Source: an uncultured Peptococcaceae bacterium (lineage in GTDB: Bacteria > Bacillota > Dehalobacteriia > UBA4068 > UBA4997). From it: a stretch of 64,000 nt of DNA. The translations under genes were made by a program, and so were the position numbers. The stretch covers positions 2,531 to 66,530 of the forward strand of contig CANQPG010000005.1 in NCBI GenBank assembly GCA_947625705.1. The letters are read 5' to 3'. Under the pieces are notes generated by a model. That model was not told the DNA's origin. It saw only the letters and a program-made list of their open reading frames with translations, and did no database searches. Below, piece after piece: positions 1 through 64,000 of this stretch; position 1 is the stretch's first letter, and every line of letters begins with the position of its first letter.

Positions 1-2318
1 TATCGCCGCCACCGGAGGAAGCAGCCGGCTGCAGCGCCAGTATAGCTGCGCTTAAGTTGGCGGCCGCCCGCTGCACCGCCGCGTTATCGGCGATATTATT
101 GTCATATACCTCCTGCGCTGCGGTAAGCGCCCGCTGCAATGTCGTCCAGCTGGCGGCGGTATAATCCGCCTCTTTGAGCGCCGCGGCCTCTTTGATCTTA
201 GCGGCCAGCGTCGTCCGCAGGTCAACATCAGAAAAATCATAAAGTGTGTTTTCCCCGTTCAGATAGCGCTGATATGCCTCGATGGCATAAATTGCCTGCA
301 AAGCGCTCGTTTTGTTGGTATATTCATCGGTATATTGGTGCAGGAAAGCGCCGTCCTCCTGCTGATAACTGAGCAGGCCGGTGATCAGGTTACGCGCCGG
401 GCTTTTCACAAAGCCGCCTTCCGGGTCGACCGGATCCTTGTCCAGCATGGTCAGCGCCAGGATAACCTGCGCCACTGACTCGGAGGAGTCATAGCGGCAG
501 TTTTCGGGCAGCTCGTTCTGCAGATATACCAGCGCCTTATCCACCGCCGCCTTGGCTGCCGCATTGGCGTCCACATAAGGCGCCAGCGCCTGAACCGCCA
601 TCGCCGTCATATCAACGCTGGAGGTCACGTTGTCATTCAAACCAAAGCCGCCGGTTTCCGGGTTCTGATATTTGGTAATCAGCTCGTTCACAAGATTGCT
701 GCGCGTCCACGGCGCGTCTACCGGCACGGCATAATCACGGCTGTCCAGCGCGATCAGCGCCCACATCGGCTCGTTGCCGCCGCTGGTGATGGACTCGCTG
801 CGGCAAAGCATATCAATAAGGTCAATTCCCGCAAAATCAGAGGCGTCCTCGCCCAGCACGCCCAGGGTGAGGATCACTCTGGCCAGCGTGGTCGGTTTCA
901 GGTTGCTCGCCTTGGGGTTCTGATAAGTTGTTTTAACCGAGGGCAGATACTCCGTCATATTGACCGTCACACCGGAGCGCGTCAGCGTGAACACACTCCA
1001 TTCCAGGCCGAATTTATATGCCTTATTGCCATCGGCAGCCTTAACACTCGCCAGCGCTTTCGTTTTGGCTTCTGCGGCCAGGGCGGGGCTGTCCACCGCC
1101 GCGCCCTCGCCCACCGTTACCGTAAACGTAATGGGCTTGGCACTGCCGGTCGTATCCACCGGCGTGCCGGTTACGGTGACCGTGCCGGGCGCAATGCCGG
1201 TCAGCTGATACTGATCGTTGGCCACACAGCTTTCCAGTTCAGTCTTCGGGCTGATCGTGGCCGTCCCGCGGTTTATCTCCACCACGCCGTCGCCGCTATA
1301 TGTCCAGGTCATGCCCGGCTCCGTCACATGATAACCCTCGGCGGATTTGGAACCGGTAAATTGCAGCGGCAGGTCGATCGTCTGATTTTCCGCCACGGTG
1401 AACGTCTGCTGATCCTCCGGCAGCGCAACGCTTGTCACCGGGTTCAGATATTGCAGCGTGATCTCGCTTTGGGCGGCCACCGGCGTGGTCAACCCGGCGT
1501 CATTTGTCGTAACGCTCAGCGTCACCGTGCCCGCCTTTTTGGGCGACACCCCGGAGGAGGTGAATTTCGCCGTCGTTTCATCAGCGGACGCATAGGTCAA
1601 TTTCTTGGGATAGCTGGCGTTAGCGGGCTCCACACTTAGCGTCAACACATCGCCATTCAGCTTGATATTCTGAAAACTGCCGGTGGACGCACTGCGCTCG
1701 TGGATAAAATATTCGCCCGGCGTCAGAATAGTAAGCTCGCTTACCGGCACATAAGTGGACGTCACCGTCACGGTGGCCGTTTGCTCAAAGCCGGTGGCCG
1801 TAATGGTAATCTGGCCGGGTGCGCTGGCGCTGAACGTTCCCTTGGTGTTGTTGTGACTGTTTGAGCCCTTATAAGTCAGCATCAGATCGCTGACCGGCAC
1901 GTCCGTCCAAGTACCGTCGACCAGCCTTTGCGGCTGCAAAGTCAGCGTGACACCGCCCGCCACGGTATATGCCGCGTACGGCGTAACCTCCGTCAGATAC
2001 TCGCCGGTCACCCCCCAGGCGCAGCGTAGGCTCCGCCGGTTCCGCCGGTTCCGTCGGTTCCGCAGGTTCTGCTTCGTCTGCCGGCATTTCCGGTGCTGCG
2101 GCAGGTTCCGCTTCAGCTGCCGCCGTTTCCGTTGCTGCGGCAGGTTCCGCTTCAGTTTCTGCAGCTGCCGGTGCGGGTTCGGCACTTGCCCCGGTATCTG
2201 CCGCCAACTGTGCCGGCGCGGCTATCTCTGCCGCCTCCTCGCTGCCCAAAGCAATCACCGGCAAAAATGAAAGCACCAGCACCAATGCCAGCGCCATTGC
2301 TCCAAAAAGTTTCTTCAT
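1..2318 (-). CDS. Large secreted surface protein, 3' end outside the window. It has a signal peptide, an Ala/Glu/Pro-rich (AEPAEPTEP) linker, Ig-like (Big_2-type) beta domains and a prenyltransferase/squalene-cyclase-like alpha-toroid repeat region. There is an apparent frameshift at a C6 run near 2010-2016.
   Basis: ORF 1869..2318 gives MKKLFGAMALALVLVLSFLPVIALG followed by AEPAEP repeats. Translating the adjacent minus-strand frame below 2010 continues without stops to position 1, giving Ig-like and GGFG/WALIAL-type motifs. The frame change is at 'cacccccc'. Confidence 0.55.
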
Positions 2319-2416
2319 CTTATAACCAACCCCCTCTGCTTACATAAATATAGCATTGCCAAAGCGCCGTTGTCAATAAACTTTGCCGCTTTTAAGCCCG
2401 CGCCCGCGCGCCCGAT

Positions 2417-2433
2417 TTTACAAGCATTTAACA
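2417..2433 (+). promoter_or_regulatory. Candidate Pho box (PhoP/PhoB binding site): direct repeats TTTACA-N5-TTAACA upstream of pstS.
   Basis: Seen directly: tttacaAGCATttaaca about 95 nt upstream of the pstS start. This matches the TT(A/T/C)ACA direct repeats at 11-bp periodicity known from Bacillus PhoP sites. The TATGAT -10-like hexamer lies at 2466-2471. Confidence 0.4.
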
Positions 2434-2527
2434 TTGGCGCGATAACGGATTTGATTTATATGCGGTATGATAAAGCCGTAACCGCAAGGAATATTAAAAA
2501 ATTTAATTGGCAAAGGAGAACATTAAA

Positions 2528-3334
2528 ATGAAGAAATTTTTGACACTTATGCTGACGGCGGCTTTGGCGTTATCATTGCTGGGCGGCTGCTCCGAGACAA
2601 AGGGCGGCACGGTGGCCACCGACGGCTCCACCTCGATGGAAGAAGTTATCGGCGTTCTGGGCGAGGCGTTTATGGCGCAGAACGATGGCGTCACCTTTAC
2701 TTACAACCCGACGGGTTCCGGCTCCGGTATCACGGCGGTGCAGGAGGGGCGCTGTGATATCGGCCTTTCCAGCCGCAGTCTGAAAGATGAGGAAAAGGCC
2801 GCGGGGCTTTCCGAGACCGTGCTGGCCTATGACGGTATCGCGATCATCGTCAACCCCGCCAACCCCGTGGCTGACCTGACGCTTGATCAGATCGCCGCGA
2901 TCTTCACCGGCGAAATTACGAATTGGCGCGAGGTCGGCGGAGATGACGCGGCGATCGTGCTGATCGGGCGCGAGGCCGGCAGCGGCACCCGCGACGGTTT
3001 TGAGTCCATCACCGGCACCAAGGACGCCTGCGCCTACCGCCAGGAGCTGACCTCCACCGGCGACGTGATCACCACCGTATCCTCTAACGCCGACGCCATC
3101 GGCTATGCTTCGCTGGCCGCCGTTAAGGATAGCGTAAAGGCGCTGGCCGTGGGCGGCGTGACCCCCGACGAAGCCAGCGTTAAAGACGGCAGCTATGTGG
3201 TGCAGCGCCCGTTCGTCCTCGTCACCAAGAGCGATACCGCTCTTTCCGAGACGGCGCAGCAGTTCTATGACTTCGCCACCTCTGCCGACGCAGCGGAGCT
3301 GATCGCCGGCGCGGGCGTGGTGGCGGCGCAGTAA
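2528..3334 (+). CDS. pstS: Phosphate ABC transporter substrate-binding lipoprotein PstS
   Basis: Lipoprotein signal MKKFLTLMLTAALALSLLGGCS. PstS family motifs are present (DGSTS...SGSG...GIAIIVN). It is the first gene of the pst operon. RBS AAAGGAGAA lies upstream. Confidence 0.9.
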   Translation: MKKFLTLMLTAALALSLLGGCSETKGGTVATDGSTSMEEVIGVLGEAFMAQNDGVTFTYNPTGSGSGITAVQEGRCDIGLSSRSLKDEEKAAGLSETVLAYDGIAIIVNPANPVADLTLDQIAAIFTGEITNWREVGGDDAAIVLIGREAGSGTRDGFESITGTKDACAYRQELTSTGDVITTVSSNADAIGYASLAAVKDSVKALAVGGVTPDEASVKDGSYVVQRPFVLVTKSDTALSETAQQFYDFATSADAAELIAGAGVVAAQ

Positions 3335-3336
3335 GC

Positions 3337-4206
3337 ATGAAAAACCGGAAGCAACTGGCCGAAAACGCCGTTCACGGCGTTTTCCTGCTGCTCGGCCTGA
3401 TCACGGTGGGCTGCGTGCTGCTCATCACGGTATACCTGATCATTTCGGGTATTCCGGCCATTCGCCAAATCGGCCTCTTTAACTTCCTGTTCGGGCGTGA
3501 GTGGGCGTCCACCGCCGCCGAGCCGGCGTTTGGGATACTCCCGTTTATCCTGACGAGTATTTACGGCACGGTCGGGGCGATCATTTTAGGCGTGCCCGTC
3601 GGCTTTATGACGGCGGTGTATCTGGCCAAAGTTGCCCCGCCGCGCGTCAAAGCCGCTGCCGCGCACGCCGTCAGCCTGCTGGCGGGTATCCCCTCGGTGG
3701 TCTGCGGCCTGATCGGTATGCGGGTGCTGGTGCCGGGGATCCGCGCCCTGTTTAATGTCCCGGACGGCGCCAGTCTTTTGGCCGCGATCATTGTGCTGGC
3801 CGTGATGATCCTCCCCTCGATCATCAACGTGTCGATCACCGCGCTGGAAGCCGTGCCCAAGGAATATGAGGAAGCGTCGCTGGCCTTGGGGGCGACGCCG
3901 GTGGAAACCTATTTCCGCGTCTCCGTCCCCGCCGCCAAAAGCGGCATTGCCGCCGCCGTCGTGCTCGGCGTCGGGCGCGCTGTCGGCGAGGCGATGGCCG
4001 TGATGATGGTGGCGGGCAACGCGGCCAATATGCCCTCGCTGTTTGAAAGCGTCCGCTTTTTAACCACCGCCGTAGCCAGCGAGATGTCATATTCCGGCGG
4101 CTTGCAGCGCCAGGCGCTGTTTTCCATCGCGCTGGTGCTGTTCCTGTTCATAATGCTGATCAACGCGGTGTTGAATTTCTTTTTGAAGCGCAGTAAGGAG
4201 AAGTGA
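3337..4206 (+). CDS. pstC: Phosphate ABC transporter permease PstC
   Basis: 289 aa polytopic membrane protein with the EAA-like motif (EEASLALGAT). Its position matches the pst operon. Confidence 0.9.
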   Translation: MKNRKQLAENAVHGVFLLLGLITVGCVLLITVYLIISGIPAIRQIGLFNFLFGREWASTAAEPAFGILPFILTSIYGTVGAIILGVPVGFMTAVYLAKVAPPRVKAAAAHAVSLLAGIPSVVCGLIGMRVLVPGIRALFNVPDGASLLAAIIVLAVMILPSIINVSITALEAVPKEYEEASLALGATPVETYFRVSVPAAKSGIAAAVVLGVGRAVGEAMAVMMVAGNAANMPSLFESVRFLTTAVASEMSYSGGLQRQALFSIALVLFLFIMLINAVLNFFLKRSKEK

Positions 4207-5072
4207 GCATGGCCAAAAACAGTATTTCCGCCAAACGCAAGGGATATATCGGCCTGATGCGAGCGCTGATGGTACTATCCGCCGCGCTCACCTGCGCTTT
4301 GGTGCTGTTTATGATCGCCTATGTGCTGGCCAAAGGGCTGCCGCACATCACCTGGGGTCTGCTCGCCACTGCCCCCAGTTATATGCAGGATACCGTCGGT
4401 ATTCTGCCGGATATTCTGAACACCGTCTACATCATCATCGCCACGCTGGCTGTCGTGATCCCGCTCGGCGCAGGCGCGGCGGTCTATCTGACGGAATACG
4501 CCGCCAACAAGCGGCTCGTTGCCGTCATCGAATACGCCGCCGAGACCCTATCCGGTATCCCCTCGATCATCTACGGTCTGGTGGGCATGCTGTTTTTCTG
4601 CGAGTTTCTGAATATGCAGACGTCGCTGCTGGCGGGCGCGCTGACGCTGGTCATCATGAACCTGCCCACCGTTATGCGCACGACGCAGGAAAGCCTGAAA
4701 ACCGTGCCGCAGAGCTACCGCGAGGGCGCCTTCGGCCTGGGCGCCGGCAAATGGCGGGTGATACGCACAGTGGTGCTGCCGGGCTGTATCGACGGCGTCA
4801 TCACGGGCTGCATACTCTCGGCGGGGCGGATCCTTGGCGAATCGGCGGCGCTGCTGTTTACGGCGGGCGTGGCCCACGTGGTGAACGGCTTTTTCGCGGG
4901 GCTGGCCGGCTCCGGCGCAACGCTGACGGTGGCATTGTATTTCTATGCCAAGGAGCGCGGCGACTTTGAGACGGCCTTTGCCATCGCCGCCATTTTAATG
5001 CTGCTGACGCTGCTGATCAATCTGCTGGCTTGGCTTGTCGGCGCGCTTTGCAAACGCAGGAGGAATGTTTGA
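4203..5072 (+). CDS. pstA: Phosphate ABC transporter permease PstA
   Basis: 289 aa permease with the motif [19 protein letters not shown]. It overlaps pstC and pstB. Confidence 0.9.
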
Positions 5073-5823
5073 ACCTATGATTACCGTAAACGACCTGTGC
5101 CTTTGGTATGGCAGCGCCCAGGCACTGCACCATATCAATATGGCCATACCCGAAAAGTCCATCACCGCGCTGATCGGCCCCTCCGGCTGCGGCAAATCGA
5201 CGTTTTTGAAAACGCTGAACCGCATGAACGATCTGATCCCCGGCGTGAAGATCAGCGGCGAGGTCTTATATAACGGCGAGAATATTTTTGCCCCCGGCGT
5301 GGACGTGAATATGCTGCGCAAGGAGATCGGCATGGCGTTCCAAAAGCCCAACCCTTTCCCGATGAGCATTTACGACAACATCGCCTACGGCCCCCGCACG
5401 CACGGCATAACCAGCCGTATTCAGCTGGACGATATCGTGGAGCGGTCGCTGCGCGGCGCCGCCATCTGGGACGAGGTGAAGGATCGTCTGAAGAAGAACG
5501 CCCACGGCCTTTCCGGCGGCCAGCAGCAGCGGCTTTGCATTGCCCGCGCCCTGGCGGTGGAACCGGACGTGATTTTGATGGACGAACCGACCAGCGCCCT
5601 CGACCCGATCTCCACCTCCAAAATCGAGGAACTGGCCATCTCGCTGAAAGAAAAATACACCATCATCATCGTCACCCACAACATGCAGCAGGCGGTGCGC
5701 ATTTCCGATAAAACCGCGTTCTTCCTGCTGGGCGAGATGATCGAATATGACGACACGGAAAAAATCTTCGCCATGCCGCGCGATAAAAGGACGGAAGACT
5801 ATATCACTGGGAGGTTCGGTTAA
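5065..5823 (+). CDS. pstB: Phosphate import ATP-binding protein PstB
   Basis: Walker [10 protein letters not shown], signature LSGGQQQRL and Walker B ILMDEP. The likely start is [11 protein letters not shown], which lies within ORF 5035..5823. Confidence 0.9.
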
Positions 5824-6458
5824 TGCGTTCTAAATTTGACGAACAGCTCGCGCTGCTGCATAAGGAGCTGATGACGATGGGGGCGCTCTGCGAAAGCGCC
5901 ATTGCCCTGGCCGCCGCCGCAATGGAGGGCGGCGATACGACCAAAACTCAAAAGGTTTTTGATTACTCTGCCCAAATTGCCCACAAAGAGCGGGATATCG
6001 AGGGTATGTGTATGCGGCTGCTGCTGCAGCAGCAGCCGGTGGCGAAAGATCTGCGGGTGATCTCCTCGGCGCTTAAAATGGTGACGGATATGCAGCGTAT
6101 CGGCAACAATTCCGGCGATATTGCCGAAATTGTCAATATGGGGCATATCAAAGCCGCGCATGACAAGCTGCATATTCAAGACATGGCGCAGGCCACCATC
6201 AAAATGGTGACGGAAAGCATTGACGCGTTTGTTAAAAACGACGCGGCGCTGGCCAAAGCCGTCATCGCCTATGACGACGTGGTGGACGACCATTTCGACC
6301 GTATCAAAACCGCGCTGATCGACCTGCTGCGGGCGCATGACGCCGACGGCGAATATGTGCTTGACCTGCTGATGATCGCCAAGTATCTGGAACGCATGGG
6401 CGACCACGCCGTTAACATTGCCGAATGGGTGATTTTCTCGATCACCGGCCGCAAATAA
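5823..6458 (+). CDS. phoU: Phosphate transport system regulator PhoU
   Basis: 211 aa. It has the duplicated PhoU helical repeat and the conserved motif AKYLERMGDHAVNIAEW. It lies immediately after pstB. Confidence 0.9.
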   Translation: MRSKFDEQLALLHKELMTMGALCESAIALAAAAMEGGDTTKTQKVFDYSAQIAHKERDIEGMCMRLLLQQQPVAKDLRVISSALKMVTDMQRIGNNSGDIAEIVNMGHIKAAHDKLHIQDMAQATIKMVTESIDAFVKNDAALAKAVIAYDDVVDDHFDRIKTALIDLLRAHDADGEYVLDLLMIAKYLERMGDHAVNIAEWVIFSITGRK

Positions 6459-6520
6459 GCCGCCGCAGGCGTTGAAGTCAGGCATATTATGAGTTATACT
6501 ATCGGCAGGGAGGTGTAAAG

Positions 6521-7195
6521 ATGATTTTTTGCGTGGAAGACGACAACGCTATCCGCGAGCTGATGATATATACGCTTACCTCGGCCGGTTTTGCGGCGAG
6601 TGGTTTCGGCTCTGCCGACGAGCTTTATGCCGCCCTGAAGCAGGAGCAGCCCCAGCTGATCATGCTGGATATCATGCTGCCCGGCGAGGACGGCATTGCC
6701 ATTTTGAAAAATCTGCGCGGCCGGGCGGCAACGGCCAATATCCCCGTCATCATGGCCACGGCCAAGGGCGCCGAATATGACAAGGTGATCGGCCTTGACC
6801 TGGGCGCGGACGATTATCTGACCAAGCCGTTCGGCATGATGGAAATGGTCTCGCGCGTGCGGGCGGTGCTTCGGCGCACCGCGCCCAAGGATACGGCCAA
6901 AGTATTGCAGGCGGGCGATCTTACGCTGAATACCGGCGAGCACACCGTGTTTGCAGGCGGCCGGCGGGTACAGCTGACCCTGAAAGAATATGAGCTTTTG
7001 CAGCTGTTTATGGCCAATCCGGGGCTGGTCTTCACCCGCGATCAGCTGCTCAGCAGCGTTTGGGGCGAAGGTTATGTGGGCGAAACACGCACGGTAGACG
7101 TACACATCGCCACTCTGCGCACCAAGCTCGGCGCCTGCGGCGATTACATTGAAACGGTGCGCGGGGTCGGCTACCGTCTGGAGGCCAAATCATGA
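6521..7195 (+). CDS. phoP: OmpR-family response regulator (PhoP/PhoB-type, by context)
   Basis: The receiver domain has D-box MLDIMLPGEDG. The winged-helix C-terminus has RTVDVHIATLRTKL...GVGYRL. The gene follows phoU and overlaps the downstream kinase. Confidence 0.85.
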   Translation: MIFCVEDDNAIRELMIYTLTSAGFAASGFGSADELYAALKQEQPQLIMLDIMLPGEDGIAILKNLRGRAATANIPVIMATAKGAEYDKVIGLDLGADDYLTKPFGMMEMVSRVRAVLRRTAPKDTAKVLQAGDLTLNTGEHTVFAGGRRVQLTLKEYELLQLFMANPGLVFTRDQLLSSVWGEGYVGETRTVDVHIATLRTKLGACGDYIETVRGVGYRLEAKS

Positions 7196-8847
7196 CCAAA
7201 CGTATTTTCCGCTCCATCTGCCTGGCTGCCCTCGGCGTGGCCGCCGCTGCGGTAGTGCTGTTTCTGCTGGTGCTGTACGATTATTTCGGCGGCGTGCAGC
7301 AGCAGCAGCTGCAAATGCAGACGGAGCTGGCCGCGCAGGCTGTCACCAACGAGGGCATAACCTATTTTGACGGCCTGAACAGCGAGCAATACCGCATTAC
7401 CTGGGTCGCCGCGGACGGCAAGGTCATTTACGATAACCGTTCGGACTCCGCCGCGATGGAAAACCACCTGGAACGCGAGGAGATCCGGGCGGCGCTATTG
7501 ACCGGCGAGGGCAAAAGCTCCCGCTATTCCGACACATTGATGGAGCGGGCGCTTTACGCCGCCAAACGCCTGCCCGACGGCTCGGTGATCCGCCTTTCCG
7601 TCTCGCAGCACACTTTGCTGACGCTGTTTTTGGGTATGCTGCAGCCAATTTGCTTCATTATAATTATCGCCGGCGTTTTGTCGCTGGTGCTGGCGTCGCG
7701 CCTGGCCAAAAAAATCGTTGAGCCATTGAACGCGCTGGATCTGGAGCAGCCCTTAAGCAACGAGGGCTATGACGAGCTCTCCCCCCTCCTCCACCGCATT
7801 GACAGCCAGCAGCGGCAAATCAAACGGCAAAGCGAGGAGCTGGCGCAAAAGCAAAAAGAGTTTGAAACCGTCACCGAAAACATGACGGAAGGTATCATAC
7901 TGCTGAACACCAAGGGCGAGGTCATCGGTATCAACCGCGCCGCTCTGCGCCTGTTCGGGGCGGATACCGCCGCTCTCGGGCAGCATATGCTGGCGATCAA
8001 CCGCAGCCCCCAAATCACGGAGCTGCTGGCTGCCGCGGCGGCCGGGCGCCATGCCGAAAAAATGCTGGATATCGCGGGCGGGCGCTATCAGCTCATCTTA
8101 AGCCCGGTGAACAGCGGGAACGTGCCCTCGGGCGCGGTGCTGCTGGTGATCGACGCCACCGAAAAAGAAAAAGCCGAGCAAATGCGGCGGGAGTTTACAG
8201 CGAACGTCTCGCATGAGCTGAAGACGCCGCTGCACACCATCGCAGGCTCGGCGGAGCTTTTGGCCAACAACATGGTCAAAGAAGCCGATAAAATGGCATT
8301 TTATCAACGTATTCAGGCGGAAACGCAGCGCATGATCCGCCTGGTGGAGGATATTATCCGGCTTTCGCACCTGGACGAGGGCGCGGACGACATCAAACGC
8401 GAGCCGGTCGATTTGCTGGCGCTGGCGGCGGAAACGGTTAAGACGTTGCAGCCCGCCGCCGCAAAAGCGCAGGTCAGCCTGACACTTGCGGGCGAAGCCG
8501 CCGTTATCGAGGGTATCCCGCCGCTGCTGCAAAGTATCGTCTATAACCTCTGCGACAACGCCATCAAATATAACCGCGCGGGCGGCAGCGTCGCCGTATC
8601 GGTCACCCGGGCAAATGGTACGGTGCGGCTAAGCGTCGCCGATACCGGGATCGGAATTCCCGCCGAATATCAGGAGCGTATTTTTGAGCGTTTTTACCGG
8701 GTGGATCAAAGCCGCTCCAAGGAGCTGGGCGGCACCGGGCTGGGTCTCGCCATCGTCAAGCACGCGGCCAGACTGCACGGCGCCGAAATCGAGCTTAAAA
8801 GCGCCGCAAACGCCGGCGCCACCGTTACGGTTATTTTCCCGGTCTGA
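7192..8847 (+). CDS. phoR: Sensor histidine kinase (PhoR-type, by context)
   Basis: Two TM segments, PAS-like region, H-box FTANVSHELKTPL, N/G boxes NAIKYN...DTGIGIP...GGTGLGLAIVK. Confidence 0.85.
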   Translation: MTKRIFRSICLAALGVAAAAVVLFLLVLYDYFGGVQQQQLQMQTELAAQAVTNEGITYFDGLNSEQYRITWVAADGKVIYDNRSDSAAMENHLEREEIRAALLTGEGKSSRYSDTLMERALYAAKRLPDGSVIRLSVSQHTLLTLFLGMLQPICFIIIIAGVLSLVLASRLAKKIVEPLNALDLEQPLSNEGYDELSPLLHRIDSQQRQIKRQSEELAQKQKEFETVTENMTEGIILLNTKGEVIGINRAALRLFGADTAALGQHMLAINRSPQITELLAAAAAGRHAEKMLDIAGGRYQLILSPVNSGNVPSGAVLLVIDATEKEKAEQMRREFTANVSHELKTPLHTIAGSAELLANNMVKEADKMAFYQRIQAETQRMIRLVEDIIRLSHLDEGADDIKREPVDLLALAAETVKTLQPAAAKAQVSLTLAGEAAVIEGIPPLLQSIVYNLCDNAIKYNRAGGSVAVSVTRANGTVRLSVADTGIGIPAEYQERIFERFYRVDQSRSKELGGTGLGLAIVKHAARLHGAEIELKSAANAGATVTVIFPV

Positions 8848-8886
8848 AGCCGCCTTTGCCCCTGCGCGGCGCAGCTTATGCCCGTC

Positions 8887-9339
8887 TTAAATCTCGTCCA
8901 ACATCATCGGCGGATTTTCGGCCGCCTTGACTTTGCCGAAAGCCTTTGCAATAACGCCCGCTTCGTTGATAAGATAGGTGGTGCGGACAACGCCCATAGT
9001 GACCTTGCCGTAGTTCTTTTTCTCCTGCCAGACGTCATAGGCCTTGATCGCGGTCAATTCCGGGTCAGAGAGCAGCGTGAAAGGCAGCTCATACTTTGCG
9101 GCAAAATTTTGATGCGATTTAACGGAATCCTTGCTGACGCCGATTACCACCGCGCCTTTCTGCACAAACTGCGGATACAACTCGCCGAAACCGCAGGCCT
9201 GCTTGGTGCAGCCGGGCGTGTTATCCTTGGGGTAAAAGTAAAGAATGACCTTTCGCCCCAGATACTCCGCCAAAGTGTGCATATCCCCATTTTGATCCGG
9301 CAGGCTGAACGCCGGTGCTTTCGTGCCAACTTCAAGCAT
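8887..9339 (-). CDS. bcp: Thioredoxin-dependent peroxiredoxin Bcp
   Basis: 150 aa with FYPKDNTPGCTKQACGF, which is the peroxiredoxin/AhpC-TSA active-site motif. Confidence 0.85.
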   Translation of the reverse strand: MLEVGTKAPAFSLPDQNGDMHTLAEYLGRKVILYFYPKDNTPGCTKQACGFGELYPQFVQKGAVVIGVSKDSVKSHQNFAAKYELPFTLLSDPELTAIKAYDVWQEKKNYGKVTMGVVRTTYLINEAGVIAKAFGKVKAAENPPMMLDEI

Positions 9340-9440
9340 AATAATTCCCTCCGTTCAAAATATTGATCATGCTTTATTGTACAATTTTTTCCTGCTGATT
9401 ACAATAGCCGCCTTGCGCGCCGGGCGGCGGCATGGCAGAC

Positions 9441-9478
9441 AAAAAGCCCCGTTTCCCAAAAGCTTGGGAAACGGGGCT
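9441..9478 (-). terminator. Rho-independent terminator ending the giant-adhesin operon
   Basis: On the minus strand: GAGCCCCGTTTCCCAAGCTTTTGGGAAACGGGGCTTTTTGT, immediately after the stop at 9486. Confidence 0.65.
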
Positions 9479-9485
9479 CATTTAC

Positions 9486-12400
9486 TTAGGTCACGATAAA
9501 GTTGAAATGGCACTGTGCCAGCGGAGCCGTGCCCTGCCGCAGCTCAAAATAGACGCGGTAAGTGCCGGGCGTCATTCCGGCCGGCAATATCAGCTCACCG
9601 GAAAGGCCGTCAGCCGACATGGTATACGTCCAGCCGCTCGTCACAAAATCGGTGTAGCTGGCGTCTTCCGGTTTGGTGCCGGTCTTCCGCTTAACCGCGG
9701 TCAGCACGATACTTTCCCCGTCCGCCGGCGGTTGATCCGGTGTGATCCTGAACTCCAGGCTGCCGCCGGCAGCGCTGTCCACCAGCTGGCTGGCGCCGGC
9801 CGCCGGTTTGGCCACCATGCCCCTGCCATAGGAGGCGGCTTCGCCCCCACCGGATGCGGTCAATGCCAAATCGGGCGCGGCGGCGGAAGCAGCTTTAATA
9901 CTGCCGCTTTGGCAGATAGGCAGCGGGAAAAGCTCTGCCTTAACCGTTGTGCTTTCGTCCGGCGCGGCAAAGTCCCATTTTACCGCGGCGGTCTTGCCCT
10001 GCGTCAGCTGTGTTAAGGGCAGGAACACCGCGCCGTCGCCGACAATCAGATCAAGCTTCGTGCCGCCGGTATTGGCGGCTGCAACCTCCCCTGCCGCCGC
10101 ACCGGAAAGCCCGGTGAGCCGGATCAGCGAGCCGTCCATATAGTCCCAATCACCGGTGGGCGCCGTCACGGTAAGGGTGGTATCCGACCACGACATCGCC
10201 CCGTCCTCGGGCAGATCTGCCAACTTAAACGGCACTTCGCAGGTGGCGCAGCTGCCGGTGGGAAATTCCAGCGAGAAATAATATTCCCCGGGGTCAAGAC
10301 CGCTGTCTCGGAAATCCAGCAGGAAAAGCAGCGATTTGTCCACCACCGGCTGATTTTGCAGCGGCGGCTGCCATGGCCCCCGCCCGCGCACGTTGATCAG
10401 GTCGGTGGCTCTGATGGTTCCGTTCATGCCGCCGCTCTTAACATACCACCTGGGGTTGGCCGGATACGTGAGGTCGGCCATCAATATCCGGATCGGCGTG
10501 GTCACGACCTCGCCGGTGGAAGCGTTTTTCACCGAGATTTGGGGGAAACGTTCCGCGGCGTCGCCCTCGGTCAAAATGGGGGTATAGTTCAAAACCGTCT
10601 CCACGGTGATCGCGCCATTGGGCGCGACGGTGGGAGTAGTCAAATCAGGGGAATAAAACGTGCCATACTGCCGCCCAGCCTTAGCCCGCCCCGTCGATGT
10701 GCCCTCGCCCTGACCCTGGATCTCCACCTCAATGGTAAAGCGGCCGCGGCTGTCAGATGTCTCAGGCTCGCTCTTTTCATGCGCCAGCAGCGTGATGCAG
10801 ATCGTGCCGCCGGCCATTGTGCGGTTCGAGTACGAGAGATCAAAAGTGAAATACGGCAGGCCTTCAACCTTGGTTACCGGATAATGCGGCTGGGTATGCT
10901 GATAAATGATTTCGCCCACGTTGGGGTCAACAGTGCCGTCCGCATTGGTTTTATTCACAATATTGATATAGTGCATCTTGTCATGCCAAAGGTCGTCGTT
11001 TTGCAGCACATACATGGAGAGGGCTTGTGCCTGCGGGCTGCCCGCGGTGACGGGAGCAAGGTCTTTGGTGAGGATCGGCGTAAACTGCTCCAGATTGGGG
11101 TCAACGGGAACAAATACCGTGTCTTTGCGCACCGAAAGCGGCAGCGGAAACGTCAAGGTATCCTGATAATAGCCGTTGGCGTCCGGTGTGGTATCCTTAA
11201 GCTGCATCACCACGCGGGTTTTCACCGTGCGGCCGCCCAGCTGCCAATAATGATAACTTGCCGTCGCACCGGAATGAAGCGAAAGCCCCTCGGGCATCGT
11301 CTGATCCGGATCGGCCACGAACGCGCCGGTATTGATCTGCACGCCGTTTTCGTCCATGCCGTCAGGATCGCCGATATCGCTTTGCGTATTGGCGTGAATA
11401 AAGACGCCGTGATCCTCGGTATCCCCCTCGGAGCCCACCCAGCGCAGCGTGGTGACGCCCTTGACCTCGCCGTATGTCATCGTCTGGGTGCCGTTGGATA
11501 TCACCTTGGTGCCGATGATCAGCAGCTTGCCCGCCTGAATGGTGAGGACGTTGCCGTCTGCTTGCTCCGCCGGCGTGGCGCCGTCTTCCTTATAACTGCC
11601 GAAATTCGCCACCTCGTTGAGCTCGGTGTTGGCCGTCAGCTGCGATTTGACCAGTCTCACTTCCCCCCGCACCTGGGCGATGGAAAAGTCCAGATTGGTG
11701 CCGTCCACCTTATCGGTGGCGCCGGTCAAAGTGAGGTTACAGTTTTCAATGGTCACGGTATCGGCACGCTGCAGCGAATCGATCTCGCCGCTGAGGTTTT
11801 TCACATTGAGCGTGCGGGTGCCGCTGACCCGCGTCAGGTTACCGGAGCCGAAAATGCTGCCGCCGATGGTAACGTCGCCGGCGGTTTGCTCCACGTTAAC
11901 GGACGAATCGCCAAAGACGAGGAATTTTTCCTCATTGAATGTGGTGCCCTGGCCGTTGCAGCCGCCATAGATGGTCTTTTCCACGGTCACCGCCCCGGTA
12001 TCCGACGTAATATTCACAGCAGTGTCCCCGGTGATACGCGCCATGCTGGAGCCGCCGAACACCCTGAGGCCGATCCGGCCGCCCGAGATGTTAACGGTGC
12101 TGCTGCCAAAGACGGCGCCCAAGCCCTTGCCGCTGCCGACGCCGCTGCCGCCGCCGAACACGTCCCCGCTGATGAAACTCGTCTGCGCAACCGTGACGGT
12201 CGCGGAGCCGCCCACCGGGTTGGTTATTACCGCGGTTTCGTCAGTGTTGAACGTGCCCAAGCCCACCTTGCCGCAATAGCTGCCGCCGTAAACGCTGCCC
12301 AAAATCCTGCCGCCGGAGATCAGCACATTGGTCAAAACCGTGTTGGCGTCGGCGTTAAAGCCCCTGCCCTCCATGCCGATGGTGCCCAGCGAGCCGCCGC

Positions 12401-15400
12401 CATAGACATTGCCGTTGGCCACACTGCCGTCAATGCTTTCCTTGCCCACGGTGCCGCCGCTGATGCTAACGGTAGCAGAACGAGCCACCGCGCCGATGAT
12501 ATCGTCGGTGATATCCTCATTAATTTGCAGACCCTGGCCGCCGCCGTAGATATTCCCCGCGATGTCGCCGCCGGAGACTTCCACTTTGGTGGAGCCGCCG
12601 GCGCCGGCGTCGTCCCCCGCGTCAGTGATAACATTCTGCACCACGGCCTGGTCGCCGCCGCCGTAAACATTGCCGGTGACCAGGCCTCCCGATACAGATA
12701 CCGCTGTATCCCCGGTGACGGCGGCAGTCTCGGAATAACCGCCGCCATAAACATTACCCTGCACCGTGCCGCCCTGTACGGTAACGGCAGTATTGCCGGT
12801 AAGCTCGGCCTTATTGCCCCCGCCATAGACATTGCCGCTCACCGTGCCGCCGCGAATGTCAATAGTGGGGTTACCGGTGAGACTTGCCACATTGCCGCCG
12901 CCGTAGATATTGCCGCCCACACTGCCCTGATAAACGGTGACAAACGTGCTGCCGGTCATAGCGCTGCCGCTGTCCTCGACACCGGAAAGGCCGCCGAAGA
13001 CGCTGCCGGTCACACTGCCGCCCACCATGGTCAGTTTGGCGTCGCCATTGACCGTGCCCTCGTCCGAGGAAGCCACCAAATCGTTATTTATCGTGCCGCC
13101 GGCCATATAAACGCTGGAAAGACCGGAGGTGGAATTGCCTTTCTGATAGCCGCCGCCAAACAGGTAATTGGCCGAACCGCCCAGGAAGTGCAGATCACGG
13201 TTGCCCCCGGTCATGGAGACGCGGAAACTGCCGCCGTAAACGCGCTGATAATTGCCGCTGAAAATGGCCACCTGCGACGAGCCGTTAATAGCCGAAGTAC
13301 CGATACCGCCGCCAGTGCCGCCGAATATGTTGAGCGTGCCCGCAACCGTAATGCCATTGCCCATAATGAGCTTGTTGCAGGCGGCATAAAAAGCGTCAAA
13401 ATAATTCTCTCGCGTAAAGGAAGAATACTGCATCATATTGTCGTGCCCGGCGGACAACGCAATATCGCGGATAATCATCGGAGCTTCCAGTCTGGTAAAA
13501 ATATATTCCGAATCCAGCGAACAGGAATCCATGGAAAGCGTTCCGGTGCTGCCGGCCGCGGCAGCGGGATCAGTGCCGGTGACCGTACAAGGCAGTTCCG
13601 GTAAAGTATCGGTTCTGTTCCAATTAAAAATACTTCTCCCGCTCCAGCGCAGCTCGGCGTCGGTATCCACCACGATGATGTTCAGATACTTATCCTGCGG
13701 CGCCTGGCCGCCCGCATATACGCCAGTGAAATTGGCCATTGCCTGAGAAAGCGTATGCCCATAATCCCGCGATTGACTGTCAGCGCCGATGTCGCTCATA
13801 TACGCCGCAACACCCCAGTCCCACTGTGCCGTAAGCGTCGTGCCCGCCGGCACCAGATCGCCGGGGTCATAAGTGCTGCCGTCGTCGCCCAGCCAGCCGT
13901 CGAAGACGATAACCGTCTTGTATCTGCTGTCAGTCACACCGGGCGCGGCGATCTCCTGATTATCCGCGTCGTACAGTTTTTCCGGTGCGGCAAAGCCCAG
14001 ATCCTCCGGCCAGCGGGCATATGTCTGCTCGCCGTCCACGCAGGACATGGCAGCCGCCGTGCCGCTGCCCGTGCCGGGGGCAAACATCACCGTCGCCCCC
14101 TCCGCCAGAAGCACCAGCTCGTCGCTCCAGCAGGCGCATAAAATGGCCTCGCCGGCAGCCATATCCACCGGAAAAGCGTCGCCCGGGGCATATACCTGTT
14201 CACCCTCGGCGGTCAGCCAGCCCCGAAAAGTCCCCAACTCGGTGGCCGGGGCAAAAAATGCCGGGCAGGCCGGGGCGACCGCCTGACCGTTAAGCGCCAA
14301 AGCGCGCGCGGAAACCGCCTCGCCTGTTCCCGCGCCGGGAAGCAGATAAAGCGTAATTTCGCCGTCCGCCAATGTGTAGCCGGCCGCTTCGGCTGCGGCC
14401 AGGAATGTAAAATTCTCCGGGGCGCACAGGAACAAACCCGCCTGCCCGCCCGCGGCAGCGGGATAAAACACATCATTGCCCACCGTCTGCTGCGTGCGAA
14501 CTTCCACCCGATAATCGACCTGCGGTTCTTCGGTCTCCGCCGGCGTCGGTTCTTCGGTCTCGGCCGGTGCAGGTTCCTCGGTCTCCGCCGGCGTCGGTTC
14601 CTCAGTCTCCGCCGGTGCAGGTTCCTCGGTCTCCGCCGGTGCAGGTTCCTCGGTCTCCGCCGGTGCAGGTTTTTCGGTCTCGGCAGGCGCAGGCTCCTCG
14701 GTCTCCGCGGGCGTCGGTTCTTCGCTTTCCGCCGAGACATCATCTGCCGTTGCCGCCAAGGCAACTTTCGTACCGAATATGGCAGCAAGTATTGTGTTCC
14801 CGGTCGGGGTCTGCTCATCTTCCGCCGGCGCTGGCTGCTCGTCTTCCACCGGCGCCGGCTGCTCCTCTTCCGCCGGCGCGGGCTGCTCGTCTTCCACCGG
14901 CGCGGGCTGCTCATCTTCCGCCGGCGCGGGCTGCTCGTCTTCCGCCGGCGTTTGGTTCTCATCTTCCGCCGGCACTGGCTGTTCGTCTTCTGCCGGCGTT
15001 TGGTTCTCATCTTCCGCCGGCGTTTGGTTCTCATCTTCCACCGGCGCAGGCTGCTCATCTTCCGCCGGCACTGGCTGTTCGTCTTCTGCCGGCGCCGACT
15101 GCTCGTCTTCCGCCGGCGTTTGGTTCTCATCTTCCGCCGGCGCTGGTTCTTCCTCCTCGATCGGCTCCATCACGTCAGTCGGGTCAACGATCACAATGGG
15201 CGCAGATGTCGCAGGAGTGGTCACGACCTCCTCCAGCGATGTGAAATCATTAAATATGCAGGTAAAGTGCGGAGCTGCTGCCGCGTCCGCGCCGGAAAAG
15301 CAGCCGTCGCCCAATTCCAGCAGGCTGGCAGGCAGCGTCAATGTGCCCGTCAGGTTATAGCAGCCGTAGAACAAATAATCCCCCAGGCCGGTGACCCCCT

Positions 15401-15662
15401 CCGGTATCACCACCGCGGTGATCCGGTCGGCATATGGCGCCAGCGGTGCGGTTTCCGGGGTAAAATCATCGCTTGACCCCGTCCCCTCCAGCGTCAAAAC
15501 CCCGGTGGTGGATAAAACGGCGGTAAGCTCCGCCCCCACGGGGATACGCTCCGCCTCGTCCTCGGCGGTTACCACCGTAAACGACGTGAGGAATACACTG
15601 GTCAGCAAAGAAATGATCAGCAGAACCGACGTCAGCCGCTGCAATGACGTATATTGCCGCAT
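9486..15662 (-). CDS. Giant (2058 aa) secreted adhesin-like protein. Domains in order: signal peptide, BspA-type leucine-rich repeat, two acidic tandem-repeat arrays (PAEDEQPA x~15 and PAETEEPA x~9), a long Gly-rich predicted parallel beta-helix region (recurring NVYGGG / IYGGG motifs) and C-terminal Ig-like beta domains.
   Basis: ORF 9486..15662 with a consensus-like RBS. N-terminus MRQYTSLQRLTSVLLIISLLTSVFL. Repeats are visible in the protein and as 24-bp DNA repeats. It is the last gene of the sipW operon and is followed by a terminator. Confidence 0.85.
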   Translation of the reverse strand: MRQYTSLQRLTSVLLIISLLTSVFLTSFTVVTAEDEAERIPVGAELTAVLSTTGVLTLEGTGSSDDFTPETAPLAPYADRITAVVIPEGVTGLGDYLFYGCYNLTGTLTLPASLLELGDGCFSGADAAAAPHFTCIFNDFTSLEEVVTTPATSAPIVIVDPTDVMEPIEEEEPAPAEDENQTPAEDEQSAPAEDEQPVPAEDEQPAPVEDENQTPAEDENQTPAEDEQPVPAEDENQTPAEDEQPAPAEDEQPAPVEDEQPAPAEEEQPAPVEDEQPAPAEDEQTPTGNTILAAIFGTKVALAATADDVSAESEEPTPAETEEPAPAETEKPAPAETEEPAPAETEEPAPAETEEPTPAETEEPAPAETEEPTPAETEEPQVDYRVEVRTQQTVGNDVFYPAAAGGQAGLFLCAPENFTFLAAAEAAGYTLADGEITLYLLPGAGTGEAVSARALALNGQAVAPACPAFFAPATELGTFRGWLTAEGEQVYAPGDAFPVDMAAGEAILCACWSDELVLLAEGATVMFAPGTGSGTAAAMSCVDGEQTYARWPEDLGFAAPEKLYDADNQEIAAPGVTDSRYKTVIVFDGWLGDDGSTYDPGDLVPAGTTLTAQWDWGVAAYMSDIGADSQSRDYGHTLSQAMANFTGVYAGGQAPQDKYLNIIVVDTDAELRWSGRSIFNWNRTDTLPELPCTVTGTDPAAAAGSTGTLSMDSCSLDSEYIFTRLEAPMIIRDIALSAGHDNMMQYSSFTRENYFDAFYAACNKLIMGNGITVAGTLNIFGGTGGGIGTSAINGSSQVAIFSGNYQRVYGGSFRVSMTGGNRDLHFLGGSANYLFGGGYQKGNSTSGLSSVYMAGGTINNDLVASSDEGTVNGDAKLTMVGGSVTGSVFGGLSGVEDSGSAMTGSTFVTVYQGSVGGNIYGGGNVASLTGNPTIDIRGGTVSGNVYGGGNKAELTGNTAVTVQGGTVQGNVYGGGYSETAAVTGDTAVSVSGGLVTGNVYGGGDQAVVQNVITDAGDDAGAGGSTKVEVSGGDIAGNIYGGGQGLQINEDITDDIIGAVARSATVSISGGTVGKESIDGSVANGNVYGGGSLGTIGMEGRGFNADANTVLTNVLISGGRILGSVYGGSYCGKVGLGTFNTDETAVITNPVGGSATVTVAQTSFISGDVFGGGSGVGSGKGLGAVFGSSTVNISGGRIGLRVFGGSSMARITGDTAVNITSDTGAVTVEKTIYGGCNGQGTTFNEEKFLVFGDSSVNVEQTAGDVTIGGSIFGSGNLTRVSGTRTLNVKNLSGEIDSLQRADTVTIENCNLTLTGATDKVDGTNLDFSIAQVRGEVRLVKSQLTANTELNEVANFGSYKEDGATPAEQADGNVLTIQAGKLLIIGTKVISNGTQTMTYGEVKGVTTLRWVGSEGDTEDHGVFIHANTQSDIGDPDGMDENGVQINTGAFVADPDQTMPEGLSLHSGATASYHYWQLGGRTVKTRVVMQLKDTTPDANGYYQDTLTFPLPLSVRKDTVFVPVDPNLEQFTPILTKDLAPVTAGSPQAQALSMYVLQNDDLWHDKMHYINIVNKTNADGTVDPNVGEIIYQHTQPHYPVTKVEGLPYFTFDLSYSNRTMAGGTICITLLAHEKSEPETSDSRGRFTIEVEIQGQGEGTSTGRAKAGRQYGTFYSPDLTTPTVAPNGAITVETVLNYTPILTEGDAAERFPQISVKNASTGEVVTTPIRILMADLTYPANPRWYVKSGGMNGTIRATDLINVRGRGPWQPPLQNQPVVDKSLLFLLDFRDSGLDPGEYYFSLEFPTGSCATCEVPFKLADLPEDGAMSWSDTTLTVTAPTGDWDYMDGSLIRLTGLSGAAAGEVAAANTGGTKLDLIVGDGAVFLPLTQLTQGKTAAVKWDFAAPDESTTVKAELFPLPICQSGSIKAASAAAPDLALTASGGGEAASYGRGMVAKPAAGASQLVDSAAGGSLEFRITPDQPPADGESIVLTAVKRKTGTKPEDASYTDFVTSGWTYTMSADGLSGELILPAGMTPGTYRVYFELRQGTAPLAQCHFNFIVT
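14524..14735. repeat. Tandem array of ~9 x 24-bp coding repeats (PAETEEPA units) inside the giant adhesin gene
   Basis: Seen directly: the unit ggttc(t/c)tcggtctc(c/g)gccgg(c/t)g(t/c)(c/a)g is iterated. Confidence 0.8.
14805..15165. repeat. Tandem array of ~15 x 24-bp coding repeats (PAEDEQPA/PAEDENQT units) inside the giant adhesin gene
   Basis: Seen directly: the unit ctggctgctcgtcttccaccggcg is iterated with minor variants. Confidence 0.8.
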
Positions 15663-15696
15663 CGTGTATCCCTCCTTTCGCCGGGGTCAATCAAAA

Positions 15697-16596
15697 TCAG
15701 TTGGTCGCCGCGGGCGCTTCGGCAACGGTATATGTAAAATCGCTCTCGCTGTAAACGTCCTCGGTATTCCTTTTCAGCAGAACCAGCGAGACCGTGCCCT
15801 GCGCGGGGATCAGCAGCGTACCCGTACCGGTGGCGTCAGTCGCCTGGGTCTCCCAGGTCGGATCCGGCACCAGCCGCATATCCTTATCCCGGGAATCCTC
15901 GGCCAGCAGATAAAACTCGCTGACCTTCAGCTTCAGACCCTCCACCAAGCAATCCTTTTGGCCGGTATTGTAAAACGTCACAGCCACCGCGCCATAGCTG
16001 CCTTTGCGGTCGGTCACTTTCATCACCACGGCGCTGTCCGCTGCCGCCAACGCCACCTGGGCGGTCAGCGTTTTGGCGTAAGGCGCGGTGGAGACCACGC
16101 TCACGGTCACCTCGTCAGTCCCGTCGGCGCCGAACGCTGCCACCGGGATCAGGCAGGTTATCGTCCTGTCGTTGACCGCCTTGCCGGCGATGGTTCCGCC
16201 GCTCCCGGTGCTGCCGCCGTCGTTCCAGGTAACGTCCACCGTATCGCCCGCCTGATTGACCGCGGCGCAGGTGTACATGATATCATTTTGGGTGGGAAAA
16301 TCCGCCACCGCATAATTCTTCAGCGTAAATGTGAAAGGCACCGTTTTGCCGCTTTCGTCGGGCGAGATACGGTGCAGCGTGCCGTCCAGCTCGCTGCTGG
16401 TAAAATAGAAATCCCCCGCCGTCACCAGCGAGTTATTCGACCAGTCCTGCAAATAACGGGCAGCGGTCACGCCCAGCATGGCCGCTGCGGCAAGGACTGC
16501 CGCCAGCAGCAGCAGACGCACCGCCGGCGGGCGGTGGAGAAAAGACGGGCGTCCGGCCGCCGTTTCGGCAGATTTTCGGGCTTGCTGCTGCGCCAT
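15697..16596 (-). CDS. Secreted TasA/BsaA-like protein 3, a putative SipW-cognate substrate. It has a long basic N-region, a hydrophobic core, and then the motif TAA|RY.
   Basis: N-terminus MAQQQARKSAETAAGRPSFLHRPPAVRLLLLAAVLAAAAMLGVTAARYLQDWSNNSLVTAG, which resembles SipW-cognate signal peptides (TIGR04088-like ...A.Y..D...NN...AG). The mature part is beta-rich and Thr/Gly-rich. RBS GGGGGAGGAAAA lies upstream. It is in an operon with sipW. Confidence 0.6.
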   Translation of the reverse strand: MAQQQARKSAETAAGRPSFLHRPPAVRLLLLAAVLAAAAMLGVTAARYLQDWSNNSLVTAGDFYFTSSELDGTLHRISPDESGKTVPFTFTLKNYAVADFPTQNDIMYTCAAVNQAGDTVDVTWNDGGSTGSGGTIAGKAVNDRTITCLIPVAAFGADGTDEVTVSVVSTAPYAKTLTAQVALAAADSAVVMKVTDRKGSYGAVAVTFYNTGQKDCLVEGLKLKVSEFYLLAEDSRDKDMRLVPDPTWETQATDATGTGTLLIPAQGTVSLVLLKRNTEDVYSESDFTYTVAEAPAATN

Positions 16597-16644
16597 TTTT
16601 CCTCCCCCTCTCCGCTGATATAACAGGTTGATATCCGCCGCTGC

Positions 16645-17229
16645 TCAGGCGTCGGTGCTGAGCCGCTGCCGCGCCAGCACGGTAACGGTCACCAGATCGA
16701 TCTCGTCGGCATAGCCCGCGTCGCTGGCCGCCTGCGGCCAGTTGACCGTCAGCGTATAAGTGTGCTCCTGCCTGGCCAATTTGCCGTCGGCGGCGTCCTG
16801 CACCAGCGGGAAAGCGCCGCCGGTGAGCGTTTGGCTTTTGGCGCCGCCCGTCAATATCGTTCCCGTATCGGTGACGGTGCCGGCAGTGCCCGCGTCCCGG
16901 GCTGCGGCAAGCTCAAACTCCAGCGGCAGATTGCCGGTGGTCTCCACCGTAATGTCATAATCCAACGCCACCTCGCTGACGGCGTCATCTTTATAGTTCA
17001 CAACTTTGAATTGCAATGTTTGGGGGTCGCTGCCGGGGAACATGCCCTCAATGACCATGCGGATAGGTTCGCCGCCGCCCGCCGCCATTGCGGCCACCGT
17101 GGCCGTGCCGCTGCCGCCCGTCGTGGCGGCATACCGCGCCAGGGTCACCGAAACTATCAGGGTGGTGACCAGCCCCAGATAGATCAGATAGAGCCAGAGC
17201 CGACTATACTTTTTTCCCGGTATCCTCAT
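16645..17229 (-). CDS. Secreted TasA/BsaA-like protein 2, a putative SipW-cognate substrate. It carries the motif TLA|RYAATTGGSGTATVAAMA.
   Basis: N-terminus MRIPGKKYSRLWLYLIYLGLVTTLIVSVTLARYAATTGGSGTATV. The start overlaps the 3' end of sipW1 (translational coupling). It shares the motif with protein 1 (TLAKYASEASGTATATVAKWA). Confidence 0.6.
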   Translation of the reverse strand: MRIPGKKYSRLWLYLIYLGLVTTLIVSVTLARYAATTGGSGTATVAAMAAGGGEPIRMVIEGMFPGSDPQTLQFKVVNYKDDAVSEVALDYDITVETTGNLPLEFELAAARDAGTAGTVTDTGTILTGGAKSQTLTGGAFPLVQDAADGKLARQEHTYTLTVNWPQAASDAGYADEIDLVTVTVLARQRLSTDA

Positions 17230-17719
17230 GCTGCTCCGCCCCCCGTTTCTCCGGCAGAAAAATCAATATCGCGCCCCCGGCCGCCAAAAGCAATATGCCA
17301 AGGGGCTTTTGCAGCAACATCAACAGCTCGCCCGCCCCGGGCAGGCACAGCACCACCCGCCCCAGCACGTCCGCCGGGGGCACCGCCGCATCGTCGGGGG
17401 TGTTGTTGGCGTCGCCGCGGGTACGGTAAGCCGCCGCCGTTTTCTCGATAATTCGGTGGGTCACCACCGCGCCCTCCTGCCGAAAGGTGATGATATCCCC
17501 CACCGCATAATCCGCCTCGCGGTGGGCGATGACCATTGAACCGGCGGGGAGCGTTGGCTCCATGCTGCCGGTGGTGACGATCATCGGATAAAATCCCAGC
17601 ACGTGCGCCGGTTCCTGGTGCAGCACAAAGCGGGAAACCAGCAGCCCCATATCAACGGCCAGCACCAACGCCAGCAGGCAGACAAGTATGCCCCGGATAA
17701 ATCTCAGCAGCGTCCTCAT
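17204..17719 (-). CDS. sipW: Signal peptidase I, SipW/Sec11 (ER/archaeal) type, copy 1
   Basis: Motifs TGSMEPT, VTHRII and RGDANNTPD match the B. subtilis SipW boxes (SGSMEP / THRIV / GDNN). It has an N-terminal TM segment and a C-terminal TM segment. Confidence 0.85.
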   Translation of the reverse strand: MRTLLRFIRGILVCLLALVLAVDMGLLVSRFVLHQEPAHVLGFYPMIVTTGSMEPTLPAGSMVIAHREADYAVGDIITFRQEGAVVTHRIIEKTAAAYRTRGDANNTPDDAAVPPADVLGRVVLCLPGAGELLMLLQKPLGILLLAAGGAILIFLPEKRGAEQHEDTGKKV

Positions 17720-19026
17720 ACTGCGTCCTCCACCCGTATGTTCAGATGCAGGGTATAGATCCGGCCGTCGCGGCTGCCGAGAGCGGTGTCCACAACGTCG
17801 TTGCCGTCAAAAGGCCAGCGCCATTCAATGCGATAGCGCCGCTCACCGCTCGCCGCCAGCTGCACTGCACTGCTGACCGTTTCGCTGTCCAGAGCGGCAG
17901 TCTGCCAGTCCGTAAGCCCCCTGGGGGTCAGTTCATCAGTGGCCAGGCGGTATTCCAGGGGAATATGAAAATCCCCCTCCTTGATACCCAGGGTAAATTT
18001 GATGGCTCGGCTGCGGCCGTTTTTCACCCGAAAAAGATAATACCCCTCCGAGCCCGGCGCGATCAGCCTCTCGCCGTAGCCGTCCAACGGGCGGAACAGG
18101 TCGATCTCGGCCTGCTGCGTCCAGGTCTGCCAGCTCGCGCGGTCATCGCTGCGGCTGACCTCGACGGTTCCGGGGTCAGTATCGGGCGGCGTGGGCGGTT
18201 TGGGGTCAGGGTCGGTTCCCGAACCACCGCCGCCACCTCCGCCATCATCAGCACCGCCATCATCAGGCGCGGGCGCCGGCTTATCGGTGGGCTTATCGTC
18301 CGGTTTATCACCCGGTTTGTCCATCGGCTTGTCCGTGGGTTGTTCCGTCGGCTGCTCGCCGGGCTTGTCCGTCGTCTGCTCGCCGGGCTTAGCCCCCGGC
18401 GGTTCCGCCGGCGTTGTGCCGGGGCTGGCCGCCGCCTCATCTGCCTCACGGGTGCCTCTAAGCTCCACGTCAAGCCCGCCGTCGCCGTCCAATGTCAGTT
18501 CCACGTCCACCTCAACGGTCACGACCTTAATGTGCAGCACGCACACCATTGCTTCATAGTCAATGTAAGCGTCGCTCGCCGCGTCGCGAACCACGCGAAT
18601 GGTGCGGCCGGCCAGCACATTGCCCGCCGGATCCAGCACCGATAGCTCATGCTCCCCCGGCTCCACCTCATCAAAACGAAAATGCCCCGTCTCACTCAGG
18701 CGGGCGTAACGGGGCTCGCTATGGAGTTCCACCGAACCCTGCGAAAAAGGCGTGCCGTTGGTATAATGCACCACGCCCACAATGCTGATCCGCTCCGTCA
18801 GCTCCCCGGTTTGCGTGTTATCCGCAGGCGGCTCGGGCTGATCTGCGGGCGTAAGAACGATGGTGTCGATCAGCGCACCGGAGCGCCCGGGATCGGTGGT
18901 TCTGCCCAGCAAAAAGCCCACAATGCAGGACGTGGCCAGCATCAGAAACAGCAACAGCAGCAGCAAAGGCAGAATGATCCTGCGCTTTTGCCGTGCCGCC
19001 GTTTTTGCCTGAGCAGCTGTGTTCAA
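17716..19026 (-). CDS. Membrane-anchored accessory protein. Domains in order: N-terminal TM segment, transthyretin/carboxypeptidase-regulatory-like beta-sandwich domain, Pro/Asp/Lys-rich linker (DKPGEQPTEQPTDKP...), and a C-terminal globular domain. It is possibly a TapA-like fibre anchor or assembly factor.
   Basis: ORF 17716..19065. The probable real start is TTG at 19026, preceded by AAGGAGGAA plus a 7-nt spacer. The N-terminus is then MNTAAQAKTAARQKRRIILPLLLLLLFLMLA. A GSVEL...GHFRFDEVEPGEHELSV beta-sandwich motif is present. It lies between the two sipW modules. Confidence 0.55.
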   Translation of the reverse strand: MNTAAQAKTAARQKRRIILPLLLLLLFLMLATSCIVGFLLGRTTDPGRSGALIDTIVLTPADQPEPPADNTQTGELTERISIVGVVHYTNGTPFSQGSVELHSEPRYARLSETGHFRFDEVEPGEHELSVLDPAGNVLAGRTIRVVRDAASDAYIDYEAMVCVLHIKVVTVEVDVELTLDGDGGLDVELRGTREADEAAASPGTTPAEPPGAKPGEQTTDKPGEQPTEQPTDKPMDKPGDKPDDKPTDKPAPAPDDGGADDGGGGGGGSGTDPDPKPPTPPDTDPGTVEVSRSDDRASWQTWTQQAEIDLFRPLDGYGERLIAPGSEGYYLFRVKNGRSRAIKFTLGIKEGDFHIPLEYRLATDELTPRGLTDWQTAALDSETVSSAVQLAASGERRYRIEWRWPFDGNDVVDTALGSRDGRIYTLHLNIRVEDAV

Positions 19027-19144
19027 AATCGGTTCCTCCTTAGGGAAAAACACAAATAAGATCAACGCAAAAAGTTTCGGCTCTCGGCGGAAAACGTCCC
19101 CAAAACGTGCTCCGCCGAAGGCCGAAGCCTCCGGCGAAGTAAGT

Positions 19145-19771
19145 TTAGGAAACTTTCTGTTCAGCCTTGATGGTAACAGGAATGTTGTAAGTCAGCGTGC
19201 CGGCAGCGGAATCAGTGCCAACCTTGGTGTCAAGTTTGTCCCCTGTAAGAGTGTTATCATAATCGGTCGCGTCCCACTTCCAGTAAACAGTCTGAGTAGA
19301 CTTCTTGGAAGCGGCATTAGTCAGCACATCGCCGGTCAGGGTGGCTTTGCCGCCGGTCACGGTCAGGGGAGTATTGCAAGTGGAATCGGAATAGAACTTG
19401 ACCGGTGCCTTAGCAATAGCAGGATCGCTCATGTCCATTTCGATAGTGTAAGTAAACGCAACCTCGGTGCCGGTGCCGTCCACCGCCAGCTGGAACGAGC
19501 CGGTGGTGCCGGGAGCGATCTTATCGGCCGCCACCAGGTTGGCATTTTCCTTAGCCGTGTCTTTCAAATTCAACGCGATCTGGGTCGTATCGTCGTACTC
19601 TGTGGAACCCCCGTCAGTGAACTTGATCGCCCACTTGGCCACCGTCGCCGTAGCAGTACCGCTGGCCTCGCTGGCATACTTGGCCAGCGTGCCCGCCGTC
19701 AAACTCATGGTGACCAGACACAACACCAGCGTCAGGACGGTAAGCCGGCCGACAATTCCTTTCTTTTTCAT
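19145..19771 (-). CDS. Secreted TasA/BsaA-like protein 1, a putative SipW-cognate substrate and likely the major subunit. It carries the motif TLA|KYASEASGTATATVAKWA.
   Basis: N-terminus MKKKGIVGRLTVLTLVLCLVTMSLTAGTLAKYASE. RBS AGGAGGAAACGAACATG. It lies immediately downstream of sipW2. The mature part is beta-rich and Thr/Gly/Asp-rich. Confidence 0.6.
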   Translation of the reverse strand: MKKKGIVGRLTVLTLVLCLVTMSLTAGTLAKYASEASGTATATVAKWAIKFTDGGSTEYDDTTQIALNLKDTAKENANLVAADKIAPGTTGSFQLAVDGTGTEVAFTYTIEMDMSDPAIAKAPVKFYSDSTCNTPLTVTGGKATLTGDVLTNAASKKSTQTVYWKWDATDYDNTLTGDKLDTKVGTDSAAGTLTYNIPVTIKAEQKVS

Positions 19772-19800
19772 GTTCGTTTCCTCCTATGTTATAAATTGTA

Positions 19801-20460
19801 TTATTTTGACCGCGTTTCCGCGGCTTGGAGCCCATCTTCGGTGTTCTCGCCCCGCTCCAATTCTTTCAGGCGGGCTTCCAGCTCCTGCGTCCGCGCTTTT
19901 TCGCGCCGGGCGTCCATGCTGCGGCGCAGCACGTCCCACCCCACCAGGATCAGCAGCGGGCAGATGATAAACACGATCATGCCGGTGGTGGTCTGCATAA
20001 ACATGGCAAGCGACCCCAGCTTCGCAATATGTATGCCGGTGTAGACGCCCTCTACCTGTTCGGGACTTACTGCCAACTGGTCGGCAGTGTTATTGGCGTC
20101 GCCCCGGGTGACATAGCGCACCTCGCCGTCCACCTGCGTCACCTCGGCGATACGGTGGGTAACCGCAATGCTTTCACCGGTAAGGTAGCAAATCACATCG
20201 CCTTGAGAAAGCCCCGCCGGGTCGTCGGTATGGCGAATGAAAATCATATCGCCGGCGGCAAATGTCGGCTCCATCGAGTCGGAAAGACATATCACCGGGC
20301 TGTAACCCGCCACGCTGGGAATATGGTCAGCGTCGGTATAGGTTTTGGTGATCAGAACCAGATTGATCAGAATGATCGGAATAAAAATCAGGCAGAGAAT
20401 ACCGCCAAGCACATTGATCAGAACCCCGCCGGAGCTCTTTTTTTCTTGCCGAGACGTCAT
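19801..20460 (-). CDS. sipW: Signal peptidase I, SipW/Sec11 (ER/archaeal) type, copy 2. It is the first gene of the operon.
   Basis: Motifs SDSMEPT, VTHRIA and RGDANNTAD. The ORF track starts at TTG 20544. The ATG at 20460 is preceded by AAGGAGG plus a 5-nt spacer, which gives MTSRQEKKSSGGVLINVLGGILCLIF. Confidence 0.85.
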   Translation of the reverse strand: MTSRQEKKSSGGVLINVLGGILCLIFIPIILINLVLITKTYTDADHIPSVAGYSPVICLSDSMEPTFAAGDMIFIRHTDDPAGLSQGDVICYLTGESIAVTHRIAEVTQVDGEVRYVTRGDANNTADQLAVSPEQVEGVYTGIHIAKLGSLAMFMQTTTGMIVFIICPLLILVGWDVLRRSMDARREKARTQELEARLKELERGENTEDGLQAAETRSK

Positions 20461-20580
20461 TGCGGCCTCCTTCCAACGGGGACACATACCCGCTGTAAAT
20501 GTTATCCTGCCCGGCTGCCTTTGGCTTGGGCGCCGCCGGGTCAATTATGCGGGCAAAATGCAGCTATACCCCATAATATT

Positions 20581-20609
20581 ATTATAAATGTACAATTCGG
20601 CTGTGTCAA
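20581..20609 (-). promoter_or_regulatory. Consensus sigma-A-type promoter for the sipW-fibre-adhesin operon: TTGACA-17 nt-TATAAT
   Basis: Seen directly on the minus strand: cTTGACAcagccgaattgtacattTATAATaata. It lies about 115 nt upstream of the sipW2 ATG. Confidence 0.55.
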
Positions 20610-20891
20610 GTTGGGAATTTTCGGAAGCAAAAAACGCCGGTTTACAATCCCCTTTCCATAGGTTAAACAGCAAAGCCCGGCTGGTAAAGCCATTATAACA
20701 CAGCATAATCGGGAATTGACGCCATTGCGCAGAATTCAGGCTTTTTTGCGTAAAATTGCCCGGCGGGCTGGCTGAATATGCCAAAAAAGTTTCGTTCCTC
20801 GAAAAACATTCGAAAAACGAAGCTTTTATCATACAGCAAAGTTTGACACTTTGGCCGCAGCTGTCTGTATTTTTTTCAAGCAGAGCTTTTA

Positions 20892-22085
20892 TTATATTAT
20901 GCCAAGAACAATCTTTAGGCGCAGAATACGCAAAACCGATGCGTTGATTTGCTCTTCGTCGATATCGCCGCTTTCTAGCGCACTCAGTACGGCGGGGATT
21001 TGTTCTGCAAAATCGGTGCAGCACAGCAAATCGTTGCCTGCCTGCACCGCCAAAACGGCGATTTCCGTATCATTGGCAAATTCCCGCACACCATCCATGG
21101 CAAGGTCGTCGCTAATGATAACCCCCGAAAATCCCAACTCGTTTCTCAAAATACTATGAACCTTAGGGGAAAGAGAGGCCGGTTGGCTGCTATCCATAGA
21201 ACTAACGACGTTATGAGATACCAGCACCATACCGGCGTCGCTGTCAATACCGGCCATAAAGGGAAGAAAATCAGCCGTCTGAAAAGTATCGTAAGAACGG
21301 TCGTCATAAGCAATCCCCGTGTGAGTATCCACATTGTTTCCATAGCCCGGAAAGTGTTTAAGCACGCTGCCTATACCCTCCGAATTCATTACTTCAACCA
21401 CCGTTCTGACGTATTCGGACGTTTGCTGCGCGTCCTGCCCAAAGCTGCGGCGATAAATAAAATCGCTGGGGTTTTGCGATATATCACAAACCGGGGCAAA
21501 ATTCAAATTGACGCCCAAGGCGTTCAGCAGCTCGCATTTTGCCTGCGTGTCGCTGCGGATCAAATCAAACCCGCCCTCGGCATAAAGATCCTGCGGCGAC
21601 CAGAAAGGAACGGCCCGCAGCTTGGGGTTCAGGCTGATCCTATTAACCGCGCCGCCCTCTTCGTCCACACCGATAAACATAGGTATGGCAGCCGCGTCCT
21701 GGTAGCTTTGAATTGTCTGAGCAACTTCCGCTTTGGTTTTATCGGCAAAATCCCGGCCAAAAAGAATATACCCGCCCAGATGATATTCCGCCGCTTGCCG
21801 GGCGGCGTCTGCTTTCGGGCAGCGGGCAATAAACATTTGCCCCACTTTTTCTTCCGGCGTCATTCCGTCCAGAATGGTCTGGCACCGCTCCGCCACCGGA
21901 TCGGCCGGCGGCAAGTCCACCGCTGGCTCCGGTTCGCGCCCCACCGTAACGTCAGCCACCGGGAGACTGAAAAAAGTGTCAATTACATATAACACAAGCA
22001 AAAAGGTTACAGAGAAAACAAACAGCTTTTTAATTCCCGTTCGCAGCCGTTTTTTTCGTACTTTACCCACATATATAGCCTCCAA
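20892..22085 (-). CDS. Membrane-anchored glycoside hydrolase family 3 beta-N-acetylhexosaminidase (NagZ-like)
   Basis: N-terminal TM segment. Motifs KVGQMFI, GGYILFGRDF and KHFPGYG...THTG fit the GH3 N-terminal catalytic domain. Confidence 0.8.
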   Translation of the reverse strand: MEAIYVGKVRKKRLRTGIKKLFVFSVTFLLVLYVIDTFFSLPVADVTVGREPEPAVDLPPADPVAERCQTILDGMTPEEKVGQMFIARCPKADAARQAAEYHLGGYILFGRDFADKTKAEVAQTIQSYQDAAAIPMFIGVDEEGGAVNRISLNPKLRAVPFWSPQDLYAEGGFDLIRSDTQAKCELLNALGVNLNFAPVCDISQNPSDFIYRRSFGQDAQQTSEYVRTVVEVMNSEGIGSVLKHFPGYGNNVDTHTGIAYDDRSYDTFQTADFLPFMAGIDSDAGMVLVSHNVVSSMDSSQPASLSPKVHSILRNELGFSGVIISDDLAMDGVREFANDTEIAVLAVQAGNDLLCCTDFAEQIPAVLSALESGDIDEEQINASVLRILRLKIVLGII

Positions 22086-22144
22086 AAGTATTATTTAGTT
22101 AGCTCCGGACGTAAAGCCGCCGCAGACGCCGCTTCCTTTAACGA

Positions 22145-22627
22145 TCATTTATATCCCGGCTCCGCTGCTTTTATCTCCATATAATCCGCCATATCGGTAA
22201 AGCCCATTTTCTGATATAGACGCCGCCCGCTGGCCGAGGTTTCCAAAAATACCTTGGTAAAGCCTTTCTGCTTGGCCGCTTGGATAAGCCAGCTGACGGT
22301 TTCCTGCCCGACGCCGTTGCCGCGATATTCCGGTACGGTATAAATATTCATCAGATAAGCACAGCCGCCGTTGGGGTTATCCGGTGAGGGCATTTCCCGG
22401 TAAAGGCACACCCCGCCGCAGCCGACGATTGTATCGCCGCTGTAAGCGAAGCAGGCAATATGCCCCTCGGCCGGCAGTGCCGTCTGATAATAAAGGCGGT
22501 TTTCCCGCGCCAGCCGTTCGTCCTGTTCGTCCGCGGCCAGCGCAAACACCTCCTGCAAAACTCTCAGCCGCCACTTAACCAACAAATCAATATCGGCAAT
22601 ACCGGCTTTTCTGATCTTAATATCCAT
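22145..22627 (-). CDS. GNAT family N-acetyltransferase
   Basis: 160 aa. The acetyl-CoA binding motif is RGNGVGQETVSWLIQAAKQKG. Confidence 0.8.
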   Translation of the reverse strand: MDIKIRKAGIADIDLLVKWRLRVLQEVFALAADEQDERLARENRLYYQTALPAEGHIACFAYSGDTIVGCGGVCLYREMPSPDNPNGGCAYLMNIYTVPEYRGNGVGQETVSWLIQAAKQKGFTKVFLETSASGRRLYQKMGFTDMADYMEIKAAEPGYK

Positions 22628-24105
22628 TATAAGCTCCCCGCTTTCATCACCACCGGCAGTTTGGTCATATCCGGTTTACCGTTGGTATTCAGCGGAATCT
22701 GTGGCATTTTAACAATAAATTCCGGAATCATAAACGGCGTCAGATTTTCCGCCAGCTCCTTGCGCACGGCCGATACCTTTATGTTTTGATCGGCCGGTAC
22801 CACATAAGCCGTCATGTAGGCCAGGCCGTCCTCATCAACAAAGGCGCGGACGACTGCCTGCTGTACGTCCCGGCACTGATAAAGCCGGGATTCCACTTCG
22901 GCTACCTCGACGCGCTTGCCGTAGATCATAATTTGCGTATCCTTGCGGCCCAGAAACGCGATATTGCCGTCCGGCAGCACATAGCCCATGTCGCCGCTGC
23001 GATACATCGCTGCACCGTCAGCCAAATGCTCAAACGCTTGGTTTGCTTCCTCGTGCCCGCCGATATAGCCCATTGACACGCCATTGCCGTAAATGCAGAT
23101 CTCACCGGTTTGGCCGGGCGGCAGCTCTTTGCCGTCCGGATCCAAAATGCGGATATCCGCTCCCTTTACCGGCCGGCCGATCGGATAGGTGCCGTCGGCC
23201 AGAACCGTCCCGCCGTTACAGCGGTAATAAGACGCGCACACCGTGGTTTCCGACGGGCCATAGGTATTATACACTGCCGCCTGCTCCAGCAAATGCTCCA
23301 CATAAACGCCGCGCAGCACATCGCCGCCGCTAATCAGCAGCCGGACCGACGCGGGAATTTGCGGCAGATGGTTCAGCTCCGCCAGAAGATACGGAAAGCC
23401 GCTGATAATGCTCACACGGTGCCGCTCCGCAAACCGCATCAGGGCATGAATATCCGCCTTATCCTCCGCCGACGGAATAGCCAGCGCCGCGCCGTTCAGC
23501 AGGCTCGCAAACACCTCTTCCACAAAAATGTCAAACGAGCATACCGAGTATTGCAGCATAATGTCCCCCGGCGCCGGGTGAAATTCGTCGGCAAAAGCCC
23601 GCACATAATGGCAGACATTGCGGTTGGTCACGCAGACGCCCTTGGGGCGCCCGGTCGTGCCGGAGGTATAAAGCACATAGGCGGGCAGCTTCGGGTCATG
23701 CACGGCCTTTCTGGTCGGTACGGGCGTTTCCCTGCCGCAGATCTCGCAGTCGGTCAGGCGCAGCGGCAGCCCTTGCAGCTTATCCACGCTCGCCTTTTCG
23801 GTCAGGATAAAATCCACCGCCGCCTCCCGCATCATATCGCGCAGCCGTCCGGCCGGAAAATCCGGTTCGGCCGGTATGTATCTGGCGCCGCATTTCAGCA
23901 CGGCCAATATCGCCGCGATCATTTCCGCCGAATGGTTCATCACAATGCCGATACTGGTGACCTTTTCGGGAAAACTGCCCGCGATCATATCCACTAAATT
24001 AGATAGTTCGCCGAATGTCAGCGTCCGGTGGTTCTCGATGATCGCCGGCTCGTCGCGGTGATTGGCGACGACATTCGCAAAATAAGCATAAATTGTGTCT
24101 GTCAT
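22627..24105 (-). CDS. Standalone adenylation (AMP-binding) enzyme: DltA-like / amino-acid adenylation domain without a carrier-protein domain
   Basis: AMP-binding core YTSGTTGRPKGV, YGPSE, GDMGY...GR.D.Q..I.G.R.E. The real start is probably ATG at 24105 (MTDTIYAYF), preceded by GGAGAAACC. Confidence 0.8.
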   Translation of the reverse strand: MTDTIYAYFANVVANHRDEPAIIENHRTLTFGELSNLVDMIAGSFPEKVTSIGIVMNHSAEMIAAILAVLKCGARYIPAEPDFPAGRLRDMMREAAVDFILTEKASVDKLQGLPLRLTDCEICGRETPVPTRKAVHDPKLPAYVLYTSGTTGRPKGVCVTNRNVCHYVRAFADEFHPAPGDIMLQYSVCSFDIFVEEVFASLLNGAALAIPSAEDKADIHALMRFAERHRVSIISGFPYLLAELNHLPQIPASVRLLISGGDVLRGVYVEHLLEQAAVYNTYGPSETTVCASYYRCNGGTVLADGTYPIGRPVKGADIRILDPDGKELPPGQTGEICIYGNGVSMGYIGGHEEANQAFEHLADGAAMYRSGDMGYVLPDGNIAFLGRKDTQIMIYGKRVEVAEVESRLYQCRDVQQAVVRAFVDEDGLAYMTAYVVPADQNIKVSAVRKELAENLTPFMIPEFIVKMPQIPLNTNGKPDMTKLPVVMKAGSL

Positions 24106-24124
24106 AATGGTTTCTCCGTATCTT

Positions 24125-24808
24125 TTATCCGGCCAGAAGCCACGCAATGCCCGCCGCCGTTCGCTCGACCGCGTCTTTATAATGATTGCCCGGATTGAAT
24201 TGCAGCACCGTATCAATACCCTGCCCGGCATAAAAAGCATGGATCGCCTCGGTATGCTCCTGCACGGTTTTCAGATAAGGGTTGCGCGTTCTGCACTCCC
24301 GGTCACCAAGCGACATATACAGCCGCTCCGGCCGGCGTTTCATCTCATGCGAGAACACATATTCCTTAAAGCCCGGGAACCACAGCGAACCGGACATACT
24401 GGCGACCCGGCCAAAACGGTCGGTTTGGTAAGGGGCATACAGCGCAAACAACCCGGCCAGAGAATAGCCGGCCAGCCCCCGCCACAGGGGCACGCCTTGT
24501 ACCGATCGCTCCGCCTGCGGCATGATTTCGTTCAGCAAAAGCTTTAAGTATGCGTCTGCACCTCCCGTACACGGCGTATCGTTCTTCGAGATAGGCGGAA
24601 TGGCCCACGGCGCCATATCGTGATCCCATTCGAGTTTACCCACAACAACCAGCGTAAAATCCGGGCAGCCGCTATCCCGCAGCTTTTGATACACGCCGCC
24701 GTCGTCCGCCGCAAATGTATTCAAATACACCACGGGGCGGTTGGCCGCCGCGCTGGGATAAACCGTGACTATTCTGTTATCAATAACAAACTGATTTTCG
24801 CCGTTCAC
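24125..24808 (-). CDS. Alpha/beta hydrolase (esterase family, enterochelin-esterase/ferulic-esterase-like)
   Basis: 227 aa with an esterase-family fold and the nucleophile-elbow-like motif GYSLAG. Confidence 0.7.
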   Translation of the reverse strand: MNGENQFVIDNRIVTVYPSAAANRPVVYLNTFAADDGGVYQKLRDSGCPDFTLVVVGKLEWDHDMAPWAIPPISKNDTPCTGGADAYLKLLLNEIMPQAERSVQGVPLWRGLAGYSLAGLFALYAPYQTDRFGRVASMSGSLWFPGFKEYVFSHEMKRRPERLYMSLGDRECRTRNPYLKTVQEHTEAIHAFYAGQGIDTVLQFNPGNHYKDAVERTAAGIAWLLAG

Positions 24809-24916
24809 TTGCTGACACTCCTTATTGACATTTGCCGGTAATAAAATTATACTATATCAGGATAATAAATCAAGTAGTATATTTTATATTACATAGTTTT
24901 AAGAAGGTTACCAAGT

Positions 24917-25291
24917 ATGAAAGATCGCGAATATATGAGTTATGAACAGTATCTTATCAACGTCAAGAAAGGGATCGTGACCGATCAGGGCAACTGCCCG
25001 GTCACGCCGCTGCTGCAAAAACTGCAGGGCAAATGGAAAGCGCAGGTATTGTATGAGCTTTGTATTCATGACCCCGCCCGCTTCGGCGAAATCAGAAAGG
25101 ATCTGCCGGGGATCGCCAATGCCACGCTGTCAAATGTGCTGAAAGAGCTGGAGGAGGACGGCTTTATCAACCGGGTGCAGTTTAACGAGATCCCGCCCCA
25201 TGTGGAATATTCGTTTACGGCAAAGGGCCGCGATTTGATGCCGGTTTTTTATCAGATCATGGTGTGGGGCTTCAAGCACGAAAACGATTAA
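24917..25291 (+). CDS. HxlR-family winged-helix transcriptional regulator
   Basis: 124 aa. The sequence CPVTPLLQKLQGKWKAQVLYEL...RFGEI is the HxlR-type HTH signature. Confidence 0.8.
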   Translation: MKDREYMSYEQYLINVKKGIVTDQGNCPVTPLLQKLQGKWKAQVLYELCIHDPARFGEIRKDLPGIANATLSNVLKELEEDGFINRVQFNEIPPHVEYSFTAKGRDLMPVFYQIMVWGFKHEND

Positions 25292-25380
25292 AGTGTTGCC
25301 GTTTTGTTGCCGATTTGTTGCAGTTAGTTCGGTTTTTTGCGGTTATTTATGGTATTTTCGCACCTAAAAAGCACAAAAAA

Positions 25381-25425
25381 AGACCTGCCAAGCGCTTAAA
25401 TCAATGCGTTTAGCAGGTCTTTTGT
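25381..25425. terminator. Bidirectional rho-independent terminator. It serves the HxlR gene on the plus strand and the tRNA cluster on the minus strand.
   Basis: aaaaaaAGACCTGCcaagcgcttaaatcaatgcgtttaGCAGGTCTtttgtt. Confidence 0.6.
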
Positions 25426-25427
25426 TA

Positions 25428-25503
25428 TGGAGCGGGCAAAGAGATTCGAACTCTCGACTTCCACCTTGGCAAGGTGGCACTCTACCACTGAGTTATACCC
25501 GCA
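25428..25503 (-). tRNA. tRNA-Gly (anticodon GCC)
   Basis: The reverse complement GCGGGTATAACTCAGTGGTAGAGTGCCACCTTGCCAAGGTGGAAGTCGAGAGTTCGAATCTCTTTGCCCGCTCCA folds as a cloverleaf. Confidence 0.9.
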
Positions 25504-25580
25504 TGGTGCCTTGGGGCGGAATCGAACCACCGACACGAGGATTTTCAGTCCTCTGCTCTGCCAACTGAGCTACCAAGGCA
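25504..25580 (-). tRNA. tRNA-Phe (anticodon GAA)
   Basis: The reverse complement is GCCTTGGTAGCTCAGTTGGCAGAGCAGAGGACTGAAAATCCTCGTGTCGGTGGTTCGATTCCGCCCCAAGGCACCA. Confidence 0.9.
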
Positions 25581-25584
25581 AGTA

Positions 25585-25661
25585 TGGCGACGCAGATGGG
25601 GCTCGAACCCACGACCTCCAGCGTGACAGGCTGGCATTCTAACCAACTGAACTACTGCGCC
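25585..25661 (-). tRNA. tRNA-Asp (anticodon GTC)
   Basis: The reverse complement is GGCGCAGTAGTTCAGTTGGTTAGAATGCCAGCCTGTCACGCTGGAGGTCGTGGGTTCGAGCCCCATCTGCGTCGCCA. Confidence 0.9.
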
Positions 25662-25668
25662 ATGATAG

Positions 25669-25744
<76 letters not shown>

Positions 25745-25875
25745 ACAATCGACACCAACATCGTTTATTTTACCACAGAAAAAAGCGCTTGTCAACACTT
25801 TTTTAAGGCCAACAACGACCGGTTGTTGTCGAGAAGCGCCTTGGCGTTTCAGGGCAATCAAGTGATTGCTTGATT

Positions 25876-25905
25876 ATTGTACCCCAATACCGGGGGATTT
25901 GTCAA
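25876..25905 (-). promoter_or_regulatory. Candidate sigma-A promoter for the tRNA cluster: TTGACA-18 nt-TACAAT
   Basis: Minus strand: gcTTGACAaatcccccggtattggggTACAATaatc, about 130 nt upstream of tRNA-Val. Confidence 0.45.
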
Positions 25906-25942
25906 GCATTTTTTTGCAAATTTGCAAACTTTTTCCAACCTA

Positions 25943-26575
25943 TTAAATAAGCCGCGGGCAGAGGTCCCCCACCGGGCAGTCTGTGCATTTGGGGCGCCTG
26001 GCGTCACACACCCGGCGCCCGTGCCAAATAAACCAATGGTGCGCCTTTGCCCAATCCTCCTCCGGGATCAGGGCGCACAGATCCGCCTCCACCGTGTCCG
26101 GCGTTTTGCCGGCGGATAACCCCAGCCGGTGCGCCACACGATAGATGTGCGTATCCACCGCCAGCGCCGGCAGATTAAAGCCCACGCTCAGCACCACGTT
26201 GGCCGTCTTGCGCCCCACGCCGGGCAGCGCCACCAGCTCCTCCCGCGTATGCGGCACTTCGCCGCCGTATTGCGCCAGCAAAATCTGCGTGGCGGCCAGG
26301 ATATTCTTCGCCTTGTTCTTATACAGGCCACAGGTCTGGATCTTTTCCTCCAGCTCCGCCAGCGTCAGGGTAGCCATCTGCTGCGGCGTGCCGTAATCCG
26401 GGAACAGATCAGCGGTGATCTTGTTTACCTGATTGTCGTTGGTTTGGGCGGAGAGCATCACCGCCACCAGCAGCTGATACGTCGAGCCGAAGTGCAGCGC
26501 CGACCCGGTATCGGCGTACACCTCGGCCAGACGCGCCAGAATTTCCTGATAATGCTTGGGTCTTTCCTCGCTCAT
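25943..26575 (-). CDS. nth: Endonuclease III (Nth)
   Basis: HhH-GPD motif LVALPGVGRKTANVVL. The 4Fe-4S cluster C-X6-C-X2-C-X5-C is CDARRPKCTDCPVGDLC. The start is at MSEERPKHY. Confidence 0.85.
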   Translation of the reverse strand: MSEERPKHYQEILARLAEVYADTGSALHFGSTYQLLVAVMLSAQTNDNQVNKITADLFPDYGTPQQMATLTLAELEEKIQTCGLYKNKAKNILAATQILLAQYGGEVPHTREELVALPGVGRKTANVVLSVGFNLPALAVDTHIYRVAHRLGLSAGKTPDTVEADLCALIPEEDWAKAHHWFIWHGRRVCDARRPKCTDCPVGDLCPRLI

Positions 26576-27249
26576 GCCTCGCACTCCCCGCCGGGCGCAA
26601 GCACCGTGCATTTGGCGGGCGTATTCTGCTCCACCGCGGCCTTAAAAGCCGCCGCGTCCTGCTTTAACAGCGGGAACGTGTTGTAATGAATGGGCAGATA
26701 ATTCTTGGCGTTCAGCCATCTGGCGGCCGAAAGCGCGTCCGCCGGCCCCATGGTGTAATAATCGCCGATCGGGATAAACGCCCAATCGAGGTCATGCGGC
26801 GCGATGACCTCGCGCATATCGCCGAACAGCCCCGTATCCCCCGCGTGATACAGGCATTTGCCGTCCAGCCAGAAAATGAAGCCCACCGCCAGCCCGCAGG
26901 GCGTGCCGTCCGGCAGCTGCGAGCTGTGCCACGCCGGCACCAGCTTCACCGTGAGACCGTCCTCGAATGTAAACGAGCCGCCGATATTCATGCCCATCGC
27001 GTCCACACCCTGCGCCGAGAGCCAGTTCGCCAGCTCCACCATCGCCACCACCTTGGCGCCGGTGCGTTTGGCGATGGCCACCGTGTCGCCCAGATGATCG
27101 CCGTGGCCGTGCGTCAGCAGGATATAATCCGCCTGCACGTCCGCCGCCTTGGCCGCCGCTGCCGGGTTACCCGTCAGATAAGGGTCGAACAGCACCGTCT
27201 TGCTGCCGATGACCTGCACGCAGGCATGACCCAAAAATTTAATGCGCAT
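26572..27249 (-). CDS. MBL-fold metal-dependent hydrolase (UPF0173 family)
   Basis: The sequence MRIKFLGHACVQV...HGHGDH is the metallo-beta-lactamase HxHxDH motif. Confidence 0.75.
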   Translation of the reverse strand: MRIKFLGHACVQVIGSKTVLFDPYLTGNPAAAAKAADVQADYILLTHGHGDHLGDTVAIAKRTGAKVVAMVELANWLSAQGVDAMGMNIGGSFTFEDGLTVKLVPAWHSSQLPDGTPCGLAVGFIFWLDGKCLYHAGDTGLFGDMREVIAPHDLDWAFIPIGDYYTMGPADALSAARWLNAKNYLPIHYNTFPLLKQDAAAFKAAVEQNTPAKCTVLAPGGECEA

Positions 27250-27323
27250 AGCAAAAACCTCCCCGCGAAAATTCGTTTCTGCTTAAATTCTAGCATATTT
27301 CGCGGGGATACGCAAGCGCGCGG

Positions 27324-27596
27324 CTAAATTCGGCTGCTTTGCAGCCAGACCATCAGCCCCAGCACCTGCAAAAACAGCACGGCCAGCAGGTATGCGCCCG
27401 GCTTCCACATCACGTAACCGAACAGCAGCAGCGTGGAGAGAGCGAACAGCTGCCACAGCGAGCGCCCGCACCGAAAGCACAGCCGCGCCCACAGCCCCGG
27501 CTTTTTCAGACCGCCGCAGGGGCCGCAATCCGGCTTTTTACAGGAAAAGTTGGAGGAAAATTTTTTCAGCATGGCCAGCACCGCCCGGCAAAGCAA
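27324..27596 (-). CDS. Small hypothetical membrane protein with a CxxC..C Zn-ribbon-like N-terminus
   Basis: The ORF is only 90 aa and has a C-terminal TM helix. No family assignment could be made. Low confidence. Confidence 0.3.
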   Translation of the reverse strand: MLCRAVLAMLKKFSSNFSCKKPDCGPCGGLKKPGLWARLCFRCGRSLWQLFALSTLLLFGYVMWKPGAYLLAVLFLQVLGLMVWLQSSRI

Positions 27597-27643
27597 TTCT
27601 CTTTTAAGCCTATGCCCGACGCACCGCGTTGTGCCTGACCAAA

Positions 27644-30600
27644 TCAGAATATCCTGACCGCGCGCCCCGCCGACGTGAAGTAAATATACCCCGCCTGCAC
27701 CGGCTGCCCAAGCGCCGTGGCCAGCGCCTGGCGATAAAGCGCCAGCTGCAGGCCGTATTTCTCCCGCACGGCGGCGTCATTTTGCCTGCCGCTGCCGGAT
27801 TTATAGTCCACCAGCACCCAGCCCGCCGGCTCGGCAAACGCCAGGTCGATCACGCCCTGCAAGAACAAGCCCTCCTCCGGGTAAGCGCCGGCGCGTATTC
27901 CCGCCAGCTCAAGCAGTTTTTGATACGTTTTGCCGTCCAGCGCCGAAAGCTCGGCCAGCGTCAGGTTTGCGGTGAAGCGCTGTTCCCGCAGCACCGTCTG
28001 ATTTTGCCGCGCCGCCGCCAGCAGCCGCCCGCCCAGCTCGCCCGCAAAAAACTGCGCCAGCTGCGCCGGGCGCACCGCCTGCGCCACATCAGGCGCAAAA
28101 TCCGGCGCGTATTCCCGCCAAAGCCGCTCTAAATGCGCCGCCGCGTCTTCGTCCCCGGCCAGCGACACCAGATCGGCCTTTTCCAGCAGCTTGTGCGTCA
28201 GCACGCCGACTGCCGCATACCACTCGGGCGCATGCGCCGTCTCGTCTGCCGCTTCATAGGCCAGCTTCTGCGCCGCGTCGTCCAGCGGATTGCTTGGCGC
28301 TTCCTCGTCCGGCGGCAAAGGCTCCAGCCGGGCAAAAGCGGTGGCGCTCCACTTCACCGGGAGGTGCGCCAGCTCCGCCGCCGGGTACTCGCGTGCCAGC
28401 AGCGCGTCGATTGCCGCCGCGTCCGCCGTCTCCCCCGCCGCCAGCCAGTCGGCATAGCTGAACGCCGCCTGTTCCGTCGCCGCTTCCGGGCGGGCGATGT
28501 GGTCGATGATCTCGATCCGCCAGTCGCCGTCTGCCCCCGGAATTGCCGCCGCGGCCTGGCTTGTCACCGGCCAGCCAACCAATTCCCTAAGCTTCCCGCC
28601 GTCCTTATGCGTCAGCAGCGCCGCCGCCAGCCAGGGCAGATACGCCGGGCGCTCGGCCAGAAACCCGGCGGAAACACCGTCTTCCGAAAGCGCCGCCAGC
28701 TGGCGGGAAAGCGCCCCGAGCGACGGCGCCGTCCCCACCAGCACCAGCTTCTGCTCCGCCCGCGTCATCGCCACATACAAAATGCGCAGCGCCTCGGCCA
28801 GGTTTTCCCAGCGGGCTTTCCGCATGATCATATTGAAGCCGAAAGTGGGATATTTGCGCCTTTTCTCCAGCTCCACCCGGCGCATGCCCAGCCCCAGCGC
28901 GCGGTGCAGCAGGATATCCTGCTTGAAGTCGTCCTCGTTGAATTTGCCGGCCAGCCCCGCCACGAACACCACGGGGAATTCCAGCCCCTTGCTTTTGTGG
29001 ATACTCATCAGGCGCACCGCGTCCGCCTGCTCCGCCGTCTGCGGCTGACGTTTGCCCGCCGCCAGATAGCGCAGAAAGCGCGAGAGGCCAAGGCCGCCGT
29101 TCTCGTCGTATTCCGCCGCCAGCCGCAGCAGCTCGGCGAGGTTCTGCCGCCGCAGCTCGCCCCCGGGGAGGCTCCCCAGCAGCTCCGGCAGCGCCGTTTC
29201 ATTATAAAGGTAGTCCAGCAGGTCGAACGCGCCCAGCTCGCGGCTCTGCTGCCGCCACGTGTCCAGCTTCAGCGCCAATTCCAGCAGGCGCGGCTCATGC
29301 GAGCGGCACAGCCCGTCGTAGAGGCTTTCTCCCGCCGGGATATCCGCCAGACGCCGAATATCCGCCAAATCGGCCAGCTTCAGCCCCACCAGCGGCGAAT
29401 GGAGCAGCGCCGCCAGCGGAATATCCTGCCGCGGATTGTCCAGCACGGTGAGCAGCGTCAGCACCACCTGCACCTCCGGCAGGCGCAGAAATTCTTCCTG
29501 ACCGTCCGTACGGCAGGGGATACCCCGCGTCGCGAACACACGCGAGAGAACCGGCGCCCAGCTTTTCACCGCCCTAAGCAGCACCACCATATCGCCCCAG
29601 GCACGCCCCGCCGCGTGTTCGGCCAGCAGCCGCTCCGCCAGCAGGTTCGCCTCCAGCTCGGCGTTCTGCATTTCCGCCAGCGGGTTTTCGTCATCTGCCG
29701 GCGTCGCCTCGCCCCGCACGGCCTCGCGGTCAATGATCAAAAGCTCGCAGGGGGCGGGGGTCAGCTCCGGCCGGCCGCAGTAAAGCTGCGCCGCCGCGTC
29801 GTAATTTATCTCCAGATGGCCGCCGGTCATCAGCTGCGAGAAGACGAAATTAACCCCGACCAAAACGCCGCTCTGGCTGCGGAAATTCCGGTTCAAATCA
29901 ACGCGCCGGCCGCCCTCGCCCCGGCCATAGGCCGCAAATTTGGCCATAAACAGCCCCGGCTCGGCCAGACGGAAGCGGTAAATGCTCTGCTTGATATCGC
30001 CCACCATAAAGCGGTTTTGGCCGTTGGCAAGCAGCGAAAGCAGTTTCTCCTGCACCTCGTTGATGTCCTGATATTCGTCCACCAGAATTTCATAGAAGCG
30101 CCGCCGCAAGTCCGCCGCCACGCCCAATTCTTCCTTTTGCAGCAGCGAGAGAGCGTAATGCTCCAAATCGGCAAATTCCAGCAGCTTTGCCCGCCGCTTG
30201 GCCTGCTGCCACGCCTGATAATACTGCCCGGCCAAATTTACCAGCGCCAGCGCCAGCGGTTTAAGCTCCGCCAGCTCCGCGGCAAGCCCGCCGGAGAGCA
30301 GCACGCGCCCCTCGCGCAGCAGCCCGGCGACGCCCTCCCTGGCACGCTTGCGAAGCGCCAGCACCCTGTCCTTGGCCGCGATATCCACGCCCTCTTTGGC
30401 GCGCACCGGAGGGGCGCTTTTGAACTCCAGCCGGTCAAGCGCGGCCAGCACCTCCGGTAAAGCTTCCTTATTATCAGCGCGTTCCGCCAGCGCCGCCAAA
30501 GCGTCCGCCTCCGCCGCCAGCAGTGTGACGTGTTTATCCAGCCCTGCCGCCTCGGCCAGCCGCCGCGCCGAATTGAGCCGCGCCGCGTTCTCCGCCAGCC

Positions 30601-31246
30601 CCTCGGCCAGGCACTCGGCAAAATAGCTGACCCACGCGTCCGCTTCGCCCGCGGCATAAACCGCGCCCAGAGAGTCCAGCCACGCCGCCACGTCCGGCAT
30701 ACTCTGGCCGAACTCGATCAGCCGCAGCACCAGCTCCCGCAGGTTTTCGTCGCCGATACCCCGGCAGTAATGGCGCAGCAGCTCCTTAAGACCGGAATTG
30801 GCGTCGGCATAGGCCGCTTCAAACACATCGTCCAGCGTTTTTTCGCGCAAAATGGCCAGCTCGCCGTCATTGCCGATACGGCTTTTGGCGTCCAGCCCCA
30901 GCATATAACCGTTTTCATGCAGCAGCTCGCGGCAGAACGCGTGTATCGTCATAATGTGCGCCCGAGGCAGCAGCACCAGCTGCCGGTTCAGGTAGACATT
31001 ATTCGGCTGCCCGGCCAGACGTTTGGCCAGCGCCTGCGCCAGGCGCGCCCGCATTTCCGCCGCCGCCGCGTTGGTATACGTCAGGATCAGCAGGTCGTCC
31101 ACGTCCACCGGCTCGGTTTCGTCGGTGATGATACCCAGCACCCGCTCGATCAGCACGGCGGTTTTGCCGCTGCCCGCGCCCGCCGCCACCAGCAGGTTGC
31201 CGCCGCCTTTCTGCATGGCCGCCAGCTGTTCGTCAGTCCACGCCAT
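27644..31246 (-). CDS. addA: ATP-dependent helicase/nuclease subunit A (AddA)
   Basis: UvrD-type helicase motifs (AGAGSGKT and others) and a C-terminal PD-(D/E)xK nuclease. The start MAWTDEQLAAMQ is chosen so the overlap with addB is small. Confidence 0.9.
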   Translation of the reverse strand: MAWTDEQLAAMQKGGGNLLVAAGAGSGKTAVLIERVLGIITDETEPVDVDDLLILTYTNAAAAEMRARLAQALAKRLAGQPNNVYLNRQLVLLPRAHIMTIHAFCRELLHENGYMLGLDAKSRIGNDGELAILREKTLDDVFEAAYADANSGLKELLRHYCRGIGDENLRELVLRLIEFGQSMPDVAAWLDSLGAVYAAGEADAWVSYFAECLAEGLAENAARLNSARRLAEAAGLDKHVTLLAAEADALAALAERADNKEALPEVLAALDRLEFKSAPPVRAKEGVDIAAKDRVLALRKRAREGVAGLLREGRVLLSGGLAAELAELKPLALALVNLAGQYYQAWQQAKRRAKLLEFADLEHYALSLLQKEELGVAADLRRRFYEILVDEYQDINEVQEKLLSLLANGQNRFMVGDIKQSIYRFRLAEPGLFMAKFAAYGRGEGGRRVDLNRNFRSQSGVLVGVNFVFSQLMTGGHLEINYDAAAQLYCGRPELTPAPCELLIIDREAVRGEATPADDENPLAEMQNAELEANLLAERLLAEHAAGRAWGDMVVLLRAVKSWAPVLSRVFATRGIPCRTDGQEEFLRLPEVQVVLTLLTVLDNPRQDIPLAALLHSPLVGLKLADLADIRRLADIPAGESLYDGLCRSHEPRLLELALKLDTWRQQSRELGAFDLLDYLYNETALPELLGSLPGGELRRQNLAELLRLAAEYDENGGLGLSRFLRYLAAGKRQPQTAEQADAVRLMSIHKSKGLEFPVVFVAGLAGKFNEDDFKQDILLHRALGLGMRRVELEKRRKYPTFGFNMIMRKARWENLAEALRILYVAMTRAEQKLVLVGTAPSLGALSRQLAALSEDGVSAGFLAERPAYLPWLAAALLTHKDGGKLRELVGWPVTSQAAAAIPGADGDWRIEIIDHIARPEAATEQAAFSYADWLAAGETADAAAIDALLAREYPAAELAHLPVKWSATAFARLEPLPPDEEAPSNPLDDAAQKLAYEAADETAHAPEWYAAVGVLTHKLLEKADLVSLAGDEDAAAHLERLWREYAPDFAPDVAQAVRPAQLAQFFAGELGGRLLAAARQNQTVLREQRFTANLTLAELSALDGKTYQKLLELAGIRAGAYPEEGLFLQGVIDLAFAEPAGWVLVDYKSGSGRQNDAAVREKYGLQLALYRQALATALGQPVQAGYIYFTSAGRAVRIF

Positions 31247-34200
31247 GCGGCACCTCCTCTCCGGCTTCCGCCAGCAGTTGCCGCGCCTTGGCCGGGTATT
31301 TGGCGGCAAAGCGGCTGATGACCGCCGATTTTTCCAGCTTCTCCACCGGGCACATACGGGGCGACACCGCCAGATCGACCGCGCAGAGCGCGTAATAATC
31401 GCAGTATTCGCAGATCGGCCGCCCCGCCGGCGCCACCGGCAGCTGGCTCACCTCACCCCGGTTGATGGCGGAGAGCTTTTCCGCCGCCTCCTCCTTAAGG
31501 CACGCCTGCACAAATTTATACTCCGCCGGGGTCAGCCCCAGCGTCCCCTTGCCGTAAGTCATGTCCTTATTCAGCCGCACCGCCATCGTTTTGGCGTTAT
31601 GCCCCGGCTCCAGATCGCGCTCGGCCAGCGTCAATGCCTCCGCGTCAAGGATAGCCAGCCCCTGCAAACGCACCGCCGCGCCCGCCTCGTCATTGGATCT
31701 GACGCTTTTCACGATCTCCTGCACCGGCACATAGAACATACCCGCCGGGCGGGCATTCTGCCCCCGTGCCCCGGCGTTCTGCAAAAGCGCCGCCAGATAC
31801 AGCGGCAGCTGCCAGTTCAGGCCGTAATAAATATCCGCCGCCGTCAGCGTTTTGTTCTGCATTTTATAGTCGATGACGCGAAGATAATCCGCGCCCGCGC
31901 CCGCCGCGATATCCACCCGGTCGATCTGGCCGCGCAGCTTCACCCGCGCACCGTCGGCCAGCTCGATCACCAGCGGCGCCAGCGCGTTTTTGCCCCGCCC
32001 GCCGAAAGTCAGCTCCAGCGCCAGCGGGCGGAAAGCCCCCGCCGCCAGATTGGCCGCGATATCCAACAGCGTGCGGCAGACCACCCGGCGGATCTTCTCC
32101 GCCGCGTAGCTGTTTTTGCCGCTGTCGCGGAAGATATCAGCCAGGCCGCCCGCCGCAAAATCCTGCATGGCCGCGTCCACCAGCGGCAGCACGCTCGCCT
32201 CGTCAAGCGCCGCCCAGTCGCAGCCCGCCGCCGCAAGCCGGCTCAACACCTCGGCCAAAACGTAATGATACAGGCTCCCCACGTCCGCCGTCTGCAATGT
32301 GAACTCCGCGCGGGGCTGCAAATTCAGCCCATAGCCCGCAAAATAGCGGCAGGGGCAGGAATTGAAGCGCTCCAGCCGCGAAACGCTGGTATAGCCGCGC
32401 TCCGGGTACAGCGCCGCCACCTGCTGGGGCGAAAGCGCCGTTTGGTCGGCCTGATAAGAAAGGCCGCGGTCAAGCGCCGCCATTGCCGCCGTGAGTTTTC
32501 CCGCCTGCGTAAGCTGGCGGCAGGCGCCGCGCCAGAACGCGTCCGCCGCCGGGTTTGGCTCGTCGCCCGCCTTAAGCCCCGCCAAATGCCGCGACAAAGC
32601 GCCCAAAAGCGCCCGGTCGCCGCCCAGCGCATAAGGGGCGGCGGCAGATACAGCAGGCTGAACGGCAAGCCCCGGAAACAGCCGCTTAAAATCCGCCGCC
32701 ACCGGCGAGGGATTGGCCGCCGCGCCGTCCGCGCCATGCTCATGATAGAGCAGATACAACGCCTCGGAAGAGCGGGTGAACGCCGTGTAAAGCAGATATT
32801 CCTCCAAAAACTGGCGGTCGCGCCCGCCGCCGGGGAGTTCCAGCCCCAGCGCCGAAAGCCGCGTTTTGTCCAGGCTGCCCAGCAGGCTCGTCTCCGCCGC
32901 CGCCGCGGGCAGCATGCCCTCGTTCAGCCCAAGGACGATGGCCGCTTTCACCTCCGGCAGGCGGCTGCGGCTGATCTCCGCCACATTCACCTGATTGGCC
33001 GCCGGGGGGATCGAGCTTAGGGTCAGCCGCGCCACGCCCTCCTGCCAAAGCTCGCCGAAACGCCGCGCGTCCGTCGGCATGTCGCCGAGAAAATCCATCA
33101 GCTCGGCGAGCAGCAGCCGCACCTTGGCCGCTATCTGGCGGTGCGCCTCGGCCAGGGTCAGCTCGCCCGCCGCCTGCGCCCGCGCATACCACGCGGCCAG
33201 CGCCGCCTCGGCGTCCAGCTCGTCCAGAAATTCCAGCAGCGCCCCCGCGTATGCCGCCACGTCAGCCGCGTCCTTAAGCTTATCCTGCAAATGCAGCAGC
33301 GGAGCGATCGCCCGCCCGGCCGCCGCGTTGATCTCCGGTAATTCCTCCGGCTTGCCGCGCCGAAAACTGCCCGCCTGCCGCCACATCGTGCCTTTGATAC
33401 CCACGCGCAGCGCGTAATTCTCCAGCCTGTCCGCCTCCGCCGCCGTCAGCGGCGCCAAGCCCGATTTCAGATACGTCAACACCGCCGGCGTCGCCCAGTT
33501 ATCCGCCGCCACTTTCAAAGCCTCGGCAATCAGCCGCACCAGCGGGTGGCGCGAAACGTCCTGCCCCATATCCAGAAAATACGGCACGTCAAAATCGCGG
33601 AACACCGCCGTCAAATAGCGGCGATACGGCGCAATATCCCGCGTGATCACCGCAATATCGCGGAATTTATAGCCCCGCTCACGGCACAGCATGACGATCA
33701 GACGCGCCGCACATTCCGCTTCCTCGCGCGGGTCAGCCGCCGCCAGCAGCTGCACCTGCCGCGGCACATCATTATGCACCGGGGCAAAGCTCCCCGCCGC
33801 AAAGCTCACTTCTATCGCCGAAAGCTCGCTTCCCTCGGCCTGCCGGTGATTGGCCGTCAGGCGGGTGACCTCCACTTCGGCGTTAAGCTCCTGCGCCAGC
33901 CGCATAAACTGGCTCCGCAGCTGCCGCTGGCCGGTGAACACCCGCGCCGCCCCCAGATCGGGCAGGGAGAGTGCCACGTTTACCGCCTCGGCCTTACGCA
34001 TAATTTCCCGCAAGACGGCCATTTGCGACGGGTTTAAGTCCATGAAGCCGTCCAGCCAGATTTCCGCGCCGCCGAGACGCTCCGACCGCTCGACCATCGC
34101 CGCCAGCTCCCGCATCATCACGCCCTGGTCGCGGAAGCCGCCCTCGATCCGCTGCAAATACGCCTGATAGATCAGCGCCAGCTCCGATAGCTTCGCCGCC

Positions 34201-34658
34201 AGCAGATCATCGGCAGGAAGCGATTTTACCGCCCCAAACAGCGCCTCCGGGGCAATGCCGTACTGCTCAAATTCCACCAGCGTCCGCGCCAGCTGATCGA
34301 CAAAGCTGGCGTTTTTGGCAGCCGGTTTCAGCAAATTCAGCTCCGACATTTTCTGCTGCACCACGCTGGCCAGCAGCATGGCGCGTCCCTGCTCGTCCAG
34401 CCAGGGCAGCTCCGGCAGGCGTTCGTCCGCCGCGAGCCACCGATACAGCACGGAAAAGCCCATCACCTGCGCGCGGAGGCTTGCCCCCACGCCGGGGTAT
34501 TGCACCAGCCGCCGCTCGGCCTGGAACGTCGCCTGCTCCGGTGTAAGCAAAATTAGCGGGGCGCCCAGCGGGTTTTCCCGCAGACGCTCCGCTATTTCAC
34601 TCAGGCACAGGCGGCTTTTGCCGCTGCCGGCGCCGCCCTCAATTAATCTCAGTTTCAT
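31233..34658 (-). CDS. addB: ATP-dependent helicase/deoxyribonuclease subunit B (AddB)
   Basis: Walker A GAGSGKS is at the N-terminus. The C-terminal nuclease domain has an Fe-S cluster (CEYCDYYALC). Confidence 0.9.
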   Translation of the reverse strand: MKLRLIEGGAGSGKSRLCLSEIAERLRENPLGAPLILLTPEQATFQAERRLVQYPGVGASLRAQVMGFSVLYRWLAADERLPELPWLDEQGRAMLLASVVQQKMSELNLLKPAAKNASFVDQLARTLVEFEQYGIAPEALFGAVKSLPADDLLAAKLSELALIYQAYLQRIEGGFRDQGVMMRELAAMVERSERLGGAEIWLDGFMDLNPSQMAVLREIMRKAEAVNVALSLPDLGAARVFTGQRQLRSQFMRLAQELNAEVEVTRLTANHRQAEGSELSAIEVSFAAGSFAPVHNDVPRQVQLLAAADPREEAECAARLIVMLCRERGYKFRDIAVITRDIAPYRRYLTAVFRDFDVPYFLDMGQDVSRHPLVRLIAEALKVAADNWATPAVLTYLKSGLAPLTAAEADRLENYALRVGIKGTMWRQAGSFRRGKPEELPEINAAAGRAIAPLLHLQDKLKDAADVAAYAGALLEFLDELDAEAALAAWYARAQAAGELTLAEAHRQIAAKVRLLLAELMDFLGDMPTDARRFGELWQEGVARLTLSSIPPAANQVNVAEISRSRLPEVKAAIVLGLNEGMLPAAAAETSLLGSLDKTRLSALGLELPGGGRDRQFLEEYLLYTAFTRSSEALYLLYHEHGADGAAANPSPVAADFKRLFPGLAVQPAVSAAAPYALGGDRALLGALSRHLAGLKAGDEPNPAADAFWRGACRQLTQAGKLTAAMAALDRGLSYQADQTALSPQQVAALYPERGYTSVSRLERFNSCPCRYFAGYGLNLQPRAEFTLQTADVGSLYHYVLAEVLSRLAAAGCDWAALDEASVLPLVDAAMQDFAAGGLADIFRDSGKNSYAAEKIRRVVCRTLLDIAANLAAGAFRPLALELTFGGRGKNALAPLVIELADGARVKLRGQIDRVDIAAGAGADYLRVIDYKMQNKTLTAADIYYGLNWQLPLYLAALLQNAGARGQNARPAGMFYVPVQEIVKSVRSNDEAGAAVRLQGLAILDAEALTLAERDLEPGHNAKTMAVRLNKDMTYGKGTLGLTPAEYKFVQACLKEEAAEKLSAINRGEVSQLPVAPAGRPICEYCDYYALCAVDLAVSPRMCPVEKLEKSAVISRFAAKYPAKARQLLAEAGEEVPHGVD

Positions 34659-34676
34659 TATCGTATAACCGTAAAT

Positions 34677-36752
34677 TTACGCCAGCTTCGCCAGATCGCC
34701 AAGGTCGGCGGTCAAGGCCACCAGCTTTTGCAGCAAGCCCAGCCGGTTGCCGCGCACCTTTTCGTCTTCCGCCATCACCAGCACGGCCTCAAAAAACGCG
34801 TCGATCTGCGGGCGAATGGCCGCGATAGCTTTCAAAGCCTCCGGATAATCCGCCGCGTTCAAAGCCTGCTGCACCGCGTCCGCCGCCGCGTTTTCCGCCG
34901 CAAACAGGTCATGCTCCGCCGGCGTTTCAAACAGCGCCTCGTCCACCGCGTATGCTTCCTTAACGTTCTTCAGCAGGTTGGCCGCCCGGTTATAGCCCGC
35001 CATCAGCTGGGCAAACGCCGCGTCCTGCTTGAAGTCGGCCAAAGCGTGCGCCTTGCGGTAATTGGTCAGCGGCACGGCAAACGGCAAAGCCTGCGCCGCG
35101 TTGATAACGTCATACGTTACGCCCTCGTCAGAGAGCATATTATCCACCCGCTGACGGAAGAAAGCCGCGAGCGCCTGCAATGTCTCAGCCTCCGTTGCGG
35201 CCTTTGGCACTTCATAGAGGGAGAGCGCCAGCTGCGACAATTCGGCCAAATTCAGCGGCAGCTTATACTGCACAATGATCTGGCAGACGCCGATGGCCGC
35301 GCGCCGCAGCGCGTAAGGATCCTGCGAGCCGGTGGGTATCATGCGCTGCGAGAAGAACCCAGCCAGGCTGTCAATACGGTCGGCCAGCGCCAGCGCGATA
35401 CCGGCATTGGTCTTCGGCAGCCCGTCGCCCGCAAAGCGCGGCAGATAATGCTCGCGTATCGCCGCCGCCACCTGCGCCGTCTCGCCGTCGTTTTTGGCGT
35501 AATATTCGCCCATAATGCCCTGCAGCTCGGTAAACTCATAGACCGCGTTGGAGACCAAATCGCATTTGGCGAGCGCCGCCGCCCGCTGCGTATCCGCCTT
35601 ATCCGCCGCCGAGAAGCCGAGTTTTTCGGCGATCGCCGCCGCAATTTTGGCTATCCGCTGCACTTTGGCGTCCAGCGTGCCCAATTTCTCATGGAACACG
35701 ATATGGCTCAGGCGCGGCGCGTTGTCGGATAACTTATGCTTGCAGTCCTCGTCCCAGAAGAACGCCGCGTCGGCCAGACGCGCGGCCAGCACCTTTTCAT
35801 TGCCCGCCGCCACGGTGTCCAGATGGTCGCTGTTGCCGTTCCGCACGGTAATGAAGTTCGGCAGCAGCTTTTCACCCGCCGCGTCATACACCGGGAAGTA
35901 ACGCTGGTGCTCGCGCATCGGCGTGACGACCAGCTCCTGCGGGATCTCCAGATACTTCTTATCAAAACGGCCCAGCAAAGCCGTCGGGTATTCCAAAATA
36001 TAGACCAGCTCGGAGAGCAGCTCCTCGTCCGGCTTCACCGTGCCGCCGGCGATTTTGGCCACTGCCTGGATCTGCTGCCAAATCTTCTCGCGGCGCACCG
36101 CCTGATCGACGATGACATACTGCTTTTGCAGCGTGTCGGCGTAAAGCGCCGGCTCCTTAATTTCCACATGGTCGCTGCCCAGGAAGCGGTGCCCGCGGCT
36201 GAAGCGGTCAGCCTGCACCCCAGCCAGCTCAAACGGCAGCACGTCGCCGCCGAACAGCAGCACCAGCCAGCGGATCGGCCGGGCGAAGCGCATTTCGTTA
36301 TAGCCCCAGCGCATGGGCTTGGGGAAGTAAATTTTATGCACCGCGTCGGCCAGCATTTGCGGCAGCATATCCGCCGTTTGGCCGCCCTTGATTTTCTTCA
36401 CGGCGTAGACGTATTCCACGCCCTTAATTTCTTTCGTCAAAACGTCTTTCGGGTCAATGCCCTGCCCCCGGCAGAAGCCCTGGAGCGCCCTGGTCGGCTG
36501 GCCGTCGGCGTCGTAGGCCGCTTTCACCGCCGGGCCTTTGCTTTCGGCCTCGCGGTCGGGCTGCACCTCGTCCAGCTGGTCAATTAAAAGCGCAATACGG
36601 CGCGGCGTGCCATAGGTGCGCAAGTTTTCGTATTTCAGCCCCGCCTCGGCTAAAGCGTTCTGCATAAGCTCCTTAAGCTGGTTAAGCGCCGGTTCCATAA
36701 ACCGCGCGGGTATCTCCTCGATACCAATTTCAAACAGCAGGTCTTTCGCCAT
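34677..36752 (-). CDS. glyS: Glycine--tRNA ligase beta subunit
   Basis: 691 aa. The N-terminus [18 protein letters not shown] is characteristic. Confidence 0.9.
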   Translation of the reverse strand: MAKDLLFEIGIEEIPARFMEPALNQLKELMQNALAEAGLKYENLRTYGTPRRIALLIDQLDEVQPDREAESKGPAVKAAYDADGQPTRALQGFCRGQGIDPKDVLTKEIKGVEYVYAVKKIKGGQTADMLPQMLADAVHKIYFPKPMRWGYNEMRFARPIRWLVLLFGGDVLPFELAGVQADRFSRGHRFLGSDHVEIKEPALYADTLQKQYVIVDQAVRREKIWQQIQAVAKIAGGTVKPDEELLSELVYILEYPTALLGRFDKKYLEIPQELVVTPMREHQRYFPVYDAAGEKLLPNFITVRNGNSDHLDTVAAGNEKVLAARLADAAFFWDEDCKHKLSDNAPRLSHIVFHEKLGTLDAKVQRIAKIAAAIAEKLGFSAADKADTQRAAALAKCDLVSNAVYEFTELQGIMGEYYAKNDGETAQVAAAIREHYLPRFAGDGLPKTNAGIALALADRIDSLAGFFSQRMIPTGSQDPYALRRAAIGVCQIIVQYKLPLNLAELSQLALSLYEVPKAATEAETLQALAAFFRQRVDNMLSDEGVTYDVINAAQALPFAVPLTNYRKAHALADFKQDAAFAQLMAGYNRAANLLKNVKEAYAVDEALFETPAEHDLFAAENAAADAVQQALNAADYPEALKAIAAIRPQIDAFFEAVLVMAEDEKVRGNRLGLLQKLVALTADLGDLAKLA

Positions 36753-37678
36753 TATTCCGCCGCCTCCTTCTGCCCGGCCTGGTCAAGCCCCAGCTCGGCA
36801 CGAATTTTCGCATCTTTCAGCATGGGATAGCCCAAACGCTCGCGCTGCGCCACATAAGCCTCGGCGCACATACGCGCCAGCGCCCGCACGCGCCCGATAA
36901 AGCTCTGGCGCTCGGTCACGCTGATGGCGCCCCGCGCGTCCAGCAGGTTGAACGTGTGCGAGCATTTCAGCGCGTAATCGTAAGCCGGCTGCACCAGCCC
37001 GGCCTCGATGACCTTGTGGGTCTCCGCCTCATACATATCGAACAGGCGGAACAGCATATCCGCGTCCGATACCTTGAAGTTATAGGTGGAATAATCGACC
37101 TCGTTCTGGTGGTAAACGTCGCCGTAGCTGATGTCGTCCACCCAGTTGATGTCGTAAACGCTGTCCACGTTCTGGATAAACATGGCCAGCCGCTCAATGC
37201 CGTAGGTTATCTCGGCGCAGACGGGCTTGCAGTCGATACCGCCGCACTGCTGGAAGTAGGTGAACTGGGTGACCTCCATGCCGTCCAGCCAAACCTCCCA
37301 GCCCAGCCCCCACGCGCCCAGCGTCGGGCTTTCCCAGTTATCCTCCACAAAGCGGATATCATGCTCCAGCGGGTCGATCCCGAGCGCCCGGAGGCTATCC
37401 AGATAAAGCTCCTGCACGTTATCCGGTGAGGGCTTCAATATCACCTGAAACTGGAAGTAATGCTGCAAACGGTTGGGATTTTCGCCGTAGCGCCCGTCGG
37501 TAGGTCTGCGGGAGGGCTCCACATAGGCCACATGCCAGGGCTCCGGCCCCAGAGCGCGCAGAAAAGTGGCGGGGTTCATTGTGCCCGCGCCCTTTTCAAT
37601 GTCATAGGGCTGCAAAATAATGCACCCCTGCTCGCCCCAGTATTTTTGCAGGTTTAAAATCAACTGCTGAAAATTCAT
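36752..37678 (-). CDS. glyQ: Glycine--tRNA ligase alpha subunit
   Basis: The sequence [19 protein letters not shown]... is strongly conserved in GlyQ. It overlaps the glyS start. Confidence 0.9.
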
Positions 37679-37764
37679 GCTGTTATTCACTCCTTTTTGG
37701 GGGTATAAACTCCTAAAGTATAATTGTAACAATTTACGGCAGGCTTGTCAATATTGCCCGCCGT

Positions 37765-38531
37765 TTACACCTTATAATATACGCTTAAATTTTCTTTCGC
37801 CCTGGCCGCCGGCGCCCCCAGATAATAGGCCAGATAATAGGCCAGCGCCGCGTCGATCTCCTGCCGCATGGCGGGCGCGGCCTTAACGTTGAACACCCGC
37901 CGCAAGTCCCAGTTCAAAAGCCCGCTTAAAAGGCGGCAGGCTCCGGCGGAAAGCTGCGGCGGCGGAAAATCCTCCGCATAAGCGCCCGCCAGCCGCCCCC
38001 GGCAGCCCGCGCAGATAACGCCGCCCCGTTCCGGGCTGACGTAAAAGCTTTCGCCCTGCGTGCTTCGGCCGCAGGCGGCGCAGGCGTCAAAATTCAAACG
38101 GTAGCCCAGCGCGGCCAGCAGGCGCAGTTCAAAGCAGGAAAGCAGCAAAAACGGCTCGTCCAGCGAGCCAAGCAGCGTCAGCGCCGCCGCCGCCAACACA
38201 AAAACGCCCTCCTGCGGCTTGTTCTCCGGCAGCACGGCGTCCAGCATTTCACCGATATACGAGGCGCAGGCAATTTTGGTCAAGTCCTCGCGCAGCTCCG
38301 GGCGCGCTTCCACCGCCTCGCCCTGCGTCACCAGCTCGCCGAAAACGTCAGCCGGGAATAAGAAAACAGCTGCGTGCTGGCTTTCAGCTTGCTGTTCGCG
38401 CGGCGCACCCCTTTCGCCAGGCAGGAAAACTTGCCGTAGCGGCGGCTGAACACAATTAACAAGCGGTCAGTTTCTTTATAGTCGCGCCCGCGCAGTATCA
38501 GGCACTCGTCCGTTTTGGCTCGCGTATCCAT
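37765..38531 (-). CDS. recO: DNA repair protein RecO. It is split across two frames by a 1-nt indel near 38340-38347 (cccgg/ctg).
   Basis: The N-terminal OB domain is ORF 38328..38531. The C-terminal domain with the Cys4 zinc motif (CAACGR...CAGCRG) is ORF 37765..38331. Restoring one G gives the continuous sequence ...SYSRADVFGELVTQGEAVE. Confidence 0.8.
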
Positions 38532-38534
38532 AAT

Positions 38535-39476
38535 TTAGCCCCGCAGCTTCTTCATATCGTAGCCCAGGCTTTTCAGCAGCAGCGGGTCGTCGCGCCAATC
38601 CTTTTTCACCTTGACGCGCAGCTCCAGATACACCTGCTCGTCGAAAAGCCCCTCGATCTCCGCCCGCGCCGCCCGGCCGATCTCCCGCAGCATGGCGCCG
38701 CCCTTGCCGATGATAATGCCTTTCTGGCTGTCGCGCTCCACGTAGATGAACGCCTCCAGATAAAGCATACCGTTTTCACGCCGCTGATATTGGTTCAGCG
38801 TCACCGCCACGGCGTGGGGTATCTCCTCCCGCGTTTGCAGAAATATCTTCTCGCGGATAATTTCGGCCATGATCTGCCGCTCCGGCTGGTCGGTCACCTG
38901 CTCGGCGTCATAATAGCGCGGCCCCGCCGGCAGCGCCGCATAGATAGCCTCCAACAGCTCGTCCACGCCGTCGCCGTCTTTAGCGGAAATGGCGAAAATT
39001 TTTGCCCCCGGCAGCTTTTCGGCGTAAACCGCCCGCGCCGCCGCCAAAGCCTGCCCGTCCAGCAGATCGAGCTTGTTCAGCAGCAGAAAAACCGGCGTTT
39101 TCTGCGCCAAAAGCTGCTTGCAGATATACGCCTCGCCGCCGCCGAACGGCACCGAAGCGTCCACCAGATAGCAGATGATATCCACGTCGCCGAACGTCAG
39201 CGTTGCCGCCTGGTTCATATATTCGCCCAGCTTATGCCCGGCCTTGTGGATACCGGGCGTGTCAAAAAACACCGCCTGCATACGCTCGTCGGTGTAAATG
39301 CCCTGAATTTTAGTGCGGGTGGTCTGCGGCTTATCCGAAACGATCGCCACTTTCTGCCCCAGCACCCGGTTTAAGAGAGTGCTTTTGCCGGCGTTCGGCC
39401 GCCCCACCAGCGCCACAAAGCCGGATTTATAGCCCGCCGGCTCCGCCTTATGCCCGAAATATGCGTCCAGATCCAT
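38535..39476 (-). CDS. era: GTPase Era
   Basis: G1 GRPNAGKST, G3 DTPG, G4 NKLD and a C-terminal KH domain. Confidence 0.9.
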   Translation of the reverse strand: MDLDAYFGHKAEPAGYKSGFVALVGRPNAGKSTLLNRVLGQKVAIVSDKPQTTRTKIQGIYTDERMQAVFFDTPGIHKAGHKLGEYMNQAATLTFGDVDIICYLVDASVPFGGGEAYICKQLLAQKTPVFLLLNKLDLLDGQALAAARAVYAEKLPGAKIFAISAKDGDGVDELLEAIYAALPAGPRYYDAEQVTDQPERQIMAEIIREKIFLQTREEIPHAVAVTLNQYQRRENGMLYLEAFIYVERDSQKGIIIGKGGAMLREIGRAARAEIEGLFDEQVYLELRVKVKKDWRDDPLLLKSLGYDMKKLRG

Positions 39477-39488
39477 AATTATCCCTGC

Positions 39489-39971
39489 CTATCGCGTAAT
39501 GCCCAGCGCCGAAAGCACCTCGCGCTGACGGGCAAACTGCTGCTCCTCCGCCTGCGCGGATAGCTCGTGGTCATAACCCAGCAGGTGCAGCAGGCCATGC
39601 ACGAACAGGAAGCAGAATTCCCGCTTTTGGCTGTGGCCAAACTCCCGCGCCTGCGCCGCCATCTGCGGCATTGATATCACGATATCGCCCAGCGTCGCCC
39701 CCGCCGGTATCGGCTCGTCACACAAAAACTGCGGGAATGAAAGCACGTCGGTCGGTCTATCCACGCCGCGGAATTCCCGGTTCAGCTGATGTATGCCGGG
39801 GGCATCGGTCAGCGTCAGCGAAACCTCCAGCCCCGCGGGAATACTCCCCGCCGGGCGTATGCCACGCCCCAGATTTTCGGTCAAAAGCGTCTCCGCGCCC
39901 ACGGCCAGCAGCGCCGCCGCCCAGCTTTTCGGCAGCAGCGTTTTGGTCTCATTGCTCAAAATCAGCTTCAT
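39489..39971 (-). CDS. ybeY: rRNA maturation endoribonuclease YbeY
   Basis: 160 aa with the HGLLHLLGYDH zinc-binding motif. Confidence 0.9.
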   Translation of the reverse strand: MKLILSNETKTLLPKSWAAALLAVGAETLLTENLGRGIRPAGSIPAGLEVSLTLTDAPGIHQLNREFRGVDRPTDVLSFPQFLCDEPIPAGATLGDIVISMPQMAAQAREFGHSQKREFCFLFVHGLLHLLGYDHELSAQAEEQQFARQREVLSALGITR

Positions 39972-42265
39972 GCGTCTTCACTTTCCGCCGCCGGTTTTGC
40001 GTCGGCAGTTTTTTCGGCGGCTTTCTCGGCAGTTTTATCGGCAGCCTTTTCCGAATTCTTTTCGGCGGCTTTTTCGGCTTCTTTTTCCGCCTTTTTCGTC
40101 TTGGCGGCCAGCTCCTTGGCGAGCTGCTCCGGATAAGGCAGACGGTAATGCTTCGCCCCGGCCAGAATGGTGGCAAACGCCGACGCGATCACGTCCAGAT
40201 CGCGGAAAGTCAGCGCGCACTGGTTCAGCTGGCCGTCGTTCAATTTCCCCTTGATGATATCGCGCACCATGCCCTCGATCTGCCCCGGCGTGGGCGCGGT
40301 CATCGACTGCACCGCCGCCTGGCAGCTGTCCGCCAGCATCACCAGCGCGGCCTCGCGCGTCTGGGGGATCGGCCCGGGATAGCGGTAATCCTCCTCGCGC
40401 ACTGGCGCGGTCTCGATATCCTGCGCCTTGGCGGCCTCCTGCGCCTTGTTGTAAAAGCCTTTCACCAGACTGGTGCCGTGGTGCTGCTCGATAATGTCGA
40501 TAATTTCTTTCGGCAGCTTATAGCTTCGCGCGATATCCGCGCCCTCCTTGGTGTGGGACGTGATAATGAACGTGCTTAAGCTGGGCTGCAATTTGTCGTG
40601 CGGGTTTTCGCCCGGCTTCTGGTTCTCCACAAAGAAGTTGGGGCGCTTCATCTTGCCGATATCGTGGAAATATGACGCGACGCGCACCAAAAGGCCGTCC
40701 GCGCCGATCCTGTCCGCCGCCGCCTCGGCCAAATTGCCCACCAGAATACTGTGGTTATAGGTGCCGGGTGCTTCCACCATCAGCTTTTTCAGCAGCGGGT
40801 GGTTGATATTGGAAAGCTCCATCAGGCGAATATCGGTGGTGATGGCAAACGCGCTCTCCAAAAGCGGCAGCGTCCCTACCATTAAAATGACGGAGACCAC
40901 GCCGTTAATTAACGACATCAGAAGCGCGATATACAGCGCCGCCCGGTCATAATTCCACATGAAGCACCATGAAACGCTGACCAGCATATACGCAATGGTT
41001 ATATTCGCCACGGCCAGCGCGTAATAGCTGCGCGAGTTCATACGCCCCACCTGCAAAACGCCCACCAGGCCGCCCACCAGCGCCGCGCAGACATATAGCA
41101 TATGCGCGCCGCACATAATGCCGATGAAAACGCTGATGATCAGCGTGGCAAAGATGGCCGTCCGCTTGTTCACCAGCGCCGCCAGCAGCATGGCAAACGC
41201 CGGCACGGGTATGGCCAGCCCCAGCATCCAGTCCGTCGCCAGGGTGGAGTCGAATTTAATCAAGGTGATGACCCGCGCGATCAGCAGCATAACGATGAAC
41301 AGCAGTGCGATCAGGTTGATGTTGCCGACGCCGAGGTTGTTGTCGCCGCTCATCTTGGTGCAGTACATTTGCAGCAGCGCATAGCAGATGATGACCAGCA
41401 GCAGCAGGCCGATATACGCCTGCAAGCCGCTGCCCGGCTGCTGCAAGCCCACGGCCTCCAGCGTTTCCACATCGGCGGCAGTGACCACCGCGCCGCGCGT
41501 AATCAGCAGTTGGCCGGGATAGACCGTGATGGAGATGGGCTGCACGCTGCTGATCGCCTGCGAGATGGCGTCCATTGTCGCCACCTGATCAAACACATGC
41601 GTGGGCTTAAACTCCAGCAGCAGCATGGCCTGGCGCATGAAATTGGCCGCCCGGCCGCTCTGCGCGATGGCGTCGATGTTGGCGCGGCACTGCTCCTCCA
41701 CCTCCGGCAGAGCCGCTTCGTCAAACTCGCCCAGACCGTAGGCCGCGCTGACCGCGTTTTTCAGGCTGTTACGCAGCAGATTTTCGCCCGCGTCGTCCAG
41801 CCCCAGAAAATATTCCAATATCGCCTGGCTCGGCGGCTCGGCCGTCTCACCCTCCGCCGCCGGGGGCGTCAAAAGCTCGTTCAAATCCAGCAGCTTCGCC
41901 TCGTCCGCCGCGTCGGATACCCGCACGGCGTGCAGGGAATCAAACAGCGTATCCACCTGCACCTGCATATCCACGGCAACTTTTTCATCATATTTATAGA
42001 TCTGCTCCACCTCGCCCGCCGCCAGCTGCTGCGCCTGCTCGGTGTAGATCTGGCTGGTAAACGTGGTGGCGGTGCCGAAATAATAGACGTTGCTCGGCGC
42101 GATATCGCCCTCGGCGAGCGAAACTCTGTCCGCGAGAAAGCTGCTGGCCAATATCGCAAAGGTCAGCACGATCATCACCGCAAACCACAACCAGCCCAGC
42201 CGCGTAAAGCCCTGCCGGCGGTCGGCTTCGGCCAAATTGATCTTATTATTGCTCAAAACCGTCAC
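39968..42265 (-). CDS. 7TM-receptor with intracellular HD hydrolase (PgpH/YqfF-like HDIG protein). It has a C-terminal Lys/Glu/Ala-rich repetitive tail.
   Basis: Extracellular domain, a 7TM block, and an HD domain (HSILVGNLAEAAA...YFHDIGK). The tail is AEKEAEKAAEKNSEKAADKTAEKAAEK. Confidence 0.85.
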   Translation of the reverse strand: MTVLSNNKINLAEADRRQGFTRLGWLWFAVMIVLTFAILASSFLADRVSLAEGDIAPSNVYYFGTATTFTSQIYTEQAQQLAAGEVEQIYKYDEKVAVDMQVQVDTLFDSLHAVRVSDAADEAKLLDLNELLTPPAAEGETAEPPSQAILEYFLGLDDAGENLLRNSLKNAVSAAYGLGEFDEAALPEVEEQCRANIDAIAQSGRAANFMRQAMLLLEFKPTHVFDQVATMDAISQAISSVQPISITVYPGQLLITRGAVVTAADVETLEAVGLQQPGSGLQAYIGLLLLVIICYALLQMYCTKMSGDNNLGVGNINLIALLFIVMLLIARVITLIKFDSTLATDWMLGLAIPVPAFAMLLAALVNKRTAIFATLIISVFIGIMCGAHMLYVCAALVGGLVGVLQVGRMNSRSYYALAVANITIAYMLVSVSWCFMWNYDRAALYIALLMSLINGVVSVILMVGTLPLLESAFAITTDIRLMELSNINHPLLKKLMVEAPGTYNHSILVGNLAEAAADRIGADGLLVRVASYFHDIGKMKRPNFFVENQKPGENPHDKLQPSLSTFIITSHTKEGADIARSYKLPKEIIDIIEQHHGTSLVKGFYNKAQEAAKAQDIETAPVREEDYRYPGPIPQTREAALVMLADSCQAAVQSMTAPTPGQIEGMVRDIIKGKLNDGQLNQCALTFRDLDVIASAFATILAGAKHYRLPYPEQLAKELAAKTKKAEKEAEKAAEKNSEKAADKTAEKAAEKTADAKPAAESEDA

Positions 42266-43320
42266 ATCTCTTTCTTGGCGCGCTCAGCCTCCTGCCGCGC
42301 ATACGCCTCGATTATCTTCTGCACCAGCGGGTGGCGCACCACGTCCAGATCGGTCAGATAGCAGAACGCGATCCCCTTGATACCGGAAAGCACCCGCTGC
42401 GCGTCCTTAAGCCCGGAGTGCGCGCCGCTCGGCAGGTCGATCTGGGTAATATCGCCCGTCACCACGGCCTTGCTGTTCTGCCCCATGCGGGTGAGAAACA
42501 TCTTCATCTGGGGCGGCGTGGTGTTCTGCGCCTCGTCCAGAATAATGAACGACGCGTCCAGCGTGCGCCCGCGCATATACGCCAGCGGCACCACCTCGAT
42601 CAGCCCGCGCTCCATATATTTGGCCGCCGTCTCCGCGCCCAATGCGTCGTCCAGCGCGTCATAGATCGGCCGCAGATACGGATTGACCTTTTCCTGAAGA
42701 TCGCCCGGCAGAAAGCCGAGCTTTTCGCCCGCTTCCACCGCCGGGCGCACCAGCACCAGCTTCTTCACCCGGCGCTTTTTCAGCGCGTCCGCCGCCTTGA
42801 TCACCGCCAGATAGGTTTTGCCGGTGCCCGCCGGGCCGATACCGAAAGTGATGTCATGATGATCGATCGCGTCCAGATAAGCATGCTGGCCGTATGACTT
42901 GGCGCGGATCTCCCGCCCTTTGGGGGTCACATATACAGTGCGGGAAAGCTCCGCCACGCCGCCGGGGGCGCCGCCCGCCAGCCGCTGGTCATAAAGCGCC
43001 ATCTGATAGTTCAGCGCCACTTGGTCAAGCTCGCCGCCAGCCGCCGCCAGCGCCAGCAGCTGCTTCAGCACCGCCGCCGCGCGTTCCACCTCGCCGGGGC
43101 GGCCGAAAACCAACAGCTCTGCCCCCCGCGGCACCAGCCGAACGGAGAGCCCCTCCTCCAGCAGCTTCAGCAGCGCGTCACCCTGCCCCAAAAGCTGTTC
43201 CAGCAGCTTATGGTCGGCGGGCACGGCACAGTTTGCCTCCGCCGCCGGCTCGCGCAGGGGCTGGGCGCTTAAATTCTGCGTATTTGCCAAACCGTTTTTC
43301 GTCAAATTACGTCCTCCCAT
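42262..43320 (-). CDS. phoH: PhoH-like ATPase (PhoH/YqfE). The start is possibly TTG at 43305.
   Basis: Walker A GPAGTGKT and PhoH family motifs. The gene sits upstream of ybeY/era as in many Firmicutes. The GGGAGGA at the nominal ATG suggests that the downstream TTG is the real start. Confidence 0.85.
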   Translation of the reverse strand: MGGRNLTKNGLANTQNLSAQPLREPAAEANCAVPADHKLLEQLLGQGDALLKLLEEGLSVRLVPRGAELLVFGRPGEVERAAAVLKQLLALAAAGGELDQVALNYQMALYDQRLAGGAPGGVAELSRTVYVTPKGREIRAKSYGQHAYLDAIDHHDITFGIGPAGTGKTYLAVIKAADALKKRRVKKLVLVRPAVEAGEKLGFLPGDLQEKVNPYLRPIYDALDDALGAETAAKYMERGLIEVVPLAYMRGRTLDASFIILDEAQNTTPPQMKMFLTRMGQNSKAVVTGDITQIDLPSGAHSGLKDAQRVLSGIKGIAFCYLTDLDVVRHPLVQKIIEAYARQEAERAKKEM

Positions 43321-43352
43321 ATCAACGCAGTATTCCAGACTATACCAATGCT

Positions 43353-43380
43353 ATTATACCACAGGTAAAGCACATTGCAA
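43353..43380 (-). promoter_or_regulatory. Candidate promoter for the phoH-pgpH-ybeY-era-recO-glyQS operon: TTGCAA-16 nt-TGgTATAAT (extended -10)
   Basis: Minus strand: TTGCAAtgtgctttacctgTGGTATAATagc, about 30 nt upstream of phoH. Confidence 0.5.
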
Positions 43381-43414
43381 ATATTTTTATTTTATATGAA
43401 GTGGCGAGATATTA

Positions 43415-43443
43415 TTGACAAATTCGCCCTGTTTGGCTATAAT
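43415..43443 (+). promoter_or_regulatory. Consensus sigma-A promoter for the ABC transporter operon: TTGACA-17 nt-TATAAT
   Basis: Seen directly: atTTGACAaattcgccctgtttggcTATAATttttt, about 70 nt upstream of the substrate-binding protein gene. Confidence 0.55.
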
Positions 43444-43516
43444 TTTTTCAGTATGCTGCCGGTATTGCCATATATACGGCGGTGAAAATCAAACTTTTCA
43501 GGAGGTTGTATAAGAA

Positions 43517-44506
43517 ATGAAGAAACTGGTTAAAATGCTGGCCGTGCTGTGCGCCCTGTGTCTGGCGCTTACCGGCTGCGGCGGCGGCGACACGCAGACC
43601 GCCAACTACAAGATCGGCGTTATGCAGCTGATGGATCACGAGGCGCTGAACCTGGCGCAGGAGGGCTTTATTGCCGCGCTGACCGAGAACGGCTATGTTG
43701 ACGGCGAGAACATCACCCTGCTGCTGGAAAACGGCCAGGGCGACACCAATAACCTCTCGACCATCGCGGACAAGTTTGTATCCGAGAACGTTGATCTGGC
43801 ATTCTGCATTGCCACTCCCTCCACGCAGGCTATGGCTGGCAAGACCACCGAGATCCCGATCGTGGCCACCGCCGTCACCAGCTTCACCGAGGCGGGTCTG
43901 GTTGCTTCCGATGAAGAGCCCGGCGGCAACATCACCGGCACGACGGATATGAACCCCATTTCCGATCAGATCGACCTGATGTTACAGCTGTTCCCCGATG
44001 TGAAAACTGTCGGCTTCCTCTACACCTCGTCCGAGGATAACTCCGTATTGCAGTGCCAGATCGCTAAGGATTATCTGGAGACCAAGGGTATCCAGACCGT
44101 TGAGCGCACCATCACCAACACCAACGATATTCAGCAGGCTACGCAGGCTATCGTCAGCGAGTGCGACGCGATCTATATCCCGACCGATAACAACTTCGCT
44201 TCCGCTATGCCCACTGTGACCGAGGTCACCATGGCTGCCGGGATCCCGACTATCTGCGGCGAGTCTAACATGGTCAAGGGCGGCGGCACCGCCACCGTGG
44301 GTATCACCTACTACGGTATCGGCTATCAGGCCGGCTTGATGGCGATCGATATTCTGGCTAACGGCGCCGACCCGGCTACCATGCCGATCAAGGGCTCCAG
44401 CGAGTTTGAATACTGCCTGAACGGCGACGCGCTGGAAGCTTTGGGCGTAACCGTACCGGAGGATCTGGCGGACTACGTTATCCACCCCTCCACTGACGCT
44501 GAATAA
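43517..44506 (+). CDS. ABC transporter substrate-binding lipoprotein (BMP/ABC_sub_bind family)
   Basis: Lipobox LALTGCGG. Fold typical of PF04392-like binding proteins. It is the first gene of a three-gene ABC operon. Confidence 0.75.
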   Translation: MKKLVKMLAVLCALCLALTGCGGGDTQTANYKIGVMQLMDHEALNLAQEGFIAALTENGYVDGENITLLLENGQGDTNNLSTIADKFVSENVDLAFCIATPSTQAMAGKTTEIPIVATAVTSFTEAGLVASDEEPGGNITGTTDMNPISDQIDLMLQLFPDVKTVGFLYTSSEDNSVLQCQIAKDYLETKGIQTVERTITNTNDIQQATQAIVSECDAIYIPTDNNFASAMPTVTEVTMAAGIPTICGESNMVKGGGTATVGITYYGIGYQAGLMAIDILANGADPATMPIKGSSEFEYCLNGDALEALGVTVPEDLADYVIHPSTDAE

Positions 44507-44591
44507 ACCGAATTTTTAACGCCAAACCGCAGCAAGGAGCAGCAGTCTGCCGCTCCTTGCTGTATATCTTTAACGCGACAAGAGGTTTCCT

Positions 44592-45506
44592 ATGCTTAAC
44601 ATCATTCTGGGCGCGATCGCGCTGGGCTCTCTCTGGGCGGTGATGACGATGGGCGTGTATATCACGTTCCGTCTGCTGGATATCGCCGACCTTTCGGTGG
44701 AGGGCACGCTGGTGACGGGCGCCGCCGTGGGCGCGGTCTGCATAACCGGGGGCATGAACCCCTGGGTGGGGACGCTGCTGGCGCTGCTGGTGGGTCTTAT
44801 CTGCGGCGCGGTCACGGGGCTGCTGCACACCAAACTGAAAATTCCCGCGCTGCTGGCCGGTATTCTGACCATGATCGCGCTGTATTCCGTCAACCTGCGC
44901 ATTATGGGGCGCGCCAACATCGCCCTGTTAAATACGCCCAGCGTGTTCACGCCGCTGGAGAAGCTGCCGTTCATGCCGTGGCTGGCCGAACAGGGCATTA
45001 TGACCAAAAACGTGGCGATCCTGATCTGCGGCGTGCTGATCTGCCTGGTGGTTTCCGCCGTGCTTTATTGGTTCTTCGGCACCGAGCTTGGCTCGGCTAT
45101 CCGCGCCACCGGCAATAACCCGCAGATGGTGCGGGCGCAGGGCGTGAACACCGACACCATGATCCTGCTGGGCTTAATGCTCTCCAACGGTCTGGTGGCC
45201 ATGTCCGGCGCGCTGATCGCCCAGAATCAGTCCTATTCCGACGTGCAGATGGGCACCGGCGCTATCGTCATCGGCCTGGCGTCGGTCATCATCGGCGAGG
45301 TTTTGTTCGGCACCAAATCGTTCAAACGCACGCTGCTTTCGCTGTCGCTGGGCGCCATCACCTACCGCGTGATCATCGCGCTGGTGCTGAAAGCCGGCAT
45401 GCCCGCCAACGATCTGAAGCTGTTTACGGCCATCACGGTGGCGATCTGCCTGGCGCTGCCGCAGATCAAGGCCTGGTGGAACAAACTGAAAGGGGGCAGG
45501 AAGTGA
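44592..45506 (+). CDS. ABC transporter permease (BPD_transp_2-like)
   Basis: 304 aa polytopic membrane protein, adjacent to the substrate-binding protein and the ATPase. Confidence 0.8.
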   Translation: MLNIILGAIALGSLWAVMTMGVYITFRLLDIADLSVEGTLVTGAAVGAVCITGGMNPWVGTLLALLVGLICGAVTGLLHTKLKIPALLAGILTMIALYSVNLRIMGRANIALLNTPSVFTPLEKLPFMPWLAEQGIMTKNVAILICGVLICLVVSAVLYWFFGTELGSAIRATGNNPQMVRAQGVNTDTMILLGLMLSNGLVAMSGALIAQNQSYSDVQMGTGAIVIGLASVIIGEVLFGTKSFKRTLLSLSLGAITYRVIIALVLKAGMPANDLKLFTAITVAICLALPQIKAWWNKLKGGRK

Positions 45507-45507
45507 T

Positions 45508-46302
45508 ATGCTGCAATTAAACGACGTTTATAAAACGTTCAACATCGGCACCATCAACGAAAAGCACGCCCTGTGCGGGCTGAACCTGCACCTGAACCCC
45601 GGCGATTTCACCACCGTCATCGGCGGCAACGGCGCGGGCAAATCCACCATGCTGAACGCCATCTCCGGTGTTTGGCCGATCGATTCCGGTTCCATTATCA
45701 TCAACGGCACCGACGTGACCGCCCTCCCCGAATATAAGCGGGCGGGCTATCTCGGCCGCGTGTTCCAGGATCCGATGCTGGGCACCGCCGCCCAGATGGA
45801 AATTCAGGAAAATCTGGCGCTGGCGCTGCGGCGCGGCAAAAAGCGGACGCTGCGCTGGGGTATCTCCAACGAGGAGCGCGAAAAATACCACGAGCTCTTA
45901 AAAACGCTTGACTTGGGCTTGGAGGATCGGCTGACCACCAAGGTGGGGCTGCTTTCCGGCGGCCAGCGCCAGGCGCTGACCCTGCTGATGGCAACGCTCA
46001 CCAAGCCTGATCTGCTGCTGCTGGACGAACACACCGCCGCGCTTGACCCCAAAACCGCCGCCAAGGTGCTGGAGATTTCCGACCGCATTATTGCGGAGGA
46101 AAAGCTGACCGCGCTGATGGTAACGCACAATATGCGCGACGCGATCGCCCACGGCAACCGCCTGATCATGCTGAAAGACGGCCGGATCATTCTGGATATC
46201 GCCGGCGAGGAAAAGAAACACCTGACCGTGGAAGACCTGCTGGCCAAGTTTGCCAGCGTGGCGGGTGAAGATTTGGACAATGATAGAATGTTGTTAGGCT
46301 AA
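45508..46302 (+). CDS. ABC transporter ATP-binding protein
   Basis: Walker A GGNGAGKST, signature LSGGQRQAL and Walker B LLLDEHTAALD. Confidence 0.85.
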   Translation: MLQLNDVYKTFNIGTINEKHALCGLNLHLNPGDFTTVIGGNGAGKSTMLNAISGVWPIDSGSIIINGTDVTALPEYKRAGYLGRVFQDPMLGTAAQMEIQENLALALRRGKKRTLRWGISNEEREKYHELLKTLDLGLEDRLTTKVGLLSGGQRQALTLLMATLTKPDLLLLDEHTAALDPKTAAKVLEISDRIIAEEKLTALMVTHNMRDAIAHGNRLIMLKDGRIILDIAGEEKKHLTVEDLLAKFASVAGEDLDNDRMLLG

Positions 46303-46405
46303 GAAGTCCAACTGCACATAAAATTTAATGCCTCTGCCTTTTGGCAGGGGCATTTTTATATGGTGAGATAAAAATAAGTGAGAAGAAAAATTTAGAATTT
46401 TTTTT

Positions 46406-46480
46406 GGCGGGGCTCCGATAATACTTTTCCACTTCATGACCTTCGCTAAATCAGTGGAAAAGTATTATCCGAGCCCGCCC
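46406..46480. repeat. Near-perfect 27-bp inverted repeat with a 21-nt loop (large hairpin) in the alr/ABC convergent intergenic region
   Basis: ggcggggctccgataatacttttccactt ...loop... aagtggaaaagtattatccgagcccgcc. Confidence 0.65.
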
Positions 46481-46519
46481 GTGTTGGGCAGTGCAAGAGG
46501 CGGGAAAGTTACCTGTCTT

Positions 46520-46582
46520 ATACCCACCCCAGCAAAAGCGTCAGAGTGCTATCCACCCACCCCAGCAAAAGCGCCAGAGTGC
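46520..46582. repeat. Tandem direct repeat: two copies of ~30 bp (cccaccccagcaaaagcg(t/c)cagagtgc)
   Basis: Seen directly. There are two mismatches between the copies. Confidence 0.6.
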
Positions 46583-46693
46583 GCCAGATACGCGAAGTGG
46601 GCTTGCGCGGCGAGGGAACTGCACTGATAGTGCGTGACCCGAGCCAAACAAGCCCACGACAAAGTAGATGGTGTGCTATGGTCGCTTTTGCCG

Positions 46694-47890
46694 CTATTTG
46701 TTGATATACTTCCTGGGCAGCCTCGGCAGCATCGCGCTCAAAATCTCGTAACTAATGGTGCCGCAGCGCGCCGCGATCTCCTCGGCGTCGATCACCTCGT
46801 CGCCCTGCCGCCCCAGCAGCACCGCCGTATCGCCCACCTTGGCGCCAAGCCCCGTCACGTCCACCATAAACTGATCCATGCAGACCCGCCCGACGATGGG
46901 CGCACGGTGGCCGCGCACCAGCACGCAGCCGTTGTTGCTCATCAAGCGCCGCCAGCCATCGGCATAACCCACCGGAATGGTGGCGATATCCGCTGGAGCG
47001 TCGGTGGTATATGTGCGGCCATAGCTGACCGCCGTCCCCGCGGGCACCCGCTTCACATGCGTCAGCTGCGCCTTAATGCTCATCACCGGGGTAAGAGCAA
47101 GGATACTCCTGTCCACCTCCGCCGAGGGATAATAGCCGTAGAGGATAATGCCCGCGCGCACCATGTCGTGCCGCGCCCGGGGCATTTCCAGCAGCGCCGC
47201 GCTGTTGGCGATGTGCCGGCAGGAAACCTGCACCCCCGCCGCCGCCAGCTTTTCGCTGAACGCGTCAAACGCGGCCAACTGGCTCTCGGCATACGTTTTG
47301 TCCGCTTCGTCCGCCGTGGCAAAGTGCGAGAACATACCCGTAAGCTTAAGATGCGGCAGGTTGGCAATTTTCACCGCCTCGGCCACCGCTTCGTCCGGCT
47401 CATTTTTGACTGAGAGACCGATCCGCCCCATGCCGGTATCCAGCACCAGCTGCACCGCCAGCAGTTCTTCGCAGAAGCCGTTATCGACAAACGGAGCCAC
47501 CAATTCGTCGATAAACTCCGCCGCTTCATACGAGAAAACCGGCACCGTAATGTGGTTTTGCAGCGCAAATATCACATTGACGTCGGCCAGCCCCAGCGGC
47601 GAAAGCAGCATGATCGGCGCTTCGATCCCCGCCGCGCGCAGCTGCATGGCTTCGCCCAGCGTCGCCACTGCCAGCCCCGCCGCGCCCTCCGCCAGCAGGC
47701 ATTCCGCCACCTTTACCGCACCGTGGCCGTAAGCGTCGGCTTTCACCACCGCCGTCACCGGGCAATCGCCCGCCACGCGGCGAATTTCGGCAAAATTGGC
47801 CTTAAGCGCCGCCATATCAACTTCGATCCAGGCCGGGCGGCCACGCATTGCCGCTTCCGCCACCTGCCACATGTTTTCCAGTTCGTCCAT
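46694..47890 (-). CDS. alr: Alanine racemase
   Basis: PLP-binding motif VKADAYGHG. C-terminal sequence VCMDQFMVD. 398 aa. Confidence 0.9.
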   Translation of the reverse strand: MDELENMWQVAEAAMRGRPAWIEVDMAALKANFAEIRRVAGDCPVTAVVKADAYGHGAVKVAECLLAEGAAGLAVATLGEAMQLRAAGIEAPIMLLSPLGLADVNVIFALQNHITVPVFSYEAAEFIDELVAPFVDNGFCEELLAVQLVLDTGMGRIGLSVKNEPDEAVAEAVKIANLPHLKLTGMFSHFATADEADKTYAESQLAAFDAFSEKLAAAGVQVSCRHIANSAALLEMPRARHDMVRAGIILYGYYPSAEVDRSILALTPVMSIKAQLTHVKRVPAGTAVSYGRTYTTDAPADIATIPVGYADGWRRLMSNNGCVLVRGHRAPIVGRVCMDQFMVDVTGLGAKVGDTAVLLGRQGDEVIDAEEIAARCGTISYEILSAMLPRLPRKYINK

Positions 47891-47893
47891 CGC

Positions 47894-49234
47894 TTATTCC
47901 CCCACTTTCGCCGCGTTTTCCGCGTTGAAATTATTATTCCTCACCACCAGCAGCCGTTTATAGGCCGCCGGGAGATATTTAATGATGTCCGTGGCGCTCA
48001 TCGCGTATTCCGTAAGCTCCGCCGCCGCCAGATCGCCCGCCAGCCCGTGCAGATACACGCCGAACGCCGCCGCCCGCCAAGGTTCCATGCCCTGCGCCAG
48101 CCACGCGCCGATGATACCCGCCAGCACGTCGCCGCTGCCGCCCGTGGCCATGCCGGGGTTGCCGCTGCTGTTGGCGTAACACCGCCCATCGGGCGCGGCG
48201 GTCAAAGTACGCGCGCCTTTCAGCACCACGACGGCGTTAAACTTCGTCGCCGCCTGCCGCACGGCGCTTAAACGATCGGCCTCCACCTCCGCCGGGGTAA
48301 GGCCCAGCAGCCGCGCCATCTCGCCGCTGTGCGGCGTCAGCACGGCCTGCGCGGGCTTAACGCCGGTTTCGGCCAGCGCATAGAGCCCGTCCGCGTCGAC
48401 CACCTTATGGCCGGGAAGAACCGCGAGCCTTGCCGCCAGCTCTACCGTTTCCGCCGCGCGGCCAAGCCCCATGCCAATGACGGGAGTTTTACCGGGGGCA
48501 AGCGCATTAAGCGCCGGGAGAGCCCCCATATCCAGATAACCGTTGCGGGCGGTAAGCTGCTGGCTTATCACCTCCGGCGCGGGCGAAGCGACATTTGACG
48601 GTGCGGCCAGCGTCACCAGCCCCGCCCCGGCTTTCAATGCCGCCAGCGCCGCCATCTGCGGCGCGCCGGGGTAATTGGCCGAGCCGCCCACTGCCAGCAC
48701 ATGGCCAAACGTGCCTTTATACGCCCCGCGCGGCCGTGGCGGCAGCCAGCCCGCCGCCAGCGCCGCCGTAACCTCAACGGGTGCGTCCGCGCCGATATTA
48801 AGCGGCGTAAAGCCCGGCGGCGAAAGCTCCGCCAGCGCCTGCCGTGCCGCGCCTGCCTGCTCGTCCCCCACTAAAAGTACCACGCAGCAGACCTGCTCCC
48901 GGTCGTGCGTCAGGCTCACCAGCACGTCCGCCACGCCGCGCGCCGCCAGTTCCGCCTGCAAAGCCTGCGGCAAACGTACTTCCGGGCGGCCTGCCACGTC
49001 CCGCCAAAGCTCCGCCTGCCAGAAAATGCCGCGGCTGTCGGCCAAAAGATGGGCGGCCGCCTTATAAAACGCCTCTTTGGCGGCAAAGGCGGCGGCCAGC
49101 GCCTCCGCCGCCCGCCCGGATTTTTCGGCAAACGCCAGCTCCGCCGCCGTAAAGCGGCTTCCCGCGCCCGGCTTCGTGACCCAGCCCGCCAAGCGCGCCT
49201 TTTCGATCAGATCAACGCCTATGCCCAGCACCAT
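47894..49234 (-). CDS. Fusion of holo-ACP synthase (AcpS, N-terminal) with ADP-dependent NAD(P)H-hydrate dehydratase (YjeF_C/Nnr-type, C-terminal)
   Basis: The N-terminal ~115 aa (MVLGIGVDLIEKARL...KEAFYKA) has the AcpS PPTase motif. The remainder (GTFGHVLAVGGS...GSGDVLAG) has the YjeF C-terminal kinase-like motifs. This fits the acpS-alr neighbourhood known in Bacillus. Confidence 0.75.
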   Translation of the reverse strand: MVLGIGVDLIEKARLAGWVTKPGAGSRFTAAELAFAEKSGRAAEALAAAFAAKEAFYKAAAHLLADSRGIFWQAELWRDVAGRPEVRLPQALQAELAARGVADVLVSLTHDREQVCCVVLLVGDEQAGAARQALAELSPPGFTPLNIGADAPVEVTAALAAGWLPPRPRGAYKGTFGHVLAVGGSANYPGAPQMAALAALKAGAGLVTLAAPSNVASPAPEVISQQLTARNGYLDMGALPALNALAPGKTPVIGMGLGRAAETVELAARLAVLPGHKVVDADGLYALAETGVKPAQAVLTPHSGEMARLLGLTPAEVEADRLSAVRQAATKFNAVVVLKGARTLTAAPDGRCYANSSGNPGMATGGSGDVLAGIIGAWLAQGMEPWRAAAFGVYLHGLAGDLAAAELTEYAMSATDIIKYLPAAYKRLLVVRNNNFNAENAAKVGE

Positions 49235-51098
49235 TGCGTTTACCTCCTTTAAACGGGGTTTTGCCACCGGAGCGGCGGCTGTTCGCCCGGCGCTTCGGCG
49301 GCTCGCCCGGCGGCGGGACGAGATACTGCCGCCCCCAGCCGATCAAGTCCTCGCGTCCCAATTTTTGCAGCGCCGCCCGCACCTGCGGAAAATTCTCCGG
49401 CCGGGCAAAATGCAGCAGCGCCCGCTGCATATCGCGCTCCTCGCGGCTCCGCGCCACGTAGACCGGCTGCATATCGTCGGGGTTCAGGCCGGTGTAATAC
49501 ATGCAGGTGCTTTTGCTGCCGGGCGAGGGCAGAAACAGCTGCACCTGCTCCGGCTGATAGCCGCCCTGCTTCATCTCCAGCGCCAGCCCCAGCGCGTCCT
49601 GCAAAGTGCAGCCGGGGTGCGCCGCAATGAAATACGGCAGCAGGTATTGGGGCTTCCCCGCCTGCTCCGTCATCTTGGCAAAGCGCGCCGCAAACCGCCG
49701 GTAAACGCCGTAATCGGGCTTGCCCATCGCCGCCAGCACCCGCGGCTGGCAATGCTCGGGCGCCACCTTCAAATGGCCGCTGACGTGGTTCGCCACCAAC
49801 TGGCGCAGGAAGTCGGGCTTTTTGTCCAGCATGATATAATCATAGCGGATACCGGAGCGGATAAACACCTTTTTCACGCCCGGCAGCGCCGCCACCCGCC
49901 TAAGCAGCGTGATATACTCGCTCATGTCCGGTTTCAGATTGGCGCAGGGCGCAGGATACAGGCAATGTTTGCCGCGGCAGGGGCCGTATTTTTTCGCCTT
50001 GGCGCAGCCCTGCCCGCGGAAGTTGGCCGTGGGACCGCCCAAATCGTGGATATACCCCTTGAAATTCGGCTTTTCGGTCAGCCTTTTCGCCTCAGCGAGG
50101 ATACTCTCGGCGCTGCGGTTCTGGATTATCGACCCCTGATGGTGGCCGATCGAGCAGAACGCGCAGCTGCCGAAGCAGCCCCGGTGCGAAAGCAACGAGA
50201 ACTCCACCTCGGCAAACGCCGGCACGCCGCCCGCCGCGTCATACGAGGGGTGCCAGCGGTTCTCAAACGGCAGCTCGTATATCTCGTCCATTTCCGGTGT
50301 GGTCAAGGGGCGCTGCGGCGGGTTCACCACCAGATACTCCGCCCCGTGCCGCTGGATCAGGATTTTGCCGTCATAGAAATTCTGCTCCAGATCGATATTA
50401 TGAAACGCTTTGGCAAACGCCTGCTTGCTGGACGCCACCTGCTTCAATCCCGGCAGCTCCAGCACGCGGCGGCTGGGCAAAGCGCCCCCCACCGGCACCC
50501 GATACGCCAGCCCCGGAATATGGCGGCAATCCCCCGGCACGCTGCCCGCCGCCAGCACCTCGGCCACGGCCTTTAACGTCAGCTCCGCCATGCCGTAGAC
50601 CAGCAGATCGGCGTCGCCCTCAAAAAGCCACGAGGGCTTGACGCTGTTGCTCCAAAAATCGTAATGGGCAAAGCGGCGCATACTGGCCTCCACCCCGCCC
50701 AGGATCAGCGGCGTCTGCTCACCGAACGCCTGCCGCGCCAGCCGGGCATACACCGCCGCCGCGTAATCGGGTCTAAGCCCGATTTTACCGCCGGGCGAAT
50801 AAGCGTCCTGATGGCGGCGCTTTTTGGCCGCCGTGTAATGGTTGATCATCGAATCCATGTTACCGGAACTGATCAGCACGCCATAACGCGGCCTGCCCAT
50901 AACTTTCAGGCTTGCGGCGTCATGCCAGTCCGGTTGGGCGATAATGCCGACGCGATAGCCCAAATGCTCCAGCCAGCGCGCCACCAGCGGCGAGCCGAAC
51001 GAATAATGATCGACCACCGCGTCGCCCGTGATGATCAAAAAATCCAGATAATGCCAGTCGCGCAGGTTCATATCCTCGCGCGTCATCGGTAAAAACAT
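49212..51098 (-). CDS. YgiQ-family radical SAM protein (UPF0313)
   Basis: The N-terminus FLPMTREDM...ITGDAVVDHYSFG matches E. coli YgiQ (FLPMSREEM...VTGDAYVDHPSFG). It has a CxxxCxxC radical SAM cluster and a basic C-terminal tail. Confidence 0.85.
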   Translation of the reverse strand: MFLPMTREDMNLRDWHYLDFLIITGDAVVDHYSFGSPLVARWLEHLGYRVGIIAQPDWHDAASLKVMGRPRYGVLISSGNMDSMINHYTAAKKRRHQDAYSPGGKIGLRPDYAAAVYARLARQAFGEQTPLILGGVEASMRRFAHYDFWSNSVKPSWLFEGDADLLVYGMAELTLKAVAEVLAAGSVPGDCRHIPGLAYRVPVGGALPSRRVLELPGLKQVASSKQAFAKAFHNIDLEQNFYDGKILIQRHGAEYLVVNPPQRPLTTPEMDEIYELPFENRWHPSYDAAGGVPAFAEVEFSLLSHRGCFGSCAFCSIGHHQGSIIQNRSAESILAEAKRLTEKPNFKGYIHDLGGPTANFRGQGCAKAKKYGPCRGKHCLYPAPCANLKPDMSEYITLLRRVAALPGVKKVFIRSGIRYDYIMLDKKPDFLRQLVANHVSGHLKVAPEHCQPRVLAAMGKPDYGVYRRFAARFAKMTEQAGKPQYLLPYFIAAHPGCTLQDALGLALEMKQGGYQPEQVQLFLPSPGSKSTCMYYTGLNPDDMQPVYVARSREERDMQRALLHFARPENFPQVRAALQKLGREDLIGWGRQYLVPPPGEPPKRRANSRRSGGKTPFKGGKRNGAGHRR

Positions 51099-51110
51099 AG
51101 ATGTGTCCTC

Positions 51111-51844
51111 TTATTTAATCTTCCGCGGCTTGTGCCCCAGATAATCGCTGCTGATCAAATTAAACTCAATGCCCCAATGCTCGCCGGTGAGGGCAAAATC
51201 GGTCTTCACGCCGTGCAGGTGGCCGAAATAGCAGCGCGAGACCTGATACTTCTGCATCAGCTCGATCATTTCATTATAATCGCGCTTATCGTTCACCGGC
51301 GGAAAATGCAGCATGACCACCCGCTCATAGCGGCCGCCCGCCGCCTGCTCCTTTTTCACCGCGTCAGAGAGTGCCATTTCCAGCCGCAGCAGCTCCCGGC
51401 GGTAAATTTTGGCGGCCTCGGCGTCAAAATCGGCGCTGCCCGGGCAATACCAGCCGCGCGTGGCGGCCACCGAAAGCCCCTCCGCCAGATACGCCTCGTT
51501 TTGCAGCAGGGTGACGTTCGGCGGCATGGCTCGCTGCGATTTGGCTTTGGTCTCCCACCAATAATCGTGGTTGCCCTTGCTTAAAAGCAAATGCCCCGGC
51601 AGAAGACCGAGGAACGCAAAATCGTGCTCCCCCTCCGGGAGCGTCATCGCCCAGCTTAAGTCGCCGGGCAGGAAAACGGTATCTTCGGGCGCAACTTCCG
51701 CCTGAAATTTTGGTGAAGCCGCGCCACGTGCCGCGTCCAATCGCCGCCGAACACGTCCATCGGCTTATAAAGCTGCGGCTCTTCGCCCGGCTGAAACGGC
51801 GCGGAGAGCGACAAATGAAAATCAGAGATGACCCAAACGGACAT
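51111..51844 (-). CDS. Metallophosphoesterase (calcineurin-like). It is split into two frames by an indel near 51700-51720.
   Basis: Motif I MSVWVISDFH is in ORF 51656..51844. Motifs GDLSW and GNHDYW are in ORF 51111..51740. The frames overlap at 51656-51740. Confidence 0.7.
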
Positions 51845-51860
51845 ATTACCCTCCGCGAAT

Positions 51861-52167
51861 TTAATCTAAAACCAGCCAGCGGCAGAGCAGAAACCACAGC
51901 GCGATGTGGCCGAAAAAGGCCGAGGAACACCGCCCAAAAGACGGGCTTCCGCGTTTTGTGATGAAAAAGCTGCATGCCGGCCAGGCCGCCCAAACCGCCG
52001 GAGAGCGCGCCCAAAATCAGCAGCGTTTTTTCCGGTACGCGCCGATAATCGTGCACCGCGCAGAATTTATCCCACCCCATGATGGCCAAAAGCAGCACGT
52101 TCAGCGCCAGATAATAGACCAGCGGCAGCCGCGCCGCCGTCTCCGCCAAGGTTTCCCCAATGCCCAT
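51861..52167 (-). CDS. DUF1294-family small membrane protein. Its 3' end is obscured by a probable T-homopolymer indel.
   Basis: The start at 52167 (MGIGETLAE...) is preceded by RBS GGAGGGAAG. Motif WDKFCAVHDYRRVPEKTLL...HHKTRKP. The as-read frame runs on into the next gene. Shifting at ggccttttt gives a hydrophobic C-terminus, ...FFGHIALWFLLCRWLVLD, that ends at the taa at 51861. Confidence 0.5.
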
Positions 52168-52307
52168 ATTAAACTTCCCTCCGCAATTTTGTGCATATTT
52201 AACAGTTAATTTTAACATACTAAGCCTGCAAAGGTAAATAGCAAATTTAATTCTTGCCCAAAGGGTGCGCTTGCCCCGGCGGGCGGGAGCAAAAGGAGGC
52301 TTTTTTC

Positions 52308-52523
52308 ATGCTGAAATTAAATGCCATCGACTACATCGCGCATATTCTGGTGATCGTCGGCGCGGTGAACTGGGGTCTGGTCGGCTTTTTCAACTATGAC
52401 CTGGTGGGCGCGCTGTTCGGCGGCGCGGCTTCGGTCATCAGCCGCTGCATTTTCGCGCTGGTGGGGCTGGCCGGGCTCTATGTCATCAGTTTCTTCTTCC
52501 GGCGCGACCGGCTGACCGCCTAA
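52308..52523 (+). CDS. DUF378-domain small membrane protein
   Basis: The sequence MLKLNAIDYIAHILVIVGAVNWGLVGFF...LVGLAGLYVI matches the DUF378 pattern (two TM helices). Confidence 0.7.
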   Translation: MLKLNAIDYIAHILVIVGAVNWGLVGFFNYDLVGALFGGAASVISRCIFALVGLAGLYVISFFFRRDRLTA

Positions 52524-52540
52524 ACACCCGGAATAAACGC

Positions 52541-52575
52541 AAAAAAGCCGTCTGCCAGGCAGGCGGCTTTTTTCA
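52541..52575. terminator. Bidirectional terminator hairpin between the convergent DUF378 and pduL genes
   Basis: aaaaaaGCCGTCTGCCaggcAGGCGGCtttttt. Confidence 0.55.
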
Positions 52576-52590
52576 TGCCGAATTTTGGGC

Positions 52591-53235
52591 TTATTCTTCC
52601 GTTGTACACTCGTTCAGCAGCACCAGCGCGCGGGATTCCGCCGTGATCTTGAACGCATTGGCGGCGTCGGTGTCGATGTGCAGATCCTTGGCGTGCATTT
52701 TGCCCACGCGCGCCGGGATATTGAACAGACAGCCGGATTTATCGCCGGTTTTAATGAAGATATCCACCCGCTGGTGGTCTTTGATACCCAGCGGCGCGGC
52801 CTCCTCGTCGGAAAGGTGCAGGTGCGTGGCGGCGCAGATCACGCCGTGGTCGATGGTGATATAGCCGTTCGGCCCCAAAAGTATGCAGCCATACGTCCCC
52901 GCCAGATCGCCCGAATCCCGCAAAAGCGCGTTGATACCGGCCAGGCGCGCCTCCGTCTCGGCCAGCTCCACCTGCGTTTCGGCGCGCAGGGGGCCAAGTA
53001 TCCGCACGTTTTCGATCATGCCCTTAGAGCCGATGACCGTCAGCGTTTCCTCGGCGGCAAACTGCCCCGGCTGGGTCAGCTTCTTTTTGGGGTGCAGCGT
53101 GTAGCCCGGGCCAAAAAGCTTATCCATATCGGCCTGGCACAAATGCACATGGTGGTTGGAAACGCCCACCGTGGCCACCGCCGGGTTGGTGTCGTCCAAC
53201 AAAATGTTCTCGTCTATCGTGAATTTACGAATCAT
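52591..53235 (-). CDS. pduL: Phosphate propanoyltransferase-like (PduL family phosphotransacylase)
   Basis: Two PduL repeats (GVSNHHVHL...; ICAATHLHL...). The start MIRKFTID is preceded by GGAGGATTGGCG. No BMC shell genes lie nearby. Confidence 0.75.
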   Translation of the reverse strand: MIRKFTIDENILLDDTNPAVATVGVSNHHVHLCQADMDKLFGPGYTLHPKKKLTQPGQFAAEETLTVIGSKGMIENVRILGPLRAETQVELAETEARLAGINALLRDSGDLAGTYGCILLGPNGYITIDHGVICAATHLHLSDEEAAPLGIKDHQRVDIFIKTGDKSGCLFNIPARVGKMHAKDLHIDTDAANAFKITAESRALVLLNECTTEE

Positions 53236-53304
53236 CGCCAATCCTCCAGCCAAATAAAATTTACTGTTATTGTAACACAAATTGCGCCCGCGCTCAAGCG
53301 GCAT

Positions 53305-53664
53305 TTATTCAATATATTTATGCAGAAAATCTTTCAGCCTGGCCACCGTCTCGCCGTCGTCCGCCGCGTTATCGATCAGGCGGCACACCAGATCGCTCAT
53401 GCTGAGGCCGTCGGGAAGATACGGCAGGGCAGGCTCCTTAAGCCTGGCCGGCGGCAGCTGCTCCGGTGCGGCAGGCTTGGCCGCCTCCCGGGGCGCGGCC
53501 ATATCCTCCTGCGCCAGCAGGCGCAGCAATTCCCGCGCCAGCCCCGCCGGGTCGCCCTCACCGGCCAGATAGCTCTTCAGCAGCTCCCAAACCTCTGCTT
53601 CACGCGCGTTTGCCCAATCATCATTCTGCTTAACCACGGTAAACCTCCTTGTCCGCCCCGACAT
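53305..53664 (-). CDS. Hypothetical protein
   Basis: 119 aa ORF translationally coupled to pduL. No recognisable motif. Confidence 0.35.
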   Translation of the reverse strand: MSGRTRRFTVVKQNDDWANAREAEVWELLKSYLAGEGDPAGLARELLRLLAQEDMAAPREAAKPAAPEQLPPARLKEPALPYLPDGLSMSDLVCRLIDNAADDGETVARLKDFLHKYIE

Positions 53665-53678
53665 TCCTGCTGTTGGAG

Positions 53679-54308
53679 TCAGCTGCGTTTGCGCCGTTTC
53701 AGCTTCACCTTGGCGCGCTGGTTGGCGGTGTTCTTGCGGATCAGCTCGCGTATCTGCTCTTTTTCGTCCTCCGAAAGCCCCTTCAAAGGCAGCACCACCA
53801 TGTGGAATTTCAGCAGCACAAAAACGATCGATTCGTCCGTTTCAAATATCCGGCTGAACTCACGCCAATGCAGGCGGCGGTCGCCGTGATTGCTGCACAC
53901 GGAGACGCCCTTAAAATTCAGCACGATGCGCTGGTCATTCACCCAAAAATCGTTGTTGTCGCGCATAAACTTCCAACGCTTTTTAACATAGATCGGCATA
54001 CCGAGGAACGACACCACCACCACCAGCACCACGCCGGCCTTGGTCGTCCACGGCACGTCCGGGTTGGTGAAGCTGCCGGTGATCAGCGTCTGCGCCAGCA
54101 GCGCCACCGCCAGCAGAATAATTAACTGCGACCAACCGCGGCGGAAGAACTCCTCGAAATGCGCCCGCTGATACTGGGCGTCGCTGATGGTCAGCTTGAT
54201 CTTGAACTCCTTATTTTCCAGCTTATGGCTTTTGATCGTGTCCTGGCGCGCCTGTTCGGCGCCGACCAATTCGCTGTTGATGTCAGCCAAATGAATAACC
54301 TCCCCCAA
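53679..54308 (-). CDS. YcxB-like membrane protein (bPH-type)
   Basis: Two central TM helices flanked by soluble regions. It resembles the YcxB family. Low to moderate confidence. Confidence 0.45.
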   Translation of the reverse strand: MGEVIHLADINSELVGAEQARQDTIKSHKLENKEFKIKLTISDAQYQRAHFEEFFRRGWSQLIILLAVALLAQTLITGSFTNPDVPWTTKAGVVLVVVVSFLGMPIYVKKRWKFMRDNNDFWVNDQRIVLNFKGVSVCSNHGDRRLHWREFSRIFETDESIVFVLLKFHMVVLPLKGLSEDEKEQIRELIRKNTANQRAKVKLKRRKRS

Positions 54309-54315
54309 AAGTTGC

Positions 54316-54993
54316 TTATAAATTCAGGCAAACCAGCAGGCTGCCGCCGGTGAGGCGAACCGTCGCCGCCTCCGCCCGCACCACGTTGCTGATACCAAGC
54401 GTCTGCCGCCTTTTTAGCCGCCCGTTCAGCGGATACTCAAATCCGGAGAGCTCCACCCTCTCACAAGCCTCGCTGAGCGAAAGCAGCGAGAGCGTTTTGC
54501 CGCCAAAGCCGTGCAGGCTAAGCTCCTGCGGCACGCCGGCGGCGTAAAGCGGGCATAAGATCGCGTCGTCATGCACCAGCAAAACTTCCGCGCCCAGCCG
54601 CGCCAGCTTCTCCGCGCAGGCGATGTTGGCCAGCGTTTGGTCAATGCGCCCGCCCAGCGCCGAGAGAACCAGCAGCCGCCGCCGGCCGCGCTCCCAGAGC
54701 GTTTGCAGCAGAAACTCGCCGTCGGTCAGGTCTTTAGCAGCGGGCAGCGTCAAAATCTCGCACCCCGCCTCACGGCACTCAGCCAGCCCCGCCGCTGAAA
54801 GCGAATCAAAATCGCCGATCAGCAGATCAGGCTTACGCCCCACCGCAAGGGCAAGCGCCGCGCCGCCGTCCGCCGCCGCCATGTATGGCGCGCGGACAAT
54901 GGCATTAAGCAGCCGGCCGCTCCTGGGCGGCTTGCCCGCCAGCAGCACCAGCGCCGTGTCGTCACTCAACAGCTTTTCGGCCTGTAAACGCAT
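54316..54993 (-). CDS. thiN: Thiamine diphosphokinase (thiamine pyrophosphokinase)
   Basis: Motifs DGGA...LLIGDFDS...TLPAAKDLTDGE fit the TPK catalytic domain. The start is at MRLQAEKL. Confidence 0.75.
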   Translation of the reverse strand: MRLQAEKLLSDDTALVLLAGKPPRSGRLLNAIVRAPYMAAADGGAALALAVGRKPDLLIGDFDSLSAAGLAECREAGCEILTLPAAKDLTDGEFLLQTLWERGRRRLLVLSALGGRIDQTLANIACAEKLARLGAEVLLVHDDAILCPLYAAGVPQELSLHGFGGKTLSLLSLSEACERVELSGFEYPLNGRLKRRQTLGISNVVRAEAATVRLTGGSLLVCLNL

Positions 54994-55205
54994 GGTTCGC
55001 CCCCGCTTCTTTAACGTACTATTTAACATTATACACTAAAACGCAGCAGATTTGTAGAGTTTTTGCACTGATTTTGCCGGATAGAGGAAAAAAATTGCCC
55101 AAACGCCGCCGTCCGCTTGTATTCGCTGCCAAATTATTGTATAATTATATGATATAATTAGATAATTAGTTGTGTTTTTATTTTGCGGACAGGAGGGCGC
55201 GAGCA

Positions 55206-56468
55206 ATGCAGCAAACCCCCAACAACCAACCACCCAAGGCGGATAAAGCGCCGCAGCACAAGGCGGGCGATAACCGCCGCCTGCCCCAGCGCGTGGAGGA
55301 TCTGTTCAATTTTCAGCAGTTAATTAAGTCGTTTTACCTGTTCATGACGGGGCTGCTGCTGATCATCGCGTTTTTCATCGTGCAGAATCTGGCCTCCGTC
55401 AAAAACGGCTGGCAGAGCTTCGTCACGCTGGCGCAGCCGTTTATCTGGGGCATATGCATCGCCTATGTGCTGACGCCGCTTTTGAAGCGGATCGAGCGGG
55501 GCTTGTGCAAAAGCAAATTTCTGGCCGGGCATTTCAACACCCGCCGCGCCCTCGGCATCATCATCACGCTGGGTATCATATCGCTGCTGCTGGGCGTCTT
55601 TTTCAGCATGGTGATACCGGAGATCGTGAACAGCGTCATTGCCCTGTTCAACACGCTGACCAACTCCACCTCATACGACTGGCTGCGCGACTATCTGGGG
55701 CAAATCCTGGCTAAGCTGTCTGAGCTGGGCATAACCGACACCACCATGGAGGATATCCCGGGGCAGATCAGTGAATATCTGGAACACCCGGGTGAATATC
55801 TGGCCGAAGCGCTGCACTACACACAGCACTTCTTCGTCGCGGCCGGCATGAGCCTGAAAAACATTCTGCTGGCTATTATCGTCTCGATCTACCTGATGAT
55901 CGGCAAGGAGACGTTCATCGCCCAAAGCAAAAAAATCGTCTACGCCTGCGCCGAAACGGAGCGTGCCGAGCATTTCCTCGATTTTTGCAGCCGCACCAAC
56001 CGCATTTTCAGCGGCTTCATCTCCGGCAAACTGCTGGATTCGCTGATCATCGGTATCCTCTGCTTCATTCTGATGAACATTCTGCGGCTGGATTACGCCA
56101 TGCTGATCAGCCTGATCATCGGCGTCACCAACGTTATCCCGTTCTTCGGCCCGTTTATCGGCGCGATACCGAGCATACTGCTGCTGCTGATCATCTCGCC
56201 CAAGCAGGCGCTGATCTTTGCCGTTATGGTGCTGGCGCTTCAGCAGTTTGACGGCAATATCCTCGGCCCGAAGATCCTCGGCGGCGCCACCGGCCTCACC
56301 TCGTTCTGGGTCATCTTCGCCGTCATCATCATGGGCGGAACACTGGGGCTGGTGGGCATGTTCATCGGCGTGCCCATCTTCGCCACCATTTATATGGTAA
56401 CCAAAAACGTGGTGGAAAAGCGCCTGAAGAAGAAAAATCTGCCGGTGGATACCCAAAGCTACAAATAG
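55206..56468 (+). CDS. AI-2E family transporter (PerM/YueF-like permease)
   Basis: About 420 aa with 8 TM segments and the conserved FGPFIGAIP motif region. Confidence 0.85.
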   Translation: MQQTPNNQPPKADKAPQHKAGDNRRLPQRVEDLFNFQQLIKSFYLFMTGLLLIIAFFIVQNLASVKNGWQSFVTLAQPFIWGICIAYVLTPLLKRIERGLCKSKFLAGHFNTRRALGIIITLGIISLLLGVFFSMVIPEIVNSVIALFNTLTNSTSYDWLRDYLGQILAKLSELGITDTTMEDIPGQISEYLEHPGEYLAEALHYTQHFFVAAGMSLKNILLAIIVSIYLMIGKETFIAQSKKIVYACAETERAEHFLDFCSRTNRIFSGFISGKLLDSLIIGILCFILMNILRLDYAMLISLIIGVTNVIPFFGPFIGAIPSILLLLIISPKQALIFAVMVLALQQFDGNILGPKILGGATGLTSFWVIFAVIIMGGTLGLVGMFIGVPIFATIYMVTKNVVEKRLKKKNLPVDTQSYK

Positions 56469-56521
56469 GCATATCCGCCGGGGTTTTGGCATAAAATGCA
56501 CCGCAAAGCCCGAAAAAGGCG

Positions 56522-57004
56522 GTGTGCGCCATGCCCAAACCGAGCCTCCCCAAACTGCATTTTGCCCCACCCCCGCCGCTAAAGCGCTTTTTGCGGCGTC
56601 TGCGCCGTCTGCTGCTGCTGCCGGCGGCCGTTCTGGTGGGGCTTTTGCCTGTTCTGCTGTGGCTGCTTTTGGCGCTGCTCTGGTGGCAGCTGCCGTTTGA
56701 TTTTTCCGCCGACGTCCGCTGGTTCACCACGCTATGTCTGGTGGCCGCGCCGTTTATGGCCGGGTTTGCGCATTGCCGCTGGCAGCCCGCCGCCCCCGTC
56801 ACTGCCGGGGCGATCGCGGCTTTTTGGCTGTGGCTGCTGGGGCTTGTGCTGTGGCTTATCGCGTTCGGGGCGCCTGTTTGGCAAAAGGCTTTGGTTTCGC
56901 TGCTGGCCGCCCTGCTGCTGGGTGTGGCCGGTGGCATGTCCGCCCGGCGCATTGAACACGTCGTGCAGACGGAGCGGCAAAAACAGCAAAACGCCGCCGA
57001 ATAA
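56522..57004 (+). CDS. Hypothetical Leu/Trp-rich integral membrane protein
   Basis: ORF with 4 predicted TM helices. No family assignment. Confidence 0.4.
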   Translation: MCAMPKPSLPKLHFAPPPPLKRFLRRLRRLLLLPAAVLVGLLPVLLWLLLALLWWQLPFDFSADVRWFTTLCLVAAPFMAGFAHCRWQPAAPVTAGAIAAFWLWLLGLVLWLIAFGAPVWQKALVSLLAALLLGVAGGMSARRIEHVVQTERQKQQNAAE

Positions 57005-57065
57005 TTTTTTTGGAAAAGCTCTTGCAATTCCCGACCGCCTCTGGTATAATAATTTCTGCACATAT

Positions 57066-57152
57066 GCCGAAGTGGTGGAATTGGCAGACGCGCCGGACTC
57101 AAAATCCGGTGATGGCGACATCGTGTGGGTTCAAGTCCCACCTTCGGCACCA
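57066..57152 (+). tRNA. tRNA-Leu (anticodon CAA). It has a long variable arm.
   Basis: GCCGAAGTGGTGGAATTGGCAGACGCGCCGGACTCAAAATCCGGTGATGGCGACATCGTGTGGGTTCAAGTCCCACCTTCGGCACCA. Confidence 0.9.
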
Positions 57153-57190
57153 AAAAAACAAGTTGCCCCGCAGGGGCGGCTTGTTTTTTT
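57153..57190 (+). terminator. Rho-independent terminator after tRNA-Leu
   Basis: aaaaaaACAAGTTGCCCCGCAGGGGCGGCTTGTtttttttt. Confidence 0.7.
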
Positions 57191-57646
57191 TGCTGAGATG
57201 AGCGCAGAACCCACAAAACACCAAGCGGATACCTCTGACTGATGTTTGGGAAAAGGCCATTGGCAATCACGCCCAAAACTGCGGCAGCCAGGAAAGCGGT
57301 GTCCGCTTCAAGTCCCTCCAACAATTTTACTTAAGTTTAAGCTGGGGAAATTCTTGTCAAAATAAGGCTTGATCCTGCTTTTGACTGTAAATGAATAGTT
57401 AGAGTATTACTCTAAAATGCCTAAATATTTACCAAGACCGACCTTGGGTATAAGATGGCGGGAGCAAATCAAAAAGAATACTCTGCAAAAATTAACTTAC
57501 AGAGTATTCTTTTGCTTTTTGCCAATTAGTTTATATTTCTGCAAATACTTGTACGGCAAGTGCATTTCGTACTGCTATTAAAAATAATATCGGTAGCCAC
57601 ACTTTGGGAAATGGTATTTTTTTGGATAGTGGTACATCAACAGCTG

Positions 57647-57780
57647 CCTTTATTTACCGTCCTACTTATATATTCCCGCAAAAGTCGATTTGGTGACATT
57701 TTTTGGCAGTTTTTTTTTAAATTTGTCATAATGACAAAAAAGCCAGGCAGACCTTTAACAGTCTGTCTGGCTTTTTTATA
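57647..57780. repeat. Island inter-cassette element, copy 1. This is the 3' portion only: a terminator hairpin plus a promoter-like segment.
   Basis: About 85% identical to 59971-60110 and 62540-62680. It contains the hairpin AAGCCAGGCAGAC...GTCTGTCTGGCTT flanked by T/A runs. Confidence 0.8.
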
Positions 57781-57813
57781 GTTTATTTATACTCCGTTTT
57801 TAATTCTTAAAAT

Positions 57814-58719
57814 TTAATACCATGAGCCTTTACCACCCCAATAACCTGTTAGTTTCAACTCAAGCATACCACCATCATCATCAAAAGCTTGATAATAAAT
57901 GCTGCTATCAGCCAAATACCAGCAATCCTTCACCATATTATACAAATATATTTGATTACCTTCGCCATGTACAAATTGCCACTTTGCAACCAAATCGCCG
58001 GTGCGGTTATAAAAGCTGTATATTGAACCCAACAAATCAAGCGGAGTATACTTTGCAGGCGGGGCAACTTCTGCGCCTTGCCCCTCATATATCATGTATA
58101 TGCAGGTATTTATAATATCTTTGGTACGTATTGTTATGCACTGCTCCTCAGAAGATTTCTCTAACTTCATTGAATAAATAGGCTCGCCATCAATTGGTTG
58201 ACCCGGCAGAATAATTCTTACCACATCGGACTCATATTCAACCACACAATCAAGTTGTTCTGATAAGAAAGACAGCGGCAGCATGAGCTTTCTGTTTTTT
58301 AAATAGGGAACGCCACTCAATTCTTGCTCATACGTAAAATCCTTACATTCTAGCAGTTTTTGCAGAACAGATATGCCACTCTTCATATATGGCAATCTGC
58401 TCATTACCTGCATATAACGGCCTAGTGGTAGTTGAGGTAAGGATATTCTGATGGTTGCTTTTTGCTTACCACATACCAGTTCAATGCAACAATTGCTTTT
58501 GCTAATTATAAACACATCCCCATCTTGATGAAGATCTGCACCAATTTTCTTGGTAAGCGATTGTATTGGAACATAAATAAGTCCGTCATTCGTTTCAGGA
58601 GGCACGTCAAAATCCAATGCCTCACCATCAATACCAATATGCAACGCCCATGCAGGTGTTGCGGTATAAAACAAAATTATACTCAATATGACAGCAAACC
58701 ATAATTTTATTCTTCTCAT
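57814..58719 (-). CDS. Secreted protein with a copper-amine-oxidase N-terminal-like ('stalk') domain. Cassette 1, gene B.
   Basis: Signal peptide MRRIKLWFAVILSIILFYTATPAWA. The motif NDGLIYVPIQSLTKKIGADL resembles the CuAO-N domain signature (..yvPlR.la..lGa.v.w). It is AT-rich. Confidence 0.55.
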   Translation of the reverse strand: MRRIKLWFAVILSIILFYTATPAWALHIGIDGEALDFDVPPETNDGLIYVPIQSLTKKIGADLHQDGDVFIISKSNCCIELVCGKQKATIRISLPQLPLGRYMQVMSRLPYMKSGISVLQKLLECKDFTYEQELSGVPYLKNRKLMLPLSFLSEQLDCVVEYESDVVRIILPGQPIDGEPIYSMKLEKSSEEQCITIRTKDIINTCIYMIYEGQGAEVAPPAKYTPLDLLGSIYSFYNRTGDLVAKWQFVHGEGNQIYLYNMVKDCWYLADSSIYYQAFDDDGGMLELKLTGYWGGKGSWY

Positions 58720-58727
58720 TTTATTAC

Positions 58728-59864
58728 CTAAAATTTAATTGTATGTTTTTGACTAACTATACTTCCGGATGTATTACAGTTGAACGGCGGGAAATTAGCT
58801 GTACCAAAAATCTTGTTATTCTCCATCCAGCTATCTAATAGCGAAGAGTCCAAATCAATCATGTTATAATTACCAGACGTGCTGCTTTTACATAATTGTG
58901 TGTCATAATATTGAACAATTATTGTACCCAGACTGAGCTGCCCATCATAACCACCGTTATATCCCAATCCAGTTACACGCCCAGAACGCAGATTATTGAT
59001 TTCTGCATTGCTAAATGATTTTGCATAACCTAATACTATATACTGCATCTTACCATCAATATTTGTGCCATTGATATAATATTTCGCTTTTTTACTTGTA
59101 GATTCATATCTTAAGTTGTGCGTTATTGTAGTATTTCTTTTAAAACGCGTTGGCACATCACCATTGACATCTTCAAAATTTAAAGCCCCGCCATTAACTC
59201 TAATATATGGTGAATAGTCCAATTTAAGAATATTAAATTGGACCCCACCTTCCATATCAAAACCATTACCACTTAATATATTATAAATATATGGAACACT
59301 ACCATTTTCCGGTTTAAAATAATTGGTTGTCATGCCTATACTATATAGAGTTGGTAAATGAACTTTTGAAGTGATACCCATATATCCAGTTTTGGATACC
59401 TGCCTAATAAATGCTCCACTATCTTGACCAACAATTATATTTGCTCTCTCTGAGTCCGTCTGCATATTTTCTATTTCAACATTATAGTTCCCCAAATCAC
59501 AGTTGTCATAATTTAAGCTTCCAACATAGCCCTCTTCAGAAAAAACTCTCCCATCCTCTGTCAAATAATACACAAAAGCATTGTCAATAAGTTCTTTAAT
59601 AGCATTTTCTATATCTACAGCCATCGAAGTTTCCTGAACATTGATGGATTCCAAAAAAGCTTTTTGGTCAAGCAAGTTCATTTGCTTATAGTTTTGCAGT
59701 TGATACTCAACTTCTTCCTGTCTTAACTTGGCAATTTCTGTGACATAATCAATATCGTCATTTTCCTCCGCCGCCCAAGCCGGCATAGCAATCCCCAAAC
59801 AAATAATCAATGAAAGGATCATCGCTAATAAGCTTCTGCGTTTCATAAAAGAAACCTCCTCCAA
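58728..59864 (-). CDS. Secreted Asn/Tyr/Gly-rich protein of unknown function. Cassette 1, gene A.
   Basis: Signal peptide MKRRSLLAMILSLIICLGIAMPAWA|AEEN. This is almost identical to the signal peptide of 61192..62415. The mature part is divergent. RBS GGAGGAGG. Confidence 0.6.
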   Translation of the reverse strand: MEEVSFMKRRSLLAMILSLIICLGIAMPAWAAEENDDIDYVTEIAKLRQEEVEYQLQNYKQMNLLDQKAFLESINVQETSMAVDIENAIKELIDNAFVYYLTEDGRVFSEEGYVGSLNYDNCDLGNYNVEIENMQTDSERANIIVGQDSGAFIRQVSKTGYMGITSKVHLPTLYSIGMTTNYFKPENGSVPYIYNILSGNGFDMEGGVQFNILKLDYSPYIRVNGGALNFEDVNGDVPTRFKRNTTITHNLRYESTSKKAKYYINGTNIDGKMQYIVLGYAKSFSNAEINNLRSGRVTGLGYNGGYDGQLSLGTIIVQYYDTQLCKSSTSGNYNMIDLDSSLLDSWMENNKIFGTANFPPFNCNTSGSIVSQKHTIKF

Positions 59865-59867
59865 AAA

Positions 59868-60110
59868 TGTAAATAGTAACGATAAACATGGCTGATCTGC
59901 TCGCCAATCTAAGCATTTCTACCCCCTAACTCCCTCCTGCCCCTAATATGATTTCCGAGCAAAATCTTTGCCTTTATTTACCGTCCTACTTATATATTCC
60001 CGCAAAAGTCGATTTGGTGACATTTTTTGGCAATTTTTTCAAAAAAATTTATCATAATGACAAAAAAGTCAGATAGACCGTTAACGGCCTATCTGACTTT
60101 TATTATTGTT
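59868..60110. repeat. Island inter-cassette element, copy 2. It is ~240 bp and comprises a terminator, a promoter-like region and a conserved ~130-nt 5' leader of the downstream minus-strand gene.
   Basis: Aligns with 62435-62680 along its full length with few mismatches. Confidence 0.8.
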
Positions 60111-60207
60111 AACGATCAAACTGAATGTCCGACGAGACTAATCAAGCGAAAATGCAGCGCACTGTTATCTGCCTTTACAAATATTATATTATACCCCATA
60201 GTATTAG

Positions 60208-61176
60208 CTATTCTGATAAGGCTTTAAGCATAGTTTGCTCTCCGCCATCCAGTGGCAGCAGATATCTGCCATAAGTTTGCTGCATCAATTCCTCATCTTC
60301 GACAACATCATCTGATAACGCAGCTTCTGCTATCCCGTTAATCAGCACACCTTCATTCTTAACCCGCCAGTCCTTCGGCTGAGTGGTGTAACCGGTCAGC
60401 ACATACAGCGGTCCATCCTTCTTTATGGTTATGTTATATAGATAATCAGGATCGCCGAGCTGCGTTTTTTTACCATCAGTTAAATCAACGGCATATACGC
60501 GGTATTTATCGCCAAAGCCCATTTGCATTGCCAAATAATAGCATACCCCATCCTTTATCTGCCAATCTGTAATATTCCAATCAGCGGCCAAACGCCGACA
60601 TTGCCCGTCAGATTTAAGCTCCCAAAGGTAATCCGTGCCGGTTGTCCCCTCGCCCAGATGAACCGTCCGATAACAAGCCTCCTGCCCGGCGGCTTTCTTA
60701 ATGGGAGTGTATTTCATACCATCATAATATTGCCATTGCCCGGCAATATAAACAAAAGGAAAATCAACCTCAATCTGCTGCTGTTCTCTATTCCAATGAA
60801 CCTTAACCTCACATAAATTTCTTATCGCATAAAGCGGCAGATAAAGCTGATTGTTACGAATCAAAGGCTCTCTACTCTCATTCATTTCTTTGCCATCCAA
60901 ATACCATTTGCCGCCAGTCAGCTTAAAAACCGTAGTATCCAGCCCAGTGCTTACGGTAGCCTGTTTGTTGGCATTATCCCAGTCAATCGTCACGCAGCAA
61001 AGCTCAATAGTATCGCGCAGTGGTAAATACGCTGTTTCATTCTGAATAAAGGCCGTCAACTTGCCTGTTTCACCGTTAAAACTTATTGGACAAGTCGCCG
61101 TTGTTGCTGCCAGAACAGCCTGTGGCATAAAGCAAAATACTAAACAAATTAAGCCAAATGCAATTTTTTGTTTCAT
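60208..61176 (-). CDS. Secreted protein with a copper-amine-oxidase N-terminal-like domain. Cassette 2, gene B.
   Basis: Signal peptide MKQKIAFGLICLVFCFMPQAVLA. Motifs NETAYLPLRDTIELCCVTIDWD and NQLYLPLYAIRNL. Confidence 0.55.
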   Translation of the reverse strand: MKQKIAFGLICLVFCFMPQAVLAATTATCPISFNGETGKLTAFIQNETAYLPLRDTIELCCVTIDWDNANKQATVSTGLDTTVFKLTGGKWYLDGKEMNESREPLIRNNQLYLPLYAIRNLCEVKVHWNREQQQIEVDFPFVYIAGQWQYYDGMKYTPIKKAAGQEACYRTVHLGEGTTGTDYLWELKSDGQCRRLAADWNITDWQIKDGVCYYLAMQMGFGDKYRVYAVDLTDGKKTQLGDPDYLYNITIKKDGPLYVLTGYTTQPKDWRVKNEGVLINGIAEAALSDDVVEDEELMQQTYGRYLLPLDGGEQTMLKALSE

Positions 61177-61191
61177 AATAATCGCCTTTAT

Positions 61192-62415
61192 TTATTGTCT
61201 TTTAATATACATGGAAACTGTACCATTACCAATATTGTAATAATTATATTCCCCGTCACCATCATCAGAATATTCGAATTTAGAACTATTCTGTATTTGA
61301 TTATTAATAGCAATTTTATTAAAAATGCCAACATTATATGCCGGAGCAGTGCCACTGCCACCAATAGCAGTTACCCATTTATGATAATTAACACTTTCAA
61401 GATTATATACGGTGTTAGATTCCATAATACTTGTAAGTTGTGTAGGCCCACCATTGCCATTTCTATCAGCATATCTGGCCAAACCATAAGCTTTTAATAC
61501 AATCGAACCTTTGCTTCCCCAACCACTATTATCAATATCGACACTTTGATTATTGGGTACGCAAACTATTGTAATATCTTGACCAGGCATATAACCATTC
61601 ATATATGTTGCCTCTTGACGATTTGGCAGAAAAATTCCCTTTTCAGTGACTTTTTTGCCATTTGCCTTAGTGGCAGTAATCGTCATAAAACATTTCCAAA
61701 CATCTGTGTCAGGATTCTGATAAACTAATCCCAAATCTGCTTCAAGCTTACTAAACGCATCAGCAGAAAAGCCCCCAGAAAAGCCGCTATAAATATAAAG
61801 ATTCGAACTGCTCGCTGTCGCCGCAGATATAGTAGCGCTATCAGGCAATGTAATAACACACTGCGAAGGATTTACAGTGCTATTATAAATCTCCATTCTA
61901 GCATGATAGCTTACAGAGTTAGTAGCAAAAGGCATTTCTATCATGGGCATCTCGTTCAAAAGCTTTTGTGCATACATTTTTTGCATTTCCATTTTATCAT
62001 CTTCCGTCAGAAGAACAACATCCATTTCAGCCTGCATAGGAGAGTCGGCCGTCTGTTCATAAAAGAAAATTTCATCCGCGCCCACAAGGGTATAATTAAA
62101 TGTGCCTTCAGGTTTGCCGTTAGAATCAAAGTGCATATCATTTCTATACGATGTCATAGCTTTATTATATGCGTTGATAATATCGGATTGCTGCACTTCT
62201 TTATCCGCAGTAGAAGAAACAATATTTACCATCACCTGCTTATTTTCTCCGTTTAGGTTAATATTAGCATCTTCCAATACCTTGCTTGTTTCATTAGCAC
62301 CTGCTTTAATAGAGCAGCCATCGCTGTTAGTTTCCTCTGCCGCCCAAGCCGGCATAGCAATCCCCAGGCACATGACCAATGAAAGGATCATCGCTAATAA
62401 AGTTCTCTTTTTCAT
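61192..62415 (-). CDS. Secreted Asn/Ser/Gly/Tyr-rich protein, paralogue of 58728..59864. Cassette 2, gene A.
   Basis: Signal peptide MKKRTLLAMILSLVMCLGIAMPAWA|AEET. The first ~85 nt of the CDS are nearly identical to the cassette-1 gene and then diverge. Confidence 0.6.
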   Translation of the reverse strand: MKKRTLLAMILSLVMCLGIAMPAWAAEETNSDGCSIKAGANETSKVLEDANINLNGENKQVMVNIVSSTADKEVQQSDIINAYNKAMTSYRNDMHFDSNGKPEGTFNYTLVGADEIFFYEQTADSPMQAEMDVVLLTEDDKMEMQKMYAQKLLNEMPMIEMPFATNSVSYHARMEIYNSTVNPSQCVITLPDSATISAATASSSNLYIYSGFSGGFSADAFSKLEADLGLVYQNPDTDVWKCFMTITATKANGKKVTEKGIFLPNRQEATYMNGYMPGQDITIVCVPNNQSVDIDNSGWGSKGSIVLKAYGLARYADRNGNGGPTQLTSIMESNTVYNLESVNYHKWVTAIGGSGTAPAYNVGIFNKIAINNQIQNSSKFEYSDDGDGEYNYYNIGNGTVSMYIKRQ

Positions 62416-62434
62416 AAAAGAACCCTCCTTAAAA

Positions 62435-62680
62435 AATTAAATAGTAACGATAAACATGGCTGATCTGCTCGGCAATCTAAGCATTCCTACCCCCGAAGCT
62501 CCTTTCTGCCCCTAATATGATTCTGGGCAAAATCCTGCCTTTATTTACCGTCCTACCTATATATTCCAAAACAAGTGCGTTTGGTTACATTTTTTTGACA
62601 ATTTTTTCAAAAAAGTTTATCATAATGACAAAAAGGCAGATGGACCGTTAAAGGTCTATCTACCTTTTTGTCATTAAAAG
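62435..62680. repeat. Island inter-cassette element, copy 3 (~240 bp)
   Basis: Aligns with 59868-60110. Confidence 0.8.
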
Positions 62681-62716
62681 CTCACTAAGTCTTTTTTCTT
62701 TTTGGGCACCTGCAAT

Positions 62717-63622
62717 TTATGCCGCCGATGAGTATATTAAATGTTTATGCATCTGATTAAGCGTTGTGCGGTATGCTGTTTCATCAAATACATACCATTT
62801 ATCTGCGTTAACATCATACAATAAATTGCGGCTATCTTCGCCAAATTCGGGTTCTCCCTCGTACATATGAAACAACTGATAACTCAGCAAAGCCTTATCT
62901 GCCGGGATATCGTTTTGCGTCGGCATCTCCTGATAAAAATATAGAATATCAGTTAAGGCGTAGTAATCATAGACTGTAAAGGTTGATCCATAATCGGTTT
63001 TTGGCTCTGCAACCTCTCTTATCCTGCCAGAACTTAATGCTTCATATATTGGAGCAATATTGCTATAAAGATAGCGCGAACGAGACATCCCAAAGCCGTT
63101 TTCTGTTGTCATATAGAACAGGTTGTTTCCGTTAATCACTACCGGGCTACCAATAATATAATTAATAAAAACCGTCTTTTGTAGTGCGTTATAACTAATT
63201 TGCCAGCCCGGAATTGATTCTGCCAGAAAACGCAGCGGTACATAGGTTTTGCTATGCCAAAGATGGGCTGGAGCATCTAGAGCAATATTTTCTGGCTGTT
63301 TTCCAGGATAAGTTATTGTTGCCACTTTAGCGCCCAGAGATAATGTTATTACAGTGTCATTATAAGTCAACTGTATTGTCTTATCAGCATAACTTACATA
63401 GGCACCCATTTTCTCTGTAAGAGCGCGCAACGGAAGGTAGACGCGACCGTTGATTATTCTATAAGGAATTTCAGCAGTTATATCCTGACCATTTAATATC
63501 AGTTTGGTTTGAGTTGCTGTTGCTGTAATGGGCATTGACATTACCAATAAAACCAGCATAATGGTTGCAAAAAGCTTACGCACAATAGTCTCCTTATTTA
63601 TAAATCGATACATAAGAACCAC
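62717..63622 (-). CDS. Secreted protein with two copper-amine-oxidase N-terminal-like motifs. Cassette 3, gene B.
   Basis: Signal-anchor N-terminus. Motifs INGRVYLPLRALTEKMGAYVSY and SKTYVPLRFLAESIPGW. Confidence 0.55.
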   Translation of the reverse strand: MVLMYRFINKETIVRKLFATIMLVLLVMSMPITATATQTKLILNGQDITAEIPYRIINGRVYLPLRALTEKMGAYVSYADKTIQLTYNDTVITLSLGAKVATITYPGKQPENIALDAPAHLWHSKTYVPLRFLAESIPGWQISYNALQKTVFINYIIGSPVVINGNNLFYMTTENGFGMSRSRYLYSNIAPIYEALSSGRIREVAEPKTDYGSTFTVYDYYALTDILYFYQEMPTQNDIPADKALLSYQLFHMYEGEPEFGEDSRNLLYDVNADKWYVFDETAYRTTLNQMHKHLIYSSAA

Positions 63623-64000
63623 TTCGGTGAATATAAGAATTAGTACAATCTATAGTACCATACCATTGATTATTTTTCCAATTACTATATTCACTATATG
63701 AACTCCATGCTTTGGAGTTGTTTTCATAGTAGCGTTTAACAAATACATTAGCATATTTTTGATTTAACGATTTTGTACTTATATTACTACCATTAAAACT
63801 CGTCTTGCCAATAGAAGTCATCCTTTTTACGGATACACCATTAATATTTGCGTTATTAAATCCTGTATTTGCTGAATGTAAGTAATCAGGACCATACAAG
63901 TATGCTGTATAATTAGCATCAGCAGTAGATGATTTTTTTAAGAAGAAACTAACATCCTTAATAGTATCACCGGAGTAAAAGGGGAATTTTTCTGCATAAG
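63594..64000 (-). CDS. 3' part of a cassette-3 gene A (Asn/Ser/Tyr-rich protein). Its 5' end lies beyond the window.
   Basis: The minus-strand frame is open from 64000 down to the stop at 63594. The TTG/Met shown in the ORF track is internal. Confidence 0.4.
   Translation of the reverse strand, partial: YAEKFPFYSGDTIKDVSFFLKKSSTADANYTAYLYGPDYLHSANTGFNNANINGVSVKRMTSIGKTSFNGSNISTKSLNQKYANVFVKRYYENNSKAWSSYSEYSNWKNNQWYGTIDCTNSYIHRSGSYVSIYK

Follow-up and report, generated by a model that had tools for sequence, protein, structure and literature searches.

Organization of the locus

The window, which is the whole 64,000-nucleotide stretch analyzed here, contains seven minus-strand open reading frames that are tightly packed and each preceded by a Shine-Dalgarno site. 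From the promoter end, they code for an ER/archaeal-type signal peptidase (sipW2), a small secreted protein (small protein 1), an anchor-type membrane protein, a second signal peptidase (sipW1), two more small secreted proteins (small proteins 2 and 3) and a giant secreted protein (Table 1). All of them lie where the first-pass annotation had placed them, and its picture of a seven-gene set bracketed by a promoter and a terminator was confirmed for the reading frames as well as for both signals. Promoter sites with a complete match occur twice in the window, while none was expected from shuffled sequences. The promoter is followed by a leader of about 110 nt, which has no match in Rfam and shows nothing unusual in its structure. 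Neighboring genes are separated by 29-48 nt or overlap: the sipW1 start codon overlaps the anchor-gene stop by 4 nt, and sipW1 and the gene for small protein 2 share 26 nt. Between promoter and terminator, terminator-like sites are only weak and every one lies within coding sequence. Co-transcription of the seven genes from this single promoter is plausible.

Table 1. Features of the operon, in transcription order, with positions in the window.
Feature	Position	Strand	Basis
Promoter of sigma-70/sigma-A type, TTGACA-17-TATAAT	20581..20609	-	12/12 match
sipW2, ER/archaeal-type signal peptidase I, 219 aa	19801..20460	-	TIGR02228, 98.9 bits
Small protein 1, 208 aa, presumed major fibre subunit	19145..19771	-	
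Anchor-type protein, 436 aa from TTG 19026 (most likely start)	17716..19026	-	hhalign, hmmsearch, hydropathy
sipW1, second ER/archaeal-type signal peptidase I, 171 aa	17204..17719	-	TIGR02228, 80.1 bits
Small protein 2, 194 aa, small protein 1 paralogue, presumed minor subunit	16645..17229	-	hhalign
Small protein 3, 299 aa	15697..16596	-	
Giant secreted protein, 2058 aa	9486..15662	-	ORF call
Intrinsic terminator, 16-bp stem and T-run, immediately 3' of the giant-gene stop codon	9444..9479	-	

The two signal peptidases

Both peptidases score above the cut-off of the archaeal/ER-type signal peptidase I model (TIGR02228, 51.85 bits), which bears out their earlier assignment to the ER type, and below that of the equivalog model for Bacillus SipW. 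Each has the two membrane segments as well as the Ser, His and Asp boxes; in SipW2 hydropathy places the segments at the N- and C-terminal ends, with a charged tail at the C-terminus. Of the boxes first reported, THRI was found in both proteins (as VTHRI), but SGSMEP and GDNN do not occur literally: the actual sequences are SDSMEP in SipW2, TGSMEP in SipW1 and RGDANN in both. The start of sipW2 is most likely the ATG at 20460 (ribosome binding site GGAAGGAGG), giving 219 amino acids instead of 247, and the orthologue in the related locus L001 starts likewise. The orthologues of sipW2 and sipW1 in L006, a locus of an AT-rich lineage, are sipA (E 1e-32) and sipB (E 7e-19), respectively. By these comparisons the two peptidase genes of the proposed duplicated module are an old paralogue pair and not a recent local duplication.

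A family of subunit-like domains

Small proteins 1-3 share an N-terminal hydrophobic segment that ends in [G/V]-T-x-A-[K/R]-Y, a motif present in 179 of 211 members of the small protein 1 family. In small protein 1 the signal peptide ends AGTLA|KY and is followed by a conserved segment (GTATATVAKW) and an Ig-like beta-sandwich; in small protein 2 it ends VTLA|RY, followed by GTATVAAM. Small protein 2 is a paralogue of small protein 1 (hhalign with A1, 96.6% probability, E 6e-10), and its L006 orthologue aligns with small protein 1 almost end to end (E 5e-6). When all the ORFs of the window were searched with the family profile, the only matches were small proteins 1 and 2 and the C-terminus of the anchor-type protein, showing that these three form one family with an Ig-like sandwich fold. 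By sequence clustering this family is very large, with about 8,550 clusters when grouped at 50% identity, and so far unannotated, with no Pfam or NCBIfam match among 62 sampled members. Its members hardly vary in the segment that directly follows the predicted cut site (V44, A45, W47). In the monomer model of small protein 1, residues 41-50 of this segment are predicted with moderate confidence (pLDDT about 79), and it could be an ordinary edge strand. The closest structures to this model, all with low scores, are chaperone-usher pilins, and donor-strand polymers are enriched among its structural matches.

The anchor-type protein starts with a membrane helix, followed by a CarboxypepD_reg-like Ig domain, a linker of about 100 amino acids rich in Pro, Thr, Asp and Lys, and the small protein 1-like domain (hhalign with A1 over residues 316-446, 94.6% probability, E 6.7e-8; hmmsearch E 7e-8). 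Matches to PF13620 and to the PT repeat are both under cut-off. Its description as a membrane-anchored Pro-rich accessory protein was thus correct for the helix and the linker, and has to be extended with this third copy of the subunit domain. The domain aligns only with residues 60-204 of small protein 1, leaving the conserved N-terminal segment without a counterpart. Orthologues in L001, L004, L006, L010 and L011 have membrane segments in every case. The domain is tethered by a single helix, by a fused multi-helix pseudo-SipW (L004 and L010) or, in L002, by a C-terminal tail of sorting-like type. An anchoring role may not be general, because the L009 protein with this type of domain bears a SipW-type signal and no obvious anchor.

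Small protein 3 carries the signal VTAA|RY, the conserved segment SLVTAGDFYFTS and, after these, two Ig-like domains. Rather than a homologue of small protein 1, it is a two-domain PapD/MSP-like Ig protein, whose best structural matches are PapD-like chaperones. In its monomer model the first 62 residues are unstructured and precede the PapD-like domains. The three small proteins, originally described as alike, are therefore two paralogues and a protein of another fold type.

Conservation and the giant protein

A sipW-like gene adjoins the small protein 1 gene in 10 of 11 related loci. The order sipW-small1-anchor-sipW-small2-small3 was found again in L001, L006 and L011, showing a gene set conserved, as judged from sequence, across distant lineages. 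L001 and L011 have the complete seven-gene order, with a syntenic giant orthologue 45% identical in L001 and, in L011, a last gene whose product exceeds 2,182 amino acids, in line with the coupling of a giant last gene to the module that had been proposed. Adhesin-like modules are also found fused to family domains, as in a 634-aa protein of L006, a 934-aa cadherin-like protein of L009 and members with Flg_new repeats.

The giant protein is composed of an ordinary signal peptide (VVTA|EDE), BspA-type leucine-rich repeats, two acidic Pro-rich octapeptide arrays (tandem repeats at 14524-14734 and 14811-15146), a Gly-rich region and a beta-rich C-terminus. The first-pass name of LRR/beta-helix adhesin is partly justified: the repeats are limited to a short N-terminal stretch (residues 42-125; PDB 4h09, E 3.6e-11; Pfam LRR_5 under cut-off), and a Gly-rich GN[VI]YGGG region of solenoid type, with eight GxΦYGGG repeats, extends over about residues 770-1330. 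No LPXTG or sorting signal and no recognizable attachment module were found in this protein, nor any similarity to the subunit family.

A candidate surface fibre

We propose that the operon encodes a SipW-dependent, sortase-independent heteropolymeric surface fibre, with a membrane anchor, in a Gram-positive cell of Clostridia type, plus a giant adhesin-like protein, a reading of the sequence data that we consider somewhat more probable than the contrary. The precursors would use Sec for export and remain membrane-bound through their signal peptides until the SipW paralogues cut after Ala, producing a free N-terminus with a strongly conserved, strand-like segment (K-Y-x-S-x-x-x-G-x-x-T-A-T-V-A-K-W) that would enter the sandwich of the adjacent subunit (donor-strand complementation). 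The shaft would consist of small protein 1, with small protein 2 as minor subunit. The membrane protein, which has the sandwich without the N-terminal segment, would take a strand and tie one end of the fibre to the membrane, its long Pro-rich linker spanning the wall. Small protein 3, with the segment and two complete Ig domains, could cap the other end or act as adaptor or chaperone. The giant protein, secreted by its ordinary signal, could bind the fibre, perhaps through small protein 3, or mediate adhesion alongside it. Precedents for the logic of such fibres are TasA-TapA-SipW (PMC9674648, PMC10151520), BsaA (PMC11580942) and Tafi (PMC12337348).

The fibre may display the giant protein, but there is a substantial chance, although slightly under even, that this protein is independent of it, an ordinary secreted or loosely bound adhesin or BsaC-like matrix protein sharing only the promoter. 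Its signal peptide, which does not end in G-T-x-A-[KR]-Y, and its lack of a subunit-like domain point in this direction, and the former also speaks against the suggested dependence of adhesin export on SipW. Moreover, L006 has no separate giant gene, L004 and L010 have it elsewhere or on the opposite strand, and bsaC, the last gene of sipW-bsaA-bsaB-bsaC, offers a precedent of a product outside the BsaA polymer. Against independence, three lineages with only 41-60% identity in small protein 1 retain the giant gene directly after small protein 3, across a 34-nt gap devoid of a terminator, the L006 homologue of small protein 3 is fused to a large extra region, and the giant protein itself lacks any module for attachment.

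Relationship with TasA

The small proteins had been described as TasA/BsaA-like. Membership in that family by sequence was rejected, because PF12389, NF046066, TIGR04090 and TIGR04088 match neither the window proteins nor the 62 relatives, while TasA itself, used as positive control, matches the TasA/camelysin, BsaA and SipW-cognate-signal models, and because the mature domains of the small protein 1 family and TasA align in hhalign with only 0.4% probability. The profile-profile comparison recovers just the signal peptide (74% probability, E 2.7e-5), whose end follows a common pattern, G-T-Φ-A-[K/A]-[Y/F]. TasA proteins have G-G-T-[WFY]-A-[AY]-F in 114 of 120 cases, and the cut in G-G-T-W-A|A-F is verified by chain 8aur_A, which begins there. 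Hence the signal peptides resemble those cognate to SipW in their TasA-parallel end but not by a TIGR04088 match.

It is conceivable, though we lean against it, that the small proteins are very divergent true members of the TasA/BsaA superfamily and the operon a further biofilm-matrix locus of TasA type. The aligned signal-peptide end, the adjacent sipW-like gene and the best local match of the mature domains, in the last strand (vtiTAtQ vs FnFEATQ), are consistent with this, as is the extreme divergence of TasA/BsaA relatives, for which a published iterative search gathered 2,172 proteins, the camelysin InterPro family covering only 632 of them (PMC11580942). The unmatched models and the mature-domain result argue against it, together with scores slightly higher for chaperone-usher pilins than for TasA.

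A dedicated processing and export module without any fibre is unlikely. In such a module the two peptidases would mature a set of Ig-like proteins of the wall or surface that stay monomeric, and perhaps the membrane protein as well, and these products would coat the envelope or assist the giant adhesin in folding and remaining on the surface. Firm assignments for the peptidases only, the generic nature of Ig-like surface sandwiches, low structural scores and the likeness of small protein 3 to PapD/MSP-type domains, often non-polymerising binders or chaperones, would fit it, but the nearly invariant post-cut segment, absent precisely from the membrane-tethered copy, is awkward for monomers, and the paralogous subunit sets within one operon and the enrichment of donor-strand polymers also speak against it.

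Comparison with known systems

The layout of the operon is, on these data, like that of TasA/Tafi-type fibres, yet outside the TasA family by sequence. As in Bacillus subtilis tapA-sipW-tasA, a dedicated ER-type signal peptidase gene lies beside its putative substrates, the signal ends in G-T-Φ-A|x-[F/Y], subunits are small beta-sandwiches whose N-terminal segment resembles a strand, and an accessory protein has a proposed place at one fibre end (PMC9674648, PMC10151520). The locus differs in having two peptidase paralogues instead of one, an accessory protein whose membrane helix bears a subunit-like domain, the presumed strand acceptor, instead of a TapA fold, and an additional PapD-like protein and 2058-aa last gene. 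The model of small protein 1 also resembles Ig-type pilins more closely than the TasA jelly-roll.

With sipW-bsaA-bsaB-bsaC of Clostridium perfringens it shares a Clostridia-class host, sipW as first gene, two paralogous small matrix proteins and a large secreted protein at the end, as well as attachment to the membrane and not by sortase, described for BsaA polymers (PMC11580942) and predicted here from the genes. TIGR04090 is unmatched here, the last gene codes for a Gly-rich solenoid-type giant instead of a vWA protein, and the second peptidase and the membrane-tethered subunit-like domain are particular to the locus studied here. An isopeptide lock of the BsaA kind is unlikely, since small proteins 2 and 3 and some members of the family have Arg in place of the conserved Lys that follows the cut site.

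The likeness to haloarchaeal Tafi is one of parts list: a signal peptidase (TafD), major and minor pilins joined by strand donation (TafA/E), a multi-domain tip (TafC) and an anchor with one membrane helix and a pilin-like domain (TafF) (PMC12337348). Unlike the present system, Tafi is archaeal, Tat-dependent in many cases, and its peptidase has a DUF5305 partner; DUF5305 was not found in the operon. Multi-paralogue TasA/BsaA operons with adhesin-type neighbors, and loci combining peptidase, pilin, tip and anchor, were published between 2022 and 2026 (PMC11580942; PMC12337348; 10.64898/2026.01.04.697558), so the initial view of an undescribed architecture is only partly tenable.

Sortase-assembled Gram-positive pili are likewise heteromeric surface fibres with major, minor and tip parts in a single operon, but they are processed at the C-terminus and the proteins described here at the N-terminus; there is no sortase signature in the 64 kb, no LPXTG in the seven operon proteins and no counterpart of the pilin-motif Lys logic. 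Chaperone-usher pili of Gram-negative bacteria (Fim, Pap, Csu) provide the best structural matches, pilins for small protein 1 and PapD-like chaperones for small protein 3, and also combine subunits bearing an N-terminal extension with one type that has a groove and no extension.

Structure and surroundings of the operon

The seven genes of the operon are read from the minus strand in the order sipW2, small protein 1, a membrane protein of anchor type, sipW1, small protein 2, small protein 3 and a giant protein. They are bracketed by a perfect TTGACA-17-TATAAT promoter and a 16-bp terminator hairpin (see the table), which bears out the first-pass annotation of one operon with a sigma-A promoter and a terminator. 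Only two perfect sites of this kind are present in the 64-kb window, none being expected from shuffled sequence. A Shine-Dalgarno sequence precedes all seven genes, which either overlap or are separated by 29-48 nt, and the terminator-like sites inside the operon are weak and all lie within coding sequence. The starts of the membrane protein (TTG) and of sipW2 (ATG, with the RBS GGAAGGAGG, in agreement with the orthologue of the related locus L001) were corrected. No riboswitch or structured leader was detected in the ~110 nt upstream of sipW2 (no Rfam match at E<=1; fold z-score 0.42). The genes around the operon, which code for a GH3 hydrolase, an AMP-binding enzyme, a GNAT family protein, a peroxiredoxin-like protein, a two-component system, AddAB and GlyQS, are ordinary chromosomal genes. 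The operon terminator, being almost perfectly palindromic, is scored as a hairpin on the plus strand too; between the terminator and the peroxiredoxin-like gene downstream of it there is a weak promoter-like site.

Positions of the features discussed in the text (window positions, or positions in the related locus named)
Feature	Sequence	Position	Strand	Remarks
Operon	window	9486-20610	minus	seven genes
Promoter TTGACA-17-TATAAT	window	20609..20581	minus	perfect match, upstream of operon
Other perfect TTGACA-17-TATAAT site	window	43415-43443	plus	just upstream of ORF 43517-44506
sipW2, corrected start	window	20460	minus	ATG
Membrane protein	window	17716..19026	minus	corrected start, TTG 19026
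Giant protein	window	9486..15662	minus	2058 aa
24-nt tandem repeats in giant gene	window	14524-14734		8.8 copies; 81-83% matches over both arrays
24-nt tandem repeats in giant gene	window	14811-15146		14 copies
Terminator	window	9479..9444	minus	16-bp hairpin then T-run, directly after giant-gene stop codon
Terminator palindrome and weak promoter-like site	window	9376-9479
Weak promoter-like site	window	9404..9376	minus
Peroxiredoxin-like gene	window	8887-9339
tRNA cluster	window	25428-25744	minus	Gly-gcc, Phe-gaa, Asp-gtc, Val-tac
tRNA-Leu(caa)	window	57066-57152
tRNA-Leu(caa) with the low-G+C block after it	window	57066-64000
Dead-SipW fusion protein	L004	6495-7631	minus
Dead-SipW fusion protein	L005	4380-5516	minus
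Dead-SipW fusion protein	L010	5915-7159	minus
Protein with subunit-like domain	L002	3447-4406
Cadherin-like-repeat protein	L009	10651-13455

The small-protein-1 family

No Pfam domain is present in any of the 69 close homologues of small protein 1 (208 aa). A profile built from 44 of them retrieved 8,552 clusters (50% identity) from a search space of 1.84 billion representatives at a limit of E<=1e-3, of which 5,599 remained at E<=1e-10. Nearly all members of the family are from metagenomes and from uncultured Clostridia; those that are named at all are called 'hypothetical protein' and belong to MAGs of Clostridia, Eubacteriaceae, Lachnospiraceae or Anaerolineaceae. Over the domain that defines this subunit family, no Pfam or NCBIfam match was obtained for any of the 62 members sampled. 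Both databases gave only sub-threshold matches for the non-peptidase genes of the operon, PDB chain sequence searches with small proteins 1-3 and with the 44-sequence profile returned nothing meaningful, and genome contigs searched with the single small protein yielded one distant locus only.

In the window, the family profile matched three genes, those of small protein 1, small protein 2 and the membrane protein. Using hhalign, the small-protein-1 profile scored 96.6% against small protein 2 and 94.6% against the C-terminal 130 residues of the 449-aa membrane-protein ORF. The best-conserved part of the family is an N-terminal segment, T-A-T-V-A-K-W, and the membrane-protein alignment begins at residue 60 of small protein 1, so that the membrane protein has the sandwich but lacks this conserved segment. 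An isopeptide 'lock' through the Lys that follows the cut site was considered and discarded, since small proteins 2 and 3, like some other members, have Arg at this position; because of this replacement, the position looks rather like a processing or charge signal.

Some family members are longer (384-654 aa; P0101, P0160, P0087 and P0169 among others) and contain a full small-protein-1 unit plus 200-450 extra residues, which in a few of them are C-terminal Listeria-Bacteroides (Flg_new) repeats or other passenger domains. These longer proteins are apparently subunits with passenger domains.

Relation to TasA and BsaA

The first-pass annotation had described the small proteins as TasA/BsaA-like subunits with SipW-cognate-like signal peptides, and the two halves of this description fared differently. 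The hydrophobic segment of the signal is closed by [VT]-[SGA]-G-T-[LFY]-A-K-Y in 179 of 211 members of the small-protein-1 family and by G-G-T-[WFY]-A-[AY]-F in 114/120 members of the TasA family, the core G-T-Φ-A-x-[YF] being common to both; the signals of small proteins 2 and 3 end in VTLA-RY and VTAA-RY, respectively. The TasA query corresponds to chain 8aur_A from residue 28 onward, and since identity begins at this residue the cut after G-G-T-W-A is confirmed for TasA. Aligned with hhalign, the signal regions of both families gave a probability of 74%. The resemblance of the signals therefore stands as far as this core is concerned, although the corresponding signal model, TIGR04088 (34 positions, cut-off 19 bits), matched none of small proteins 1-3 or their 62 relatives, while TasA-family controls reached 35-40 bits.

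Membership in the TasA/BsaA family is not supported by sequence. PF12389 and NF046066, which do match TasA-family controls, found no match at E<=0.1 in small proteins 1-3 or the anchor-type protein, and none in the 62 family members; the TasA-family profile matched no ORF of the window; TIGR04090 (BsaA family) and TIGR04089 were unmatched, TasA controls themselves matching TIGR04090 weakly; and NCBIfam TIGR04087 (TapA-type accessory) matched neither the anchor-type protein nor small protein 3. When 176 mature family sequences were aligned with 112 of the TasA family, hhalign gave a probability of 0.4%, and when signal peptides were included the signal region alone was aligned. That the family is nonetheless a very divergent homologue of TasA/BsaA, rather than an analogue, is a reading with which the common signal core would agree and the mature-domain alignment would not; we regard it as possible, short of probable.

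The two signal peptidases

Both peptidases match TIGR02228, the archaeal/ER-type signal peptidase I (sipW2, 98.9 bits; sipW1, 80.1 bits; cut-off 51.85), in accordance with their earlier assignment to the ER-type SipW/Sec11 family. The Ser, His and GD(A)NN boxes proposed for them are present, in the form TGSMEP/SDSMEP, VTHRI and RGDANN rather than as literal SGSMEP and GDNN, and replace the Ser-Lys dyad; each protein has hydrophobic segments at both ends. Neither reaches NF046067, the equivalog model of Bacillus SipW (116.8 and 70.3 bits vs a cut-off of 190), and they are enzymes of the same type as Bacillus SipW without being its orthologues. The identity between sipW1 and sipW2 is only ~34%, and each has its own orthologue in L006, an AT-rich related locus (sipA-sipW2, E 1e-32; sipB-sipW1, E 7e-19), so the pair is old and not a recent local duplication. 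That both paralogues have been kept may point to different substrates or to a complex.

Conservation of the gene set

Eleven related loci were read for gene context, and a sipW-like gene adjoins small protein 1 in 10 of them. The window shares the order sipW - small1 - anchor-type protein - sipW - small2 - small3 with L001, L011 and L006. As in the window, a gene for a protein of >2,180 aa comes next in L001 and L011, the L001 product being 45% identical to the window giant. Between small protein 1 of these lineages and that of the window, identity is no more than 41-60%. The coupling of a giant gene as the last of the operon, noted earlier for the window, is thus recurrent. L006 has no separate giant gene; its small-protein-3 homologue is instead the N-terminal part of a larger protein (634 aa) that matches PKD and Big weakly.

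In nearly all loci the protein that carries the subunit-like domain is attached to the membrane, by differing means. In the window, L001, L006 and L011 the tie is a single N-terminal helix. In L004/L005 and L010 the protein begins with a SipW-like domain that lacks the catalytic Ser and His boxes, continues with extra membrane helices and has the subunit-like domain at its C-terminus; a dead signal peptidase is thus joined to a domain resembling the fibre subunits. In L002 (Lachnospiraceae MAG JAISGP010000091.1) the domain lies behind an ordinary signal peptide, and the tail of the protein, VKTGD followed by a hydrophobic stretch and then KHKNDSKK, resembles a sorting signal or a C-terminal membrane anchor; the 13 kb read at this locus showed no sipW-like gene. 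The exception is L009, where the subunit-like domain stands at the C-terminus of a 934-aa protein that has cadherin-like repeats and a SipW-cognate type of signal, CTATRY. Instead of serving as an anchor, this protein could act as a tip adhesin, and for this reason the role of the subunit-like domain may differ between lineages.

The giant protein

The giant protein begins with an ordinary signal peptide (VVTA|EDE), followed by a short stretch of BspA-type LRR (residues 42-125; PDB 4h09, E 3.6e-11) and two acidic Pro-rich arrays of octapeptides of the PAETEE and PAEDEQ types. The arrays are encoded by 24-nt tandem repeats and are likely to vary in length between strains. A Gly-rich region contains eight GxΦYGGG units, suggesting a beta-solenoid, and the C-terminal third is beta-rich. 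Of the LRR/beta-helix adhesin announced by the first-pass annotation, the LRR part is retained as this short stretch, with PF13306 (LRR_5) below the Pfam cut-off (22.6 vs 27.7 bits). The protein has no LPXTG motif, nor any similarity to the subunit family by hhalign or profile search. We infer its function as an adhesin from its size, repeats and context.

Comparison with known fibre systems

The layout of the operon is like that of several published loci. One described instance is tapA-sipW-tasA of Bacillus (PMC9674648, PMC10151520). The sipW-bsaA-bsaB-bsaC operon of C. perfringens gives rise to membrane-attached polymers and has a large secreted protein as its last gene, and operons with multiple paralogues and adhesin-type neighbours were noted in the same study (PMC11580942). 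Haloarchaeal Tafi loci encode a peptidase, pilins and a tip protein as well as an anchor that combines one membrane helix with a pilin-like domain (PMC12337348), and wall anchors are predicted to join the fibre in AbpX-type loci (10.64898/2026.01.04.697558). Sortase-dependent pili differ, since regex searches found neither the sortase TLxTC signature in any ORF of the window nor an LPXTG-like C-terminal signal in the seven operon proteins. Chaperone-usher pili require an usher and a periplasmic chaperone in a diderm envelope, which is not the situation here. F-ENA spore appendages were set aside as unrelated, being DUF4183 proteins without signal peptides.

The idea that the architecture is undescribed hence does not apply to the general layout. 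What appears to be new is a very large, unannotated subunit family that fails every sequence-membership test for TasA/BsaA, together with, as far as the loci compared indicate, a conserved peptidase pair, a membrane-tethered domain of acceptor type that at times sits on a dead peptidase, and a recurring coupling to giant proteins.

Proposed model for fibre assembly

In the model that we favour, precursors would be inserted by Sec and held in the membrane by their signal peptides until cleavage by the SipW paralogues, behind the Ala of G-T-x-A|[K/R]-Y. The N-terminal segment released in this way would complete the sandwich of the subunit next to it, so that small protein 1 would form a polar chain in which small protein 2 would be a minor component. 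The membrane protein, with a sandwich but no strand to give, could take one chain end only, and its Pro/Thr-rich linker of ~100 residues would be long enough to span the Gram-positive wall. Small protein 3, with an N-terminal segment followed by complete Ig domains, could only occupy the opposite end, or might be a strand-donating chaperone, a function proposed for TapA (PMC10151520). The giant protein, presumably encoded by the same transcript, may be bound to the fibre or work alongside it. As a whole, this model is somewhat on the probable side, and display of the giant protein on the fibre is less so. For the small proteins the main rival, which we consider unlikely, is that they are surface proteins with dedicated processing that do not polymerise. 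A wider proposal, that the small-protein-1 family provides the subunits of unrecognised and widespread Gram-positive pili, which would be sortase-free, served by paired ER-type peptidases, built by strand complementation, rooted in the membrane by an acceptor domain (in some cases on a dead peptidase) and presenting very large adhesins, is advanced as a doubtful, speculative one.

If the model is right, many uncultured Clostridia build and anchor sortase-independent surface fibres in a way that current annotation misses; the related contigs may be of gut or rumen origin. TasA/Tafi-type assembly, found in Bacillus, C. perfringens and archaea, would then be extended to a much larger sequence space, and a handle on adhesion and biofilm formation would be gained in hard-to-culture organisms. 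The operon offers a parts list of putative roles (two peptidases, shaft subunit, minor subunit, membrane-tethered acceptor, capping or adaptor protein and giant adhesin) and a cleavage site predicted to the residue, small protein 1 being expected to begin, once cut, at K31 (KYASEAS). Should the model prove wrong, there is still a very large, conserved and unannotated family of secreted proteins with dedicated signal peptidases.

tRNA genes and a low-G+C block

Elsewhere in the window there is a cluster of four tRNA genes. The tRNA-Leu(caa) gene is followed, up to the end of the window, by a block of low G+C content (0.37-0.40 vs ~0.59 elsewhere), which encodes proteins with Cu_amine_oxidN1 and YrpD domains and looks like an island inserted beside a tRNA gene.

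Follow-up and report, generated by a model that had tools for sequence, protein, structure and literature searches.

In ClfA and the Sdr proteins the number of repeats in the Ser-Asp R region sets the reach of the binding domain, and the repeat number of the collagen-like region does the same in BclA. The Xr region of Staphylococcus aureus spa is C-terminal and wall-proximal, it adjoins the LPXTG anchor and its octapeptide mixes basic and acidic residues. Within the spa X region both the copy number and the sequence of the imperfect 24-bp units differ between lineages (PMC5816571). For operon context we took the sipW-bsaA-bsaB-bsaC genes of Clostridium perfringens and the tapA-sipW-tasA genes of Bacillus subtilis as the comparison (bioRxiv 10.1101/2024.11.04.621531). 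Here we describe two arrays of 24-bp repeats inside the gene of a 2058-aa secreted protein, found in a 64,000-nucleotide stretch of DNA (the window) from an uncultured Peptococcaceae bacterium. The bacterium is related to Candidatus Avidehalobacter, of the class Clostridia. These arrays are an ordinary repeat-built spacer of a common kind. Our main reading, to which we give a probability of roughly 70%, is that they are the coding sequence of a disordered polyanionic spacer linker whose copy number changes slowly, as in spa, with no phase switch. The features discussed below are collected in Table 1.

Table 1. Positions in the window of the repeat arrays, the gene that holds them and the surrounding operon.
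Feature	Position	Strand	Description or basis
2058-aa secreted protein, holds both arrays	9486..15662	minus	ORF, translation and full-length orthologues
Signal peptide, aa 1-33	15564..15662	minus	hydropathy; predicted cleavage between VTA and EDE
BspA-type LRR (LRR_5) module, aa 41-146	15225..15542	minus	Pfam and PDB profile matches
Hypervariable linker, acidic and proline-rich, 237 aa (aa 147-383)	14514..15224	minus	conserved flanking motifs
Conserved post-linker region, aa 384-780	13323..14513	minus	conserved across orthologues, two motifs
Glycine-rich repeat region, aa about 780-1290, putative beta-solenoid	11793..13325	minus	motif count, 23-26% glycine
Array A, PAETEEPA type	14520..14735	minus	9 units of 24 bp, aa 310-381
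Inter-array non-repeat island TGNTILAAIFGTKVALAATADDV	14736..14804	minus	aa 287-309, hydrophobic, from translation
Array B, PAEDEQPA/PAEDENQT/PVEDEQPA types	14805..15140	minus	14 units of 24 bp, aa 175-286
Array B degenerate first unit PIEEEEPA (15th)	15141..15164	minus	whole array B is 14805..15164
299-aa protein	15697..16596	minus	weak paralogue of other small operon proteins
194-aa protein	16645..17229	minus	weak paralogue of other small operon proteins
Second SipW-type peptidase	17204..17719	minus	NCBIfam TIGR02228
449-aa protein	17716..19065	minus	weak paralogue of other small operon proteins
208-aa protein	19145..19771	minus	weak paralogue of other small operon proteins
SipW-type signal peptidase	19801..20544	minus	NCBIfam TIGR02228
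Sigma-70-type promoter match, TTGACA-17-TATAAT, 12/12	20581..20609	minus	5' of first operon gene; consensus match only
Intrinsic terminator, 16-bp stem and T-rich tail	9444..9479	minus	just past the stop codon of the 2058-aa gene

The initial annotation had reported two arrays of perfect or near-identical 24-bp repeats, in about 9 and 15 copies, encoding PAETEEPA and PAEDEQPA/PAEDENQT peptides. Parsing the units in the minus-strand frame bore out the two arrays, as 9 units in array A and 14 units plus one degenerate unit in array B, and it confirmed the peptides; array A begins with SAESEEPT and continues with PAETEEPA, PAETEEPT, PAETEKPA and PAETEEPQ. Tandem Repeats Finder gave a period of 24 in both cases, at 14524-14734 for array A (8.8 copies, score 261, 83% matches) and at 14811-15146 for array B (14.0 copies, score 399, 81% matches). 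The 24-bp periodicity far exceeds chance, with a lag-24 identity of 0.744 against 0.400 +/- 0.019 (maximum 0.459) in 500 codon shuffles. When the whole window was searched, the consensus units were found nowhere outside the arrays. Two plus-strand open reading frames that lie over the arrays (14567-15244 and 14779-15360) were rejected as by-products of the GC-rich repeats, since what the orthologues conserve is the frame on the minus strand.

The repeats are not perfect, however, nor are they near-identical. We found a mean pairwise identity of 80.6% among the 9 units of array A, seven of them distinct, and of 78.5% among the 15 units of array B, where 11 of 14 are distinct; the units thus average about 79-81% identity with a few exact copies, and units of array A share 62% identity with those of array B. 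The identical units form one set of three in array A and sets of three and of two in array B. Exact direct repeats reach at most 43 bp, the length of the matches offset by 24 bp and by 168 bp; another exact match, of 41 bp, is offset by 96 bp, and array B shows a 96-bp higher-order period. These identical units and long exact matches are visible recent duplications. Between units, pS is 0.54 and pN/pS 0.16 in array A, and the corresponding values in array B are 0.31 and 0.52. Imperfect, in-frame 24-bp units with such values of pS are the signature of arrays that have gone without recent homogenisation. The octapeptide pattern P-A-E-x-E-x-P-A is better conserved than the array DNA.

The linker that contains the arrays is strongly acidic. 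It consists of 25% E, 8% D, 19% P and 10% T with only two K/R residues, for a net charge of -76 or about -0.3 per residue, and the description of the repeats as an in-frame acidic proline-rich segment therefore stands. The linker reached no Pfam threshold; the closest profile, DUF3432 at E = 0.0075, is below the cut-off and spurious. The Pfam PT profile gave no hit anywhere in the 2058-aa protein. In the AlphaFold model the linker has no secondary structure and a low pLDDT, which is weak evidence of disorder as the model is of low confidence throughout. Similar PAPAETE-type linkers were found in unrelated secreted proteins.

On the N-terminal side of the linker lie the signal peptide and the LRR module. 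The sole segment of the protein with hydropathy above 1.5 is aa 6-34, and AlphaFold places a helix at residues 5-27. When the whole protein and eight of its segments were scanned with Pfam and NCBIfam, LRR_5 was the single family matched, at 22.6 bits for the whole protein against a cut-off of 27.7 and at 27.7 bits, equal to the cut-off, for aa 1-150 alone. A family profile matched the solved LRR protein 4h09 in the PDB at E = 9e-13, as well as 4fs7 and 4gt6. Multi-repeat LRR proteins in very large numbers match at profile positions 41-126. On the other side, the post-linker region carries the motif F-x-G-W...Y-x-P-G-D twice, at aa 479 and 587, and matched no Pfam family. The glycine-rich region holds 13 copies of [VIL][YF]GG[GSCL] spaced by 26 aa or more, which suggests a putative beta-solenoid fold; it matched nothing in Pfam or the PDB. 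A search of the protein for LPXTG, SLH or any other anchor found none, the only hydrophobic segment being N-terminal.

The repeats had been taken as a stalk between an N-terminal LRR tip and a beta-helix. Part of this holds: an LRR module does precede the linker and a glycine-rich, solenoid-like region does follow it. However, about 400 residues (aa 384-780) separate the linker from that region, and its assignment as a beta-helix lacks a Pfam or PDB match, while the AlphaFold model of aa 1-812, built on a 4-sequence alignment, has a mean pLDDT of 46.9, too poor for a fold search or for firm conclusions about disorder. The LRR module is indeed N-terminal, but its place as the distal tip is an assumption given that no anchor was found.

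Homologues were sought by exact protein look-up, in genome contigs and in metagenome contigs, with the whole protein and with the linker alone. These searches yielded four orthologues at 43-59% identity (P0001, P0002, P0003 and L001), all full-length and aligning with the 2058-aa protein on either side of the linker. No near-identical copy spanning the arrays was found in the protein, genome-contig or metagenome-contig collections searched. A profile of aa 1-812 run against 1.84 billion representatives returned 120,062 hits, swamped by LRR_5 proteins; beyond the LRR, only P0001 and P0003 matched. Outside the LRR module, the other 1,900 aa or so have matches in just three entries of the protein collection and at a single genome locus. 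Protein clustering had placed the 2058-aa protein under a junk 56-aa representative.

Using conserved flanking motifs in the five orthologues as boundaries, we found that the linker is 237 aa long in this protein, against 28, 87, 102 and 287 aa in the other four. The claim of a length-variable spacer is thus upheld between species. The orthologue linkers are rich in proline and glutamate with few K/R, except for the shortest, which at 28 aa is not strongly acidic. At the same position the longest linker, that of L001, has an 18-bp array (ESVVPT) and a 36-bp array (GLDETQGTGEEP) unrelated to the 24-bp units, and the linkers of P0001 and P0002 hold vestigial 18-bp repeats. Therefore repeats were born independently more than once at the linker site. 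Comparison of the five proteins shows that linker length differs between species through repeated birth and growth of repeats.

In our main reading, the polyanionic, proline-rich and disordered linker would tether a small binding module, the N-terminal BspA-type LRR, to the large body of the protein. Charge repulsion and regularly spaced prolines would hold the chain expanded, so that it could serve as a spacer, or flexible tether, that determines how far the LRR module reaches. The linker would have grown by in-frame tandem duplication of the 24-bp unit, both as single units and as several units at once (the 96-bp period). Point mutations would then have decayed the units, leaving most of them old and synonymously diverged beside a few recent exact copies. 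Copy number would shift over evolutionary time from species to species, and perhaps among strains too, as in the staphylococcal spa X region, and would not serve as a high-frequency phase-variation switch. The hydrophobic 23-aa island (aa 287-309) that interrupts the linker, for which the orthologues offered no confidently aligned counterpart, counts against the spacer explanation.

The initial annotation had instead proposed contingency-locus behaviour, in which frequent slippage or recombination would produce stalk-length variants throughout a clonal population. We consider this unlikely. Some in-frame tandem units are exact copies that lie adjacent or close to one another, with a longest match of 43 bp, and the lengths of the orthologue linkers differ greatly. 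Similarly, strains differ in the spa X region, whose 24-bp units are imperfect (PMC5816571). However, frequent unequal exchange would homogenise the units, which share only about 79-81% identity with pS of 0.31 and 0.54, and the collections of proteins and contigs held no near-identical array-spanning copy. The arrays also differ from a short, essentially perfect tract of homopolymer or of units of about 1-9 bp, their units being 24 bp and imperfect; as multiples of 3 inside an open reading frame, steps of this size cannot turn expression on or off. Rapid switching is thus unsupported, because the units are in frame and mutually diverged.

The arrays had also been named as a likely site of assembly collapse. 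We found that every 44-mer within 14401-15300 is unique, and a collapse in this assembly is therefore unlikely. Two ENA assemblies contain the same strain, but in no more than the short contigs L017 and L018, of about 1.8-2 kb. L018, which comes from an independent assembly at 1.9x coverage, reaches only 7 nt into array B, ending within its first canonical unit. A break at the array edge would favour a contingency locus, but it is weak evidence for instability since contigs end everywhere at 1.9x.

Quite unlikely is a reading in which the linker is kept for a specific chemistry and not for spacing, for example to bind Ca2+, other cations or cationic polymers of the host or matrix, or to take O-glycosylation on the threonines of PAETEEPT and PAEDENQT. 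The extreme charge density (-76 over 237 aa), the 10% threonine and a peptide better conserved than its DNA, with a pN/pS of 0.16 in array A, are all consistent with it. However, the linkers of the orthologues are unrelated in sequence, and one is 28 aa long without strong acidity, therefore a specific conserved chemistry is dispensable for the family. Furthermore the linker here matches no known binding motif or family. We regard as very unlikely a selectively neutral expansion in a tolerant linker, with arrays whose length and sequence would both be of no consequence, or in part an assembly artefact with a wrong copy number: non-homologous orthologue linkers of down to 28 aa, the metagenome-type source assembly and the short, fragmentary contigs of the same strain would fit it, but pN/pS values below 1 (0.16 and 0.52) together with the conserved P-A-E-x-E-x-P-A point to a constrained peptide, four of the five orthologues retain a long linker that is acidic and rich in proline, and the unique 44-mers and unit-specific substitutions make mis-assembly unlikely at a k of 45 or more.

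The 2058-aa gene is the last of its operon and is preceded by six genes (15697..20544). The two SipW-type peptidases score 80.1 and 98.9 bits with TIGR02228 against a cut-off of 51.85, and both L001 and L014 have the same gene order, likewise with SipW-type peptidases. Secreted proteins encoded nearby have repeat linkers resembling this one: the 449-aa protein has a PT repeat at 18313-18390 and scores 24.7 bits with Pfam PT against a cut-off of 26.2, and another carries A/E/P-rich repeats at 2032-2155. Comparison of the small operon proteins with TasA and BsaA, by sequence and by fold, gave no significant match, and the TapA model gave weak hits in only 6 of 53 homologues. A broader proposal, which we hold to be doubtful, is that this conserved seven-gene operon (two SipW-type peptidases, four paralogous beta-sandwich proteins and the LRR/glycine-rich giant) is undescribed and may build a donor-strand fibre like those of TasA and BsaA with a giant adhesin. 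The linker would then be a hot spot of repeat birth, 24-bp here and 18- and 36-bp in L001, that tunes the reach of the LRR between lineages.

Repeat-built proline-rich or acidic linkers are common in secreted bacterial proteins, and this one comes from a poorly sampled lineage of gut Clostridia. It shows cleanly how repeats were born independently at a single position among orthologues. The arrays could become a strain-typing marker like spa if the organism is studied further. They also illustrate how low-complexity repeats disturb both assembly, as in the contig that breaks off at the edge of the array, and protein clustering, as with the 56-aa representative. The SipW-type operon around the gene is more interesting than the arrays and may deserve follow-up.

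Compared with the known systems, the operon is like the bsa and tasA operons in that genes for small secreted proteins of beta-sandwich type and for a large accessory protein come after one or more SipW-type peptidase genes, although the large protein here is LRR/glycine-rich rather than a von Willebrand A protein. Like the BspA-type LRR proteins of gut anaerobes, the protein is similar to LRR_5 and to solved structures of that family in its N-terminal module, but those typically have many LRR_5 stretches and here there is about one, of roughly 85 aa. By a general analogy, a binding domain with a low-complexity repeat spacer is a design shared with ClfA/Sdr and BclA, which use SD dipeptides and GXX triple-helix triplets, respectively, and have defined anchors, whereas the units here are octapeptides. 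The linker also resembles other proline-rich, charged, low-complexity connectors of folded modules, such as the Pro/Thr- and Pro/Glu-rich clostridial linkers (PT repeat), the (EP)n of TonB and trypanosome procyclin; unlike the (EP)n dipeptides its repeat is eight residues long, the first and seventh being proline. Unlike spa Xr, the repeats here lie near the N-terminus in two separate arrays, are acidic throughout and adjoin no detectable cell-wall anchor; with N-proximal repeats and no anchor, a wall-spanning role as in spa Xr was rejected. What the two have in common is in-frame, imperfect 24-bp units that encode octapeptides and include variants (7 of 9 and 11 of 14 distinct here), set in a charged stretch of low complexity with prolines, within a secreted protein, which here has a signal peptide and an acidic proline-rich linker.

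Both tandem-repeat arrays claimed for the giant-protein gene by the initial annotation are present, but they are not perfect. We called the arrays with Tandem Repeats Finder and then parsed them in the reading frame of the giant protein. Tandem Repeats Finder reported two arrays of period 24, one at 14524-14734 (8.8 copies, 83% matches, score 261) and one at 14811-15146 (14.0 copies, 81% matches, score 399). The in-frame parse resolved them as array A, which opens with SAESEEPT and continues with the variants PAETEEPA, PAETEEPT, PAETEKPA and PAETEEPQ, and array B, composed of PAEDEQPA, PAEDENQT, PVEDEQPA, PAEDEQPV and similar units. The coordinates, copy numbers and peptides of the initial annotation match this parse and are therefore right. 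The units of array B, however, share a mean pairwise identity of only 78.5% and those of array A one of 80.6%, and the longest exact direct repeat in the arrays is 43 bp. Exact-copy units are limited to three plus two in array B and three in array A. Units of array A and array B are 62% identical and have the pattern P-A-E-x-E-x-P-A in common. The 24-nt periodicity is not due to chance; identity at lag 24 was 0.744 vs 0.400 +/- 0.019 in codon shuffles. We found no further occurrence of the consensus units elsewhere in the 64 kb window.

Features of the giant-protein gene and its operon (positions in the window)
Feature	Position	Strand	Remarks
Giant-protein ORF	9486-15662	minus	2058 aa
Array A	14520-14735	minus	9 octapeptide units, aa 310-381 (in-frame parse)
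Array B	14805-15140	minus	14 units, aa 175-286 (in-frame parse)
Degenerate unit PIEEEEPA	15141-15164	minus	N-terminal side of array B in the protein
Sigma-70 consensus match	20609-20581	minus	12/12; upstream of operon
SipW/archaeal-type signal peptidase	19801-20544	minus	TIGR02228 above cut-off
208-aa secreted protein	19145-19771	minus	weak paralogue
449-aa secreted protein	17716-19065	minus	weak paralogue
Second SipW/archaeal-type signal peptidase	17204-17719	minus	TIGR02228 above cut-off
194-aa secreted protein	16645-17229	minus	weak paralogue
299-aa secreted protein	15697-16596	minus	weak paralogue
Strong terminator	9479-9444	minus	downstream of operon

The units differ from each other at silent sites, with proportional synonymous differences of 0.31 in array B and 0.54 in array A and a pN/pS of 0.52 and 0.16, respectively. 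Most units are thus duplicates of old date whose silent sites have drifted and whose peptide pattern was retained. Recent duplicates are a minority, seen as the identical units, as exact matches (43 bp at offsets 24 bp and 168 bp, 41 bp at offset 96) and as a 96-bp higher-order period in array B. Judged from their sequence, the arrays look like a variable-number repeat region with slow turnover and not like a homogenised, actively slipping tract. High-frequency contingency-locus behaviour, which had been proposed for them, appears disfavoured by a repeat anatomy of 24-bp, in-frame and diverged units.

The arrays had also been named as a likely site of assembly collapse, which is unlikely in the window: no 44-mer between 14401 and 15300 occurs more than once, and therefore the copy number is probably correct. 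The same strain is present in two other ENA metagenome assemblies at ~1.8x coverage. One short contig (L017, ERZ27249265, 1963 bp) aligned inside 18200-20300 with one mismatch in 1963 bp, and the other (L018, ERZ27248994, 1807 bp) is identical to 15134-16940 and covers just 7 nt of array B's first canonical unit before it stops. This end is compatible with the repeats breaking short-read assembly, although at such coverage it proves little. A near-identical copy spanning the arrays was not found by exact protein look-up, by genome and metagenome scans, or by whole-protein and linker-only homologue searches; the metagenome scan returned weak LRR matches only. The giant protein is present in the protein collection, but an unrelated low-complexity sequence of 56 aa, …EQKKKKKKEKKRRN, represents its cluster (P0243/P0244). 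It is therefore invisible to a representative-based homologue search, which explains its missing self-hit. This misplacement may also hide close relatives.

We aligned five orthologues, namely the giant protein, three members of the protein collection (P0001, P0002 and P0003) and L001, a locus from an uncultured Oscillospiraceae MAG with the sample label 'Lapin'. The alignment is strongly conserved to aa 146 and from aa 384 onward, and nothing aligns between. This linker of 237 aa contains 25% Glu, 8% Asp, 19% Pro, 17% Ala and 10% Thr, and carries a net charge of -76 with just two Lys/Arg. Between the arrays the polyanionic linker is broken by a hydrophobic 23-aa island, TGNTILAAIFGTKVALAATADDV (aa 287-309, 14736-14804), for which no clear counterpart was found in the orthologues. 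In an AlphaFold model of aa 1-812 (mean pLDDT 46.9, poor) the linker is free of secondary structure, weak evidence in agreement with disorder.

N-terminal of the linker are a signal peptide, the sole hydrophobic segment of the giant protein, and a short BspA-type LRR module. With aa 1-150 scanned alone, Pfam LRR_5 scored 27.7 bits, exactly the cut-off. The family profile matches the solved LRR_5 proteins 4h09 (E = 9e-13), 4fs7 and 4gt6, and its positions 41-126 hit a very large number of LRR proteins with multiple repeats. C-terminal of the linker lie ~400 conserved residues with two F-x-G-W...Y-x-P-G-D motifs, which matched no known family. They are followed by a glycine-rich region (23-26% Gly) without a match in Pfam, NCBIfam or PDB, whose 13 copies of [VIL][YF]GG[GSCL], spaced at least 26 aa apart, fit a putative beta-solenoid, and then by ~750 more residues. 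The linker adjoins the LRR module as described, but ~400 residues separate it from the putative beta-helix, and its placement between LRR domain and beta-helix is therefore only loosely correct. No LPXTG, SLH or other anchor was found in the giant protein.

With ~-0.3 charge per residue, hardly any hydrophobics and Pro at positions 1 and 7 of the unit, the linker would be an expanded, flexible polyanion, and these properties support the proposed spacer role of the repeats as a likely mechanism. Contour length would grow by roughly 2.5 nm with every octapeptide, and we estimate that the whole linker could span tens of nanometres. Such a tether could give the LRR module reach and prevent it from collapsing onto the protein body or anionic cell surfaces.

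The orthologous sequences show that the length of the linker is clearly labile between species: P0003/L014 has 28 aa, P0001/L016 has 87 aa, P0002/L015 has 102 aa and L001 has 287 aa. The length variability that had been proposed therefore holds on an evolutionary scale. All orthologue linkers except the shortest are Pro/Glu-rich and nearly without Lys/Arg. At the same position L001 carries other arrays, in which 18-bp units code for ESVVPT-like hexapeptides and 36-bp units for GLDETQGTGEEP, and the P0001 and P0002 linkers contain only vestigial 18-bp repeats. Tandem repeats have thus arisen there independently.

Seven genes on the minus strand form the operon, with the giant-protein gene at its end, and L001 and L014 have the same gene order. 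The 194-aa protein matches the 208-aa protein with E = 4e-7, and three of the four small secreted proteins have an A-[KR]-Y motif past the N-terminal hydrophobic segment. The model of the 208-aa protein is a beta-sandwich (pLDDT 84); its best PDB fold matches, the donor-strand pilins FimG and CfaB and the Pyrodictium cannula fibre, are not significant (E 3e-3 or worse, TM ~0.3). The TapA model was weakly matched by 6 of 53 homologues, and neither sequence nor fold comparison gave a significant match to TasA/BsaA. In gene layout alone, the operon is similar to the Clostridium perfringens operon sipW-bsaA-bsaB-bsaC (bioRxiv 10.1101/2024.11.04.621531) and to TasA/BsaA-type fibre operons. We consider this SipW-type operon a more promising lead than the repeat linker. 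Its chromosomal neighbourhood includes AddAB, alanine racemase and GlyS; the last shares 91% identity with its counterpart in Candidatus Avidehalobacter gallistercoris, which places the source organism in Clostridia, near Candidatus Avidehalobacter.

Other repeats occur in the window. The gene of the 449-aa protein contains a separate 12/24-bp tandem repeat (18313-18390) encoding a Pro/Thr/Lys/Asp-rich linker (Pfam PT, 24.7 bits), within which the sole mismatch to L017 lies. Another secreted protein (~1-2230, minus), running off the window start, has Ala/Glu/Pro-rich 9-bp and 39-bp tandem repeats (Tandem Repeats Finder, 2032-2155) right behind the signal peptide. Acidic linkers built from repeats thus recur as a design in this genome. 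The gene of a 7TM-HD (7TMR-HDED/HD) membrane protein (39968-42265, minus) carries a 3' 12/24-bp tandem repeat (40002-40098) encoding a Lys/Glu/Ala-rich tail (AEKAAEKT…). GC falls from ~0.58-0.60 to 0.37-0.40 in the last 6 kb (58000-64000), a stretch that includes a YrpD-domain protein (61192-62415); possible explanations are horizontal acquisition of an island or a chimeric assembly.

The linker is real but ordinary, a repeat-built acidic linker of an already known type. By established knowledge, the repeat spacers closest to it in likely function are the Ser-Asp region of ClfA/Sdr, the collagen-like region of BclA, PT linkers and Glu-Pro spacers. In DNA anatomy the closest analogue of the arrays is the spa X region, whose imperfect 24-bp units differ between lineages in both number and sequence (PMC5816571), although the two are unlike in position, charge and anchoring.

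Follow-up and report, generated by a model that had tools for sequence, protein, structure and literature searches.

A conserved signal-peptide junction in three secreted proteins marks a putative TasA-like fibre operon of gut Clostridia

Three secreted proteins, here named P1, P2 and P3, are encoded on the minus strand of the 64-kb stretch of DNA analysed in this study (the window), and their locus raises the question of what the near-identical residues at the end of their hydrophobic cores are for. The original prediction held that TLA-KY, TLA-RY or TAA-RY terminates the core of all three proteins, and this was confirmed. In each of them the motif closes the sole hydrophobic segment, an h-region of ~18–20 residues (19-residue scoring window) with small residues at positions -3 and -1 at its end. 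Conceivably, so short a motif could be shared by chance or composition in an Ala/Thr-rich, high-GC genome. However, the pattern T.A[KR]Y has only 7 matches in the six frames of the window (~128,000 codons), 3 of which are the sites in question, all at the same topological position. The chance of three such matches at three h-region ends is, by a rough estimate, ~1e-11. Moreover, the motif is kept in both low-GC and high-GC relatives, which refutes this explanation and leaves it a negligible probability. The tracts behind the junctions of P1 (SGTATATVAKWA) and P2 (GSGTATVAAMA) had also been described as near-identical. This is roughly right, as they have in common G at +8, T-A-T-V-A at +11 to +15 and A at +18, but the literal pattern GTATxxVAxxA fits P1 only.

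Table 1. Features of the operon and of the signal-peptide junctions (window coordinates).
Feature	Position	Strand	Remarks
Sigma-70-type promoter, TTGACA-17-TATAAT	20581..20609	-	12/12; upstream of first peptidase gene
sipW-like signal peptidase 1	19801..20460	-	TIGR02228 98.9 bits; SDSMEP, THR and GDAN motifs; N- and C-terminal TM segments
P1, 208 aa	19145..19771	-	secreted beta-sandwich protein, presumed major subunit
P1 junction	19676..19690	-	T28-L-A30↓K31-Y32, predicted cut after A30
P1 K31-W47	19631..19681	-	KYASEASGTATATVAKW; conserved mature N-terminal segment, putative donor strand
p449, 449 aa	17716..19065	-	membrane protein
sipW-like signal peptidase 2, 171 aa	17204..17719	-	TIGR02228 80.1 bits; GSMEP, THR and GDAN motifs
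P2, 194 aa	16645..17229	-	secreted family member
P2 junction	17131..17145	-	T29-L-A31↓R32-Y33
P2 R32-M48	17086..17136	-	RYAATTGGSGTATVAAM; conserved mature N-terminal segment
P3, 299 aa	15697..16596	-	long basic N-region, family N-terminal half, extra C-terminal domain
P3 junction	16453..16467	-	T44-A-A46↓R47-Y48
2058-aa protein	9486..15662	-	secreted
Intrinsic terminator	9444..9479	-	strong; 16-bp stem and T-run; closes operon

The three genes are part of a seven-gene operon on the minus strand, which further comprises two sipW-like signal peptidase genes, the gene for the membrane protein p449 and a gene for a giant protein of 2058 residues (Table 1). The first peptidase gene likely starts at the ATG behind a GGAGG site, the listed open reading frame extending to 20544, and the assigned start of P3 is likewise backed by a GGAGG ribosome-binding site. 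The second peptidase gene overlaps with p449 by 4 nt and with P2 by 26 nt. The giant gene appears to be co-transcribed with the others, and a comparable gene sits after P3 in related loci. Its product combines a BspA-type LRR N-terminus with acidic, Pro-rich 8-residue repeats and carries an ordinary signal peptide (VTA↓ED); when the P1 and P2 families were compared with it by hhalign, the family domain was found to be absent. Neither a sortase gene nor an LPXTG motif is present within the operon, by which a sortase pilus was ruled out. A type IV pilin-like signal was dismissed as well, the motif lying behind the h-region rather than ahead of it.

Absence of the motif from orthologous loci had been named as an observation that would speak against a shared processing site. 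The motif was instead found to be present and conserved there, every counterpart of P1, P2 and P3 in 8 other loci carrying it, and this attempt at refutation therefore failed. Within the P1 family, the motif occurs in 69 of 69 homologues, all with Tyr at +2 and Ala or Ser at -1, and 64 with Thr at -3. The strict motif was detected in 114 of 150 representatives of the P2 family; most of the others differ little from it, LYARY being one example, and a few others are N-terminally truncated or multidomain proteins. A basic residue at +1 is unusual among Sec substrates. In the present families, Arg takes the place of Lys in 7/69 (P1) and 78/114 (P2) cases, and variants in which +1 is not basic were also found (TLSGY, TYSAY and TLSSY). 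The segment behind the junction is the most conserved stretch of the proteins, with Y32, A45 and W47 of P1 being invariant in 37 homologues. Profile comparisons with hhalign demonstrated that the P1 and P2 families are homologous (99.6%, E 6e-24), that the P3 family joins the P2 family with the motif in register (97.6%, E 3e-12), and that the P1 family is homologous to the C-terminal domain of the p449 class (98.4%, E 7e-15). The last of these alignments covers P1 residues 60-208 only, without the N-terminal segment. The family operon is conserved in gut Clostridia, for example in Enterocloster bolteae, and cultured Enterocloster species are included; a search of genome contigs with P1 as query gave one distant Lachnospiraceae locus.

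None of the P1-P3 proteins matched a family model when all operon proteins were scanned against Pfam and NCBIfam, including PF12389, TIGR04088 and TIGR04090, and of 37 members of the P1 family none gave a match either. For TIGR04088, the model of the SipW-cognate signal peptide (cutoff 19 bits), no match was obtained even at E<=10, either with full-length sequences or with the N-termini alone, while TasA as positive control scored 38 bits. NF046066 found no match among the window proteins, the BsaA model TIGR04090 gave none, and the P1 profile found nothing significant among the PDB sequences. AlphaFold monomer models showed confident beta-sandwich cores (mean pLDDT 81 and 84), and the residues behind the junction were disordered or of low confidence, P1 residues 29-40 having a pLDDT <50. 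Foldseek searches of the PDB with both models yielded no match at E<=1e-3, with TasA, a jelly roll (5OF1/8AUR), outside the top 50 for each. The weak matches were generic beta-sandwiches, namely integrin, FimG (non-significant, E about 0.007-0.015), collagen-binding domains, the CPE C-terminal domain and viral jelly rolls; CanA, a cannula protein, gave a further weak match (E 0.047). Since only generic folds were recovered, any link to TasA must be remote.

Such a link is nevertheless suggested by profile-profile comparison. The P2 family aligned with the TasA/CalY family profile over 83 columns (hhalign, 93.5%, E 2.3e-7), and in this alignment T-L-A↓R-Y falls exactly on T-W-A↓A-F of TasA. Without signal peptides, the P2 and TasA families still aligned over the 38 columns of the PG[DS]..F.V.N...EV hairpin (86.5%). 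The hhalign comparisons of mature P1 with mature TasA, and of the P1 family alone and the P3 family with the TasA family, were not significant. Because there was no family-model match, no Foldseek hit at E<=1e-3 and no significant result for mature P1, the connection amounts to a short profile-profile match, which may reflect a remote relationship of P1-P3 with TasA. The mature N-terminus of TasA is A28 (PDB 8AUR), its donor strand comprises residues 28-38, and F29 is one of the contacts (PMC9674648); the invariant +2 Tyr aligns with this F29. By analogy, the segment behind the junction would fit an N-terminal donor strand like that of TasA. We regard it as fairly probable that the motif comprises the c-region of a specialised Sec signal peptide together with the start of the mature part, and that a SipW-like peptidase cuts here to release a strand-donating fibre subunit.

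The two peptidase genes bear directly on this reading. Both encode archaeal/ER-type signal peptidases I that exceed the TIGR02228 cutoff of 51.85 bits (98.9 and 80.1 bits), and both proteins carry SMEP, THR and GDAN motifs (Ser/His/Asp) and two TM segments. With NF046067, the equivalog model of Bacillus SipW, they scored 116.8 and 70.3 bits, under the cutoff of 190, and they are therefore not strict SipW orthologues. SipW-like genes occur in 9/9 loci, at least one in each and often two. Furthermore, natural fusions of a peptidase with a P2-like protein exist (P0164 and P0190), in which the n-h-c signal peptide is complete and carries TFSKY or TVAARY. BsaA and TasA require their SipW (PMC7395162). 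Together, these findings argue against the idea of a junction of the ordinary signal peptidase I type, open to any housekeeping enzyme, in which [K/R]-Y was kept for assembly or folding and not for recognition by SipW. This idea does account for several observations: T/S at -3 and A/S at -1 follow a generic rule, +1 is not strictly basic, and the ABP pilins of archaea, which share the superfamily, are processed by the generic peptidase (PMC9245690). In addition, the +2 aromatic residue aligns with F29, a donor-strand contact, and its conservation may therefore reflect assembly rather than peptidase specificity. On balance we judge an ordinary site to be unlikely. As for the dedicated SipW recognition site that had been proposed, the operon does supply the peptidases, but none of the evidence singles out K/R-Y as the recognised element; both the cleavage position and the SipW dependence of P1-P3 are to be read as predictions from sequence.

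It is also conceivable that the hydrophobic segment stays uncleaved as an N-terminal membrane anchor, and that the motif is a juxtamembrane docking element for SipW-like proteins or other partners. In the AlphaFold model of P2, a helix (H9-38) runs through the motif, which speaks for an anchor. However, cleaved signal peptides typically show this n-h-c layout with small residues at -3 and -1; TasA, the homologue aligned in register, is cut at that very point (8AUR); and p449, the one family member without the motif, has the look of a form dedicated to tethering. This makes an uncleaved anchor quite improbable. Even less credence can be given to the possibility that a covalent subunit cross-link, of isopeptide or sortase-like type, forms with the +1 Lys as nucleophile, as in BsaA or sortase pili. 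In fibres of the BsaA type, donor strands are locked via Asn-Lys isopeptide bonds (PMC11580942), but in the present families Arg freely replaces Lys, neither sortase nor LPXTG accompanies the operon, and TIGR04090 is not matched. Furthermore, neither P1 K31-W47 nor P2 R32-M48 contains Asn, and a BsaA N-E-K lock is therefore unlikely; on the lack of Asn and the replacement of Lys, a BsaA-type isopeptide lock was ruled out.

According to the favoured scheme of SipW-type cleavage followed by strand donation, P1, P2 and P3 would be exported and cut by the co-encoded peptidase or peptidases between the small -1 residue (Ala/Ser) and the +1 Lys/Arg. The N-terminus so created, [K/R]-Y-x-[S/T]-x3-G-x3-A-x-V-A-x-[W/F], would adopt an extended form and enter the beta-sandwich of the neighbouring subunit as a donor strand, as residues 28-38 of TasA do, with the invariant +2 Tyr in the role of F29. 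The subunits would thus build a non-covalent fibre. The membrane protein p449 consists of an N-terminal hydrophobic anchor (possible lipobox LATSC), a CarboxypepD_reg domain, a PT-rich linker and a C-terminal family core domain, and it has neither the junction motif nor the donor segment. Since it has the core domain but not the conserved N-terminal segment, p449 is likely an acceptor-only membrane anchor. Presenting its core domain on a long stalk and keeping its tether, it may be the base that ties the fibre to the cell. P2 and P3, the latter with its extra C-terminal domain, may be minor, adaptor or tip subunits. A likeness of P3 to TapA had been proposed from its N-region, which is in fact long and basic (27 residues, 5 Arg/Lys). 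However, its length is not conserved, since L009 shares the long form with the window protein whereas the N-region is short in L004, L007, L010 and L011, and P3 did not match the TapA model TIGR04087 (cutoff 80), which gave a sub-threshold match on the N-terminus of P1 only (11.7-14.6 bits). A TapA-like role of P3 was rejected, as the analogy has no basis other than this variable length.

The locus thus bears the marks of a TasA-like fibre system in gut Clostridia that has so far escaped annotation. As a more speculative proposal, which we advance only tentatively, it may encode an as yet undescribed heteropolymeric surface fibre, in which subunits set free by dedicated SipW-type peptidases polymerise by strand donation onto a p449-class base, P2 and P3 couple the fibre to the conserved BspA-like LRR adhesin of >2000 aa, and K/R-Y acts both as element of peptidase specificity and as plug of the donor strand. 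The polarity implied by an acceptor-only base, which would be the opposite of the TapA-first model, is part of this joint proposal and equally tentative. TasA-superfamily fibres are emerging as a means, across domains, of building biofilm matrices and pili, and the known bacterial ones are TasA/CalY of Bacillus and BsaA of C. perfringens. The P1-P3 family is unseen by Pfam and NCBIfam and goes under the label 'hypothetical' everywhere, yet a search of 50%-identity cluster representatives gave 522 relatives at E<=0.001. None of the database relatives has a Pfam domain. The junction together with the N-terminal segment provides a simple sequence signature for finding such systems, and its conservation allows a precise prediction of mature N-termini. 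With candidates for the membrane anchor (the p449 class) and for the adhesin (the giant LRR protein), a testable model emerges of how these commensals may build a surface fibre.

Among known systems, chaperone-usher pilins such as FimG are alike in concept, in that an incomplete Ig-like fold is filled by a neighbour's N-terminal strand, whereas the present system has a Gram-positive envelope and neither chaperone nor usher. The archaeal TasA-superfamily pili, namely Tafi TafA/E-TafC-TafF-TafD (PMC12337348), the AbpX loci (bioRxiv 10.64898/2026.01.04.697558) and ABP AbpA/AbpB (PMC9245690), follow a similar locus logic of major and minor or tip subunits, a membrane anchor, a signal peptidase I and donor-strand complementation. 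In contrast to these, the operon described here is bacterial, its export is of the Sec and not the Tat type, its peptidases have two TM segments instead of the ten of the AbpX type, and no DUF5305 accessory protein is encoded. The sipW-bsaA-bsaB-bsaC operon of C. perfringens is likewise clostridial, begins with sipW and encodes several remote TasA-like paralogues; according to prediction, BsaA inserts a disordered N-terminal segment into the neighbouring subunit, and heteropolymers have been suggested (PMC11580942). The present operon differs in lacking a TIGR04090 match and a vWA protein (BsaC), and in having a core-domain protein that is tethered to the membrane, as well as a giant of the BspA-like type. 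Compared with B. subtilis tapA-sipW-tasA, it has two peptidase paralogues and the giant LRR protein, and its subunits have a smaller core (~150 aa) than TasA, a basic +1 residue, no N-D at +3/+4 and no match to PF12389, TIGR04088 or NF046066. Furthermore, TapA is the proposed donor of the first strand, whereas the cell-bound p449 has a core domain and no donor segment. In both systems, however, a dedicated archaeal/ER-type peptidase adjoins several paralogous substrates in one operon, and the subunits share with TasA the T-x-A↓x-aromatic junction in register, a conserved mature N-terminus comparable to donor strand 28-38, the PG[DS]..F.V.N hairpin and the terminal ..A.Q strand.

Each of the three small secreted proteins of the window, P1, P2 and P3, contains a single hydrophobic segment, which closes with T28-L-A30-K31-Y32, T29-L-A31-R32-Y33 and T44-A-A46-R47-Y48, respectively. 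Since T.A[KR]Y occurs only seven times in the six reading frames of the window, three of these being the sites in P1, P2 and P3, chance is excluded. The sequence check and the pattern count thus bore out the original prediction that the three proteins share a T-x-A|[K/R]-Y motif at this position, and the observation of the motif is confirmed. A GTATxxVAxxA tract, described for two of the proteins, held in part: counted from the predicted cleavage point (-1/+1), P1 and P2 have G+8, T-A-T-V-A (+11 to +15) and A+18 in common, whereas the literal pattern fits P1 only.

P1 has 69 database relatives, none with a Pfam domain; a source name is given for a few of them, and it is 'hypothetical'. The junction consensus of this family (n=69) is G(-4) T(-3) [L/Y/F](-2) A(-1) K/R(+1) Y(+2), with Y+2 in 69/69, and is followed by G+8, A+12, V+14, A+15 and W+17. 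For P2, 522 relatives were found at E<=0.001, counted as 50%-identity cluster representatives. When the junction was scored in the best 150 of these 522, 114 had the strict form [T/S]-x-[A/S]-[R/K]-[Y/F], and 112 of the 114 had A at mature position 15; the others were mostly variants (L-Y-A-R-Y, T-L-S-G-Y), with a few N-terminally truncated or multidomain proteins. In proteins that otherwise diverge, conservation is thus highest at the junction and over the first ~17 mature residues. A small residue at -1 and an aromatic one at +2 are the most constant features, and a basic residue at +1 is common, though not universal (e.g. T-L-S-G-Y). The proposal of the KY/RY dipeptide as a recognition element is wrong or weak. 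An isopeptide role for the basic +1 residue was also considered, and the free interchange of Arg and Lys argues against it. A possible second A-x-A-like site in the window P1 (SEA|S, +4 to +7) is not conserved among the P1 relatives, in which its would-be -1 position is often Val or Ile.

The relevant genes all lie on the minus strand of the window, in the order SipW-like peptidase, P1, p449 (a membrane-tethered protein), second SipW-like peptidase, P2, P3 and a giant leucine-rich repeat (LRR) protein from promoter to terminator.

Features of the window and of related loci (L005, L007-L011)
Feature	Position	Strand	Remark
Sigma-70 promoter	20609-20581	-	perfect
SipW-like peptidase 1	19801-20460	-	start placed by GGAGG site then ATG
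P1	19145-19771	-	208 aa
p449	17716-19065	-	membrane protein, 449 aa; lipobox-like LATSC at ~residues 40-47 of the listed ORF
p449/peptidase 2 overlap	17716-17719	-	
SipW-like peptidase 2	17204-17719	-	both ends overlap neighbouring genes
Peptidase 2/P2 overlap	17204-17229	-	
P2	16645-17229	-	194 aa
P3	15697-16596	-	299 aa; strong RBS
Giant	9486-15662	-	2058 aa; BspA-type LRR N-terminus, acidic Pro-rich repeats
24-bp tandem repeats	14811-15146		14 copies
24-bp tandem repeats	14524-14734		8.8 copies
Terminator	9479-9444	-	16-bp stem
Low-GC region	~57800-64000	-	
p449-class gene, L005	8651-11455		934 aa
p449-class gene, L007	7140-8891		conserved Cys
p449-class gene, L009	5144-6577		conserved Cys
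Giant, L007	10409-17374		
Giant, L008	13087-18627		
Giant, L009	8889-14609		
Giant, L010	8352-14555		
Giant, L011	8336-14561		

Because the second peptidase gene shares 4 nt with the end of p449 and 26 nt with the start of P2, the layout suggests its translational coupling with both neighbours. Both peptidases exceeded the curated cutoff (51.85 bits) of TIGR02228, the archaeal/ER-type signal peptidase I model, with 98.9 and 80.1 bits, and their best named relative was Bacillus SipW (NF046067), with a score under the equivalog cutoff. Both contain SMEP, THR and GDAN motifs as well as N- and C-terminal transmembrane segments; in B. subtilis SipW, critical roles have been reported for Ser, His and Asp. 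Eight further loci were compared, from low-GC and high-GC Clostridia, including Enterocloster bolteae. The usual gene order was sipW, P1, anchored core-domain protein, (second sipW), P2, P3, giant, with a varied order in L002 and a reduced sipW-P2-P3-giant locus in L010; at least one SipW-like gene was present in every locus. The junction motif was found in every P1, P2 and P3 counterpart present, and its absence from orthologous loci, which would speak against the original prediction, was therefore not seen in these eight. In addition, the database contains two natural fusions of a peptidase with a P2-like protein, P0164 (361 aa) and P0190 (331 aa), in which the basic n-region, the h-region and the junction (TFSKY or TVAARY) of the substrate are kept after the C-terminal transmembrane segment of the peptidase. 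In such an arrangement the junction would be exposed to the extracytoplasmic active site, and the two proteins may be self-processing precursors.

Profile comparison (hhalign) showed homology between the P1 and P2 families along the entire length (99.6%, E 6e-24), with 98.7% once the signal peptides were removed. The P3 family, aligned from six loci, matched the P2 family with the motif in register (97.6%, E 3e-12); P3 has an extra C-terminal domain. In p449, the last ~165 residues, a C-terminal domain from about residue 285 to 449, matched the P1 family at 96.5%, and an alignment of eight p449-class proteins did so at 98.4% (E 7e-15). This match spans P1 residues 60-208 only: the core is present and the K-Y...T-A-T-V-A-K-W segment is absent. 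Instead, p449-class proteins (214-934 aa) begin with a hydrophobic anchor lacking the junction motif, followed by a spacer of very variable length, which consists of a CarboxypepD_reg domain with a PT- or Gly/Ser-rich linker, or of cadherin-like repeats. A conserved Cys ends the hydrophobic segment in the window, L008 and L009 (LATSC) and in E. bolteae (LLSSC). As this motif resembles a lipobox, the anchor may be that of a lipoprotein rather than of a transmembrane protein; the motif is absent from the p449-class proteins of L002, L004 and L011. In the L005 protein, which has cadherin-like repeats, the N-terminal hydrophobic segment ends with T-A-T-R-Y, a degenerate junction with Thr at -1, and this protein may be an intermediate between cleaved and tethered forms.

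The TasA fibre structure (PDB 8AUR) begins at A28, so that TasA cleavage reads T-W-A|A-F. In the comparison of N-termini proposed by the original prediction the junction was in register: T-L-A-R-Y of the P2 family fell on T-W-A-A-F of the TasA/CalY family (93.5%, E 2.3e-7). The same alignment placed the PG[S/D]..F.V.N...EV hairpin of the P2 family on LKPGD..F.F.N...KEV of TasA, and with signal peptides removed the hairpin matched at 86.5% over 38 columns. Its counterpart in TasA is residues ~51-88, a stretch that overlaps strand 48-61, with which the monomer complements itself until an incoming donor strand takes its place (PMC9674648). The 22 mature P2 residues before the hairpin therefore correspond to TasA 28-50, comprising the donor strand (28-38) and the linker after it, and Y+2 to F29, which is among the hydrophobic donor-strand contacts (PMC9674648). 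AlphaFold models of P1 and P2 showed confident beta-sandwich cores (mean pLDDT 81 and 84) and disordered or low-confidence post-junction residues; the like has been described for BsaA monomer models (PMC11580942). None of the proteins matched PF12389, TIGR04088 (control: TasA, 38 bits), TIGR04089 or TIGR04090 (BsaA family). A Foldseek search of the PDB with the P1 and P2 models gave nothing at E<=1e-3, with TasA outside the top 50 and weak matches to generic sandwiches, FimG and the cannula protein CanA, and the similarity of the P1 or P3 family alone to TasA was not significant. We therefore treated the proteins as a distinct family and, the models being unmatched, did not assign them to the curated TasA, BsaA or SipW-cognate signal-peptide families. 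They are probably a remote TasA relative that works like TasA.

Comparative evidence thus largely supported the predicted SipW processing and strand donation, the KY and TapA details of the interpretation being wrong or weak. Sequence features show n-h-c signal peptides on P1, P2 and P3, for export via Sec. In view of the TasA register, the synteny and the fusions, the co-encoded SipW-like peptidase(s) would cleave after A30, A31 and A46. By analogy and from the conservation pattern, the freed N-terminus would act as the donor strand, and its buried face would consist of Y+2 together with the A-x-V-A-x-[W/F] residues. The p449 class, missing the donor segment and having a variable stalk, would remain membrane-tethered as an acceptor-only base. 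If p449 is the base, subunits would be added distally through insertion of a free N-terminus, and the signal peptide would have to be removed before assembly; this would also explain why a single conserved element holds both the cleavage site and the donor strand. P2 and P3 might, speculatively, be minor, adaptor or tip subunits. The suggested TapA likeness of P3 fared less well: the window P3 does have a 27-residue N-region with five Arg/Lys, but it did not match the TapA model, to which P1 gave the sole, sub-threshold match. The long basic N-region, shared with L009, is absent from the P3 counterparts of L004, L007, L010 and L011. P3 is a possible initiator or tip, for which the length of the N-region gives no support.

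Downstream of P3, the window and at least five of the other loci encode a giant secreted protein (>2000 aa), mostly with a BspA-type LRR N-terminus. The window giant lies between the promoter and terminator of the operon. Its signal peptide is of the ordinary kind, and neither an LPXTG, SLH or transmembrane anchor nor, by hhalign, a P1/P2 family domain was found in it. The 24-bp arrays encode its acidic Pro-rich 8-residue repeats (PAEDEQ.., PAETEE..), which may be a length-variable spacer. In the search for P2 relatives, P0107 (3139 aa) and P0189 (1111 aa) gave 26 and 10 matched stretches, respectively, from many tandem copies of a segment resembling the central part of the P2 core (near ..TTGNLPL.F..); this may be a related Ig-like repeat, or the similarity may be at motif level only, e.g. 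DUF11/CARDB-like. Elsewhere in the window, GC falls from ~60% to 37-40% in a region that encodes a YrpD-domain protein and three others with copper amine oxidase N-terminal-like domains (PF07833). The region has the look of a cell-envelope protein island gained by horizontal transfer.

The general principle is known, since TasA, TapA, BsaA and archaeal systems have been published. TasA fibres are SipW-dependent and form by donor-strand exchange (PMC9674648), and TapA is described as working through strand complementation (PMC10151520). Heteropolymers were proposed for the SipW-BsaA fibres of C. perfringens, with several paralogues per operon (PMC7395162; PMC11580942). In archaea, a pilin, a tip, a membrane anchor and a dedicated signal peptidase occur together in the Tafi, ABP and AbpX loci (PMC12337348; PMC9245690; bioRxiv 10.64898/2026.01.04.697558). 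New are a family without a Pfam or NCBIfam model, annotated, where at all, as hypothetical protein only; its distinctive junction and N-terminal signature; and a conserved clostridial operon in which a putative acceptor-only tethered paralogue and a giant LRR protein are encoded together with, in many cases, two peptidases.
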